From positions 1 through 34,935 of the forward strand of contig PHBF01000002.1 in assembly GCA_002841905.1 (NCBI GenBank): a stretch of DNA of 34,935 bases. The letters are read 5' to 3'. How positions within the stretch are numbered: the stretch's first letter is position 1; each line of letters starts with the position of its first letter. A model generated the notes under the pieces. The model saw only the letters and a program-made list of their open reading frames with translations, was not told where the DNA came from and made no database searches. A program made the translations under genes and the position numbers. This document shows positions 1 through 34,935 of the stretch, piece after piece. The stretch comes from Deltaproteobacteria bacterium HGW-Deltaproteobacteria-17. GTDB taxonomy: Bacteria; Myxococcota_A; Polyangia; HGW-17.

Positions 1-10
1 CACCGCCTCG

Positions 11-865
11 ATGACCTGGCTCCCCTTCGGCGACGCGCCGCTGACCACCGAGTGCGGCACGACGACGTTTCTGGATCTCCAGGCCGATCCGCTGGGTCGG
101 CTCCACGTGCTCTCGGCGGGCGGGTGGCTGTGCCCGGATGCGGTGGACTACGCCTGGTGGGACGGCGCTGCGTGGCAGGCGTACCCCTCCCTCACCGGCG
201 ATCCGCGCCAGCTGGCCCACAACGCCACGGGCCGTCCGGCCATGGCGTGGTGGAACCAGACCAGCGACCACCGGCGGATCTTCGCCGTGGCCCGCAGCGC
301 GGGGGAGCTCCCGGACCGGGTCTCCGAGCACCGGGTGCTGGAGCCGTGGAGCTCGGGCTGGGGTGAAAGCCCGGCGCTGGACGAGGACCCCCTCCACGAC
401 GGCGGGGGCGAGGACCTCAGCCTGGCCTCCTCGGACGGCTATGGATTCCACTCCTTCTGCGCGGCCTGGACCGAGAACGTCTCCGGCGATCCCATGGTCC
501 AGGAGCATGACCTGTACGTGAAGTGCTATGACGGCCTGACCGAACACTTCATCCCCCTCGGAGACCAGGCTCTGGTGAGCCTGGATCACCGCGCGCGGTC
601 ACCCCACCTGCTCCATGTCGGGAGCGCCCTGTGGCTGGCCTACCTGGCCCGCGAGTCCGACGGCCCCGACTGGCGCTGGCACGTGCGCGTGGTGCGCTGG
701 CTGCCCGACTCCGAGGCCTGGGAGCTCGTCGGCACCGGCCTCGAGGACGCGTTCACCTCCGACTCCGAGGACCCGCACCTCCTCGTGCACGAGGGTCGCG
801 TGTTCCTGTCGTTCGTCGAGTTGACGGAGAACGCCGGTCCCCGCGTCCACATCAAGAAACCCTGA
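11..865 (+). CDS. hypothetical protein (Trp/Asp-rich); the frame is open back to base 2, so the true start may lie upstream of the window
   Basis: 284-aa ORF with the strong GC3 bias of the GC-rich flank. No catalytic motif recognised. Its stop TGA 863-865 abuts the stop of the convergent ackA. Confidence 0.55.
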   Translation: MTWLPFGDAPLTTECGTTTFLDLQADPLGRLHVLSAGGWLCPDAVDYAWWDGAAWQAYPSLTGDPRQLAHNATGRPAMAWWNQTSDHRRIFAVARSAGELPDRVSEHRVLEPWSSGWGESPALDEDPLHDGGGEDLSLASSDGYGFHSFCAAWTENVSGDPMVQEHDLYVKCYDGLTEHFIPLGDQALVSLDHRARSPHLLHVGSALWLAYLARESDGPDWRWHVRVVRWLPDSEAWELVGTGLEDAFTSDSEDPHLLVHEGRVFLSFVELTENAGPRVHIKKP

Positions 866-2065
866 TTATTTCGCCAGATCGTACGTGCGGGAGGCGATCA
901 TGCCCTCCTCGTCGGTGGGGATGACGAAGGCCGGGATGCGGCTGTCGGGGGTGGTGATCGCGCCGGTCCGGCCGCGGATCATGGCCTCGTTGACGTCGGC
1001 GTCGAGGGTGATGCCCAGGGCTTCGAGGCCCGACAGCACCACCGCGCGGGCGATGTGGTCGTTCTCGCCGATGCCGCCGGTGAAGACGATCGCGTCGCAG
1101 GTGCCCAGCAGGGCCAGGTAGCCGCCCAGGTAGAAGCGCACGCGGTGGCAGAACATCTCCACGGCCAGCAGGGCCCGCGGGTTGGCGTCCATGTTCTCCT
1201 CGAGGGTGCGCATGTCGTTGCCGATCCCGGAAATGCCGGCCAGCCCTGATTTGCGGTTGAGCAGGCGGTCCAGCTCGGCCGCGTCGGCGACCCAGCCGTT
1301 GCGCAGCAGGTGCACCAGCACCGCCGGATCGAGATCGCCGCTGCGGGTGCCCATCATCAGGCCCTGCAGGGGGGTCATGCCCATGGAGGTGTCCACGGAG
1401 CGGCCGCCCTCGATGGCGGTCATGGAGCAGCCGTTGCCCAGGTGGCAGGTGATCAGGTTGCACGCCGACAGCGGCCGGCCCAGGCGCGCGGCGGCCTCGA
1501 CGGCGACGTACTCGTGGGAGGTGCCGTGGAAGCCGTACTTGCGGATGCCGTGCTGCTCGTACAACTCCAGGGGCAGGGCGTAGAGGTAGGCCTTCTTGGG
1601 CAGCGTGTGGTGGAAGGCCGTGTCGAAGACGGCGACCTGCACGCAGGCGGGCAGCACGTCGCGGGCGGTGCGGATGCCCATGAGGTTGGGGGGGTTGTGC
1701 ACCGGCGCCAGCTCGGCGCACCGCGCGATGACGGCCTCGACGTCGGCGTCGATCACCACGGCCTCGCGGATGGACTCGCCGCCGTGCACCACACGGTGGC
1801 CCACCGCCTTGATCTCCGACAGGTCCTTGATCACGCCGGTCTCGCCGGTGGTGAGCGTCCTGAGGATGAAGTCCAGGCCGGCGCGGTGATCGGGCGCGTC
1901 GACCTCGAAGTTCCACTTGCCGTCGCCGGCGCGGTGGGTCAGGACGGCCGAGCCGGTCTCCCCGATGCGCTCGAGCACGCCGCGGGCGAGCACGCGCTTT
2001 TCGGGCATGTCGAACAGTTGGTACTTGATCGAGGAAGAGCCGCAGTTGATCACGAACACGAGCAT
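866..2065 (-). CDS. ackA: acetate kinase
   Basis: 399 aa. N-terminal VINCGSSSIKYQLF and internal GFHGTSHEYV match acetate/propionate kinase signatures. SD AGGAGG lies just upstream of the ATG ending at 2065. Confidence 0.95.
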   Translation of the reverse strand: MLVFVINCGSSSIKYQLFDMPEKRVLARGVLERIGETGSAVLTHRAGDGKWNFEVDAPDHRAGLDFILRTLTTGETGVIKDLSEIKAVGHRVVHGGESIREAVVIDADVEAVIARCAELAPVHNPPNLMGIRTARDVLPACVQVAVFDTAFHHTLPKKAYLYALPLELYEQHGIRKYGFHGTSHEYVAVEAAARLGRPLSACNLITCHLGNGCSMTAIEGGRSVDTSMGMTPLQGLMMGTRSGDLDPAVLVHLLRNGWVADAAELDRLLNRKSGLAGISGIGNDMRTLEENMDANPRALLAVEMFCHRVRFYLGGYLALLGTCDAIVFTGGIGENDHIARAVVLSGLEALGITLDADVNEAMIRGRTGAITTPDSRIPAFVIPTDEEGMIASRTYDLAK

Positions 2066-2259
2066 GGGATGTGGACCTCCTGTTTGGGCTCCGGAGCGTC
2101 CGTCCGGAGCGGCGACCCGCCCACGCTACTTGAACCCGATCCGGTGTGCAAGTCTGAACTGTTTATCTTTTCACAAAACCTGCGGAATGCGCCGGAACCA
2201 GAACTTTTGTTCGCCAACCGGGCGATTTGGGGTATACTTCCGGAGCTTCAGGTGGTGCC

Positions 2260-4107
2260 ATGATATCCATGAAGAAATACGCGACCCTTTCCCTCCTTGT
2301 TCTTCTCTCCCTGACCCTTTTCCAGTGCGCCAAGGGCAGCGGCAGCGCCTCCTGCGGCGACGGCGTGTGCGCGTCGACCGAGAGCGCTGAATCCTGCCCG
2401 GCCGACTGCACGACCGAAGGCTGCGGCAACGGCGAGATCGAAGGCGCCGAGGAGTGCGACGGCGGCGACCTGGGCGGCGCCACCTGCGTGTCCCTGGGCT
2501 TCGCCTCCGGCAGCCTCGGCTGCACGACCTCCTGCGAGTACAACACCGGCTTCTGCCGCGCGGAATGCAACCACGCGTGCGAGACCCTGGGCCTCACCCG
2601 GTGCGCGGGCAACACCCTGGAGACCTGCGCCAACGACGCCCAGTCCTGCCGGATCTGGGAGGCCACCACCGACTGCACCACCACCTCCCAGGTGTGCGAC
2701 GACTCCTCGGGCACGGCCGGCTGCGCGGACTCCTGCTCGGACGCCTGCACCCTCGACGACAAACGCTGCACGGTGAACATGCTGCAGCGCTGCCAGACCG
2801 GCGAGAACGGCTGCACCCAGTGGAAGGACATGCAGGACTGCGCGCTGACCAACTGGGTCTGCACGGGCACCGGGGCCGGCGCCGCCTGCACCGATCCCTG
2901 CACCCATGAGTGCGACGCGGGCGCCCCCCCGCAGTGCAGCGGCACCACCGTGCAGACCTGCGGCGCCGACGGCGACGGCTGCCGGATCTGGGTCGACGGC
3001 ACCGACTGTGCGACCCTGGGCCAGGTGTGCTCCGGCGGCGCCTGCTCCTGCGTCAACGAGTGCACCTCCGGCAGCACCCGCTGCCTGGGCACCGTGCGCC
3101 AGTCGTGCACCACCAGCGGCTCGGGCTGCCTGGTGTGGACCACCGTGCAGGACTGCGCCGCCTCGTCCCAGTTGTGCGACACCTCCTCGGGCTCGGCCCA
3201 GTGCGTGAACACGTGCACCAACACCTGCGCCTCGGGCGCGGTGCGCTGCCTGGGCGACGTGATCCAGACCTGCCAGACCGTGGCCAGCGGCTGCCTCGAC
3301 TGGGTCGACGGCACCAACTGCGCCGCGACGGGCCGCTCGTGCTCGGGCAGCACCTGCGTGTGCAACAACGCCTGCTCGGCCGGCCAGACGCGCTGCCTGG
3401 GCGACGTCACGCAGTCCTGCGTCCAGGACGCCTACGGCTGCTACGCCTTCGTCAACGGCACCGACTGCGCCGCCCTGGGCCAGACCTGCCTGGGCGGCTC
3501 CTGCCAGGCCCCCGCAGGCGCCTACACCTGCTCGGCGCTCTCCCCGACCTACACGACCATCCGCTCCACGGGCACCGTCCTCACGGCCAACACCTACGAC
3601 GACGACAACCGCTACGCCTTCACCCTCCCGTTCACCTTCCGCTACTACGGCATGAACTACACCGGCGGCTACCTGTGCTCCAACGGCTGGGCCTCCTTCG
3701 GCGCCGATCCGGGCACCAACAACTACAGCAACGGCGCGCTCCCCGACGGGGTGGCCCCCAACGCCGCGATCTTCATCTTCTGGGACGACCTGGTGTACGA
3801 CCAGGCCACCTGGCCCGAGGCGCGGCTGCTCACCCAGACCCTCGGGACCGCCCCCAACCGCGTGTTCGTGCTCGAATGGCACCAGATGCGCACCCTCGGT
3901 TCGGGCACCTCGGCCAGGGGCTCCTTCCAGATCCGCCTGTACGAGACCACCAACGCCTTCGAGGTCATCTACGACCGCGCCAACTGGCTGGGCACCACCT
4001 GGAGCGCCACGGTGGGCTACGAGAACGCCGCCGGCACCGAGGGCGGGGACGTGGGCACCGCCTTCACCGCGCCCCCCGCGGACAACTACCGCTGCGTCCC
4101 GAATTGA
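2260..4107 (+). CDS. secreted (possibly lipo-)protein with six Cys-rich repeat modules and a C-terminal globular domain
   Basis: Signal peptide MISMKKYATLSLLVLLSLTLFQC. N-terminal CGDGVC / CGNGEIEGAEECD modules are followed by six ~50-aa C-x3-C...RC.G...Q.C....GC..W.....C repeats. The C-terminal ~190 aa are Cys-poor (FTLPFTFRYYG...NGWASFG). Start chosen at ATG 2260 after GGTGG; the track ORF starts at 2227. Confidence 0.85.
   Translation: MISMKKYATLSLLVLLSLTLFQCAKGSGSASCGDGVCASTESAESCPADCTTEGCGNGEIEGAEECDGGDLGGATCVSLGFASGSLGCTTSCEYNTGFCRAECNHACETLGLTRCAGNTLETCANDAQSCRIWEATTDCTTTSQVCDDSSGTAGCADSCSDACTLDDKRCTVNMLQRCQTGENGCTQWKDMQDCALTNWVCTGTGAGAACTDPCTHECDAGAPPQCSGTTVQTCGADGDGCRIWVDGTDCATLGQVCSGGACSCVNECTSGSTRCLGTVRQSCTTSGSGCLVWTTVQDCAASSQLCDTSSGSAQCVNTCTNTCASGAVRCLGDVIQTCQTVASGCLDWVDGTNCAATGRSCSGSTCVCNNACSAGQTRCLGDVTQSCVQDAYGCYAFVNGTDCAALGQTCLGGSCQAPAGAYTCSALSPTYTTIRSTGTVLTANTYDDDNRYAFTLPFTFRYYGMNYTGGYLCSNGWASFGADPGTNNYSNGALPDGVAPNAAIFIFWDDLVYDQATWPEARLLTQTLGTAPNRVFVLEWHQMRTLGSGTSARGSFQIRLYETTNAFEVIYDRANWLGTTWSATVGYENAAGTEGGDVGTAFTAPPADNYRCVPN
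2566..3507 (+). repeat. six tandem in-frame Cys-rich coding repeats (~141-165 nt each) inside the 2260-4107 CDS
   Basis: The repeated protein pattern starts at CNHAC, CSDAC, CTHEC, CVNEC, CTNTC and CNNAC, each followed by RC.G, Q.C, GC..W and D/N-C. Confidence 0.8.
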
Positions 4108-4125
4108 GGGGGCGGCAGGGCAGGG

Positions 4126-4222
4126 ATTCGGATTTCATCGGAAATCCATTGTACCGCCCGCAACGGGCGGTTGACCGATTCTAGCCCCGGGTTGGAGCGA
4201 CCGGCCCCCGGTCGCCCAACCC
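4126..4222. terminator. cluster of GC-rich hairpins between convergent genes (likely bidirectional terminator / REP-like element)
   Basis: GGATTTC-atcg-GAAATCC (4130-4147). CCGCCCG-caa-CGGGCGG (4154-4170). Nested GGGTTGG..GACCGG-ccc-CCGGTC..CCAACCC (4189-4222). Confidence 0.5.
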
Positions 4223-4315
4223 GTGGATCACATCAAAAGAAAGAAATGACCCAAAGCCCTGGGACCATCCCCTGTCCGGATTTCAGACGCTTTCCTCTAC
4301 CCGTCCGCCGCCCCG

Positions 4316-4906
4316 TCAAAAACTCAGAAAGATCCCCAGATAACCGATGGAACTCTCGACCCAGCGGGCGCCGCCGGAGAGCCAGATGGAGTGGACGCGC
4401 ACGCCCAGATCGATGGCCAGCGACCGGCTCAGGGGCAGCAGCAGGCCCGCGGGCACCGACACCATGAAGCCCTCGGTGTCCTCGTTGAGGGTGCTGGCGT
4501 GGATCTTCGCGTTGACGTCGTCACCCGTGCGCGAAAAGCTCAGCATGCCGAGCTCGGCACCGATGTAGCCGTAGAAGTGATACAGTTGCTTGTAGTAGCG
4601 CGCGCCGGCGGTGAAGCCGAGCATGTCGGGCTGGTTGAAGAAGTCGTTGCCGAACGGGCTCTGGACATACAGGCTGCCCGAGATCGCCAGGGTAGGGAGC
4701 ACGAACAGGCCGACCCACGGGTTGGCGGTCATGATCCTGCCGCTGGAGCGGACGTTGTTCTCGTCGGTGTACGAGATCAGGTCCATGGTCAGGCTCCCGC
4801 CGCCGGTCTTGGTCCACTGGTCGATGTTCATCGGCGTCCGGGCCGCGGCCCCACCGCCGGGGAGCATCGCCCCCACAAAGGCACATATCAGGAACAATGA
4901 CTTCAT
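4316..4906 (-). CDS. small outer-membrane beta-barrel protein (OmpW/OmpX-like size class), unknown function
   Basis: Start at MKSLFLICAFVGAM... (ATG ending at 4906) preceded by GGGAGGAAG. Signal peptide, alternating hydrophobic pattern and C-terminal ...YLGIFLSF ending in Phe, as in OM beta-barrels. Confidence 0.7.
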   Translation of the reverse strand: MKSLFLICAFVGAMLPGGGAAARTPMNIDQWTKTGGGSLTMDLISYTDENNVRSSGRIMTANPWVGLFVLPTLAISGSLYVQSPFGNDFFNQPDMLGFTAGARYYKQLYHFYGYIGAELGMLSFSRTGDDVNAKIHASTLNEDTEGFMVSVPAGLLLPLSRSLAIDLGVRVHSIWLSGGARWVESSIGYLGIFLSF

Positions 4907-5042
4907 GATCGCTTCCTCCCATCCGGAATCGAGTGTGCAACCCCCGTCGAAAAACGCAAGCACTTTATGCCTTTCCCCATTTTGGGACTGCGCCGCCCCG
5001 GCGCAGCCGGCGCGGGTCCCCCTCCCCCGCCCTTTTCCCCCC

Positions 5043-5070
5043 TTGACCTCCAGTCCCCGATTGCATTAAA
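5043..5070 (+). promoter_or_regulatory. sigma70-like promoter candidate for paralogue 1
   Basis: TTGACC (5043-5048), 16-nt spacer, ATTAAA (5065-5070), about 37 nt upstream of ATG 5107. Confidence 0.35.
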
Positions 5071-5106
5071 AAAGACCCGACAACGACGCCCCGGATGGCA
5101 GGCGAC

Positions 5107-6699
5107 ATGGCCAAAAACGATCGCAAGAAGAAGAAAACCACCCCCAGGAAGAATCCCGCCCACGCCCAGCAGGAGCGGCGGCGGCGCATCAACGAATGGA
5201 TGGACCTGGTGGGCCGCATGTGCGAGGCCTGCGGGGCCGGCGACCTGTTCGGCAGCCTCACCGAGTCGGAGCGCAGCTACTTCGAGGCCGCGCGGGTGCC
5301 ACCGATCCAGCTGCGCAAGGCCGCCGGGCACGAGATCCCTGCCGAGGTCTTCTCGCGCCTCGACAGCCTGTTCCGGAACACGATCCAGAAGGACGTCGTG
5401 CACGTGCCTCCCAGTAAAAAACTGATCGGTCTGGGTGAGTTCCTCCGCGCCGAGGCCGCGCTGCGCGGAATCTACATTTACAGTCTGACCTCGACCAAGG
5501 ATCGCGCGGCCCGCTGGGTCGAGCGGCTCGAGCCGTTCAAGAGTTTCGTCGACGACAAGGACGCTCACGTGATGTCGCCCATGATGAAACTATGGACCTT
5601 GATGTCCTACTACGGAGCCTTGTGCGGGGACATGAAACGCATGGTGTTTCCGGTGCGGCTCCAATGGGAGACCCAGACGAAGGAACTCTCCAGGATGTTC
5701 CAGTACTTCGAGATCTCCTCCATGCCTGCGGAGCATCGCGTGTTCCAGTTGGGACAGCAGAAGCGGCGTTCATACCGGCTCCTCGTCCAGTCCGTGGTGG
5801 CCCTGAAGGTCTATCCCGCCGAACTTTCCACCAAGGTGATCCCGGGTCTGGAGGACCAGCCCGAACGGCGCCTGCCCGTGTACGTGCAGGAGCACGTCCG
5901 CCTGCGCATGAACGAGCGCCTGGATCCCCTGGCCGAGGATGAGATGGACCACCTGCTCGGGGACACGATGACGAGCCCGAAGACCGTGCCGCTGCGGGGC
6001 GGCGCCTTTCTCATCGAGCTGCAGATGTATCATTGCCTCCTCGGTTATGTGGTGGCCGAGGTCGTCAACGACGGCGGCGGGAACGCCGGCGAGGCGGTGC
6101 TCATGCGCACGTTCCTGTTCGTGACCCAGTCGGGCACCCCCGAGGGCGACCGGTTCAACGAGCGGCTGAAGGTGGGAAACTATGAGAAGAGCTATTTCAG
6201 GCTCGACCGGCTGGCGCCCTTCATGACCACGGACCTGTGCCTGGATCCCGTGTTCCAGGGGATCCTCCGGGAGTGCGGCATCGGCGACCTCATCGAGGTC
6301 GTGAAGATCAACCGCCAGATCCGCAGCTCCCTGGAGACCCGCGAAGGCAACGCCGAGGACATCCGCAACCTGCTCAACATCGATGCGCCCAGCCCGGGGG
6401 ACACGCCGCCGGGTTCCCGGTCGGGCTCCGGTCGCGACTCCACGTCCGCTCCCGCTCCGTCGCCGCGCCGCTTCCGGATTCTTCGCCGGGGCCACCGTCG
6501 CCCCCTCAACGCGTTTGTGCGTCGCCCGTGGATTCCCAAACCCCTGCCCGCGCCAACTCCGCCGCCCCCTCCAGTTCCGTCGTTCCCGGGCCCCCGCCGT
6601 CGCGCCTTCGTTCCGTTGAACGCCCGTCGCCGTCTGCGTTACAAATGTCCCCAACACCGATCCCTGGATGACAGACACCATGGCCAAGAACGACCGTAA
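5107..6699 (+). CDS. unknown-function protein, paralogue 1 of a tandem pair (basic N-terminus, basic C-terminal motif, run-on tail)
   Basis: MAKNDRKKKKTTPRKNPAHAQQERRRRINEW... is collinear with the next gene over about 470 aa. They share blocks LMRTFLFVTQSGTPEGDR.NERL.VG.YEK.YF and RILRRG.RRP...FVRRP. Start placed at the ATG (5107) homologous to that of paralogue 2. Confidence 0.8.
   Translation: MAKNDRKKKKTTPRKNPAHAQQERRRRINEWMDLVGRMCEACGAGDLFGSLTESERSYFEAARVPPIQLRKAAGHEIPAEVFSRLDSLFRNTIQKDVVHVPPSKKLIGLGEFLRAEAALRGIYIYSLTSTKDRAARWVERLEPFKSFVDDKDAHVMSPMMKLWTLMSYYGALCGDMKRMVFPVRLQWETQTKELSRMFQYFEISSMPAEHRVFQLGQQKRRSYRLLVQSVVALKVYPAELSTKVIPGLEDQPERRLPVYVQEHVRLRMNERLDPLAEDEMDHLLGDTMTSPKTVPLRGGAFLIELQMYHCLLGYVVAEVVNDGGGNAGEAVLMRTFLFVTQSGTPEGDRFNERLKVGNYEKSYFRLDRLAPFMTTDLCLDPVFQGILRECGIGDLIEVVKINRQIRSSLETREGNAEDIRNLLNIDAPSPGDTPPGSRSGSGRDSTSAPAPSPRRFRILRRGHRRPLNAFVRRPWIPKPLPAPTPPPPPVPSFPGPRRRAFVPLNARRRLRYKCPQHRSLDDRHHGQERP
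6616..6644 (+). promoter_or_regulatory. sigma70-like promoter candidate for paralogue 2, lying inside the 3' tail of paralogue 1
   Basis: TTGAAC (6616-6621), 17-nt spacer, TTACAA (6639-6644), about 36 nt upstream of ATG 6680. The geometry matches the 5043-5070 candidate. Confidence 0.35.
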
Positions 6700-8146
6700 G
6701 AAGAAGAGCACCGCGAAGAAGAACCCCGCCCACGTGGAGCAGGAGCGGCGGCGCCGCCTCAACGAGTGGAAGGACCTGCTGCGCCGGATCTGCGTCTCCC
6801 AGGGGGTGGGCGACCTGTTCGACGCCCCGACCCAGTGGGAGCGTTTTTACTTCGAGACCTACCGGTTTTCCCCGTTCCAGTTGCGCAAGGCGCCCGGGCA
6901 TGACATCCCGAAGGAGGTCTTCGCCCAGCTCGAGTCGTTGCTGAAAAACGCGCAGGAGACCCATCCCGTGATCATCCCGGGCGGGCTTCGCCTGCCGTGC
7001 GGCGACTACCTGCGGGCGGTGTCCTGCCTGCGGGCCTTCCACCACCACTGCACCCGGGGCAAGGATGAGCGTTTTGCCCGGTGGGTCGCGGCCCTGGATC
7101 CCCTGCTCGAGTTCGACCATTCCACGGAGAAGGGTCTTCCTCCCCTGCTCAGCCTGTGGTCGCTGATGTGTTACTTCGCCGCGCTGGCTGGGGATATGGA
7201 CAAGGAGATCTATCCGGTCCTGTTCCAGCATGAGCGCCGCTACAACCCGGACATGCTGCTATACTACTTCGAGGTCTCCACCCTCCCGGCGCAGCACCGG
7301 ACCTTCACGGTGGGAAAGGAACGCCGCCGCTCCTTCCGACTCTTCTTCCAGTCGGTCTATTCGATGCAGGTGTCCCCGGGGGAGCTCTCCTCGCGCGAGA
7401 TCCCGGGGATGCAGGACCAGGAGGAGCGCCTCCTGCCGGTGTTCGTGCAGGACCACGTCCGCCAGCGCATGATCGAACGGCTGGCGCCGTTTGATCCGAT
7501 CGAGATCGACCACCTGCTCGGGGACACCATGCGCTTCAAGCGAACGATCCCGGGGGGTCGTCCCGGGACGTTCCTGATCTCGCTGGAGATGTACCAATGC
7601 CGGCTGGGCTATGTGGTGGCCGAGGTCATCGACGACGCGGTGCTCATGCGCACGTTCCTGTTCGTGACCCAGTCGGGCACCCCCGAGGGGGACCGGCTCA
7701 ACGAACGCCTGCGCGTGGGCAAATATGAGAAGACCTACTTCGGGATCGACCGGCTCAGCCTGTTCCTGACCACCGATCTGTGCATGGATCCGGCGTTTCG
7801 CGGGATCCTCACGGAGTGCGGCATCGACGATCTCATCAAGGTGGTGGAGATCAACCGCGAGCTGCGCTCCAGCCTGCGGACCAAGGAAGGCTACGCCGAG
7901 AAGCTGCGCCACTGGCTCAACCTCGACGTGGAGCCGGAGAAGCCCAAGGTGAAGGCCGCATCGAATCCGCCGGCCGAAGAGCCTCCGTCTGTGGTGACGC
8001 CGGCCGAAGAGCCGCCGTCCGAAGCCGCCTGTGAATCCGACCCTGCGCCCCCGTCGGCCCCGGATTCCATCCGCCGGATTCGTATCCTGCGCCGGGGCCT
8101 CCGCCGCCCCATCACCTCGTTCGTCCGCCGCCCCCGCGCCGGGTGA
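6680..8146 (+). CDS. unknown-function protein, paralogue 2 of the tandem pair
   Basis: MAKNDRKKKSTAKKNPAHVEQERRRRLNEW... By eye about half the positions are identical to paralogue 1. It ends ...IRRIRILRRGLRRPITSFVRRPRAG. Confidence 0.85.
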   Translation: MAKNDRKKKSTAKKNPAHVEQERRRRLNEWKDLLRRICVSQGVGDLFDAPTQWERFYFETYRFSPFQLRKAPGHDIPKEVFAQLESLLKNAQETHPVIIPGGLRLPCGDYLRAVSCLRAFHHHCTRGKDERFARWVAALDPLLEFDHSTEKGLPPLLSLWSLMCYFAALAGDMDKEIYPVLFQHERRYNPDMLLYYFEVSTLPAQHRTFTVGKERRRSFRLFFQSVYSMQVSPGELSSREIPGMQDQEERLLPVFVQDHVRQRMIERLAPFDPIEIDHLLGDTMRFKRTIPGGRPGTFLISLEMYQCRLGYVVAEVIDDAVLMRTFLFVTQSGTPEGDRLNERLRVGKYEKTYFGIDRLSLFLTTDLCMDPAFRGILTECGIDDLIKVVEINRELRSSLRTKEGYAEKLRHWLNLDVEPEKPKVKAASNPPAEEPPSVVTPAEEPPSEAACESDPAPPSAPDSIRRIRILRRGLRRPITSFVRRPRAG

Positions 8147-8167
8147 CGCCGCCGCCGCATCGGTCCT

Positions 8168-8197
8168 TTCGCGGGATATTCGCTGTTCATCCGCGCG
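8168..8197. repeat. left copy of a 30-bp direct repeat (fragment of the SnoaL-like gene)
   Basis: TTCGCGGGATATTCGCTGTTCATCCGCGCG matches 9707-9736 with one mismatch, including a 24-bp identical core. On the minus strand it encodes ..RMNSEYPAKG.., as in the gene at 9499-9879. Confidence 0.85.
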
Positions 8198-8206
8198 TAT
8201 CATGGA

Positions 8207-8377
8207 TCAACAGCCGGCGTGGTCCAGGAGCCTGCGAATGAAACCTGCCACGTCGGCCTGGGTTCCTGCATCGGGCCCTCCGTGGATGAACTCGGCGACT
8301 CTGCGCGGACCCAAGGCATCATGGTCCAGGAAGTCGCGTTTCAACACCCCCATGGCGGTCCTGGGCTTATCGGTCAT
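8207..8377 (-). CDS. possible 56-aa ORF overlapping the stop of the AbiEi-like gene (perhaps a truncated partner gene)
   Basis: MTDKPRTAMGVLKRDFLDHDALGPRRVAEFIHGGPDAGTQADVAGFIRRLLDHAGC. High GC3. It overlaps the upstream gene end by 11 nt and stops 10 nt from the 30-bp repeat. Too short for the ORF track. Confidence 0.25.
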   Translation of the reverse strand: MTDKPRTAMGVLKRDFLDHDALGPRRVAEFIHGGPDAGTQADVAGFIRRLLDHAGC

Positions 8378-9422
8378 CTTGACTCCAGTGCAGGTATTCG
8401 GTTCGGATTCGCTGCGCTGCTTCCTCGGAGCGCTCGGGTTCCCACTTCAGATCGACATACGCCTGCACGGGGTGCACGCATCGGATGCCGTCGGGCTTCT
8501 GGATGTCCAGAAAAACGCCATCGTCACGAGGAATCACCAACCGGAGGTTGGCGCCGCGCGGCTCTTCAAGAAATCCCAGGTGCTTCAGGACCTCTGTTGA
8601 AGGGTAGACGGGTAGGTAGATTGTGGTCGAACGAAAGGATGCGAAGTGCGTGTAGGCCCAGGCGGCGGCCAACCCCGTGGCCGCATACTCCAACTTGGCG
8701 TCCAGAAACGCGTCGGCCAGGAACCGCAGCAGCCCATCGCCGGACCGGGCGGCCACGTGCCCGATCACCATAGGCGGCTTCGATTTTGCGACCGTCTCCC
8801 TCCAGAGATCAAGCAGGAGCGCCGGATTCCGGGCCTTGACGGCGCCGCCGGGGTCCCGTTCGACCAGCTCCTCGCTCTCCAACCGGGTCACCAGGCGACT
8901 GATGAAGCCCTCATCCAGTTCAGTCGCGCGGGCCAATTCCCGTTGTCGGATCGATTCCCCCGCGTGAATAAGCAACCATCGCACGACGCGCGTGCTCCTA
9001 GGGGCGAAGAGATTGGCCGGCCGGCCCGAAGTCTTGAAACGGTTGGGCTTTCCCTCGATGTGGATGCGCAATCCCGGCGCGACGATGTGCGCATTGCCGC
9101 TGAGGTCGAACCAGCCGACCTGTTCTTCGAGGCACGCCCGCCTTCCAGCATCGCCCATGAACGGCACGACCAGGATCGGGACGGCCTGGCCATCGAACCC
9201 ATGGGATTGCTGCCGGAGCTTCCTGGCCGCTGCCGCCATCGGTGCCACTGCGGTTGACCGGCTCATGGCCAGCACGAATTTCGTTCCCAAATGGAAGACC
9301 CACCCCCCGAGATCGGAAGGCATGGCCTTCTCCCGGAGCACACTCTCTTCCATGCCCAGCAGGTCGGCCAGGCGCTCGAAAACGGCATTCCATTGTCTTT
9401 CAGGTTCCAGTTGGGCACGCAT
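8367..9422 (-). CDS. AbiEi-like / MarR-like winged-helix DNA-binding protein (orphan; no AbiEii toxin recognised)
   Basis: Start at MRAQLEPERQ (ATG ending at 9422). Central wHTH RVVRWLLIHAGESIRQRELARATELDEGFISRLVTRLESEELVERD. The C-terminal part ...VHPVQAYVDLKWEPERSEEAAQRI resembles AbiEi-type antitoxin C-domains. Confidence 0.6.
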   Translation of the reverse strand: MRAQLEPERQWNAVFERLADLLGMEESVLREKAMPSDLGGWVFHLGTKFVLAMSRSTAVAPMAAAARKLRQQSHGFDGQAVPILVVPFMGDAGRRACLEEQVGWFDLSGNAHIVAPGLRIHIEGKPNRFKTSGRPANLFAPRSTRVVRWLLIHAGESIRQRELARATELDEGFISRLVTRLESEELVERDPGGAVKARNPALLLDLWRETVAKSKPPMVIGHVAARSGDGLLRFLADAFLDAKLEYAATGLAAAWAYTHFASFRSTTIYLPVYPSTEVLKHLGFLEEPRGANLRLVIPRDDGVFLDIQKPDGIRCVHPVQAYVDLKWEPERSEEAAQRIRTEYLHWSQDDR

Positions 9423-9429
9423 ACCTGTT

Positions 9430-9458
9430 TGAATAGGCCAACTTGTTCGTTTTGTCAA
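9430..9458 (-). promoter_or_regulatory. sigma70-like promoter candidate giving a leaderless or near-leaderless mRNA for the AbiEi-like gene
   Basis: On the minus strand: TTGACA (9458-9453), 17-nt spacer, TATTCA (9435-9430), only 7 nt before the ATG. Confidence 0.4.
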
Positions 9459-9498
9459 GTCAGGTAATTTATGCAAGTTGGAGTGTGCCCGCGCGGCC

Positions 9499-9879
9499 TC
9501 AATCCATCGGCTCCACCAGGTGTCGCCGATTCTCCGCGGGTGCAAACGGCTCCGGCCAGTATTCCAACAGCCGCGTGATCCGCCCGTCGACCACCGTGAA
9601 AAACGAGATCACCTCCGCGTGCTGCTCCCCGTCGGTGACGCTCACCTGGGTGACCACCTCCGAGTCGCCGGCCACGAGCCGATTCACACGAAAGCGCCAC
9701 GGCCCCTTCGCAGGATATTCGCTGTTCATCCGCGCGAAGCGCTCCGCCCCCCGGATGCGCTCCCCCGACTGGGGCCACTCCATCACGAAGTCCTCGGCCA
9801 GAACCACCCCCGCCGCATAGAAATCATTGGTCGCCATCTTGTCCCAGAACAACCGCACCACGTCTTCATGCTTCATCAC
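9499..9879 (-). CDS. SnoaL-like / NTF2-fold family protein
   Basis: 126 aa. MMKHEDVVRLFWDKMATNDFYAAGVVLAEDFVMEWPQSGERIRG... has the typical NTF2-like polyketide-cyclase pattern. Confidence 0.75.
   Translation of the reverse strand: MMKHEDVVRLFWDKMATNDFYAAGVVLAEDFVMEWPQSGERIRGAERFARMNSEYPAKGPWRFRVNRLVAGDSEVVTQVSVTDGEQHAEVISFFTVVDGRITRLLEYWPEPFAPAENRRHLVEPMD
9707..9736. repeat. right copy of the 30-bp direct repeat (inside the SnoaL-like CDS)
   Basis: TTCGCAGGATATTCGCTGTTCATCCGCGCG. See 8168-8197. Confidence 0.85.
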
Positions 9880-10079
9880 TCCAGCTCCTGACTGTTTAAC
9901 ACCGCAACACTTTTTACAATCGCTCTTCGATGATTTCCCAACGGTCCCTGAAAGGTTCCAGTTCCGGCAAGTTCAACGAGCAATGCAAAGAATCCGGCTT
10001 CTTGGGTCTCTTCCCGCCATGGGAATCCAGAAAGTTCCGATGGCGGGCAATGATGACCTTCGCCATTGAACATTCCAGG

Positions 10080-11810
10080 TTATTTACCATTCCACTTTCC
10101 AATTGTGGCTATAACTCTTTCCATTTTCTCAACAAGATCAAATCTCGAACATTGCTCTTTTTCTGTCATTATTCGAGTTGCTTGAATTGCCAAATCAATT
10201 TTTTCGAAATTTGTAATACCGGGGTTTTTCTCAAGATATGACAAGCCGTCTTTTTTCTTCTTCGGGAATAATGGCTGGTACTGTTCAATCTCCACCAATT
10301 CTTGTTCTGGAGAAAGGTCTTGTTTAAAAACCTCTGCTAGAACTGAACCGGTTAGATAATTTTCGATTTCTTTGCCCTGAGTTATCCAAATGAAACTGCC
10401 AGGAATTTTATCAACTTCATCCTTTATCCGCTGAACCCGGGGTTTTAAGGAATCAGTTTCGTTTGTTCGATCACTATCACATATAACGATGAAGTTTCGG
10501 TTTAGATTGAGGAGGTTGGCCCAATCTGCATTTTGATCATCGGGAGATGCGAATTGGTCTCTTCCAATCAGGGAACCACCGGTGAAGGCGCATTGGTAAT
10601 CTCTCCCCTCGTGAAGCGAACCGTCGCTGAAAAGCTCAATCCATTTGTTCAAATAAATGCGATCTGAAGGCCCTTCAACCCAGATGATGCCGTTGGCTTG
10701 CAATAAATCTGATGGCCTTGTGCCAAGCTCTGCAAGCAAATCTAATTTGTCAAAATGTGTGGAGATTGATCGTGCGACAGCGGATTTTCCATCATGAGTC
10801 ACGCGAATTATTTGCGCAGAATTGGATGTGCCAAAAAAATCTAGAGCCACACTTGAATGGGTGGTGAGAAAAATGATTGCTTTTTCTCGAGTTACGTATT
10901 CTTCGAGGTATTCCAAAAGCCTTCGAAAAAGAGCAGGATGAAGATTGTTTTCCAACTCTTCAAAGGCAAACACATATGAAGATTTTTCTTTCTTTTCCAT
11001 TTCAGGAATTACAAGAAGATTCAAGAGCACCAGGATAATGGTTTTCAGTCCACTCCCGGACTCACTAAGTGAATACAACTCTTTTCCCTGTTCTCCGAGA
11101 ATTATTTCCCATGAACCAGGCGGATTAATAGGGCTTGCTAGAGCATGTTTTCTGGCAGTAATCTCAATAAATCTTCCATCTTTTCCAAAGATGTCATCTA
11201 AAGCGAATAGCAGATCTTGCTGGATCAATTCTCGACGAAAGCCTATAGTGTTAACATACCGATTTATGATGCTCGTTGCGCCAGTGCCATCAGGTAAAAG
11301 TTGGGGGTCATTAGCGTCTATTTCTGGACGAATATCCCTGTCTGCAAGAAGCCACCGGAAATTTGTTCCAGATAGAAAGTGTTTTGAATGGCGGGCAATA
11401 TTTTCAATAATATTTTTAATTTCAATATATTGCTCATGCCCATATCGATTTAGTGGAAGTGTGTCTAAATTAATATTTGCAACAGTGCCGTCTCGACGAA
11501 TGTCCCAAAAAATGCGCTTTCCAACAAAATGGCGGCCATAATTACTCCAGTGCTCAGATGTAAGCGGTCCCCCATAAGTGTTTTCTGGGAAACGATCTTT
11601 GAGGGTTCTCTCGTCAAGAACGCCACTGCAGATACAATCAACATTTGGAACAGTATTCCTTATACATAAAAGTTCAATAAACCTTAAGTAATACGACTTG
11701 CCTGAGTTATTTCTGCCTATTATAACATTAATTGGCTTGATATATTTTAATTCAGAGAGACTATCTTTAAAGCAATGGTAGCCAAGGTATTGAATGGAGT
11801 CTATATACAT
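10080..11810 (-). CDS. ABC/AAA15-type ATPase fused to a TOPRIM (DUF4435/OLD-like) nuclease domain; OLD-family or single-chain PARIS-like defence protein
   Basis: Walker A GRNNSGKS. Signature-like SESGSGLKT. Walker B/D-loop FAFEELENNLHP. H-loop TTHS. C-terminal TOPRIM motifs IIWVEGPSDRIYL and FIVICDSDR. Strongly AT-rich compared with its neighbours. Confidence 0.8.
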   Translation of the reverse strand: MYIDSIQYLGYHCFKDSLSELKYIKPINVIIGRNNSGKSYYLRFIELLCIRNTVPNVDCICSGVLDERTLKDRFPENTYGGPLTSEHWSNYGRHFVGKRIFWDIRRDGTVANINLDTLPLNRYGHEQYIEIKNIIENIARHSKHFLSGTNFRWLLADRDIRPEIDANDPQLLPDGTGATSIINRYVNTIGFRRELIQQDLLFALDDIFGKDGRFIEITARKHALASPINPPGSWEIILGEQGKELYSLSESGSGLKTIILVLLNLLVIPEMEKKEKSSYVFAFEELENNLHPALFRRLLEYLEEYVTREKAIIFLTTHSSVALDFFGTSNSAQIIRVTHDGKSAVARSISTHFDKLDLLAELGTRPSDLLQANGIIWVEGPSDRIYLNKWIELFSDGSLHEGRDYQCAFTGGSLIGRDQFASPDDQNADWANLLNLNRNFIVICDSDRTNETDSLKPRVQRIKDEVDKIPGSFIWITQGKEIENYLTGSVLAEVFKQDLSPEQELVEIEQYQPLFPKKKKDGLSYLEKNPGITNFEKIDLAIQATRIMTEKEQCSRFDLVEKMERVIATIGKWNGK

Positions 11811-11880
11811 AAAATCCTTTCATTGGCACTTGAATTGTGCGTTAATTGCATTTATCTGAGTCCCATATTTTCAGTAGCAA

Positions 11881-12846
11881 TCACCTCACTCCCACCAGCC
11901 GCACCCCGACCGGGAAGTGGTCGCTGAACCCCTTCACATCCACCTTGCCTTTGCCCATCCCGAAGCGACGGGGGCCGGAGCCCTTCTTCTTCTCGATCAT
12001 CGGGCGGCCTTCGATGGTGGCCCCACCATCCACCGTCCAGCCGCTGGAGCCAGCGACTATGCCGCGGCTGACCAGGATCTGGTCGAGCATGTTCCACCGG
12101 CCGTTGTAGAGCAGGGAGCCCTGGCCGGCGCCGCACAGGGGCCACATCAGATTCAGCAGGTAATGGTTCTTGCCGGCCAGCACCTGGGCGGGGTCGCTGG
12201 TGCCCAGGGCGTATTCATTCAAAGAGCGGTTGAAGGGCTCGTCATTGAAGTCACCCATGACCACGATGCCCACATCGTCGCCCTGCTCCTCGTGGATGCG
12301 CTCCACCCAGTAGGCCAGCGTCTCCCCGGCGATGATGCGGAACGGCTCGGATTCATACTGGCCGGCCGAGCGCGACGGCCAGTGGTTGCCGATGAGCACC
12401 AGCTTCTTGTCCCCGACGCTGAAGTTCACCTGGAACAACTCGCGGGTGGCGTAGCGCTTGACCACCCAGTGCTGGAACCACTCTTTCTTGCTGGTCTTGG
12501 CAACCTTGGGGTCGTAGAGGAACGCCACGTCGATGCCCCGGTTGTCGCCGGTGTCCGCGTGGGCGACCTTGTACGTGCGCCCGCCGGCCGAATGAATGGC
12601 CTCACAGAGACGATGCAGGACGTTGACGTTTTCGACCTCGCACACGCCAAGGATATCCGGACCGGCGCCATTGTTCATCGCGCAGATGACCTTCGCCAGC
12701 TGGGCCAGCTTCAGTGCCAAGAGGTCCTCGTCCCATCCAGCCAAATCCTTTCCGATGACTTTCTGCAGTTTCTCAGGGCGTGGGGCGGTCTCTGTGTCGA
12801 ATAGGTTTTCCAGGTTCCAGAATGCCAGGTACAGGGAATCGGGCAT
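11881..12846 (-). CDS. endonuclease/exonuclease/phosphatase (EEP) family protein
   Basis: Start MPDSLYLAFWNLENLFD after GGAGGTGG. Also contains ILGVCEVEN, VVMGDFND and FSDHFPV, the characteristic EEP catalytic blocks. Confidence 0.8.
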   Translation of the reverse strand: MPDSLYLAFWNLENLFDTETAPRPEKLQKVIGKDLAGWDEDLLALKLAQLAKVICAMNNGAGPDILGVCEVENVNVLHRLCEAIHSAGGRTYKVAHADTGDNRGIDVAFLYDPKVAKTSKKEWFQHWVVKRYATRELFQVNFSVGDKKLVLIGNHWPSRSAGQYESEPFRIIAGETLAYWVERIHEEQGDDVGIVVMGDFNDEPFNRSLNEYALGTSDPAQVLAGKNHYLLNLMWPLCGAGQGSLLYNGRWNMLDQILVSRGIVAGSSGWTVDGGATIEGRPMIEKKKGSGPRRFGMGKGKVDVKGFSDHFPVGVRLVGVR

Positions 12847-13038
12847 GGCGCCACCTCCGGAAAAAAGCATAGCCGAGTTCATGATCTAGTCAATACAATT
12901 GTGCGATCCATGCACGGGGGCGCAGATGGAACCTAACAGATGTTCAGTGGAGATCTCCTCCATTTTCATGATGGTGAAATTTTTCAATATTCCTGTAATT
13001 GCAGGTGTTTTTTGCCGATTTTTCTTTGGCTCGCCGGG

Positions 13039-13066
13039 TTGACACGCTCGGCAGAATTGATAAACA
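13039..13066 (+). promoter_or_regulatory. sigma70-like promoter candidate for the 13084 gene
   Basis: TTGACA (13039-13044), 16-nt spacer, TAAACA (13061-13066). Confidence 0.35.
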
Positions 13067-13083
13067 GCGGGCGTCTCGAGTGA

Positions 13084-13776
13084 ATGGAAATAACGCACAT
13101 TTCCATTATAACACCGACTGCGGTCGGAGAAAGCGTCGATGGTAGTAGTATGTCGTTTATGAGCAAGACTTGGAACCTGGAAACCAAAACCGAACACCTC
13201 ACGCATCTCGCCATGTCCGTAAAATTGGAGAGCGAGACGGCCCACCTCTACGCGCCGCTGAGCGACATCTTGACCACGGCCAACGAGGTCCTCACCGAGA
13301 GCAGGCGGCTGCGCCTGGCTCAACTCGAGGCCCTGGCCAGGGTCAACACCCTGGATCGCAAGCTGGACATCCAGGCGTCGAGCCTCTCCCACAGCGCCCG
13401 CCAGGCCGAGCGCCTCAATCCGGCTTTGCGCGTGCTGGGAAATCTGTTCCCTGACGGTGTCAGCACCGTGACCAAGCCCACGGGTCGAGGGGTCGGTACC
13501 CAGGTCCGGCTGCTCAACGGCGTCATCGTTTCCACCGACGGCATGCCCGAGGCGGCCGTCCTCGCCCCCGTCATCGCCGATCTGCGCACGACGCTGGCCG
13601 CCACCGAGACGGCGCTGGCCGAACTCAAGGCCATCGATGATCAGGTCGAAGCCAACGAACGCCTCAGCGACGACACCGCCGAACGCGTCTACAACGCCTA
13701 CTATGTGACCAAGGGCGAACTGATGAAGATCTACATCAACAACAAGCGCTTCATCAACTCGTTCTTCCTGAACTAG
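13084..13776 (+). CDS. hypothetical helical protein (start uncertain: 13084 or 13150)
   Basis: The plus-strand translation is protein-like and helix-rich (...LAELKAIDDQVEANERLSDDTAERVYNAYYVTKGELMKIYINNKRF). The longer antisense ORF 12886-13923 is R/G/D-rich junk. No family recognised. Confidence 0.6.
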   Translation: MEITHISIITPTAVGESVDGSSMSFMSKTWNLETKTEHLTHLAMSVKLESETAHLYAPLSDILTTANEVLTESRRLRLAQLEALARVNTLDRKLDIQASSLSHSARQAERLNPALRVLGNLFPDGVSTVTKPTGRGVGTQVRLLNGVIVSTDGMPEAAVLAPVIADLRTTLAATETALAELKAIDDQVEANERLSDDTAERVYNAYYVTKGELMKIYINNKRFINSFFLN

Positions 13777-13784
13777 TCCTCTCC

Positions 13785-14186
13785 CTTCGATATCTACTTC
13801 GGCTCTGCTCGCACGGGCTCGACGGACTTCGAATATCACTTCGGACCTGCTCGCACGAGTTCGACGAGCTTCGAATATCACTTCGGCACTGCTCGTACGG
13901 GTTCGACGAGCTTCGAATATCACTTCGGCACTGCTCGCACGGATTCGACGAGCTTCGAATAAGACTTCGGCACTGCTCGCACGAGTTCAGCGACTTTTGA
14001 ATATAACTTCAGACCTGCTCGCACGGGTTCAACGACTTTTGAATAGAACTTCGGCTCTGCTCGCACGAGTTCAGCGACTTTCGAATATAACTTAGGCCCA
14101 GCTCGCACGGGTTCGACGAGCTTCGACCAAAACTTTCAACTTGCTCGCACCGATTCAACGACTTTCAAATAAAACTTCGCCTAACG
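13785..14186. repeat. 42-bp tandem repeat array, ~9.6 units, with degeneracy increasing toward the 3' end
   Basis: Units start at 13785, 13827, 13869, 13911, 13953, 13995, 14037, 14079, 14121 and 14163. Consensus CTTCGAATATCACTTCGGCACTGCTCGCACGGGTTCGACGAG. Each unit carries a TTCGAA palindrome and a GCTCG..CGAGC dyad. There are no unique spacers. Confidence 0.95.
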
Positions 14187-14260
14187 TTTGAGCGGTCCAG
14201 GAGGTGTCACTTCACAAACGGCGGGATCTCACTGTAGAGGTCACGTTCCATGCACCCTTA

Positions 14261-14328
14261 CCGCCCGCACCGGGCGGTTGATCGACGGTAGCCCCTGGTT
14301 GCCCAGCCGAAGGCGGAGCTACCAGGGG
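14261..14328 (+). terminator. GC-rich hairpin pair (terminator / REP-like), related to the element at 4152-4195
   Basis: CCGCCCG-cac-CGGGCGG (14261-14277) and CCCCTGGT..ACCAGGGG (14292-14328). 37 of 44 nt are identical to 4152-4195. Confidence 0.45.
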
Positions 14329-14339
14329 TCAACAAAACG

Positions 14340-14800
14340 CCAAACGCCGAGTTCAACTGTCGCCTGTCCTCCCGGCCGGCATTTTGAAAAACTTTTTTCT
14401 ATTCGTTACACCCTGAAATATCCCAATAAATTCAACGCACTCCGCCTTGCCATATTCCAATACCACTGAAAGCGCAATATTTGCCCTGTTGACACTCACG
14501 AGTGTTTCCCCAATGCTGATTGCATTCCGTTTTTCCTCGTTCGGAGAGGTGCTCGTCCATGGCGACGTTGTTGACCTTCGAAAGCAGCAGATTCCGGCAA
14601 CCGGTTGTAGTGGGTTGCTGGCGAGGGAGCCTTTGCGGGGACGTACAGACAGGGGATGGCGCGATTTTTCAATCTGGATTGTCGATGACGTGGCACGCTC
14701 TTCGATTATCCGGTAAATCATTTCCGAATATTTTTATGCGGATGACGAAGACGAGTATTTTTTCTCACGGATCGGCAGAAACAAAAGTTTGCTTGAGAAA
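14340..14800 (+). repeat. conserved ~450-bp non-coding leader element, copy A (upstream of cassette 1)
   Basis: Aligns along its length with 16824-17266 and 19694-20146. It ends TTTCTCACGGATCGGCAGAAACAA about 27 nt before ATG 14821. Confidence 0.9.
14489..14517 (+). promoter_or_regulatory. promoter-like box inside leader copy A
   Basis: TTGACA, 17-nt spacer, AATGCT. The -35 hexamer is invariant in all three copies. Confidence 0.35.
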
Positions 14801-14820
14801 CAGAATAAGGAGAAGAGACT

Positions 14821-15036
14821 ATGGCATACTATGTTGGACTAACAGATGATCTAGAAACCAGAAAACAGCAACACGGCAACCCTTCAGACTGGTCCACGAC
14901 GGGGCCATTTTCGTCAGAGAAAGCCGCGCGCGACTGGGAGAAGGGGGAACTCGCAAAGGGGCATAAAGGTGGCCCTGGCGGCGCTGGTTGGCGCTACGGC
15001 TACTGGTACACAATTACCAGCACAACAATTGAATAG
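14821..15036 (+). CDS. small conserved-looking protein (71 aa); the N-terminus resembles the second half of a GIY-YIG motif
   Basis: SD AAGGAG upstream. MAYYVGLTDDLETRKQQHGNP... resembles YIG.T.DL..R...H. It is the first gene after leader copy A. Confidence 0.55.
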   Translation: MAYYVGLTDDLETRKQQHGNPSDWSTTGPFSSEKAARDWEKGELAKGHKGGPGGAGWRYGYWYTITSTTIE

Positions 15037-15129
15037 TCAGCAAACAATCAAATGCAGGATATTTTCGCGTAGCCGCGAAAAATCATGATTTGAGAGGTTA
15101 GATTTCTTTACTCACAAAGGACTCCCGCG

Positions 15130-15798
15130 ATGGCCCGCACCAGTGATCGAGATGTATTTGTCAAACGCCTTGCAGAACTTTCCGGTGAAGACGGCAATTT
15201 CGTTAGTAACGAAGCGCTCAGAAAGAAGTTGAAGTGGGAGAAACAAAAGTACCGCACTGTTCACAGTGTCCTTCGTCAGGAAGAGTTAATTGTTGTAAAG
15301 AGAGGGAGGGGTGGGTTACTCGCTCTCGCGGCTAGCCAGCAATCCGACAAGCTCAAGTTGTTTGTGTCCTACAGTCACATCGACAAGGATCTCAAAGAGC
15401 GACTCATACGGCACCTGCAACCGCTCGAAAGAGAAAATCTCATTGAGGTTTGGGCGGATCATGAGATTCTTCCCGGAGACGATTGGGACAAAGAAATTTC
15501 AAAGAAGTTAGGTGAGGCAGACATTGTATTAACGCTCGTCAGTATTGACTTCATCAACTCGAAGTATTGCTATGACATAGAACTGATCAAGGCATTGGAG
15601 CGTGAAGCCGACGGTGAAGCGAAGGTAATCCCGGTTATCTTGCGGAGCTGCCTTTGGACAAAGTCCCCTCTTGGGCGACTCAAGGCGCTCCCTACTGACG
15701 GAAAGGCCGTTACCACTTGGCTAGATACGGACGATGCTTTAACCGTTGTCGCAAGTGGTATACGTGACTCTGCCATCGCCCTGCTTGAGAATGTCTAA
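15130..15798 (+). CDS. TIR-domain protein with an N-terminal ~70-aa (possibly winged-helix) domain
   Basis: TIR_2-type blocks LFVSYSHIDKD, WADHEILPGDDWDKEI, IVLTLVSIDFINSKYCYDIELIKAL (conserved Glu) and VIPVIL. Confidence 0.85.
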   Translation: MARTSDRDVFVKRLAELSGEDGNFVSNEALRKKLKWEKQKYRTVHSVLRQEELIVVKRGRGGLLALAASQQSDKLKLFVSYSHIDKDLKERLIRHLQPLERENLIEVWADHEILPGDDWDKEISKKLGEADIVLTLVSIDFINSKYCYDIELIKALEREADGEAKVIPVILRSCLWTKSPLGRLKALPTDGKAVTTWLDTDDALTVVASGIRDSAIALLENV

Positions 15799-15917
15799 GA
15801 AATCTATCCTGCGTTTCGAGGGGACCGCCGAGAAGCTGCGCTTCTCGGTTCCCTCCGCCCTACGGGCTTCGGCAGACCCTTCAACTGAACGGTGTGTACG
15901 ATGAGGAGAAGGTGACG

Positions 15918-16682
15918 ATGAAATTCATCCATACAGATCTTGGGCAACGAAAGGCTGGTGAGATAGTCGAGATCACCCTAACCAGCGGCGCCAATGTCCG
16001 TTTGATGGACAGTTCCAACTTCTCCAGTTACAAGAACGGGCGGAACCACCAGTACATCGGAGGATTGGCGCGACGGTCTCCCGTGAGGCTTCAGATACCG
16101 AGGAGTGGCCACTGGCACGTCGCAGTCGATATGCAGGGACTGCAGGGGAGCACGCGCGCATCCGTTCGTGTCTTACCCGGAGCTCTTCCCGACATTCGAG
16201 AGGTACCGCTATCTTCGGTGCCAGGTCTTGTCCGCGAAAACGTCCCGCCAGCAGTTGAAACCGGGGACCAAGCCTACGATGTGTTCATCTCTCACGCATC
16301 GGAAGACAAGGACGATATTGTGAGGTCGCTTGCTAATGCACTGAGCACCCAGAATTTGAAGGTATGGTACGACGAATTCACGTTGCGGATAGGAGACAGC
16401 CTCAGGCAGAAGATTGACAAAGGCCTGGCAACCAGCAGAGTCGGTCTCGTCGTCCTGTCTCCGGCGTTCATATCGAAGGGCTGGACGAACTACGAATTGG
16501 ATGGAATCGTGACGCGCTCAGTCTCGGGGGAGCAAATCCTTCTCCCGATATGGCACAACATTACGAAACAGCAAGTTATGGATTTTAGTCCATCTCTCGC
16601 CGACAAGGTTGCTAGAAGCACCGCAACTCACACCGTTGAAGAGATTGCTGAGGAGATCGCAGAGTTGATCCATGGGTGTTGA
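15918..16682 (+). CDS. DUF1883-TIR fusion protein
   Basis: Start MKFIHTDLGQRKAGEIVEITLTSGANVRLMDSSNFSSYKNG... (DUF1883-like) after GGAGAAGG. C-terminal TIR blocks YDVFISHASEDKD, VWYDEFTLRIGDSL and WTNYELDG (conserved Glu). Confidence 0.85.
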   Translation: MKFIHTDLGQRKAGEIVEITLTSGANVRLMDSSNFSSYKNGRNHQYIGGLARRSPVRLQIPRSGHWHVAVDMQGLQGSTRASVRVLPGALPDIREVPLSSVPGLVRENVPPAVETGDQAYDVFISHASEDKDDIVRSLANALSTQNLKVWYDEFTLRIGDSLRQKIDKGLATSRVGLVVLSPAFISKGWTNYELDGIVTRSVSGEQILLPIWHNITKQQVMDFSPSLADKVARSTATHTVEEIAEEIAELIHGC

Positions 16683-16823
16683 AAAAGAAGGCCGACAACC
16701 AGGCCTTGTCTACCTCATCAAGCGTGAGACGGAAATACTGCTCCATCCCCGATGAAGCAGGTGTACGCATCATCGGCCAGGGCCGTCGGCCCGGCCAAGT
16801 CGCCCAACTGGACTCCATACTCT

Positions 16824-17266
16824 GAGTCCAACTGCCGCTTGTACTTCCGGCCGGCATTTTGAAAAACTTTTTTCTATTCGTTACACCCGGAAATCCCCCA
16901 ATAATTTCAACGCACTCCGCTGTGCCATATTCCAATACCACTGAAAGCGCATTATTTGCTCTATTGACACCCTCTGCATTTCGCCCAATGCTGATGGCGT
17001 TCCGTTTTTCCTCGTTCGGTGAGGTGCTCGTCCATGGCGACGTTGGTGACCCTCGAAAGCAGCAGATTCCGGCAACCGGTTGTAGTTGGTTGGTGGCGGG
17101 GGGTCTTCTGCGGATCCGTACAAACGGGGCATGGCGAGACTTCTCAATCAGACTCTTCGAAGGCGTGGTACGCTATTCGATTTCGCTGTAAATCCTTTTC
17201 AAATCATTTTATGCGGACAACGGTGACTAAATATTCTTTCTCACGGATCCGCAGAAACAATGGTTA
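16824..17266 (+). repeat. conserved ~450-bp non-coding leader element, copy B (upstream of cassette 2)
   Basis: See copy A. It ends TTTCTCACGGATCCGCAGAAACAATGGTT 19 nt before ATG 17285. Confidence 0.9.
16964..16992 (+). promoter_or_regulatory. promoter-like box inside leader copy B
   Basis: TTGACA, 17-nt spacer, AATGCT. Confidence 0.35.
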
Positions 17267-17284
17267 GAACTTACAGGGGGCTCA

Positions 17285-18196
17285 ATGGCAGCCGACGACA
17301 AACCAACAAACTACTTCGTCCGATCCCTTATTGCACTCCTCTGCGTTCTCATCGCAGGTATGGTCCTGTTCCGGTTCCTACGAGTGGAGCCAATTGGAGA
17401 GATCACGAGCGGTCTGTTGGCTCTCCTCGGCCTGCTTGTCGTACTCGTGCTTTCGGAGTCATTCGACAACTTTTCGGTGGGAAAACTCTTCGCTATCTCC
17501 CGCGAGGTGCGTAAGAAGGAAGCTGAGATTGAGAAACTAGAAAAGCAAAACGCATCGCTACTCTCGCAATTGATCACGATCAGCAACTCGCAGTCCCAGA
17601 AGCAGAGCAGCACTACGGTTCAAGGCGACTACTACGCCACCGCCCCAGTAGTGCAGAAAGCGACTGAGGCAGAAGTGCAAGAGAAGCAGAACAACGAGAG
17701 CCGCGCCCTCGCTGCTACCGCAGCGGAAGCGCCCGCACCAGCTCGGATTGATTGGGCCCGGGCCGAAAGCATGGCGCTAGATAAGTTGCTCAAGCTTCGC
17801 AACATTCATCTGTCAAATGTCATTACGGAGGCAAAGTTATCGTTCCTCCAAGGTATTGATCCCATCAGCAATATCCAGCCTATCTTTGATGGCTACATCA
17901 AAGAGTCAGATGGCGAGACGTTTATCGACATGCGTCCAGAGCGGCTCCTGAGCCCTATGTATCGCGACCGTCTTTACGTCATGCTTTCCAAGATACACCA
18001 CTATCGGGCCACCAAGCAGATCAACGCGCACCTTGACGCTGTCATCCTGAAGATTCCCGGTGAGGAAGGCAGAGGCATTTGGGGCAACCCAGAGAGAGTT
18101 TTTCAGTTCTTCGAGCCTGCAATTGCCTCTGGCTTACTCAAAGTTCATGAGATAGAGCTCACCGAGGTCGAAGCTAACGAGTGTCGTCGCACGTGA
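17285..18196 (+). CDS. membrane protein: two N-terminal TM helices, a coiled-coil/low-complexity linker and an unknown C-terminal domain
   Basis: LIALLCVLIAGMVLFRFL and LLALLGLLVVLVL are the TM segments. KKEAEIEKLEKQNASLLSQL is the coiled coil. The C-terminal ~150 aa are globular with no motif I can name. Confidence 0.7.
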   Translation: MAADDKPTNYFVRSLIALLCVLIAGMVLFRFLRVEPIGEITSGLLALLGLLVVLVLSESFDNFSVGKLFAISREVRKKEAEIEKLEKQNASLLSQLITISNSQSQKQSSTTVQGDYYATAPVVQKATEAEVQEKQNNESRALAATAAEAPAPARIDWARAESMALDKLLKLRNIHLSNVITEAKLSFLQGIDPISNIQPIFDGYIKESDGETFIDMRPERLLSPMYRDRLYVMLSKIHHYRATKQINAHLDAVILKIPGEEGRGIWGNPERVFQFFEPAIASGLLKVHEIELTEVEANECRRT

Positions 18197-18307
18197 GTTC
18201 TAACTATTCGTTCAACCGGACGTGCGGGCCGCAGCGCGGTATCATCCAACGCCGCCGGCCGCACGCCGGTTAACTCAAGCGTTGGACATTGGTGAGGGAG
18301 GAATCAG

Positions 18308-18855
18308 TTGGATATCGCAAAGTTTTTCTTTGACTGGGTTCCCCCGCTTGGGATACTAGCAGGGGGGTTCTTCGCTCTATTCAAATGGTGGCATGATGAG
18401 CGCCTCCGATGTGCTCGGGAAATACCGTCACTAGATCAAGGAATCCTCAGAGTTACCGCGTTTTTGCTCTGGAGAGCTGGGTGCAATTGGATGCAACTTG
18501 GCGAAACCCAGGTAAGATCCCCTTCGACGTTGACACTGGTTCGACTCGAATTGACGTCTATCCTATACCGCCTGACCTACCGTTTGGCCCTCTTCAAGTA
18601 CGAAAGGAGAATTCATCTGATCTTGGGCAACCAACCTTTACGCTGTATCCGCTGGCCGGATTCAAGATCTTTCGGTTCGAGCCGGAGTCTGAGGGCATTC
18701 TACAAGGCCATTTTGTGTTGCCGCGAGAGCGCATCGTCCTCTTTCGCTTCAAGATCTTCCGTGCCAATGATGAAGGTCGCAAGCTCTCGCGCACCCGGTT
18801 TCTTGTATTCGACCCTCGCAATCTCGCTACTAGCATCTCAGACGAAGTCGCATGA
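18308..18855 (+). pseudogene. frameshifted gene (or sequencing error or programmed shift): an N-terminal TM segment in one frame and a beta-rich domain in another
   Basis: TTG 18308 follows a strong SD GAGGGAGGAA and encodes LDIAKFFFDWVPPLGILAGGFFALFKWW. From about 18400 the protein-like frame is that of ORF 18409-18855 (..FKIFRFEPESEGILQGHFVLPRERIVLFRFKIFRANDEG..), which has no SD of its own. Confidence 0.45.
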
Positions 18856-18960
18856 TGGTTTTCCGACGTACGATGCCCAACCCATTGCCGGTCCCCTCCG
18901 GCGTTCTGGTTCCGGCGACCTAAAAACTCAAACGGTTGGGCGAATGCCAAAGGAATAACT

Positions 18961-19464
18961 ATGAAGCCAAATCCGAAACTCGATGTTCTCAGATCACAAC
19001 TTGCGGAGCAACTGAATTCTTTTCAGAGGAAGCGGGGGCAGAATAAGAAGAAGGCCTTTCTTGTGTACCTTGGGGCAACGGCAATCAGTGCCGTGGTCAC
19101 AGTACTTCTCGGTCTTCAGGGCATACCAGATGACAAGGTTGTGTACATTCGAAATATCGCATTGATACTGAGTGCCACGGTGACACTTCTGACTGGTTTT
19201 GATACATTTTTCAACCATCGTGCACTTTGGGTTCGGTACACACAAACTGCCACCCTGCTTCTGGGTCTTCAGGCGAAACTGGATTACCTCTCGGCGGATG
19301 AGGGGCGAGAGATACCAGAGAGTGAAGTTGATCAACTCTTTGAGGAGATGCAGCGAGTACTTACAGAAACAAATAGGTGGTGGCAAAACCAGCGGGCTGA
19401 GGAGCCGGATGGACCGAAGCCGCCCAACCCGCCCATGCATCCGACCGGCACTGCTAGCGGCTGA
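18961..19464 (+). CDS. SLATT-domain (DUF4231-like) two-TM protein
   Basis: SD AAGGAA upstream. Two TM helices (AFLVYLGATAISAVVTVLLGL and IALILSATVTLLTGF) are followed by FFNHRALWVRYTQTATLLLGLQAKLDYL, the characteristic SLATT layout. Confidence 0.7.
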   Translation: MKPNPKLDVLRSQLAEQLNSFQRKRGQNKKKAFLVYLGATAISAVVTVLLGLQGIPDDKVVYIRNIALILSATVTLLTGFDTFFNHRALWVRYTQTATLLLGLQAKLDYLSADEGREIPESEVDQLFEEMQRVLTETNRWWQNQRAEEPDGPKPPNPPMHPTGTASG

Positions 19465-19693
19465 TGGGCAAGACGTTTTGTATCCAAGAGGCTGAGCGTT
19501 AGATGAGGATCACACCCGATGTATTCGTTAGAGACGGAGGCCCGGCCACTATTGAAAAGGAGTCTTTTGTCCAGGCCTTGGAGAATCGAAATGGAGCGAA
19601 TGTCTGGTTCCACACACAATTGGCGAAACACCTAGCTAGGTCTTTCAACCAGCCCGTTTCATGAGCGGGCAAGGCCAATTAATTAGCCTATTC

Positions 19694-20146
19694 CAAACGC
19701 CGAGTTCAACTGTCGCCTGTCCTCCCGGCCAGCATTTTGAAAAACTTTTTTCTATTCATTACACCCGGAAATCCCCCAATAATTTCAACGCACTCCGCTG
19801 TGCCAGATTCCAATACCACTGAAAGCGCATTATTTGCTCCATTGACACCCTCTGCATTTCGCCCAATTCTGATGGCGTTCCGTTTTTCCTCGTTCGGTGA
19901 GGTGCTCGTCCATGGCGACGTTGATGACCTTCGAAAGCATCAGACTCCGGCAACCGGATATTGTGGGTTGCCGGCGAGGTGACTTCTGCGGATGTGGACA
20001 CCCGGGGGATGGCGGTATTTCTCAATCTGGATTGTCGAAGACATGTAATACTCTTCGAATTTCCTGTAAATCATTTACAGATAATTTAATACGGACGACC
20101 GTGACGAAGTATCCTTTCTCACGGATCAGCAGAAACAATGGTTGGG
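19694..20146 (+). repeat. conserved ~450-bp non-coding leader element, copy C (upstream of cassette 3)
   Basis: See copy A. It ends TTTCTCACGGATCAGCAGAAACAATGGTT about 28 nt before ATG 20174. Confidence 0.9.
19842..19870 (+). promoter_or_regulatory. promoter-like box inside leader copy C
   Basis: TTGACA, 17-nt spacer, AATTCT. Confidence 0.35.
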
Positions 20147-20173
20147 CCACCACGAACCAAAAAGGAGATGAAC

Positions 20174-20464
20174 ATGAAGATCCGAAACATCAACGGAACT
20201 GCTGACACTACGTGCAAGTGCGGCACTTGGCTGAAGCACTGGGAGAAATTCAGTGGTCTAACCAAACCGACCTACTGCCCTGTAGACAACTGTACTAAGA
20301 CGGATCTTGTCGGGGCACACGTTCAGAAAGGTGGTGGGAGTACCGATCAGAAATGGTACATCTATCCGCTTTGCAATGCCCACAACCAGCACACGGGAGA
20401 ACTCGATGTGCCCGACTTCTATAGACTGGTTTCCGCGAATAAGAAGGAAACTTGCGAGAAGTAG
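20174..20464 (+). CDS. small Cys/His-rich zinc-binding protein (HNH/His-Me-finger-like pattern)
   Basis: SD AAGGAG upstream. MKIRNINGTADTTCKCGTWLKHW...CPVDNC...VGAHVQ...IYPLCNAHNQH. Confidence 0.65.
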   Translation: MKIRNINGTADTTCKCGTWLKHWEKFSGLTKPTYCPVDNCTKTDLVGAHVQKGGGSTDQKWYIYPLCNAHNQHTGELDVPDFYRLVSANKKETCEK

Positions 20465-20596
20465 CTGAGCAGAACCAATCGGTCCAACTGATGCTGCTCC
20501 CCGCCCTGCCCTTAGGTTGCTCTGGGGCACAGCACAGTTGAATGTGTCGTTTGTTGAACAAGAGCACGGCCGTGATGCAACCATGGGAGAGTAGCC

Positions 20597-21004
20597 GTGG
20601 AGAACAAGCGAGCCCACCTGGAGATGATCCAGGCCATCGTCAACCGGATGTCGGTCAACTCGTTCCTGCTGAAGGGATGGTCCGTCGTCCTTATCTCAGC
20701 GCTCTTCGCACTGGCCGCCAGTGATTCCCAAGCGCTCTTTGTCTATCTTGCTTATTTTCCTGCAATCGCCTTCTGGGTACTGGATGGGTACTTCCTCTGG
20801 CAGGAGCGGCTGTTCCGCGGGCTATACGACCGCGTTCGGGCAATGGCGGAGTCAGAGGTGGATTTCGCCATGGACACCTCTGGGGTTCGCGGTGACGACG
20901 GTGGCTGGTTCGCCGTCATCTTTTCCAAGACTCTCGTGATCTTCCACGGGACGGTCTTCGGCTCGATTGTTATCGTCATGTTCGTCATCGTTCTCACAAA
21001 CTGA
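20597..21004 (+). CDS. small multi-pass membrane protein (3-4 TM), unknown family
   Basis: GTG start after GGGAGAG. TM segments WSVVLISALFALAA, LFVYLAYFPAIAFWVLDGYF and TVFGSIVIVMFVIVL. Confidence 0.65.
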   Translation: MENKRAHLEMIQAIVNRMSVNSFLLKGWSVVLISALFALAASDSQALFVYLAYFPAIAFWVLDGYFLWQERLFRGLYDRVRAMAESEVDFAMDTSGVRGDDGGWFAVIFSKTLVIFHGTVFGSIVIVMFVIVLTN

Positions 21005-21017
21005 TAGGTGGTTCACA

Positions 21018-21464
21018 ATGGCTCGACGCGTTTTCTTCAGTTTTCACTATCAACGCGACATCTGGCGCGTTAATCAGATCCGGAACATTCCCAACGTAAC
21101 AGGTTGCGCCGCCGCAGGCTTCCAGGACGGGTCGCTCTGGGAAGAGGCCAAGAAGAAAGGCGATGCAGCGATCAAAGCCCTCATCGACGAGGGCTTGAAG
21201 AACACTTCAGTCACGGTCGTATGCGTCGGTAGCAAGACGGCTGGACGGAAGTACATCAACTACGAGATCGACCAGTCGATCGCGCGGGGGAACGGAATCG
21301 TCGCGGTGCAGATCCATCACTTGAAGGACAAGGACGGCAACACCGATCCGGCAGGTGCAATCCCCGCAAAGATCGAGGCAAACGGCTACAAGGCGTACAA
21401 GTACGTGGACCACGAGAAGCTCGGCAATTGGATTGAAGCCGCCGCGAAGGCCGCCGGCAAGTGA
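21018..21464 (+). CDS. TIR-like protein, DUF1863 / Thoeris ThsB type (copy 1)
   Basis: MARRVFFSFHYQRDIWRVNQIRN... followed by VTVVCVGSKTAGRKYINYEI. SD AGGTGG upstream. Confidence 0.8.
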   Translation: MARRVFFSFHYQRDIWRVNQIRNIPNVTGCAAAGFQDGSLWEEAKKKGDAAIKALIDEGLKNTSVTVVCVGSKTAGRKYINYEIDQSIARGNGIVAVQIHHLKDKDGNTDPAGAIPAKIEANGYKAYKYVDHEKLGNWIEAAAKAAGK

Positions 21465-21531
21465 AGCCTGCTAACAACAGCATACAGCGGACGGTACTTC
21501 GCGCCGCCGCTGAACTGGAGCGCTAAGTAGA

Positions 21532-22212
21532 ATGGCAGACTCAACGACTGAGAACTTACTTGCCCGATATGAGGGCAATAGATTCGTTCGCGGATTAGTG
21601 CAGCTCATCCCGTTTGGTATCGGCGGTGCGATTGATGTCATCGTTCTAAAGACCCTGAACAATATCAGAGAAGAGCGTTCTCGCGTTTTCTTCGATGAAC
21701 TGGCCAACACATCAACGCCGCTTGATCCAACAATGTTGGAGTCCGAGGATTTCCTCCATTGTTACTTCTCAACCGCTCGATATGCACTGAATTCGAGGCG
21801 GCGAGAGAAAATTCAAATGTTCGCACGGCTGTTGAAGGCATCATTGGGCGAAATGGGACCGCGAGAAGTTGATGAGTACGAGGAGCTATTGAAAATACTT
21901 GACGATTTGTCGTTTCGAGAACTTGAAGCTCTCACCATCATGGATTCATTTTCAAACAGCCCTAGAATGTCTGGTCAGAACGATCTCCAATGGACAGATA
22001 CATTTTGGAAAGAATTTGAAGATCGAATTGTTTCCGATCTCGGGGTTCCAAGAGATGAGGTGTCTGATTTTATGAATCGAATCTCGCGAACGGCGTGCTA
22101 CGAGATGTTCACTGGCGGATATCACGACTATACCGGAGGAAAGGGCAAACTAACTCCGACTTATAGGCGATTAAAGCGATTTATTAGCAATGAGGTAGGA
22201 AATGCTATCTAG
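21532..22212 (+). CDS. hypothetical protein (226 aa) with a short N-terminal hydrophobic segment
   Basis: Protein-like composition (LVQLIPFGIGGAIDVIVL, then a helical region). No motif recognised. Weak SD. Confidence 0.6.
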   Translation: MADSTTENLLARYEGNRFVRGLVQLIPFGIGGAIDVIVLKTLNNIREERSRVFFDELANTSTPLDPTMLESEDFLHCYFSTARYALNSRRREKIQMFARLLKASLGEMGPREVDEYEELLKILDDLSFRELEALTIMDSFSNSPRMSGQNDLQWTDTFWKEFEDRIVSDLGVPRDEVSDFMNRISRTACYEMFTGGYHDYTGGKGKLTPTYRRLKRFISNEVGNAI

Positions 22213-22521
22213 CTTTACGCTCCCGAGTGACGCTACGCCTGCTAACTGGCTTCGCGTCCCAGAGTGGGCACGTTTGAAATTATTAGGAGGCGATCATGCC
22301 AAGAAAGTCATGGAAAACGTTGGACAATGCCTTTGTCGAGTTTTTCAGAAGTGCAGAGGTTAGAGACCATGACTGCATGTTCCATTGTAACCGATGAGGT
22401 TTGGACTTTGTACGCACGCAGGAGCAGCCATGAACGCAGAATGCAAGAGCCAATTTATAGAAATAATTGCGCGTGTGTGTGAAGGCACCGAGTAGCACAG
22501 ACTTCCCTTTGAGGAAGAATA

Positions 22522-23112
22522 ATGGCGAAACGAGTATTCTTCAGTTTCCACTACCAGGATGTGATCGATTTCCGAGCAAACGTCGTCCGGAATCACTGGG
22601 TGACGAAAGAGAGTCGTGACATTGCAGGCTTCTTTGACGCATCGCTATGGGAGAGCGCAAAGAAAGACAGCCCTCTTTCGGTCAAGCGCCTGATCAATTC
22701 GGGGCTGGAAAGGACCTCCACAACTTGCGTCCTCATCGGAACGAATACCTGGGCGCGTCCATGGGTTCGCTATGAGATCGTAGCTAGTTTCCGGCGTGAG
22801 AACCGGATGTTGGGTGTCCACATCAATTCGATCGCTGGCAAGGACCAGCGAACCAAGGCACTTGGCGTAAACCCATTCGAGTATCTCGGTGTGCGGTTTT
22901 TTAACTCTGGACTGACGGCAACGCTCTATGAGGTTGTTGGGTCTAAGTGGATAGAATACACTGAATATGGGCCGAGCGCGACGTATCAGACCGGGGGCGT
23001 TGGTTGCGAACACTGTGGCAAGTTCTATAAATTTTCTGACCTTTACAACATATTCGACTGGGGAAGGGGCGATGGATATAATAATTTCGCGTCTTGGGTC
23101 GAGAACGCCTAG
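22522..23112 (+). CDS. TIR-like protein, DUF1863 / ThsB type (copy 2) with a C-terminal extension
   Basis: MAKRVFFSFHYQDVIDFRANVVRN... followed by TTCVLIGTNTWARPWVRYEI. SD GAGGAAG upstream. Confidence 0.8.
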   Translation: MAKRVFFSFHYQDVIDFRANVVRNHWVTKESRDIAGFFDASLWESAKKDSPLSVKRLINSGLERTSTTCVLIGTNTWARPWVRYEIVASFRRENRMLGVHINSIAGKDQRTKALGVNPFEYLGVRFFNSGLTATLYEVVGSKWIEYTEYGPSATYQTGGVGCEHCGKFYKFSDLYNIFDWGRGDGYNNFASWVENA

Positions 23113-23153
23113 GATAATGTTTGGCAACAACCGTAGAAATTCATGGGTGTAAT

Positions 23154-23540
23154 ATGAACAAACAAGTTTTTTTGAGCTACGTCTTTGAGGATATTGCGTA
23201 TCGAGATCAAATAGTCGACTGGTACCGAAAGGGACTCTTAGGAAAGTGGGTCCCCGTATTTGAGAAAGAGGATGTACGACAGGGTGGTGATGCTGCTATC
23301 CGAGGACACTTACGTCCGATCTTGAGAGACGCTGATGCCGTTCTTGTTCTTGTCGGGCAGGACACTCACAATCGCCGTTGGGTTAACGAGGAGGTGCATT
23401 TTCTTGCAACGTCTGGCAAGGCTATACTGTGGACTCGAATTCCGAATTCAACTGGCGGAGCGCCCCCGGAGTTGCGCTCCAAAGCCGTTGTCCAGTTTTC
23501 TCCAGAGGAGATTCGTCAGGCTCTCGACTCAGCACGATGA
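23154..23540 (+). CDS. divergent TIR-like protein (copy 3)
   Basis: MNKQVFLSYVFEDIAYRDQI... followed by AVLVLVGQDTHNRRWVNEEV. The block order matches the two ThsB-like genes. Confidence 0.65.
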   Translation: MNKQVFLSYVFEDIAYRDQIVDWYRKGLLGKWVPVFEKEDVRQGGDAAIRGHLRPILRDADAVLVLVGQDTHNRRWVNEEVHFLATSGKAILWTRIPNSTGGAPPELRSKAVVQFSPEEIRQALDSAR

Positions 23541-23572
23541 ATTTGGACTTATAATTTGCGTGAGGAGGAATT

Positions 23573-24178
23573 ATGGCACAACACACTGCTAAATCACTGT
23601 TCGATCTCAACATCGTTGGGGCAAAAGAGAGCATCGCCCTCTACGAGGGTCTAGACAAGATTAGGGTTGGAGCAGACATTACATGGCTTTTGCGTGCGTC
23701 GATTGTATTCTCGGTTTCGGCGATGGATGCTTACTTCCACGACAAAGTCCGATATCGTATGGCGCAGTTCAATGTGGCAAACCTCCCAGATGCACTCCGC
23801 AATTTACAAATCAAGATGGGCGATTTGGCTGTATGGGAATCTCACAAGCGCAAGGGCAATGCCATTCGAAATATAGTGGTGGAAAGAATGGCTTTTAAAT
23901 CTTTACAGGGAATGAATCAAATTGCGGATGCCATGCGTCTCTGTGGAGAAGAAGGGTTCTGGGGGAAGGTGTATCCAGACAAGACAATTAGGGAACAAGT
24001 GCTCATTGAACTCAAGGAGTACGGCGACCGGCGCAATGATATCGTCCATGAGGGCGACAGATTATCGGCGCGCAACAGTGGAAAAGTGTTGCGTGACATA
24101 GATTTAACCTTCGCACAGGATTGTTGTCGCTTTGTAGAGAATTTGGTTACTGCTGTTGAGCAGGCGTTTGCATGGTAG
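23573..24178 (+). CDS. HEPN-domain protein (RiboL-PSP/MAE_28990-like), predicted RNase
   Basis: SD GAGGAGG upstream. Rx4H motif RNDIVH (24032-24049) in ...EYGDRRNDIVHEGD... All-helical composition. Confidence 0.65.
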   Translation: MAQHTAKSLFDLNIVGAKESIALYEGLDKIRVGADITWLLRASIVFSVSAMDAYFHDKVRYRMAQFNVANLPDALRNLQIKMGDLAVWESHKRKGNAIRNIVVERMAFKSLQGMNQIADAMRLCGEEGFWGKVYPDKTIREQVLIELKEYGDRRNDIVHEGDRLSARNSGKVLRDIDLTFAQDCCRFVENLVTAVEQAFAW

Positions 24179-24392
24179 GGCTTCACAAATTAAAAGCATT
24201 TCAACCAGTCGACCATGGGAAATACTGGATAATAAGGATTGTGTACAGCAAGCAATTAGGATGGCGTTCGAGAAATGCGACCTAATTTTTAACGTTATAG
24301 TGTTTCCCCCAAAAAATTCTCATTGACAATTCCGCCCTGCCATGGTGACCATTTACGCTGAGTCCGGCAGTGTCACCGGTCGAAAGGATGCC

Positions 24393-24941
24393 ATGCACGA
24401 AGGTTCGGATGCGGCAACCCAGGTCGAGGCGTTCATCGAGCGGTGGCAGGCGGCGGGGGGCACCGAGCGGTCCAACTTCCAGATGTTCTTCACGGAGTTG
24501 TGCTTGGTGCTGGGGCTGCCCACACCCGATCCGGCCTCCGAGATAACCCGGTACAATGTCTTTGGATTCGAAAGTGCCATGGAATCCGAAGGCCTGATTA
24601 GCTACCTTCGTCCGGAATACCAGAACCCTGCTTCGGCCACCGCGCCCACCCGCCATACCGAAAAGCTGGATCTGCCCCCCGAAGAAATCGAAACCCCTGA
24701 ATCCGCACCACCGACCCGCGCCGCTGCGTTACCATGGCCCAAGGATCCCGCTTCTCAGGCCAAAGCCCTTGCGGATCTTCTCGTCTCCTCCCCCACACCA
24801 CTCAACATCGACTCCATCGCCTCCTCCTTCACCAGCCGCGGCAAATGGAAAGCCCGTTTGCAACCGTTGCTCGAATGCTGGTGTTGTTGGGCAGGGCAAG
24901 GGAGAGTGGCGGGAAGTATTATGGAGTGTAGTAATGAGTGA
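24393..24941 (+). pseudogene. remnant of a large class-I SAM-dependent DNA methyltransferase (type IIG/IIL or BREX-PglX-like): internal deletion plus a frameshift
   Basis: The N-terminal block QVEAFIERWQAAGGTERSNFQMFFTELCLVLGLPTPDP is joined directly to the C-terminal blocks LISYLRPEYQNP ... LPWPKDPASQAKALADLL ... SRGKWKARLQPLLE. The expected end MLVLLGRARESGGKYYGV lies in another frame, consistent with a 1-nt loss in GAA(A)TG. Confidence 0.7.
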
Positions 24942-25839
24942 ATTAGAAGTTTCTATGAACAGAATGAAAGAAATAGCAGAAAAGTTGAAAAATTCTTTTC
25001 AAATACAAGATAAATTAATCAGAGAGAAAATGCTTCCATTTTTTGAAGCCCAAAAAGTAATGGAGAAATATATTGAACCAATAAAAGTTGTAAATGAAAA
25101 TTCAAAAAAAATTATGCAAACAATAAATAGTCTAAAGAAGATGTATGAACTGAATGAAAAAGAGTTGATTAGAATAAGTTCATTCACAGAGTATAATAAA
25201 AAGTATATTGATATTGCTCTGCAAAGCTATTATCAAATGGAAAAGAGCTTTTTAGAGCTTCCCCAGAAAACTAGAGAAGTATTGCTTTTACTAGGAAAAC
25301 AAGGCTGGTATTTGGATATTAATATTGCAATGTCATCTCTTTGGGAGCTTAGAGACGCACTAGTAGATGGTGATTTTGAAAATGCTCAGAATGATTTAAT
25401 CGAGTATTTTGATAAATACACAATTGAAATTCAAACCTCTTTGGTTAACAAATTCCCCACGCGTGCACATATTTTCCAAGCTGCTTTTCAGGCGCATCAA
25501 GCAGGACAATACTATTTATCAATTCCGGTACTGCTAGCACAGACTGATGGCATATGTAAAGATATTTTCAGTGGCTATTTTTTCATAAAGAAAAACAAGA
25601 AGCCTCAGACTTCAAATTATGTTGAGCAAATTGATGTTGATTCATTTTTGTCTGCACTATTAAGTCCCCTTTCAGAAATTTTGCCAATAAACGCTTCTTT
25701 GGGTGAGAGAGATGACAGTGAAAAACCTTTTAATCGACATCTTATTTTGCATGGGGATTCTCTCGATTATGGCAACAAAGTCAATAGCCTTAAGGCGATA
25801 TCCCTTTTAAATTATGTTGCTCACGTCATTGATTATTAA
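24934..25839 (+). CDS. hypothetical AT-rich gene, possible HEPN/Abi-like protein
   Basis: 301 aa and strongly AT-rich compared with its surroundings. Contains an Rx4H-type motif NRHLILHG near the C-terminus. It starts 2 nt after the pseudogene's original stop. Confidence 0.65.
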   Translation: MSELEVSMNRMKEIAEKLKNSFQIQDKLIREKMLPFFEAQKVMEKYIEPIKVVNENSKKIMQTINSLKKMYELNEKELIRISSFTEYNKKYIDIALQSYYQMEKSFLELPQKTREVLLLLGKQGWYLDINIAMSSLWELRDALVDGDFENAQNDLIEYFDKYTIEIQTSLVNKFPTRAHIFQAAFQAHQAGQYYLSIPVLLAQTDGICKDIFSGYFFIKKNKKPQTSNYVEQIDVDSFLSALLSPLSEILPINASLGERDDSEKPFNRHLILHGDSLDYGNKVNSLKAISLLNYVAHVIDY

Positions 25840-26135
25840 CGTAAAAATTATCTATAGAACTAAGCAAAATGCTTCATTTGAAACAATATATACCAAGCCC
25901 ATGTTTCACAAATCTGGATTCATCTACTTCGAAAACACTAGGCGAAATGGCGACAAGGGCGTTGATTGCGACGAGTTGGCGCGCAAGCTCAAGGAGCTGG
26001 GCCTAGGCGTGAAAACGGAGTTGATCGAACAGGTGAGCGTGGACCCGTCGTGGTTCCAGGGGCTGTGAGAGTGACACCATGAGACAGAAGAGAACTGATG
26101 CAGCAACTTTTCCCCAATTCGGAGGGAACTGAAGC

Positions 26136-27146
26136 ATGACCGACCTCATCCTCTACACCACCGCCGATGGTCGCAGCCAGATCCAGCTGCGAGCGAAACA
26201 TCACACCGTCTGGCTGACCCAGAAGGAGATGTCGCAACTCTTTGATGTAAGCACCGACAACGTGGGGTTGCATCTGAAGAATATCTTCGAGGACGGGGAA
26301 TTGAGCCGGGAGTCGACTACCGAGGAATCCTCGGTAGTTCAAATCGAAGGCGGGCGCGAGGTTCGGCGCCCGGTCACGCTCTACAACCTCGAAGCCATTT
26401 TAGCTGTGGGCTACCGGGTGCGCTCGCCGCGTGGGGTGCAGTTCCGCCGCTGGGCTTCCACTGTCCTCAAGGAATACCTCGTGAAGGGCTTCGCGATGGA
26501 CGACGAGCGGCTGAAGAATCCGGATGGCCGCCCGGATTACTTCGACGAAATGCTGGCGCGGATCCGCGACATCCGTGCCTCGGAAAAGCGCTTTTATCAG
26601 AAAGTGCGCGACCTCTTTGCCCTCTGCGTCGACTACGACAAGACCGACGCAGCCACCCATACGTTCTTTGCCACCGTGCAGAACCAACTCCTTTATGCCG
26701 TGACCCAGAAGACGGCGGCCGAGCTGATCACCGCGCGGGCCAATCCCGCCGATGCGCATTTCGGGCTGTCCACCTGGAAAGGCAACAAAGTGCACAAGAC
26801 GGATATTGTCGTGGCCAAGAATTATCTGACCGAGGACGAGATCGACACCCTGAATCGGCTGGTGGTCATCTTCCTCGAAACCGCCGAACTGCGCGCCAAG
26901 AACCGGCAGGAGACGCGGATGGGGTTTTGGAAGCAGAACGTGGATCAGATCATCACCTCTAATGGTTTTTCGCTGCTCACCCACGCCGGTTCCGTCAGTC
27001 ATGAACAGATGGAGGCGCACACGAGTGAACTGTACCTCCAGTTCGACCAGCAGCGCAAAACACGGGATGCGCTGGAAGCCGACGGGCAGGACGAAGTGGA
27101 CCTCAAAGAACTCGAAAATACCATCAAAGGACGCCCCCTCCCATGA
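26136..27146 (+). CDS. rhuM: RhuM family virulence/filamentation-like protein
   Basis: MTDLILYTTADGRSQIQLRAKHHTVWLTQKEMSQLFDVSTDNVGLHLKNIF..LEAILAVGYRVRSPRGVQFRRWAS..LKEYLVKGF is the canonical RhuM N-terminus. SD GGAGGG upstream. Confidence 0.9.
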   Translation: MTDLILYTTADGRSQIQLRAKHHTVWLTQKEMSQLFDVSTDNVGLHLKNIFEDGELSRESTTEESSVVQIEGGREVRRPVTLYNLEAILAVGYRVRSPRGVQFRRWASTVLKEYLVKGFAMDDERLKNPDGRPDYFDEMLARIRDIRASEKRFYQKVRDLFALCVDYDKTDAATHTFFATVQNQLLYAVTQKTAAELITARANPADAHFGLSTWKGNKVHKTDIVVAKNYLTEDEIDTLNRLVVIFLETAELRAKNRQETRMGFWKQNVDQIITSNGFSLLTHAGSVSHEQMEAHTSELYLQFDQQRKTRDALEADGQDEVDLKELENTIKGRPLP

Positions 27147-27298
27147 CCGACAACCACCAGAACACGGCTGTGGGAGAGGAGGAGATCGACCTGCAAGCCG
27201 TTCATGCGGAACTGGTCACCCTGGAAAAAGAAATCGAGACGGCCCGGGACAAGCACAATGCCTTTCTCAAAGAACTTGGATTACCGCCTTTGCTGTGA
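27143..27298 (+). CDS. possible 51-aa coiled-coil protein translationally coupled to rhuM
   Basis: ATGA start/stop overlap with rhuM. MTDNHQNTAVGEEEIDLQAVHAELVTLEKEIETARDKHNAFLKELGLPPLL. Below the ORF-track length cutoff. Confidence 0.35.
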   Translation: MTDNHQNTAVGEEEIDLQAVHAELVTLEKEIETARDKHNAFLKELGLPPLL

Positions 27299-27374
27299 GC
27301 CTCGAGGCGATGCGGTGTGCCCGCACTTGACATCCCGGCGACTCAAATGGATGATCTTCCACAGAGGTGAATCC

Positions 27375-28292
27375 GTGGCTGAGAATCGCATTTCACGACC
27401 TGGTAGGACATTGGCATTGATCGTGCAGATGGTCCTCTGCGTTTCCTGTGGACGTCGTGACGCGGGGAATCTCAGAGCGGCCCACCAGTTCATCGACGAC
27501 TGGGAATCACTCCCCTCCGCCGTGCGAGGCAGCCAACTGCCCCGGATCGAACGATTTCGAAAGGGTGGCAAGGAGTTGGTCTTCCTGGCCACGACTCATG
27601 AATCCAACCCCACCAGTGAGACGTTTGGCATGATCCGGGAGGAGCTCTCCCGCAAAGACCTTGAACTGGTGATTGTGGAAGGGGTGCCCACCCAGTTGGG
27701 CCTCTCCAACAGTTTGTACCTTTCCCAGATTCTTCCCAAACCGGGGAAGCCCCACGCCTGGCCGGGAGAAAACGCCTATGCCGCCTGGATCGCGCACCAG
27801 CGGGGCATCCCGTTTCTGGGCGGGGAACCCACCCGCCGGGAGATGCAGCAGGCGCTGGTTCCCGTGGGAATCACGGCGCGGGACCTGATCTATTTTTTTG
27901 TGGTCTCCAATATCCTGCCCCTTCGTCGAGCCGGCCTGGCGGTGAACACCAGCTCCGATCAGTACCTGGTCCGAGCGCTGGCGGACAGTCGGCGTGGATT
28001 CCATGTTGCGGATCCCGCCGCGCTGTCCGAGGAGGATTTCAGGAAATGGTATCAAGAGGGCAACGGCAAACCGTTCTCCCTGGATGCAATCACGCTCCAG
28101 GAGTGTGCCCCCCTGGGCAGGTCCTCCCTGAAAACCAACCAGATCTCGTATCGATGGGAGCAATTCCGGAACCGCCACCTCCTGGATCTGATCGCCCGTT
28201 CTTTCCAACAGAGAAGGCGTGTCCTGGTCGTCTTCGGCGGGGGACACTTTCTGGAACTGCAAAGAGCCCTCCACCAGATGTTTGACGGTTGA
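27375..28292 (+). CDS. secreted hypothetical protein (possibly TraB/GumN-like)
   Basis: GTG 27375 follows AGAGGTG and gives the signal peptide (M)AENRISRPGRTLALIVQMVLCVSC. An alternative ATG lies at 27351. The C-terminal VVFGGGHFLEL resembles the GAGHL block of TraB/GumN proteins. The upstream part of the track ORF (27204-) overlaps the small ORF. Confidence 0.6.
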   Translation: MAENRISRPGRTLALIVQMVLCVSCGRRDAGNLRAAHQFIDDWESLPSAVRGSQLPRIERFRKGGKELVFLATTHESNPTSETFGMIREELSRKDLELVIVEGVPTQLGLSNSLYLSQILPKPGKPHAWPGENAYAAWIAHQRGIPFLGGEPTRREMQQALVPVGITARDLIYFFVVSNILPLRRAGLAVNTSSDQYLVRALADSRRGFHVADPAALSEEDFRKWYQEGNGKPFSLDAITLQECAPLGRSSLKTNQISYRWEQFRNRHLLDLIARSFQQRRRVLVVFGGGHFLELQRALHQMFDG

Positions 28293-28371
28293 GTCTCTTC
28301 CTGAGCACACTTGGCGGTGAAAATTCTTGGCGGGGGGAATGAAGAAATTTGAAAAATTTTGGCGGAGCGGC

Positions 28372-28401
28372 TTGACAAATCGAGTTATTGAGTAATAACT
28401 C
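28372..28401 (+). promoter_or_regulatory. promoter with an overlapping palindromic operator upstream of the TetR gene
   Basis: TTGACA 28372-28377. Inverted repeat GAGTTATT-gagt-AATAACTC (28382-28401) ends 6 nt before ATG 28408, with no SD. Confidence 0.45.
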
Positions 28402-28407
28402 AATATC

Positions 28408-29013
28408 ATGACCGGACGACCTCGCCTCATCCTGGAAGAACAAATACTCGATGCAGCCTGCCAGGTGTTTCGAGAAGAGGGACACGCCACGACGACGGCC
28501 AAGATTGCCCAGCGGGCCGGCGTGTCCGAGGGCATCATCTTCTATCGCTTCAAGTCCAAGGAGGTGCTGCTGGCTGCGGTGATCCGCAGGGAGACGCAGC
28601 CCCCGGCGTTGATCCTGAACCTTGCGGAGCGGGTCGGCCGGGAAACCGTGGCGGATACGTTGCATCTGATCCTGACCGAGGTTCTGGTGTCGGTCTTTCG
28701 GGGACATCCCTTTTTCGAAATCATGGAGACCAGTCCTTCGTTTGCCGGGACTCGAAAACACCTGCTCTCCAATACGCTCAAGCCGCCCCCGCAGGTCATC
28801 GTGGAGTCAATCGCCGAATACCTCGAGGCCGAGATCCGCCTCGGTCGGGTCCGGCGGGTGTCGACGCTGTCGGCAGCCCGGGCCATGTTCGGCGGCTGCA
28901 TCGATTACGTGCGTTCCCGCAGATTCTGTGGTCCGGACGAGGGCCAGGAGTCCTTCGTGCAGGGACTGGTCGATTTCTTCCTCGGCGGGTTGGCGCCCGT
29001 GGAGGAGGACTAG
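28408..29013 (+). CDS. TetR/AcrR family transcriptional regulator
   Basis: N-terminal HTH ILDAACQVFREEGHATTTAKIAQRAGVSEGIIFYRFKSKEVLL. Confidence 0.9.
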   Translation: MTGRPRLILEEQILDAACQVFREEGHATTTAKIAQRAGVSEGIIFYRFKSKEVLLAAVIRRETQPPALILNLAERVGRETVADTLHLILTEVLVSVFRGHPFFEIMETSPSFAGTRKHLLSNTLKPPPQVIVESIAEYLEAEIRLGRVRRVSTLSAARAMFGGCIDYVRSRRFCGPDEGQESFVQGLVDFFLGGLAPVEED

Positions 29014-29029
29014 AGGAGTCGTTGAATCC

Positions 29030-30547
29030 ATGTCACCACGCCTGCGACCGGCCACAAGAAGAACTGCCCTGGTGACGGAAAGGTGCGCCCAAGGGCTAGG
29101 TCGCGGAGCGGGTTGGGTCGTCAGCCGGATCCTGCCGATATTGATGGCGTGGTGCCTGATGGGCGCCTGCGGTCGGGGAGCGACCTATCGCAAGCCGGAT
29201 CTGCGGATTCCGGGGAGCTGGGATTCGGATGGTGCGACGGTGGGAGCCGGGATCAGGACGGATGAAGCCGGCGACCTGAGCGCCTGGTGGCGCCGTCTCA
29301 ACGATCCGGTGCTCTCCGGGCTGATCCAGGAGGCCCTTGGCTCGAACATGGATCTGCTCAAATCCGTGGCGCGGCTGCGGGAGGCCCGTGAACGCCGCGT
29401 CATGGCGGAGGCGGCTCGCAAGCCGACGGTGTCGGGCTCCGGCTCGGCAGGCACCCGGTTGTCGTCGAATCTGGAGGGAAGAACCGAGAACACCAACTCC
29501 CTGGCCGCCGGTCTCGACGCGAGCTGGGAGCTGGACGTGTTCGGCGGCGTGTCCGGGGCCATCGATGCGGCGGTGGCGGACGTGGAAGTGGTCGAGGCCG
29601 AGACCCATGGCGTTCGGGTTTCCCTGGCGGCAGAGGTGGGGCTGGCCTACGTGGAGTTCCGGTCCGTGCGCCTGCGTCTCGCGATCTTTGAAAAGAGCAC
29701 GGCCCTGCAGGAGGAGACGCTGCAATTGCTCCGCCTGAGGAACGACTCCGGGCTGGACAACGCCCAGGAGCTGGAGCAGGCGATCAGTCAACTGGAACAG
29801 ACCCGCGCCCAGCTTCCGGTGCTCCAACTCAGCGCCTCCGAGGCCGTGTATAGGCTGGACCTGCTGCTGGGACTCAGTCCCGGTTCGACGCGCGCCCGGC
29901 TCGCGGGGGAAGCGGATCTGCCGCGGATTCCGGCCACCATTGCCATCGGCATTCCGGCCGAGGTGCTGCGCCGCCGTCCCGACATCCGGGCGGCCGAACG
30001 CAAGCTGGTCGCGGAGACGGCCCGAGAGGGCGTGGCCCGGGCCCAGTTGTATCCGTCCTTCAAATTGTCCGGTTCCTTCGGGGTCGAGATGCTTCTGGGA
30101 AACGGCACCAGTGCCTTTCTTTCATTGCTAGGCGGCATCACGGTCCCCCTGTTCGACGGTGGTCGCCTCCGTGCGCAACTGAGGTTGCAGACGGCCGTGT
30201 GCGATCAGGCCCTGCTGGCTTATCGGCAGGTCATCCTCACCGCCCTGCGGGAGGTGCAGGGCGCGGTGTCGACGCTGACGCGACAACGGGAGCGCAAAGA
30301 AACCCTGACGCGCGCACTGGAGGCGGCTCGCCGCGCCGATGAGTTGGCCAGGCAGCGGTTTACGGCCGGCGTGATCGACTTCCAGCCCGTGCTCGATACC
30401 GGTCGCTCGCTGCTCACCCTGGAAGATAGCCTGGCAACCACGCGAGCGGCAGAGGTCAACGCGCTCATCCAGTTGTACAAGGCGCTGGGAGGCGGATGGT
30501 CTCCCGCGTCTTCATCCGGCCAAGCCGGCGAGGGCCACAAGCCATGA
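29030..30547 (+). CDS. efflux outer-membrane factor lipoprotein (NodT/TolC family)
   Basis: Lipobox-like LMGAC followed by YRKPDLRIPGSW. Two long helical repeat halves ending ..LIQLYKALGGGW. The start is uncertain (29030 ATG, or internal GTG/ATG up to 29144). The track ORF extends upstream into the TetR gene in another frame. Confidence 0.85.
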   Translation: MSPRLRPATRRTALVTERCAQGLGRGAGWVVSRILPILMAWCLMGACGRGATYRKPDLRIPGSWDSDGATVGAGIRTDEAGDLSAWWRRLNDPVLSGLIQEALGSNMDLLKSVARLREARERRVMAEAARKPTVSGSGSAGTRLSSNLEGRTENTNSLAAGLDASWELDVFGGVSGAIDAAVADVEVVEAETHGVRVSLAAEVGLAYVEFRSVRLRLAIFEKSTALQEETLQLLRLRNDSGLDNAQELEQAISQLEQTRAQLPVLQLSASEAVYRLDLLLGLSPGSTRARLAGEADLPRIPATIAIGIPAEVLRRRPDIRAAERKLVAETAREGVARAQLYPSFKLSGSFGVEMLLGNGTSAFLSLLGGITVPLFDGGRLRAQLRLQTAVCDQALLAYRQVILTALREVQGAVSTLTRQRERKETLTRALEAARRADELARQRFTAGVIDFQPVLDTGRSLLTLEDSLATTRAAEVNALIQLYKALGGGWSPASSSGQAGEGHKP

Positions 30548-31839
30548 AGAAAAAGGAATCCGCTCCCGTCCCCACAGAGCCGAATCTGAAAGATCAGATC
30601 GCCCAGCACACGAAGGGCTCCCGTGTGCGAAAGTTCGTGATTTTGGCCGCCCTGGGCGTGATGGGATTCGTGGGGTACCAGGTTTTTTTCGTCTCCGGAA
30701 AAGGTGAGACCCGGTTGAACTATCAGACCGAACCGGCGAAGCGGGGCACGCTGGTGGTCAAGGTCTCGGCCACGGGGAACCTGCAGCCGCTCAAGAAGGT
30801 GGAGATCTCCAGCGAATTGTCGGGCATCATCACGGAGGTGAAGGTGGACGACAACGACCAGGTCATCAAGCTCCAGGTGCTGGCCCAGCTGGATCTGGCC
30901 AAGTTAAAGGACGCTGTGCGGAAGTCCGAGGCCAACCTGTCGGCGGCGCAGGCCCAGGTGCAGCAGGCTCAGGCCACCCTGGACGAGACCCGCGTGCAGT
31001 TGGCGCGGCTGAAGAAGCTCGCCGAACTCTCGGGTGGCCGTCTGCCGGCGGAGCACGAACTGGACACGGCCAAGGCCAACCTGAAGCGAGCTGAAGCGGC
31101 CATGGCGATCGCGCGGGCCAGCGTCACCCAGGCCCGGGCCAACCTGCAGTCTGATGCGACCAACATGGAAAAGGCCACGATCCGTTCGCCCATCGACGGC
31201 GTCGTGCTCTCCCGCAGCGTGGAACCCGGTCAGACCGTGGCCGCGTCCTTCCAGGCGCCGGTGCTGTTCACGCTGGCCGAGGATCTGCGAAAGATGGAGC
31301 TGCAGGTGGACATCGACGAGGCCGACGTGGGTCAGGTGAAGGCCGGACAGAGGGTGACCTTCAGCGTGGATGCCTGGCCCGGTCGGGAGTACCCGGGAAC
31401 CATCACACGGGTGGCGCTTGGATCGCAGACCAAGGATGGAGTGGTGTCCTATCCGACCGTGATCGACGTGAGGAACGAGGATCTGAGCCTGCGGCCCGGC
31501 ATGACGGGGACGGCTGAGATCGTCACGATGGCCAGGGAGGACGTGCTGCTGGTGCCCAACGCGGCCCTGCGGTTCACACCCACGCCCGGCGCGGGTTTTG
31601 CCAAGCGGTCCGGCGGCTGCCTGATGGGAAGCCTGATGCCCGGGCCCCCCCGGATGATGAAGAAGCCGCCGTCGCTGCCGGGGGGCAACACGCCGAAGGT
31701 CTGGGTGCTTCGTGATGGCCGGCCGGAGCCGGTGGAGGTGAAGACCGGGGCGACTGACGGACAGATGACCGAAATCACCGGAGGTGCGCTGCAGCCCGGA
31801 GATGAAGTGATCACCGACACCACGGCGGCCGTACAATGA
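30544..31839 (+). CDS. efflux periplasmic adaptor (HlyD/MacA family)
   Basis: ATGA overlap with the OMF gene. An N-terminal TM anchor is followed by VSATGNLQPLKKVEISSELSGIITEVKVDDND, a long coiled coil, and IRSPIDGVVLSRSVEPGQTV. Confidence 0.9.
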   Translation: MKKKESAPVPTEPNLKDQIAQHTKGSRVRKFVILAALGVMGFVGYQVFFVSGKGETRLNYQTEPAKRGTLVVKVSATGNLQPLKKVEISSELSGIITEVKVDDNDQVIKLQVLAQLDLAKLKDAVRKSEANLSAAQAQVQQAQATLDETRVQLARLKKLAELSGGRLPAEHELDTAKANLKRAEAAMAIARASVTQARANLQSDATNMEKATIRSPIDGVVLSRSVEPGQTVAASFQAPVLFTLAEDLRKMELQVDIDEADVGQVKAGQRVTFSVDAWPGREYPGTITRVALGSQTKDGVVSYPTVIDVRNEDLSLRPGMTGTAEIVTMAREDVLLVPNAALRFTPTPGAGFAKRSGGCLMGSLMPGPPRMMKKPPSLPGGNTPKVWVLRDGRPEPVEVKTGATDGQMTEITGGALQPGDEVITDTTAAVQ

Positions 31840-32540
31840 CTGAGCAACCCTTGCTCCGCCTGCGCGGCGTCACCAAGACCTACGGAGCCGGTCCGGCGTC
31901 CTTCCTGGCCCTCAAGGGCATCGACCTGGACATCGAGCAGGGCGAGTTCGTCGCGGTCATGGGCCCCAGCGGGTCGGGCAAATCCACCATGATGAACATC
32001 CTGGGTTGCCTGGACACGCCCAGCACGGGCAGTTACACGTTCCAGGGGGTGCACGTGGAGACCCTCACACGGGACCAGCGTGCCCTGCTGCGCAGATACC
32101 AACTGGGCTTCGTGTTTCAGGGCTTCAATCTGCTGTCGAGGACCACGGCGCTGGAAAACGTTGAGCTGCCGCTGATATACCGCCACGAGCCCAAGGCCCG
32201 ACGCCGGATCGCGGCGTTGGAGGCGCTGGAGAAGGTGGGGCTGCACGGCTGGGAGAATCATACGCCGGCTGAACTGTCCGGAGGCCAGCAGCAGCGGGTG
32301 GCCATTGCCCGCGCGATCGTGTCCAAACCTTCTGTGCTGCTGGCCGACGAGCCCACGGGGAACCTCGATTCGAAAACCAGTCGTGAGATCATGGAGTTGA
32401 TCACCGGCATCAATCGGCAGTCGATCACGGTGCTCATGGTGTCTCACGAACCTGACATGGCCGCCTACGCCGGGCGGATCATTCATTTCGTCGACGGCTG
32501 TGTGGACAGTGACGTCCTGAACCCGGAGGCGCCCCGATGA
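31836..32540 (+). CDS. ABC transporter ATP-binding protein (MacB/LolD type)
   Basis: Walker [10 protein letters not shown], signature [14 protein letters not shown], Walker [16 protein letters not shown] overlap with the adaptor gene. Confidence 0.95.
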
Positions 32541-33739
32541 TCTGGAACACCCTGCTGCTTTCCCTTCGCGCGATTCTGCGCAACCTGATGCGCTCGTTTC
32601 TGACCATCCTCGGGATCGTCATCGGCGTGGCCGCCGTCATCACCATGGTCACGTTGGGCAACGGCGCGACCCGGGCTGTCTCGGACCAGATCGCCAGCAT
32701 GGGCGCCAACCAGCTCATGGTGGTCCCCGGACAGATGATGGGCCCTGGTTCCGAGGGCGCCCAGAGCTTCAAGATCGCCGACGTCAACGCCATCCGGTCC
32801 CAGATCACGTCGGCACGGGCCGTGGCCCCGGTCGTGAACAAGTCTGAGACCGTGATCTTTCAGGCGCGTAACTGGTCGACGTCGATCGTCGGCACGAGCA
32901 ACGACTACTTTTTGGTGGGCGGATGGACGCTGGCTGGCGGACGGACGTTTTCCGAGCTCGAGGAGCGTGCGGGCCGGGCCGTGTGCGTCATCGGGGAGAC
33001 GGTGCGGGAGAAATTGTTCCAGCGTGAGAACCCCGTGGGAGGGGAGATTCGCATCCGGACGTTCTCCTGCCAGGTCATCGGCCTGCTCAAGGCCAAGGGC
33101 CAGGCAGCCATGGGGCAGGATCAGGATGACACGGTCATCATGCCTTTGCGCACCGTTCAGCGACGCATCACGGGTACGAAGGACATCAAGCGCATCGTGG
33201 TTTCGATCAAGGACGGCGCCTCCATTGATTCGGCGAAGAGCCGGCTCGTCCAGTTGCTGCGGGAGCGGCGCAGGCTCGGCCCCAGCGAGGATGACGACTT
33301 CCGCGTCATGGACACGCGCCAGCTCGCCGAGACCGTCACGGGAACCACAAAAATCCTCACCATGCTGCTGGGTGCCGTGGCGGCCGTGAGTCTTCTCGTG
33401 GGGGGCATCGGCATCATGAACATCATGCTGGTGTCCGTGACCGAACGGACCCGCGAGATTGGGACGCGGCTGGCCATCGGCGCACTGGAAAACGAGGTTT
33501 TACTGCAGTTTCTCATCGAGGCGGTCATGCTCTCGGGCTTGGGAGGGCTCATCGGCATCTTGCTGGGCAACGGGGCCTCCGTCGCGCTCTCAGGCGTGAT
33601 GGGGGTCCCTTACGTCTTCGATTCGAGCATCAACTTGATGGCCTTTTTCTTTTCAGCCTTCATCGGAGTGCTGTTCGGCTTCTTCCCAGCGCGCCGGGCC
33701 GCGCGTCTCAACCCCATCGACGCTCTCCGTTACGAGTAA
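32537..33739 (+). CDS. ABC transporter permease (MacB/FtsX-like)
   Basis: 400 aa. N-terminal TM helix, periplasmic domain and C-terminal three-TM FtsX-type bundle (..GIMNIMLVSVTERTREIGTRLAIGA..). ATGA overlap with the ATPase gene. Confidence 0.9.
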   Translation: MIWNTLLLSLRAILRNLMRSFLTILGIVIGVAAVITMVTLGNGATRAVSDQIASMGANQLMVVPGQMMGPGSEGAQSFKIADVNAIRSQITSARAVAPVVNKSETVIFQARNWSTSIVGTSNDYFLVGGWTLAGGRTFSELEERAGRAVCVIGETVREKLFQRENPVGGEIRIRTFSCQVIGLLKAKGQAAMGQDQDDTVIMPLRTVQRRITGTKDIKRIVVSIKDGASIDSAKSRLVQLLRERRRLGPSEDDDFRVMDTRQLAETVTGTTKILTMLLGAVAAVSLLVGGIGIMNIMLVSVTERTREIGTRLAIGALENEVLLQFLIEAVMLSGLGGLIGILLGNGASVALSGVMGVPYVFDSSINLMAFFFSAFIGVLFGFFPARRAARLNPIDALRYE

Positions 33740-33856
33740 TTAGTTTTATATTTTCGATCCATCGTCAAAGCGCTTGGTCATCTTCGACATTCGGTGACAG
33801 TTTAATTTTTTGAAGAGAAATCGCGGGGGAATTGGCGGAGTCGTCGGGGCCCGGGC

Positions 33857-34510
33857 TCAGGCGACCCAGTTGACCAGCGCCAGCTGCGTGAACGCGAAGG
33901 TGTTGGTGAGGACGTGGGCGAGGGTGGCCGAGCGCAGATCGTGGGTGCGCCAGACGGTCCAGCCCCAGCACACGCCGAAGAAGGCGGCTCCGCCGAGCAG
34001 CGCCGGGATCCCGCCCTCGTAGCGCACACCCGGCATCAGCGCCAGCGCGAGGTGCCACGCCGTGAACGGGAGCAGGGGGAAAAGGAGGCCGAGCTTCAGG
34101 CTCCCGGGAAAGCGGGAGACGAAGGCGCCCCGCCAGAACAGTTCCTCGGTCACGCCGTTGACCAGCGCCACCCCGACGACCGCCGCCAGCACCGGAAGCG
34201 GCACGCGGGACACCGACGGGAGGAATCCGACCACCAGGGTCGCGACCACGGGCAGCCAGGTGAGGATCAGTTCGACGGGTCGACGGTGGATCGGAGTCCG
34301 GTAGAGGGCGGCCAGGGCGCTGCGGTCGCCCGCCAGGAGCGCCAGGGTCCAGCATCCGCTCCAGTACACCGCGCCCAGGGCGAGCACGGCGGCCGGGGAT
34401 GGGAGCCACCGTCCGAGCAGCGGCGCGAGGCCGATGGTGACGGCGACGAGCAGCCACGCCCCCCCAAGCAGCAGGGCGCGTCTGCCTGGGTTTTCGGCTG
34501 CTTCAGGCAT
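33857..34510 (-). CDS. CPBP (CAAX protease/bacteriocin-processing, Abi PF02517-type) intramembrane protease
   Basis: Multi-TM protein with NGVTEELFWRG and LAHVLTN motif blocks. SD GGGAGA upstream. Confidence 0.85.
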   Translation of the reverse strand: MPEAAENPGRRALLLGGAWLLVAVTIGLAPLLGRWLPSPAAVLALGAVYWSGCWTLALLAGDRSALAALYRTPIHRRPVELILTWLPVVATLVVGFLPSVSRVPLPVLAAVVGVALVNGVTEELFWRGAFVSRFPGSLKLGLLFPLLPFTAWHLALALMPGVRYEGGIPALLGGAAFFGVCWGWTVWRTHDLRSATLAHVLTNTFAFTQLALVNWVA

Positions 34511-34540
34511 GGAATCTCCCGGGACCCGTCCGTTTCAGTT

Positions 34541-34935
34541 TCATGGATTTGCCCCCCGCTGGAACTGGCACTCACCGCTGCGGCAGACCACGTCGGGCAC
34601 ATCGCTGCACAGCACCTTCGGACACCCGGAGACCCTGGGGGGAGGCGGGGCCTGAAAACCCTCCTCCTGGTCGAGCTTCTCCAGCTCCTTCTTGAACTCC
34701 GCGTCCCAGAGCTTCTTGTAGAGGGCCAGGCCGTCGGCGCCGATCAGGGAGGTGAAGGCCTCATGGACGCGGGCGGTGCCGGACTGGATGTCGGCGAAGT
34801 GATCCTTGTCGGTGATCCGGCCCTCCTTGAACTGCAGGAAGGACTCGGTCTCGTCGTCGTTCTGGCGTTGCAGGGCCTCGCCGAGCCGGGCGCGGGTGGC
34901 GTCGTCGAGGTGGCGCTCCTGCGCCAGCCGGGCCA
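34541..34935 (-). CDS. partial CDS (3' end; the start lies beyond the window) with a Pro-rich linker and a Cys-rich C-terminal tail
   Basis: Not in the ORF track because it has no start in the window. The minus frame 34933->34541 is open with high GC3: ...LYKKLWDAEFKKELEKLDQEEGFQAPPPPRVSGCPKVLCSDVPDVVCRSGECQFQRGANP. The stop is 30 nt upstream of the CPBP start. Confidence 0.6.
   Translation of the reverse strand, partial: ARLAQERHLDDATRARLGEALQRQNDDETESFLQFKEGRITDKDHFADIQSGTARVHEAFTSLIGADGLALYKKLWDAEFKKELEKLDQEEGFQAPPPPRVSGCPKVLCSDVPDVVCRSGECQFQRGANP

Follow-up and report, generated by a model that had tools for sequence, protein, structure and literature searches.

Integrons carry the gene for the tyrosine recombinase IntI beside an attI site, together with promoterless cassettes that bear attC imperfect palindromes at their 3' ends. 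MITEs such as Correia and ERIC are repeated non-coding elements able to supply promoters to their neighbours. In class 1 integrons, the attI1 region contains the promoter Pc and the short reading frames ORF-11, ORF-17 and ORF-18; ORF-11 and ORF-18 raise the translation of any inserted cassette by coupling, an effect that depends on their own translation initiation region and not on the amino acids they encode (PMC8876359). Putative mobile promoters (PMPs) are upstream regions at least 80% identical over at least 50 nt that precede non-homologous genes (Matus-Garcia, Nijveen and van Passel, 2012; PMC3575422), a mechanism-free class defined by similarity between -150 and -50 only. Translation of an upstream ORF (uORF) also sets downstream expression in the leaders of erm, cat and aminoglycoside cassettes and in uORF coupling or occlusion (PMC8876359, PMC13285730). 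Attenuation leaders are 8-40 codons long and have a defined stall site, and the downstream Shine-Dalgarno sequence (SD) is masked by alternative hairpins.

The 34,935-nt window, meaning the whole stretch of DNA that was analysed, holds one defence island in which three unrelated candidate anti-phage gene clusters are each opened by an "expression head" of ~450 bases. On balance, we favour the view that the copies serve horizontally acquired defence operons as portable expression heads, each providing a promoter, a 5'UTR and a leader ORF that would act by translational coupling; if true, this would be a reusable means of turning on foreign defence genes. Like attI1, the common region would contribute both a promoter and a short ORF that has a canonical SD and ATG of its own and ends at or near the start of the next gene. 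Unlike attI1, a full head of ~450 nt precedes every operon here, and the leader ORF is 68-97 codons long versus 11-18 in attI1, with no sequence similarity between them. As with mobile promoters, similar upstream regions are followed by non-homologous genes in one genome and its relatives, with no known mobile element; the reused unit differs in its much greater length, in the 5'UTR, SD and maintained leader ORF that it includes, and in being restricted to defence operons of one hot spot. An SD-preceded uORF in the 5' leader is also found in attenuation leaders, but neither conserved alternative pairing nor a stall motif turned up here, and the downstream SDs are not conserved. The head probably belongs with the mobile-promoter and integron ORF-11 kinds.

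A repeat family ahead of unrelated gene clusters

A repeat search of the window returned three direct copies in register (14339-14638, 16814-17113 and 19692-19991) and a 3' block that is repeated as well (14754-14789, 17230-17265 and 20108-20143). The sequence-only reading had described three direct repeats of ~450 nt with a well-conserved 5' part, a more diverged 3' part and a list of invariant runs, and the alignments bear this out. The copies, called A, B and C, are 81-84% identical in pairs over the full alignment, 90-95% in the 5' half and 76-80% in the 3' half, and every listed run is present. The ends had been placed 19-28 nt before the first start codon; the 3' block instead ends 36, 24 and 35 nt upstream of the annotated starts. 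It is followed by ATGGTT or ATGTT in six of the seven full copies (AAGTT in A), and homology stops sharply at the GTT in all seven. The conservation of the invariant TCACGGATC in the 3' block and of the ~125 nt upstream of the -35 lies outside the reach of the expression-head model and counts against it.

Six further copies were found in closely related uncultivated bacteria (D at L010/L026/L027, E at L028, F at L031/L032, a partial G at L019-L021, H at L034 and I at L035/L036), which brings the family to nine. All but one of the six came from contigs reached via the neighbouring gene X or via a called uORF, and the nine copies are mutually related and represent only about 3-4 effectively independent lineages. 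The element was absent from plasmid, phage and GTDB-representative scans. Each of the nine copies points in the direction of its downstream genes, and the nine cargoes are unrelated. At the upstream end, 124 nt agree at 90-95% between A, B and C, and the genes downstream are unrelated, which places the copies among PMPs, the -150 to -50 interval from the annotated start falling here inside the leader ORF, where they are still 76-80% alike.

The three clusters had been interpreted as effector operons of one defence system. This did not survive the comparison with sister genomes, in which the genes behind the element stand alone and are unrelated (a DEAD helicase, a HerA-type ATPase, DUF4357, a lone TIR and small genes); the element is thus a generic head and not part of one system. 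Thoeris combines a ThsB TIR protein with a ThsA effector (SIR2 or Macro/SLOG). The cargo was considered as Thoeris and rejected: three ThsB_TIR proteins are present, but SIR2, Macro and SLOG were not found in the island.

Table 1. Positions of the element copies, their internal signals, cargo and neighbouring features in the window.
Feature	Position	Strand	Details
Element copy A	14340..14789	+	repeat search, alignments, nhmmer (540 bits), cargo Pfam matches
Element copy B	16815..17265	+	repeat search, alignments, nhmmer, cargo Pfam matches
Element copy C	19693..20143	+	repeat search, alignments, nhmmer, cargo matches
Conserved 3' block TTTCTCACGGATCNGCAGAAACAA	A 14761..14784, B 17237-17260, C 20115-20138	+	repeat search, alignments
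Promoter-like box of A	14489..14517	+	TTGACA 14489-14494, 17-nt spacer, AATGCT 14512-14517
Promoter-like box of B	16964..16992	+	TTGACA-17-AATGCT, cross-copy comparison
Promoter-like box of C	19842..19870	+	TTGACA-17-AATTCT, cross-copy comparison
SD and leader ORF of A	14543..14849	+	SD GGAGAGG 14543-14549; ORF 14559-14849 (ATG 14559, stop ends 14849), 96 codons
SD and leader ORF of B	17018..17267	+	SD GGTGAGG 17018-17024; ORF 17034-17267, 77 codons
SD and leader ORF of C	19896..20205	+	SD GGTGAGG 19896-19902; ORF 19912-20205, 97 codons
Cargo behind copy A			71-aa gene, TIR gene, DUF1883-TIR gene (Pfam)
Cargo behind copy B			303-aa TM protein, 216-aa protein, SLATT/DUF4231 protein (Pfam)
Cargo behind copy C			96-aa protein, PDC-M50A, three ThsB-type TIR proteins, RiboL-PSP HEPN protein
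Gene X	13159..13776	+	205 aa, all-helical, no family; conserved left neighbour of the variable island
Tandem array	13785..14179	+	~9 units of 42 nt; after X in every X locus
GC-rich hairpin region	14256..14330	+	between array and copy A; 17-nt arms, 82% complementary
Apparent gene Y remnant	16742..16846	-	C-terminal part, Ogg-HhH-like glycosylase; joined to copy B at its 5' end

Promoter-like box, leader ORF and the start of the first gene

Each head would begin with about 125 nt of upstream regulatory DNA, followed by a putative sigma-70-type promoter (TTGACA-17 nt-AATGCT), a conserved 5'UTR of ~35 nt with a strong SD, and a leader ORF that would fill the 3' 60% of the element. The hexamers are essentially invariant in eight copies (AATTCT in C) and read TTGACT/CATGGT in the partial copy G; the spacer is 17 nt long in every copy and has five unrelated sequences. 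The TTGACA-17-AAT(G/T)CT box had been pointed out before in A, B and C, where it is indeed present, and the accompanying proposal of a shared promoter with a ~300-nt leader for each operon gained from the nine copies, in which the hexamers are kept, the spacer is free except in length and the orientation is constant. The -10 hexamer matches TATAAT at three of six positions, and the box of A was not reported by an automated promoter scan, because the scan demands at least 4/6 matches per hexamer. Transcription of copy A would start near 14524.

An invariant GG(A/T)GAGG-N9-ATG opens the leader ORF in eight copies (GGAGCGG-N9-ATG in G); the ORF has 14 codons in this short variant, and in A a 1-nt deletion moves its tail into a second frame. 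The sequence-only reading had taken the element as non-coding and its ORFs as devoid of an SD. It had checked two frames, correctly noting an in-frame TGA in copy A that breaks the frame of the 16859-17191 type, and overlooked the third, which starts at the invariant SD-N9-ATG and is open in all copies. The leader frame has no stops in any copy and the remaining five frames have 1-7. A Markov model puts the chance that a single sequence has this frame open at 0.03-0.09, and zero stops from the 104 observed substitutions in six related copies (A-E plus H) gave P = 0.005-0.016, a statistic computed after the choice of frame and supported independently by the SD and ATG. The frame stays open in the saturated copy F and across 38 unrelated codons of copy I, and gene callers annotated the ORF on two contigs.

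The leader peptide is barely constrained, and its sequence is not what is conserved. The pN/pS ratio is 0.84 in frame versus 0.79 and 1.00 in the off-frames. Frameshifts have altered the tails of A and H, copy I carries a replaced tail, and G is truncated to 14 codons. AlphaFold, run on a shallow alignment of five sequences, gave a pLDDT of 41 without secondary structure, and zero homologues were found in 1.84 billion representative proteins. These results argue against a functional small protein with a conserved N-terminal module of ~30 residues (MxTLx[TS]FES..R.RxP..VG..G.F.G.V) and a hypervariable tail, which could be imagined as a regulator, as a labile antitoxin or decoy that partners the effectors, or as a precursor peptide of the leader-plus-core type. 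We consider such a protein unlikely. It would account for the maintained frame behind a strong SD, for the ORF calls, for N-terminal residues common even to the diverged copy F, where the indels keep the frame and a TTG to CTC change is synonymous, and for a pN/pS over the N-terminal 30 codons that is slightly lower in frame (0.71) than out of frame (0.86 and 1.15). However, these codons are conserved at synonymous sites too, as a constraint on the RNA or the initiation region would give. Peptide-maturation enzymes were not found nearby by Pfam, and it is difficult to see how one common partner protein could serve TIR, SLATT, HEPN, helicase, HerA and DUF4357 cargoes alike.

As part of an expression head, the leader would act via its translation and not its peptide, as suggested by the open frame that is kept while pN/pS stays at ~0.8 as in the off-frames; selection would then fall on ribosomes translating the leader. 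In all nine copies, at least one leader frame, counted as the main ORF or a second ORF from the conserved ATG in the 3' block, ends between -32 and +17 nt relative to the start of the first gene as predicted by gene callers (A -29, B +17, C -32, D -8, E +1, F -8, G +7, H +9 and I -13). Leader ORF A overlaps the first gene (ATG 14821) by 29 nt and leader ORF C overlaps its own (ATG 20174) by 32 nt; in copy C, the conserved 3'-block ATG at 20138 is also in frame with the first gene. Leader ORF B stops at the TAG of a GTTAG at the junction between element and cargo, 17 nt upstream of the first gene (17285). The attI1 leader stop is often a TAG in GTTAG at the junction, and B and F stop in this way exactly where homology ends. 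With its own SD and start codon and a stop that overlaps or adjoins the first downstream start, the leader appears to be of the ORF-11 type. A leader ORF, or a second short ORF from the 3'-block ATG, that ends on or beside the first start codon would load the cargo with ribosomes by coupling and shield the long leader from polarity, and it may offer a further regulatory gate, possibly one responding to infection. In most copies (A, C, E and I) the first cargo gene has a good SD of its own, so coupling may not be needed there; the first gene behind copy F has no visible SD.

Exchange between copies

Mosaic relationships among the copies had been taken as a sign of exchange, and they hold. Set against copies from other genomes, A, B and C match at only 73-83% in the 5' half, and in the 3' half B and C are 84-85% like the foreign copies D and E and 77% like each other. 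With the 5' half homogenised within the genome while the 3' half is closer to foreign copies, the pattern is that of gene conversion. The element may have spread inside a strain-variable defence hot spot via duplication and recombination, gene conversion then evening out the 5' halves of same-genome copies.

The apparent deletion junction at the 5' end may point to a common origin. A 5' extension starting with CCAAACGCCGAGTTCAACTG had been assigned to the element; it falls outside the core and is apparently a minus-strand remnant of a deleted divergent gene, Y. At copy B, Y from L028 gave a weak tblastn match (E 0.006, 45% over 40 aa), and the remnant has to be made out by eye inside the minus ORF 16718-16831. 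Next to copies E, H and I, gene Y runs divergently from the element, either intact or broken. On the strength of their homology to B, the extensions 14340-14376 in A and 19693-19729 in C are taken for shorter leftovers of that junction. Copies A, B, C and D apparently have this one junction in common, which suggests descent from one re-used copy.

Such features would also be expected if the element were mainly an arm of homology through which defence cassettes are swapped or stacked at the chromosomal hot spot, an integrase-free analogue of an integron with an incidental promoter. Behind the first copy that follows X, the array and the hairpin, two strains with a 95% identical core SnoaL gene have different cargo (A versus D), and the conversion pattern and the sharp end at GTT fit as well. 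Yet this reading, to which we give rather little credence, does not account for why the hexamers are invariant on either side of a free spacer, why the SD-ATG is invariant or why stop codons are selected against, and ordinary homology in the flanks, with X and the array to the left and RhuM to the right, would suffice for exchange. The island also shows no recombinase, attC-like sites, terminal inverted repeats or target duplications: no integrase or transposase came up in Pfam scans that covered the 20 main called ORFs from 10080 to 28292, no repeat is common to the cassette 3' ends, and neither terminal inverted repeats common to the copies nor target duplications were found. A role as homology arm is compatible with an expression head and does not exclude it.

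By the same results, the integron-like cassette logic proposed earlier stands as logic only, with integrase, attC and terminal repeats all missing. An integron proper was rejected, as there is no IntI, no attI or attC site and no promoterless cassette array, and each operon has its own promoter-like box. The element resembles promoter-bearing MITEs such as Correia and ERIC in being repeated and a potential promoter source; unlike these, it lacks shared terminal inverted repeats and target duplications and keeps a single orientation in 9/9 copies, and on the evidence of these nine copies a MITE or IS-derived element was likewise rejected.

RNA structure and flanking features

A structured leader RNA had also been proposed, which, riboswitch-like or protein-binding, would sense a signal and co-regulate the operons. 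The leader is long (~300 nt), its 5'UTR and 3' block are strongly conserved in nucleotides, the long-range complement described as 12 bp in copy B is present (12-14 bp, with a perfect 14-bp form), and a CCUC...GAGG helix could pair with the SD; this helix is 96% paired but invariant. We nevertheless regard this reading as very unlikely. Rfam gave no match at gathering score across the whole window and none at E<=5 for 13700-20400. In covariation tests whose power is limited by 7-8 sequences, the RNAalifold term was +1.37, the score of the previously suggested helices was matched by 120 of 500 shuffles with one compensatory cell, and 6/9 pairs of the hairpin vary only through breaking. The MFE z-scores were -0.39, -0.82 and +0.15. 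The hairpin, noted before as kept in A and C with one mismatch in B, and the long-range helix, noted as partly kept in A and C, fail to hold in other copies and show no covariation; the entire 3' half is replaced in copy I and missing from G, and both keep promoter, SD and ORF. A generic structured cis-regulatory RNA was therefore rejected for these 7-8 sequences, with no compensatory support and no unusual stability.

The least probable reading, that the copies are functionless leftovers of segmental duplication of an ancestral Y-promoter intergenic region, young or homogenised, could draw on the gene conversion in this genome and on the close relationship of the carriers (core gene 95% identical), which makes absolute conservation unimpressive, but the divergence is strongly patterned (hexamers, SD and ATG fixed; spacer and ORF body varying freely), stop codons are avoided, orientation and stop-to-start geometry hold in 9/9 copies, and copy F, near saturation elsewhere, keeps the same blocks.

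On the left side of the island, the GC-rich hairpin region that precedes copy A is also found upstream of copy D, on the L010/L026 contig.

A repeat family in a low-GC defence island

Three direct copies of an element of about 450 nt (A, B and C) lie in an island of ~50% GC, about 10-28.7 kb, in a genome otherwise of 60-70% GC; a SnoaL_2 gene lies at the left border of the island and efflux genes at its right border. By accession the window is a MAG contig, GCA_017973855.1 JAEMOG010000800.1, which also appears as JGI Ga0246100_101098. The three-copy repeat described in the sequence-only reading was recovered by a repeat search as a direct family with 87-91% identity to the reference copy, together with a separate conserved block of 36 nt. 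MAFFT and blastn alignments gave 81-84% identity among A, B and C across about 450 nt, and every invariant run listed in that reading was present in them. Gene content was assigned with Pfam and PADLOC. The left part of the island carries a GajA-like AAA_15 ATPase gene and then an Exo_endo_phos_3 gene, both on the minus strand; to their right lie gene X (plus strand; a 205-aa helical protein), a 42-nt tandem array, the three copies with their downstream defence operons (cargo) and, right of the cargo of copy C, RhuM.

Exact-pattern scans of viral contigs with two conserved blocks gave zero matches, blastn of plasmid and phage collections with copy B gave none, and a 20-mer scan of GTDB species representatives gave a single chance match inside a transporter gene (L004). 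Scanning metagenomes with the 3' block returned 11 chance matches and one true copy (D, Ga0180007_10000740), which lies just downstream of a gene X homologue and of the GC-rich hairpin region also present in the window. Copies E, F (strongly diverged) and G (short and partial) were found by tracing X homologues to contigs and applying nhmmer; H and I were found with a leader-peptide profile, gene callers having called the leader ORF on both contigs. The copies beyond A, B and C thus came mostly from X-linked contigs or a called ORF, not from a genome-wide survey, and effectively independent element lineages number only about 3-4. All nine copies are oriented like their downstream genes, and all nine cargoes are unrelated. 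An nhmmer match in the called DUF4357 gene of L019 raised the idea that the element is a pseudogene of a DUF4357 protein; tblastn found no protein similarity, and that gene call is over-extended across the short element version.

The bacteria that carry the element are closely related: at the nucleotide level the window and L026 agree at 95% in the flanking core SnoaL gene and at only 60% in gene X. In absolute terms, conservation of the element is thus unremarkable, and it is the pattern within the element that carries the information. A claim of conservation above the neighbouring genes was dropped, since the SnoaL identity between these two strains exceeds that of the element.

Coordinates of the element copies and associated features
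Feature	Location	Strand	Content
Copy A	14340-14789	+	Cargo: 71-aa gene, TIR gene, DUF1883-TIR gene
Copy B	16815-17265	+	Cargo: 303-aa TM protein, 216-aa protein, SLATT/DUF4231 protein
Copy C	19693-20143	+	Cargo: 96-aa protein, PDC-M50A, three ThsB-TIR proteins, RiboL-PSP HEPN protein
Copy D	L010/L026/L027		Cargo: 245-aa gene, DEAD helicase
Copy E	L028		Heads 171-aa gene
Copy F	L031/L032		Heads lone TIR gene
Copy G	L019-L021		Heads DUF4357 gene
Copy H	L034		Cargo: 375-aa gene, HerA/DUF87 ATPase
Copy I	L035/L036		Heads small genes
Long repeat (repeat search)	14339-14638; 16814-17113; 19692-19991
36-nt block (repeat search)	14754-14789; 17230-17265; 20108-20143
Leader ORF	A 14559-14849; B 17034-17267; C 19912-20205	+
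GTT junction	window 17263-17267, 20141-20147; also L026, L028, L031, L034
Gene Y	window 16742-16846; L028 4278-5003; L034 141-527; L035 2-523	-	Ogg-HhH-like glycosylase; in the window an apparent C-terminal remnant
Gene X	13159-13776	+	205-aa helical protein
X + array loci	window 13159-14179; L017 10001-11050; L018; L019 4886-5830; L022; L025; L026 10001-11000; L028 788-1750; L031 769-1700
Double-hairpin region	window 14256-14330; L026 about 11055-11130		GC-rich
Tandem paralogues	5095-6699; 6668-8146		534 and 492 aa
Long ORF	2227-4107		Cys-rich repeats
MmeI_N fragment, then 356-aa ORF	24342-25839
34% GC patch	25001-26000		Contains the 356-aa ORF
Type III-like CRISPR-Cas module	L017 1-8500; L022 1-8500		Left of X

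A probable promoter followed by an open leader frame

In eight copies TTGACA is followed after exactly 17 nt by AATGCT (AATTCT in C); the hexamers of G read TTGACT and CATGGT. Five versions of the spacer, unrelated in sequence, are present (A/I, B-E, F, H and G). In comparative terms, constant hexamers flanking a spacer that is fixed in length and free in sequence mark a promoter, and on this basis we accept as probable the promoter proposed from sequence alone. The -10 hexamer agrees with consensus at 3/6 positions only, and an automated promoter scan of the window did not list the TTGACA-17-AATGCT site. A conserved 5'UTR of ~35 nt follows the -10 and ends in GG(A/T)GAGG-N9-ATG, all invariant. 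Defined operationally, the element also counts as a putative mobile promoter (PMC3575422).

The frame opened by this ATG is free of stops in every copy, extending over 68-97 codons in A-F, H and I and existing as a 14-codon version in G, and each of the remaining five frames over the same stretch contains 1-7 stops in each copy. The element had been called non-coding and its ORFs devoid of SD sequences; only two other plus-strand frames had then been examined, and both statements are wrong for the leader frame. An open frame has a chance of 0.03-0.09 per sequence under a first-order Markov model. When the 104 distinct substitutions among A-E and H were placed at random, the frame stayed stop-free in only 0.5% of trials, and in 1.6% when each stayed in its column and the base was drawn at random. 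Outside the conserved blocks copy F is close to saturation, but its frame still runs open for 77 codons to the TAG at which B also stops; copy I is unrelated in sequence after about codon 33 and still open for 38 further codons. Minus-strand and remaining plus-strand ORFs were rejected as genes, their frames being broken inconsistently across copies. As a caution for annotation, the leader ORF was overlooked by most gene callers as well as by the sequence-only reading.

A leader reading frame, in D, E and F a second one, ends at the first cargo gene in 9/9 copies, gene starts being predictions. From leader stop to predicted cargo start the distance is -29 nt in A, +17 in B, -32 in C, +7 in G, +9 in H and -13 in I; D, E and F have a second short ORF that begins with the 3' block's conserved ATG (CAATGGTT) and ends at -8, +1 and -8 nt, respectively. 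In copy C this ATG shares its frame with the first gene, and the first gene of copy F has no visible SD. A leader stop close to the cargo start in all nine copies is the arrangement expected for translational coupling. Because the frame reaches the cargo, the ~300-nt leader would never be left untranslated, and such continuous translation would protect against Rho-dependent polarity.

We lean towards reading the element as a portable expression head, made up of a promoter, an SD-bearing 5'UTR and a translated leader ORF indifferent to its peptide, and spread by duplication and recombination. The leader ORF would bring ribosomes to whichever defence gene follows, and the head would multiply within a strain-variable hot spot. 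Its unusual property would be a long leader ORF kept open for translation alone.

That the leader ORF instead encodes a small functional protein whose N-terminal module is conserved appears unlikely. Over the N-terminal 30 codons of eight copies pN/pS is 0.71 in frame versus 0.86 and 1.15 in the shifted frames, at most a weak signal; among A-E as a whole it is 0.84 versus 0.79 and 1.00. In A and H the tail has changed frame through single-base deletions, and AlphaFold, on a shallow five-sequence alignment, gave a pLDDT of 41 and no secondary structure. By these measures the peptide sequence is apparently not the conserved property of the leader ORF. Searched with the leader-peptide profile, 1.84 billion representative proteins yielded only the element copies themselves and one weak match, a 765-aa protein encoded outside the window (P0017; E 2.6e-4, four stretches). 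A RiPP-like precursor, with conserved leader and variable core, was dismissed, maturation genes, fold and family all being absent.

Exchange between copies and the remaining alternatives

The mosaic relations noted in the sequence-only reading are real: in the 124 nt upstream of the -35, A, B and C are 90-95% alike versus 73-83% to D, E, H and I, whereas over the ORF body B and C share 77%, less than B and D (85%) or C and D (84%). These identity matrices show concerted evolution of the copies, and gene conversion rather than constraint accounts for part of the strong 5' conservation in the window.

Next to copies E, H and I, and transcribed away from the element, lies gene Y, which matches Ogg-HhH glycosylases weakly (PF22175, E 7e-6, score 26.2 bits, cut-off 27). 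The version at I is whole; those at E and H are broken or internally deleted. In A, B and C, as their 5' extension, and in the stretch of D that aligns with it, a minus-strand remnant of the C-terminal part of Y appears to be joined to the element at one shared position; the direct support is a single weak tblastn match in copy B (E 0.006), to which A, C and D align. If this is right, the four copies stem from one deletion derivative re-used ahead of different cargoes. Originally, Y may have been a partner of the promoter region or its regulator.

Inter-copy homology stops sharply at an invariant GTT (GTTAG, GTTGG or GTTTG), a candidate recombination point. In C, D and E the junction reads GTTGGGC, compatible with the integron core GTTRRRY. 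A MITE was excluded for want of terminal inverted repeats and an integron for want of an integrase or attC-like sites in the island, and a tRNA/tmRNA scan for an att site found none. An element that is primarily a recombination scaffold is a doubtful explanation, to which the mosaic relations would belong, and it is compatible with the expression-head reading.

A structured regulatory RNA, as first proposed, is very improbable. Rfam gave no match even at E<=5 or the gathering threshold, and the RNAalifold covariation term for six copies was positive, that is, unfavourable. The proposed hairpin and long-range helix lacked covariation support in seven copies; together with an SD-masking stem they yielded one compensatory cell, and the covariation score was matched by 120/500 shuffles. 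Six of the nine hairpin pairs vary only through breaking, and MFE z-scores were -0.39, -0.82 and +0.15. From these few sequences, nothing supports a structured RNA. Least credible of all is that the copies are functionless homogenised duplicates: homogenisation is shown by the identity matrices, and beside it stand the fixed promoter spacing and the open frame. The element belongs to no Rfam family and is neither an integron nor a MITE. The feature is real and more ordinary than first thought, a reused promoter-leader module and not a new RNA.

The closest known logic is attI1 of class 1 integrons: its ORF-11 and ORF-18 have their own SD-ATG and boost, through coupling, whichever cassette comes first, with little effect of changes to their amino acids (PMC8876359). 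In B and F, as in attI1, the leader stop is the TAG within GTTAG, and here it falls exactly on the cargo junction. The element parallels the ORF-11 trick but without integron machinery; as neither integrase nor attC is present, the likeness of the junction to the integron core and the ORF-11 stop may be coincidence.

Conservation of the invariant TCACGGATC and of the ~125 nt 5' of the -35 goes beyond what the expression-head model accounts for. Speculatively, and with little likelihood, the element could be a transferable cis-acting switch for toxic abortive-infection effectors that doubles as a homology arm, an integrase-free, self-regulating 'defence integron'. Ribosome traffic on a leader ORF of free sequence and a factor on the conserved upstream DNA or 5'UTR would hold the TIR, SLATT, HEPN, helicase and HerA operons poised, phage disturbance of host transcription or translation would release them, and the same 450 nt would serve for plugging in new cargo. 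Known regulators of defence genes are proteins, for example of the BrxR/CapW type, and to our knowledge the safe expression of newly acquired, often toxic defence genes in bacteria is largely unexplored. If the expression-head reading holds, one lineage would have solved this with a reusable DNA head that gives any cargo a promoter, a ribosome-loading site and a leader ORF indifferent to its peptide. Having nine natural cargoes behind a single 450-nt sequence, the family offers a testable handle on co-regulation and modular exchange in defence islands.

Gene X and other features of the neighbourhood

The protein encoded by gene X (about 205 aa) is confidently modelled as an all-helical bundle (pLDDT 84); it matched nothing in Pfam, PADLOC or NCBIfam, and its Foldseek matches were only generic (best E 0.04). 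As a regulator of the element it was rejected, most X loci having no copy of the element. Every X locus has, 3' of the gene, a tandem array of ~42-nt units or of 84-nt alternating units; the two X subfamilies (49% aa identity) have different unit sequences, as would be seen if protein and repeats evolved together. An Exo_endo_phos_3 gene is often upstream and divergent, and variable defence genes are always downstream. Protein-binding iterons and repeat RNA are candidates for the array; no ToxN-like family was detected. A conserved double hairpin, ACCGCCCG-CAC-CGGGCGGT, then CCCCTGGT...ACCAGGGG, separates the array from the first element copy in both the window and the L026 strain; it has no T-tail and is thus not an obvious intrinsic terminator.

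Elsewhere in the window, the 34% GC patch, far under even the island average, may be a separate recent insertion; the MmeI_N fragment is weak (E 1.4e-4, below cut-off). The long ORF at 2227-4107 has internal Cys-rich repeats (CxxxC...RCLG motifs; family D5, period 147-165 nt) and no Pfam match. The tandem paralogues contain the D3, D4, D6, D8 and D9 repeats (75-93% nucleotide identity), and the 534-aa member had no match in a Pfam scan; they are syntenic with two 512-aa genes of L026 and so belong to the conserved flank. No CRISPR array was seen in the examined L017 and L022 sequence, in which the type III-like module left of X comprises two RAMP proteins and a Cas10 palm and is adjoined in both by a sigma-54-activator AAA+ protein.

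Follow-up and report, generated by a model that had tools for sequence, protein, structure and literature searches.

A known kind of anti-phage system, probably type V Thoeris, beside two further TIR genes and three unrelated genes in a deltaproteobacterial contig

The closest described relatives of the locus are Thoeris systems. In the survey by Yirmiya et al. (bioRxiv 10.64898/2025.12.03.692087, December 2025) 29 effector configurations are given, with validation of 11 types. Among these, type V consists of ThsB and ThsF, an effector annotated as DUF2270 that has three transmembrane (TM) segments and forms a ring in an AlphaFold3 model. Defence, production of 3'cADPR and 3'cADPR-induced toxicity were demonstrated for type V, and added 3'cADPR was toxic solely when the system was present; there was one validated type V system that 3'cADPR failed to trigger. 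Types I and V both use 3'cADPR and have TIR clusters in common (Yirmiya et al.).

The window, i.e. the whole stretch of 34,935 nt that was analysed, was checked for open reading frames, and seven of them, here called g1 to g7, were found on the plus strand between positions 20174 and 24178. The identical gene set is annotated in GCA_017973855.1, contig JAEMOG010000800.1. The region contains a known kind of anti-phage system that lies beside two more TIR genes and three unrelated genes. Its features are the following.

19692..20143, plus strand: noncoding direct repeat (about 445 nt), third copy
20174..20464, plus strand: g1, a 96-aa Cys/His-rich neighbour with conserved Cys/His residues
20597..21004, plus strand: g2, a 135-aa three-TM protein, predicted type V effector (ThsF-like), matching PADLOC PDC-M50A
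21018..21464, plus strand: g3, a ThsB-type TIR protein (PF08937), putative cognate sensor and signal synthase for g2
21532..22212, plus strand: g4, a 226-aa protein with an all-alpha AF2 model, neighbour or insertion
22522..23112, plus strand: g5, a second ThsB (PF08937), near B. cereus ThsB, probable extra sensor
23154..23540, plus strand: g6, a third ThsB of 128 aa (PF08937), of the trailing-ThsB clade
23573..24178, plus strand: g7, a RiboL-PSP-type HEPN protein (PF18735), independent defence-island gene
24342-24941, downstream of g7: N-terminal fragment of a type IIG REase/MTase, a restriction-modification (R-M) remnant

The direct repeat precedes three cassettes, and its third copy stops some 30 nt short of g1. 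Two more are located at 14339-14789 and 16814-17265, and the three are 85-91% identical. The repeat has neither codon periodicity nor an RNA-structure signal (z = 0.48), it has no match in Rfam, and database searches gave zero matches elsewhere.

The 135-aa protein encoded by g2 has three hydrophobic segments (about 24-44, 46-64 and 107-133), in line with the three to four TM segments given in the initial annotation, and it matches PADLOC PDC-M50A with E 5e-53 and phrog_19896 with E 3e-40. The start of g3 is 13 nt past the stop codon of g2, and its product matches PF08937 (E 1e-24) as well as the PADLOC models ThsB (7e-58) and PDC-M50B (1e-48). The two PDC-M50 matches are the PADLOC part of the DefenseFinder and PADLOC check that had been proposed for this locus.

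A genome scan found relatives of g2 in 225 genomes. In 55 of the best 80 loci a ThsB-type TIR gene has its start at -53 to +110 nt relative to the stop codon of the TM gene, and another TIR clade is found immediately 3' of the TM gene in 8 of 10 further loci; among the 76 assessable loci from the best related genomes, a TIR gene directly follows the TM gene in at least 63. The pair is carried by plasmids of Klebsiella, Priestia, Terribacillus, Desulforapulum, the archaeon Halorhabdus and Streptomyces. Moreover, positions 20549-21513 share 87.8% nucleotide identity with a Planctomycetota MAG, a match that covers g2 and g3 alone. In other words, g2 and g3 are the conserved unit, and they are a module that is transferred as a unit.

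The TIR clade beside the constant TM gene varies (ThsB_TIR, TIR_2, CAP12-PCTIR), which is the pattern expected of a fixed effector with swappable sensors. This pattern argues against a reversal of roles, in which the TIR protein is an NAD+-depleting effector and the TM protein its sensor or anchor. Such an arrangement is raised by Yirmiya et al. for unverified configurations, and a TM module can indeed accompany an enzymatic effector, since in one locus (L107) a g2-like TM domain is fused to an adenosine deaminase. Type V is, however, a verified producer of 3'cADPR, a molecule whose toxicity depends on the presence of the system, and we regard the reversed roles as highly improbable.

The assignment of g2 as a ThsF draws on Table S1 in Yirmiya et al. 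and on TIR partners that the two have in common, rather than on a profile hit or the HMM of these authors: g2 is below any reportable score for PF10028 (DUF2270) in Pfam, and within its family two of 32 members match this profile weakly (E 0.027). Table S1 gives a Klebsiella TIR protein as 'DUF2270 - Type V', and the sole partner of this TIR is a TM protein that is homologous to g2 (33% identity, E 2e-21). The validated type V ThsB of B. thuringiensis is 47-49% identical to TIRs of Priestia and Terribacillus, which flank g2-family TM proteins with 44-46% identity to g2. The locus had looked like a type not known to be described; this view is given up, as the TM and ThsB pair is PDC-M50 of PADLOC-DB and corresponds to type V Thoeris. 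We consider it likely that this patch of the window belongs to a defence island and that type V Thoeris makes up the functional core of the patch.

The two further TIR proteins also match PF08937 (g5, E 1.5e-18; g6, E 6e-13). With pairwise identities of 44%, 27% and 24% the three ThsB-like proteins are mutually divergent, as the initial annotation had described them, and the start M..(R/Q)VF(F/L)S(F/Y) that it gave for all three is seen as MARRVFFSF in g3, MAKRVFFSF in g5 and MNKQVFLSY in g6. The Glu aligned with the catalytic E85 of B. cereus ThsB is kept in each of them. The g5 protein is 68% identical to the TIR domain of ThsB from B. cereus MSX-D12 and matches PDC-M50B as well (E 2e-52), and four loci (L037, L041, L080, L085) have TIRs with 52-58% identity to it next to the TM gene or in its vicinity. 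Two TIR genes per TM locus are seen in L037, L042, L063, L073, L085, L095 and on the Priestia plasmid. In operons of the order ThsB-ThsA(SIR2-SLOG)-ThsB-ThsB, a g3-like ThsB is succeeded by homologues of g6 (55-65% identity), which are present in operons with multiple TIRs and SLOG too; in every multi-ThsB operon seen they are the last ThsB and adjoin the g3-like one. Both g5 and g6 come from clades that supply further ThsBs to multi-ThsB Thoeris operons in other genomes. We conclude that the two are probably extra sensors, possibly orphans.

The orphan status is suggested by g4 and a gap of 309 nt, which separate g5 and g6 from g2-g3. In its full form, this alternative holds that both genes are left over from a Thoeris operon, of type I or type III, whose SIR2-SLOG or SLOG effector has disappeared, i.e. 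that they are non-functional or stand-alone NADases and send no signal to g2. It is consistent with the fact that the closest g6 homologues belong to ThsB-ThsA-ThsB-ThsB operons whose middle ThsB is g3-like, and that the order g3-g4-g5-g6 mirrors these operons with g4 in the position of ThsA. On the other hand, the reading frames of g5 and g6 are intact with the catalytic Glu kept, g5-like TIRs pair directly with the TM gene in other loci (e.g. L041), and no remnant of ThsA or SLOG was detected in the window: tblastn with two ThsA and two SLOG proteins against its whole length returned noise only (E of 0.09 or above). Because types I and V have 3'cADPR and TIR clusters in common, a surviving ThsB could still feed ThsF. 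We consider the loss of an effector a less likely explanation that nevertheless deserves consideration. There are no SIR2, SLOG or Macro matches in Pfam, NCBIfam or PADLOC anywhere on the 35-kb contig; together with the tblastn search and the model of g4 described below, this agrees with the initial annotation, in which none of these domains was seen.

The remaining genes g1, g4 and g7 are unlinked to TIR genes in homologous loci, the point that had been named beforehand as one that would tell against a common system, and they are absent from all 80 of the best TM-gene loci. The conserved residues of g1, for which an HNH-like pattern had been suggested, are C14, C16, H22, C35, C40, C67 and C94, its Pfam matches are at motif level, and its single-sequence model (pLDDT 37) is too poor for use. 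The g1 family comprises 1126 representative clusters; almost all are proteins that stand alone and have a length of about 95-130 aa. For the plasmid and phage homologues of g1 there is no TIR annotation at the match, the phage record being unannotated, and no TIR gene is among the neighbours of the plasmid homologue. The 226-aa protein g4 has one hydrophobic segment, at 21-40, which corresponds to the N-terminal segment noted earlier. Profile searches gave no family match for g4. It has at least 261 homologues, which are solo genes in housekeeping neighbourhoods (Thiobacillus and other genomes), one being located within a Moco operon of Moraxella, and no TIR is near them in the loci inspected. 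The AF2 model of g4 is almost wholly alpha-helical (pLDDT 82), and PDB and BFVD contain no match for it. A role of g4 as ThsA, SLOG, Macro or SIR2 protein was rejected, as its predicted all-alpha structure does not fit these alpha/beta folds.

The third neighbour, g7, matches PF18735 with 38.6 bits (cut-off 28.4), and all of 15 relatives share its R154-x4-H159 motif (RNDIVH) without change, in line with the HEPN protein with this motif in the initial annotation. The HEPN domain takes up residues 32-198 of 201. Partners of the g7 homologues are type I R-M operons and genes for AAA_13, SNF2-GIY-YIG and AAA ATPase proteins, while a TIR gene is beside none of them (0 of 21 loci, 27-70% identity). 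One might suppose that g6 and g7 form a separate system of their own, which would be a novel Thoeris type whose effector is an RNase: the two genes share a strand and are 32 nt apart, a promoter-like site (23054-23082) is situated just upstream of g6, and RNases are among the predicted classes of Thoeris effectors. However, in the loci inspected a HEPN gene never adjoins relatives of g6, the promoter scan is at chance level (3 sites vs 4.3 expected), the R-M remnant after g7 agrees with the usual R-M context of its family, and HEPN is not mentioned in the searched text and tables of Yirmiya et al. A separate TIR-HEPN system is very unlikely.

The same evidence bears on the suggestion that all seven genes are one new operon, in which three TIR sensors act on g2 in the membrane, on g4 and on g7 as an RNase, while the Zn-finger protein g1 serves as regulator or nuclease. 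The genes lie on one strand, the gaps between them are short and contain no convincing intrinsic terminator, and two-effector Thoeris operons exist (ThsH with ThsI; TM, HIT and TIR on a Streptomyces plasmid). Nevertheless, g1, g4 and g7 are also missing from the surroundings of the g6 homologues, and TIR genes never adjoin homologues of these three in the loci inspected. In addition, the nucleotide block shared with the planctomycete ends with g2 and g3, the bare HEPN domain leaves no space for a nucleotide sensor in g7, and g4 is predicted to be neither SLOG nor Macro. A new seven-gene system is therefore very unlikely, and we reject it in favour of a known TM and TIR pair with unrelated neighbours. 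The proposal of Thoeris-like signalling with non-canonical effectors is retained for the TIR signalling that lacks ThsA and for the small multi-TM protein as effector; the HEPN and the 226-aa proteins are unlinked to it. We note that g1, g4 and g7 can be regarded with reasonable confidence as independent neighbours outside the Thoeris module. All the same, the common orientation and short gaps of the seven genes make co-transcription and some functional coupling possible.

Taken together, the reading that we find the most plausible, and indeed probable, is that g2 is an effector of the ThsF family, g3 its cognate ThsB, g5 and g6 are additional sensors, and g1, g4 and g7 are independent. By analogy with type V and type I systems that have been validated, phage infection would be sensed by a ThsB, whose TIR domain with its catalytic Glu may convert NAD+ to a cyclic ADP-ribose isomer, most likely 3'cADPR; the signal at this locus is uncertain, as one validated type V system does not respond to 3'cADPR. 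The nucleotide might then bind in pockets where the protomers of a membrane-embedded, oligomeric ThsF ring meet, and the breached membrane would lead to death or growth stop of the infected cell ahead of phage release. The products of g5 and g6 would probably allow more phages to be sensed and signal to this one effector. The sequences themselves establish the domain identities, the conserved neighbourhood of TM and TIR genes, the transfer of g2-g3 as a module and the missing linkage of g1, g4 and g7; we infer the identity of the signal, the mechanism of the effector and that g2 makes use of g5 and g6.

Among the known systems, type I Thoeris (ThsA SIR2-SLOG and ThsB) resembles the locus in the TIR domain of g5, which is so close to that of B. 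cereus MSX-D12, in the g3- and g6-type ThsBs that occur in multi-ThsB type I operons of Myxococcus xanthus, and in the probable signal 3'cADPR, but the 35-kb contig is devoid of ThsA, SIR2 and SLOG. The RiboL-PSP HEPNs embedded in R-M and ATPase loci share PF18735 and the Rx4H motif with g7, next to which lies the type IIG fragment, whereas a TIR gene 32 nt upstream, as in g7, is not seen in the related loci. Both HMMs of PDC-M50 (PADLOC-DB v2) match adjacent genes here, and PDC-M50B matches g5 too; PDC-M50 itself is a computational candidate with no function recorded in PADLOC-DB, and our literature search found no paper naming it. The locus differs from type V Thoeris in that g2 has no significant PF10028 match, in that the validated examples are from Bacillus and have a different TIR clade, and in that there are three ThsB genes, two of them split from the effector by an unrelated gene; moreover, signal and defence were shown for the validated systems, while the locus is known from its sequence. 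Nevertheless, both have a two-gene module of a TIR and a small three-TM protein without SIR2, SLOG or Macro, g2 is homologous to the partners of TIRs classed as type V, Table S1 includes ThsB-type TIRs near g3 and g5, and the phyletic spread is similarly broad, archaea and plasmids included.

The seven genes of cassette 3 lie in an island of about 50% GC (bases 10-29 kb) whose flanks have 64-70% GC. The deposited source record annotates the same seven + strand ORFs as the initial annotation, and Pfam identifies three ThsB-type TIR proteins and a HEPN protein, the latter with the motif RNDIVH. The genes are as follows:

Genes of cassette 3 (name; coordinates; strand; product)
g1; 20174-20464; +; 96 aa, Cys/His-rich protein
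g2; 20597-21004; +; 135 aa, three hydrophobic segments
g3; 21018-21464; +; 148 aa, ThsB_TIR (PF08937, E 1e-24)
g4; 21532-22212; +; 226 aa, unmatched in Pfam, NCBIfam, PADLOC and PHROGs
g5; 22522-23112; +; 196 aa, ThsB_TIR (E 1.5e-18)
g6; 23154-23540; +; 128 aa, ThsB_TIR (E 6e-13)
g7; 23573-24178; +; 201 aa, HEPN_RiboL-PSP, above the Pfam cut-off

The pairwise identities among the TIR proteins g3, g5 and g6 are 44%, 27% and 24%, and the Glu residue that aligns to the catalytic E85 of B. cereus ThsB is invariant in all three as well as in the reference ThsBs. The island as a whole contains five TIR genes within 9 kb. Pfam gave no match to SIR2, SLOG or Macro domains in the cassette or its neighbouring genes, and tblastn searches of the whole window with two ThsA and two SLOG proteins as queries returned noise only; ThsA or SLOG remnants there were rejected. 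The absence of these domains noted earlier holds, as does the initial description of the cassette at the sequence level apart from the HNH-like label of g1. A scan of the cassette for promoters and terminators gave nothing above chance and does not set the operon boundaries.

The initial annotation took the seven genes for a single undescribed Thoeris-like system. What is conserved is a smaller unit, i.e. the pair g2-g3, in which g3 starts 13 nt past g2 on the same strand. When one genome per species was scanned, 225 genomes had relatives of g2, distributed over many bacterial phyla and archaea. In 55 of the best 80 loci, the start of a same-strand gene for a ThsB-type TIR falls within -53 to +110 nt of the stop codon of the TM gene (the g2 family gene), and most of these starts are about 20 nt or less from the stop codon. 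Four of the 80 loci end at the TM gene, leaving 76 that can be assessed. Ten further loci were examined: in eight of them a TIR of another clade (TIR_2, ThsB_TIR or CAP12-PCTIR_TIR) is directly 3' of the TM gene, and one has a SLOG protein. Altogether, the adjacency of TM gene and TIR is kept in at least 63 of the 76 assessable related loci. A constant TM gene beside changing TIR clades is the pattern expected of a constant effector with exchangeable sensors. Homologues of g1, g4 and g7 were found in none of the best 80 loci. The seven-gene reading was an over-interpretation.

The pair is also found on annotated plasmids of Klebsiella, Priestia, Terribacillus, Desulforapulum, Halorhabdus and Streptomyces. 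A Planctomycetota MAG (L017) is 87.8% identical to the window at the nucleotide level over 20549-21513. The shared block begins 48 nt before g2, ends 49 nt past g3 and contains no other gene; the neighbours of the pair in the MAG, a TIR_2 protein and a SLOG protein, differ from those in the window. The g2-g3 pair has been transferred between phyla as a unit of about 1 kb.

Related loci from other genomes show further arrangements of the g2 family. In a Gemmatimonadota MAG (JBQTID010000246.1, 5084-6770) a DUF1883-TIR gene is followed by a ThsF-like TM gene and then by a ThsB gene. The DUF1883-TIR protein, encoded directly upstream of the TM gene, is 69% identical to the DUF1883-TIR protein of the window (15894-16682), which indicates that the TIR clade of cassette 1 can also partner the g2 family. 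In locus L107 (7175-9058; also in L108-L110) a 627-aa adenosine-deaminase-domain protein has an N-terminal part of ~130 residues that is homologous to g2 (36% identity, E 4e-19), so that the ThsF-like TM module also occurs fused to an enzymatic domain; the operon of this gene has four TIR genes and a gene for a SLOG (LD_cluster3) protein. The Streptomyces sp. NBC_00724 plasmid NZ_CP108986.1 carries a g2-family TM gene, a HIT-domain gene and a gene for a 510-aa TIR protein together. This is possibly a two-effector Thoeris, the HIT domain being the effector class of type XI.

Yirmiya et al. (Dec 2025, bioRxiv 10.64898/2025.12.03.692087) catalogued 29 TIR-effector configurations and validated types V-XI. 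Their type V consists of ThsB and ThsF, the latter a three-TM protein annotated as DUF2270. According to the same study, a B. thuringiensis type V system protects B. subtilis, and its TIR produces 3'cADPR when phage infects; cells are harmed by added 3'cADPR only if they carry the system, and the Tad1 sponge inhibits the defence. In AlphaFold3, ThsF forms a ring with positively charged pockets between the protomers. The signalling and defence data on type V in that study come from the B. thuringiensis DAR 81934 and Bacillus sp. 1NLA3E systems only.

PADLOC, which had been proposed as a check, matched its PDC-M50A models to g2 (E 4.6e-53) and PDC-M50B to g3 (1.1e-48) and g5 (2e-52). With A and B HMM matches on neighbouring genes, g2-g3 has the composition of the two-gene candidate system PDC-M50, a name for which no paper was found in the literature. 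The connection to type V runs through a Klebsiella plasmid TIR, WP_020803592.1, whose sole co-oriented neighbour is a g2 homologue (33% identity, E 2e-21) and whose sequence is listed as 'DUF2270 - Type V' in Table S1 of Yirmiya et al. The type V entries of this table also include ThsB-type TIRs that very closely resemble g3 and g5 (RRVFFSFHYQRDIWRVN..., C-terminal ...DGYNNFSKWVED). The Priestia and Terribacillus TIRs, which flank TM proteins 44-46% identical to g2, share 47-49% identity with the validated B. thuringiensis ThsB. A B. cereus plasmid match to the type V ThsB was set aside, as its SIR2 context is uninformative for ThsF. Like type V, the pair in the window has a TIR that adjoins and is co-oriented with its predicted effector and keeps the catalytic Glu column (BcThsB E85); by its segments and its homology, g2 is a candidate small three-TM effector of the ThsF family. 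On the strength of the type V entries in Table S1 and of the Priestia and Terribacillus partners, we file g2-g3 as type V Thoeris, and the claim of an undescribed type is not sustained.

The DUF2270 label itself was not reproduced for g2, which is unmatched by PF10028 in Pfam at E <= 1. In a per-member Pfam scan only two of 32 g2-family members gave matches to PF10028, both weak (best E 0.027), and the Klebsiella effector of the listed type V system has no match either. No PDB relatives of the g2 family were found. The label appears to be a remote-homology annotation of cluster representatives. The predicted identity of g2 as a ThsF is thus indirect, via Table S1 and the shared TIR partners.

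It remains to place the two other TIR genes. The g5 protein is 68% identical to the TIR domain of the B. cereus MSX-D12 ThsB, a type I sensor. TIRs that are 52-58% identical to g5 directly follow the TM gene in one related locus (L041), are one gene away from it in two (L037 and L085) and lie ~2.3 kb downstream in another (L080). In Myxococcus xanthus and in a metagenome, ThsB-ThsA(SIR2_2+STALD)-ThsB-ThsB operons end with a g6 homologue (63-65% identity), and the ThsB before it is 51-53% identical to g3; g6 homologues at 55% identity occur in a four-TIR + SLOG operon. These contexts suggest that the clades of all three TIRs function as ThsBs, frequently with more than one in an operon, and a type V system with three sensors would be the most economical reading. 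The same operons lend some plausibility to another origin of g5 and g6, namely as orphans left by a type I or type III operon whose effector was lost: g3-g4-g5-g6 parallel the arrangement ThsB-ThsA-ThsB-ThsB, g4 standing where ThsA would be. We consider this origin rather unlikely.

The initial annotation had also proposed g4 and g7 as TIR effectors and had raised a cryptic nucleotide-binding domain in the 226-aa g4 protein. The g4 family is well conserved and has at least 261 members. Its homologues occur as solo genes: a Thiobacillus homologue is flanked by Mur ligase and LysR genes, another is inside a molybdenum-cofactor operon on a Moraxella plasmid, and others are found beside an integrase or among housekeeping genes. 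The AF2 model of g4 is helical (pLDDT 82); Foldseek with this model against PDB and BFVD returned nothing, and neither did a profile search against PDB sequences. No nucleotide-binding domain was found by these searches, and the all-alpha model together with the lack of any family or structure match rules out a cryptic ThsA (SLOG, Macro or SIR2).

The g7 protein exceeds the cut-off of PF18735 (38.6 bits vs 28.4), and its Rx4H motif (RNDIVH; R154, H159) is invariant across 15 sequences, i.e. both the profile and the Rx4-6H motif of the RiboL-PSP-HEPN proteins are present. The contexts of g7 relatives (27-70% identity) were viewed in 21 loci. Their neighbours are hsdS/GmrSD/hsdR, AAA_13 ATPases, an SNF2-GIY-YIG protein, an HD phosphohydrolase and an AAA ATPase. 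A TIR-HEPN Thoeris system, which would be recognised by recurrent adjacency of HEPN and TIR, is very unlikely, as a TIR adjoins the g7 relative in 0 of the 21 loci and no HEPN adjoins the g6 relatives in the loci examined. The stretch 3' of g7 (24342-24941) encodes a 199-aa truncated N-terminal fragment of an MmeI-like type IIG R-M enzyme (PADLOC E 3e-23), which matches the R-M company usual in the g7 family. After this fragment, bases 25000-26000 have 34% GC and a 269-aa ORF with no family match, and a RhuM-family gene follows (26136-27146), which suggests that the R-M gene was disrupted by an insertion.

The g1 family consists of stand-alone proteins of ~95-130 aa in 1126 representative clusters. 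The Cys and His residues of g1 are indeed conserved, but the HNH-like character ascribed to it finds a counterpart only in sub-threshold, motif-level matches: RecA_dep_nuc (E 0.13; three of 45 members) and a TT_ORF2-like CxCx5H motif (32 of 45 members). No PDB sequence match was found, and the single-sequence model (pLDDT 37) is too poor for use. The few plasmid and phage relatives of g1 have no TIR link. Genes unlinked in homologous loci had been named in the initial annotation as evidence against its reading, and this is what is seen for g1, g4 and g7, all without TIR linkage in homologous loci. It is best to see the HEPN and 226-aa proteins as neighbours by chance and not as effectors.

Starting from the observed domain content, catalytic residue, synteny and modular transfer, a mode of action can be suggested by analogy with validated systems. 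ThsB would detect infection, and its TIR domain would convert NAD+ to a cyclic ADPR isomer, most likely 3'cADPR because of the resemblance of g5 to BcThsB and of the type V data. The signal would then bind oligomeric ThsF in the membrane, membrane integrity would be lost and the infection would abort.

Another feature of the island is a direct repeat of ~445 nt in three copies (14339-14789, 16814-17265 and 19692-20143) that are 85-91% identical with essentially no indels. The distance from the end of each copy to the first gene of a cassette is 20-60 nt. All three copies share, without mismatch, a 24-nt core, TTTCTCACGGATCNGCAGAAACAA, which is absent elsewhere in the window. The repeat has no codon periodicity (36/29/25), no Rfam match and no RNA-folding signal (z = 0.48); two exact-word scans (metagenomes and viral contigs) and a plasmid blastn returned nothing. 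The copies may act as a common promoter or leader, or they may mark the boundary of a cassette. A far-reaching interpretation, to which we give very little credence, is an undescribed cassette-array mechanism, marked by the repeats, that would assemble the TIR sensors and co-regulate them with unrelated effectors (ThsF, SLATT/DUF4231, 226-aa and HEPN); if it were true, the HEPN and 226-aa proteins here would respond to TIR-made nucleotides, unlike their relatives elsewhere. The three noncoding repeats are the residual novelty of the locus and lie outside the Thoeris finding.

Cassette 1 encodes two TIR proteins (PADLOC ThsB and PDC-S66 models), a TIR_2 protein (15130-15798) and a DUF1883-TIR protein (15894-16682), without an effector. 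Cassette 2 (17285-19464) encodes a 303-aa TM protein and a 167-aa DUF4231/SLATT-like 2-TM protein without a TIR. Jointly, the two cassettes look like a type VII-like Thoeris with a SLATT effector, interrupted by repeat copy 2. A 71-aa ORF (14821-15036) that immediately follows repeat copy 1 starts with MAYYVGLTDDLETRKQQH, which by eye is like the N-terminal motif of GIY-YIG nucleases; it has no Pfam match at E <= 0.01. Just upstream of this repeat copy, a tandem array of ~11 copies of a 42-nt unit (13754-14221; 66-86% identity to the reference copy) overlaps a long minus-strand ORF with no Pfam match (12886-13923) at its end. A further two-gene defence module is probable on the minus strand at 10080-12882 (41% GC), where a 576-aa AAA_15/AAA_21 ATPase (GajA-, AriA- or PDC-M07A-like) adjoins a 333-aa Exo_endo_phos_3 nuclease or phosphatase.

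By sequence comparison, the locus is a predicted type V Thoeris (PADLOC PDC-M50) with supernumerary ThsBs among unrelated defence-island genes. The practical value of the analysis is the correct annotation of such a system in a TIR-rich island of an uncultured high-GC bacterium, and it opens no new question. As regards the known systems, type I Thoeris has a ThsA with SIR2 and SLOG (STALD) domains, neither of which was found by Pfam in the cassette and its neighbours or by tblastn in the whole window. The type II effector combines N-terminal TM helices with a Macro domain, which has no Pfam match in the cassette or its neighbours; the 135-aa g2 protein is almost entirely an N-terminal helix and three TM segments. 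ThsB clades of type I and type III systems are here found with a ThsF-type effector, which supports the free exchange of TIR sensors and effectors.
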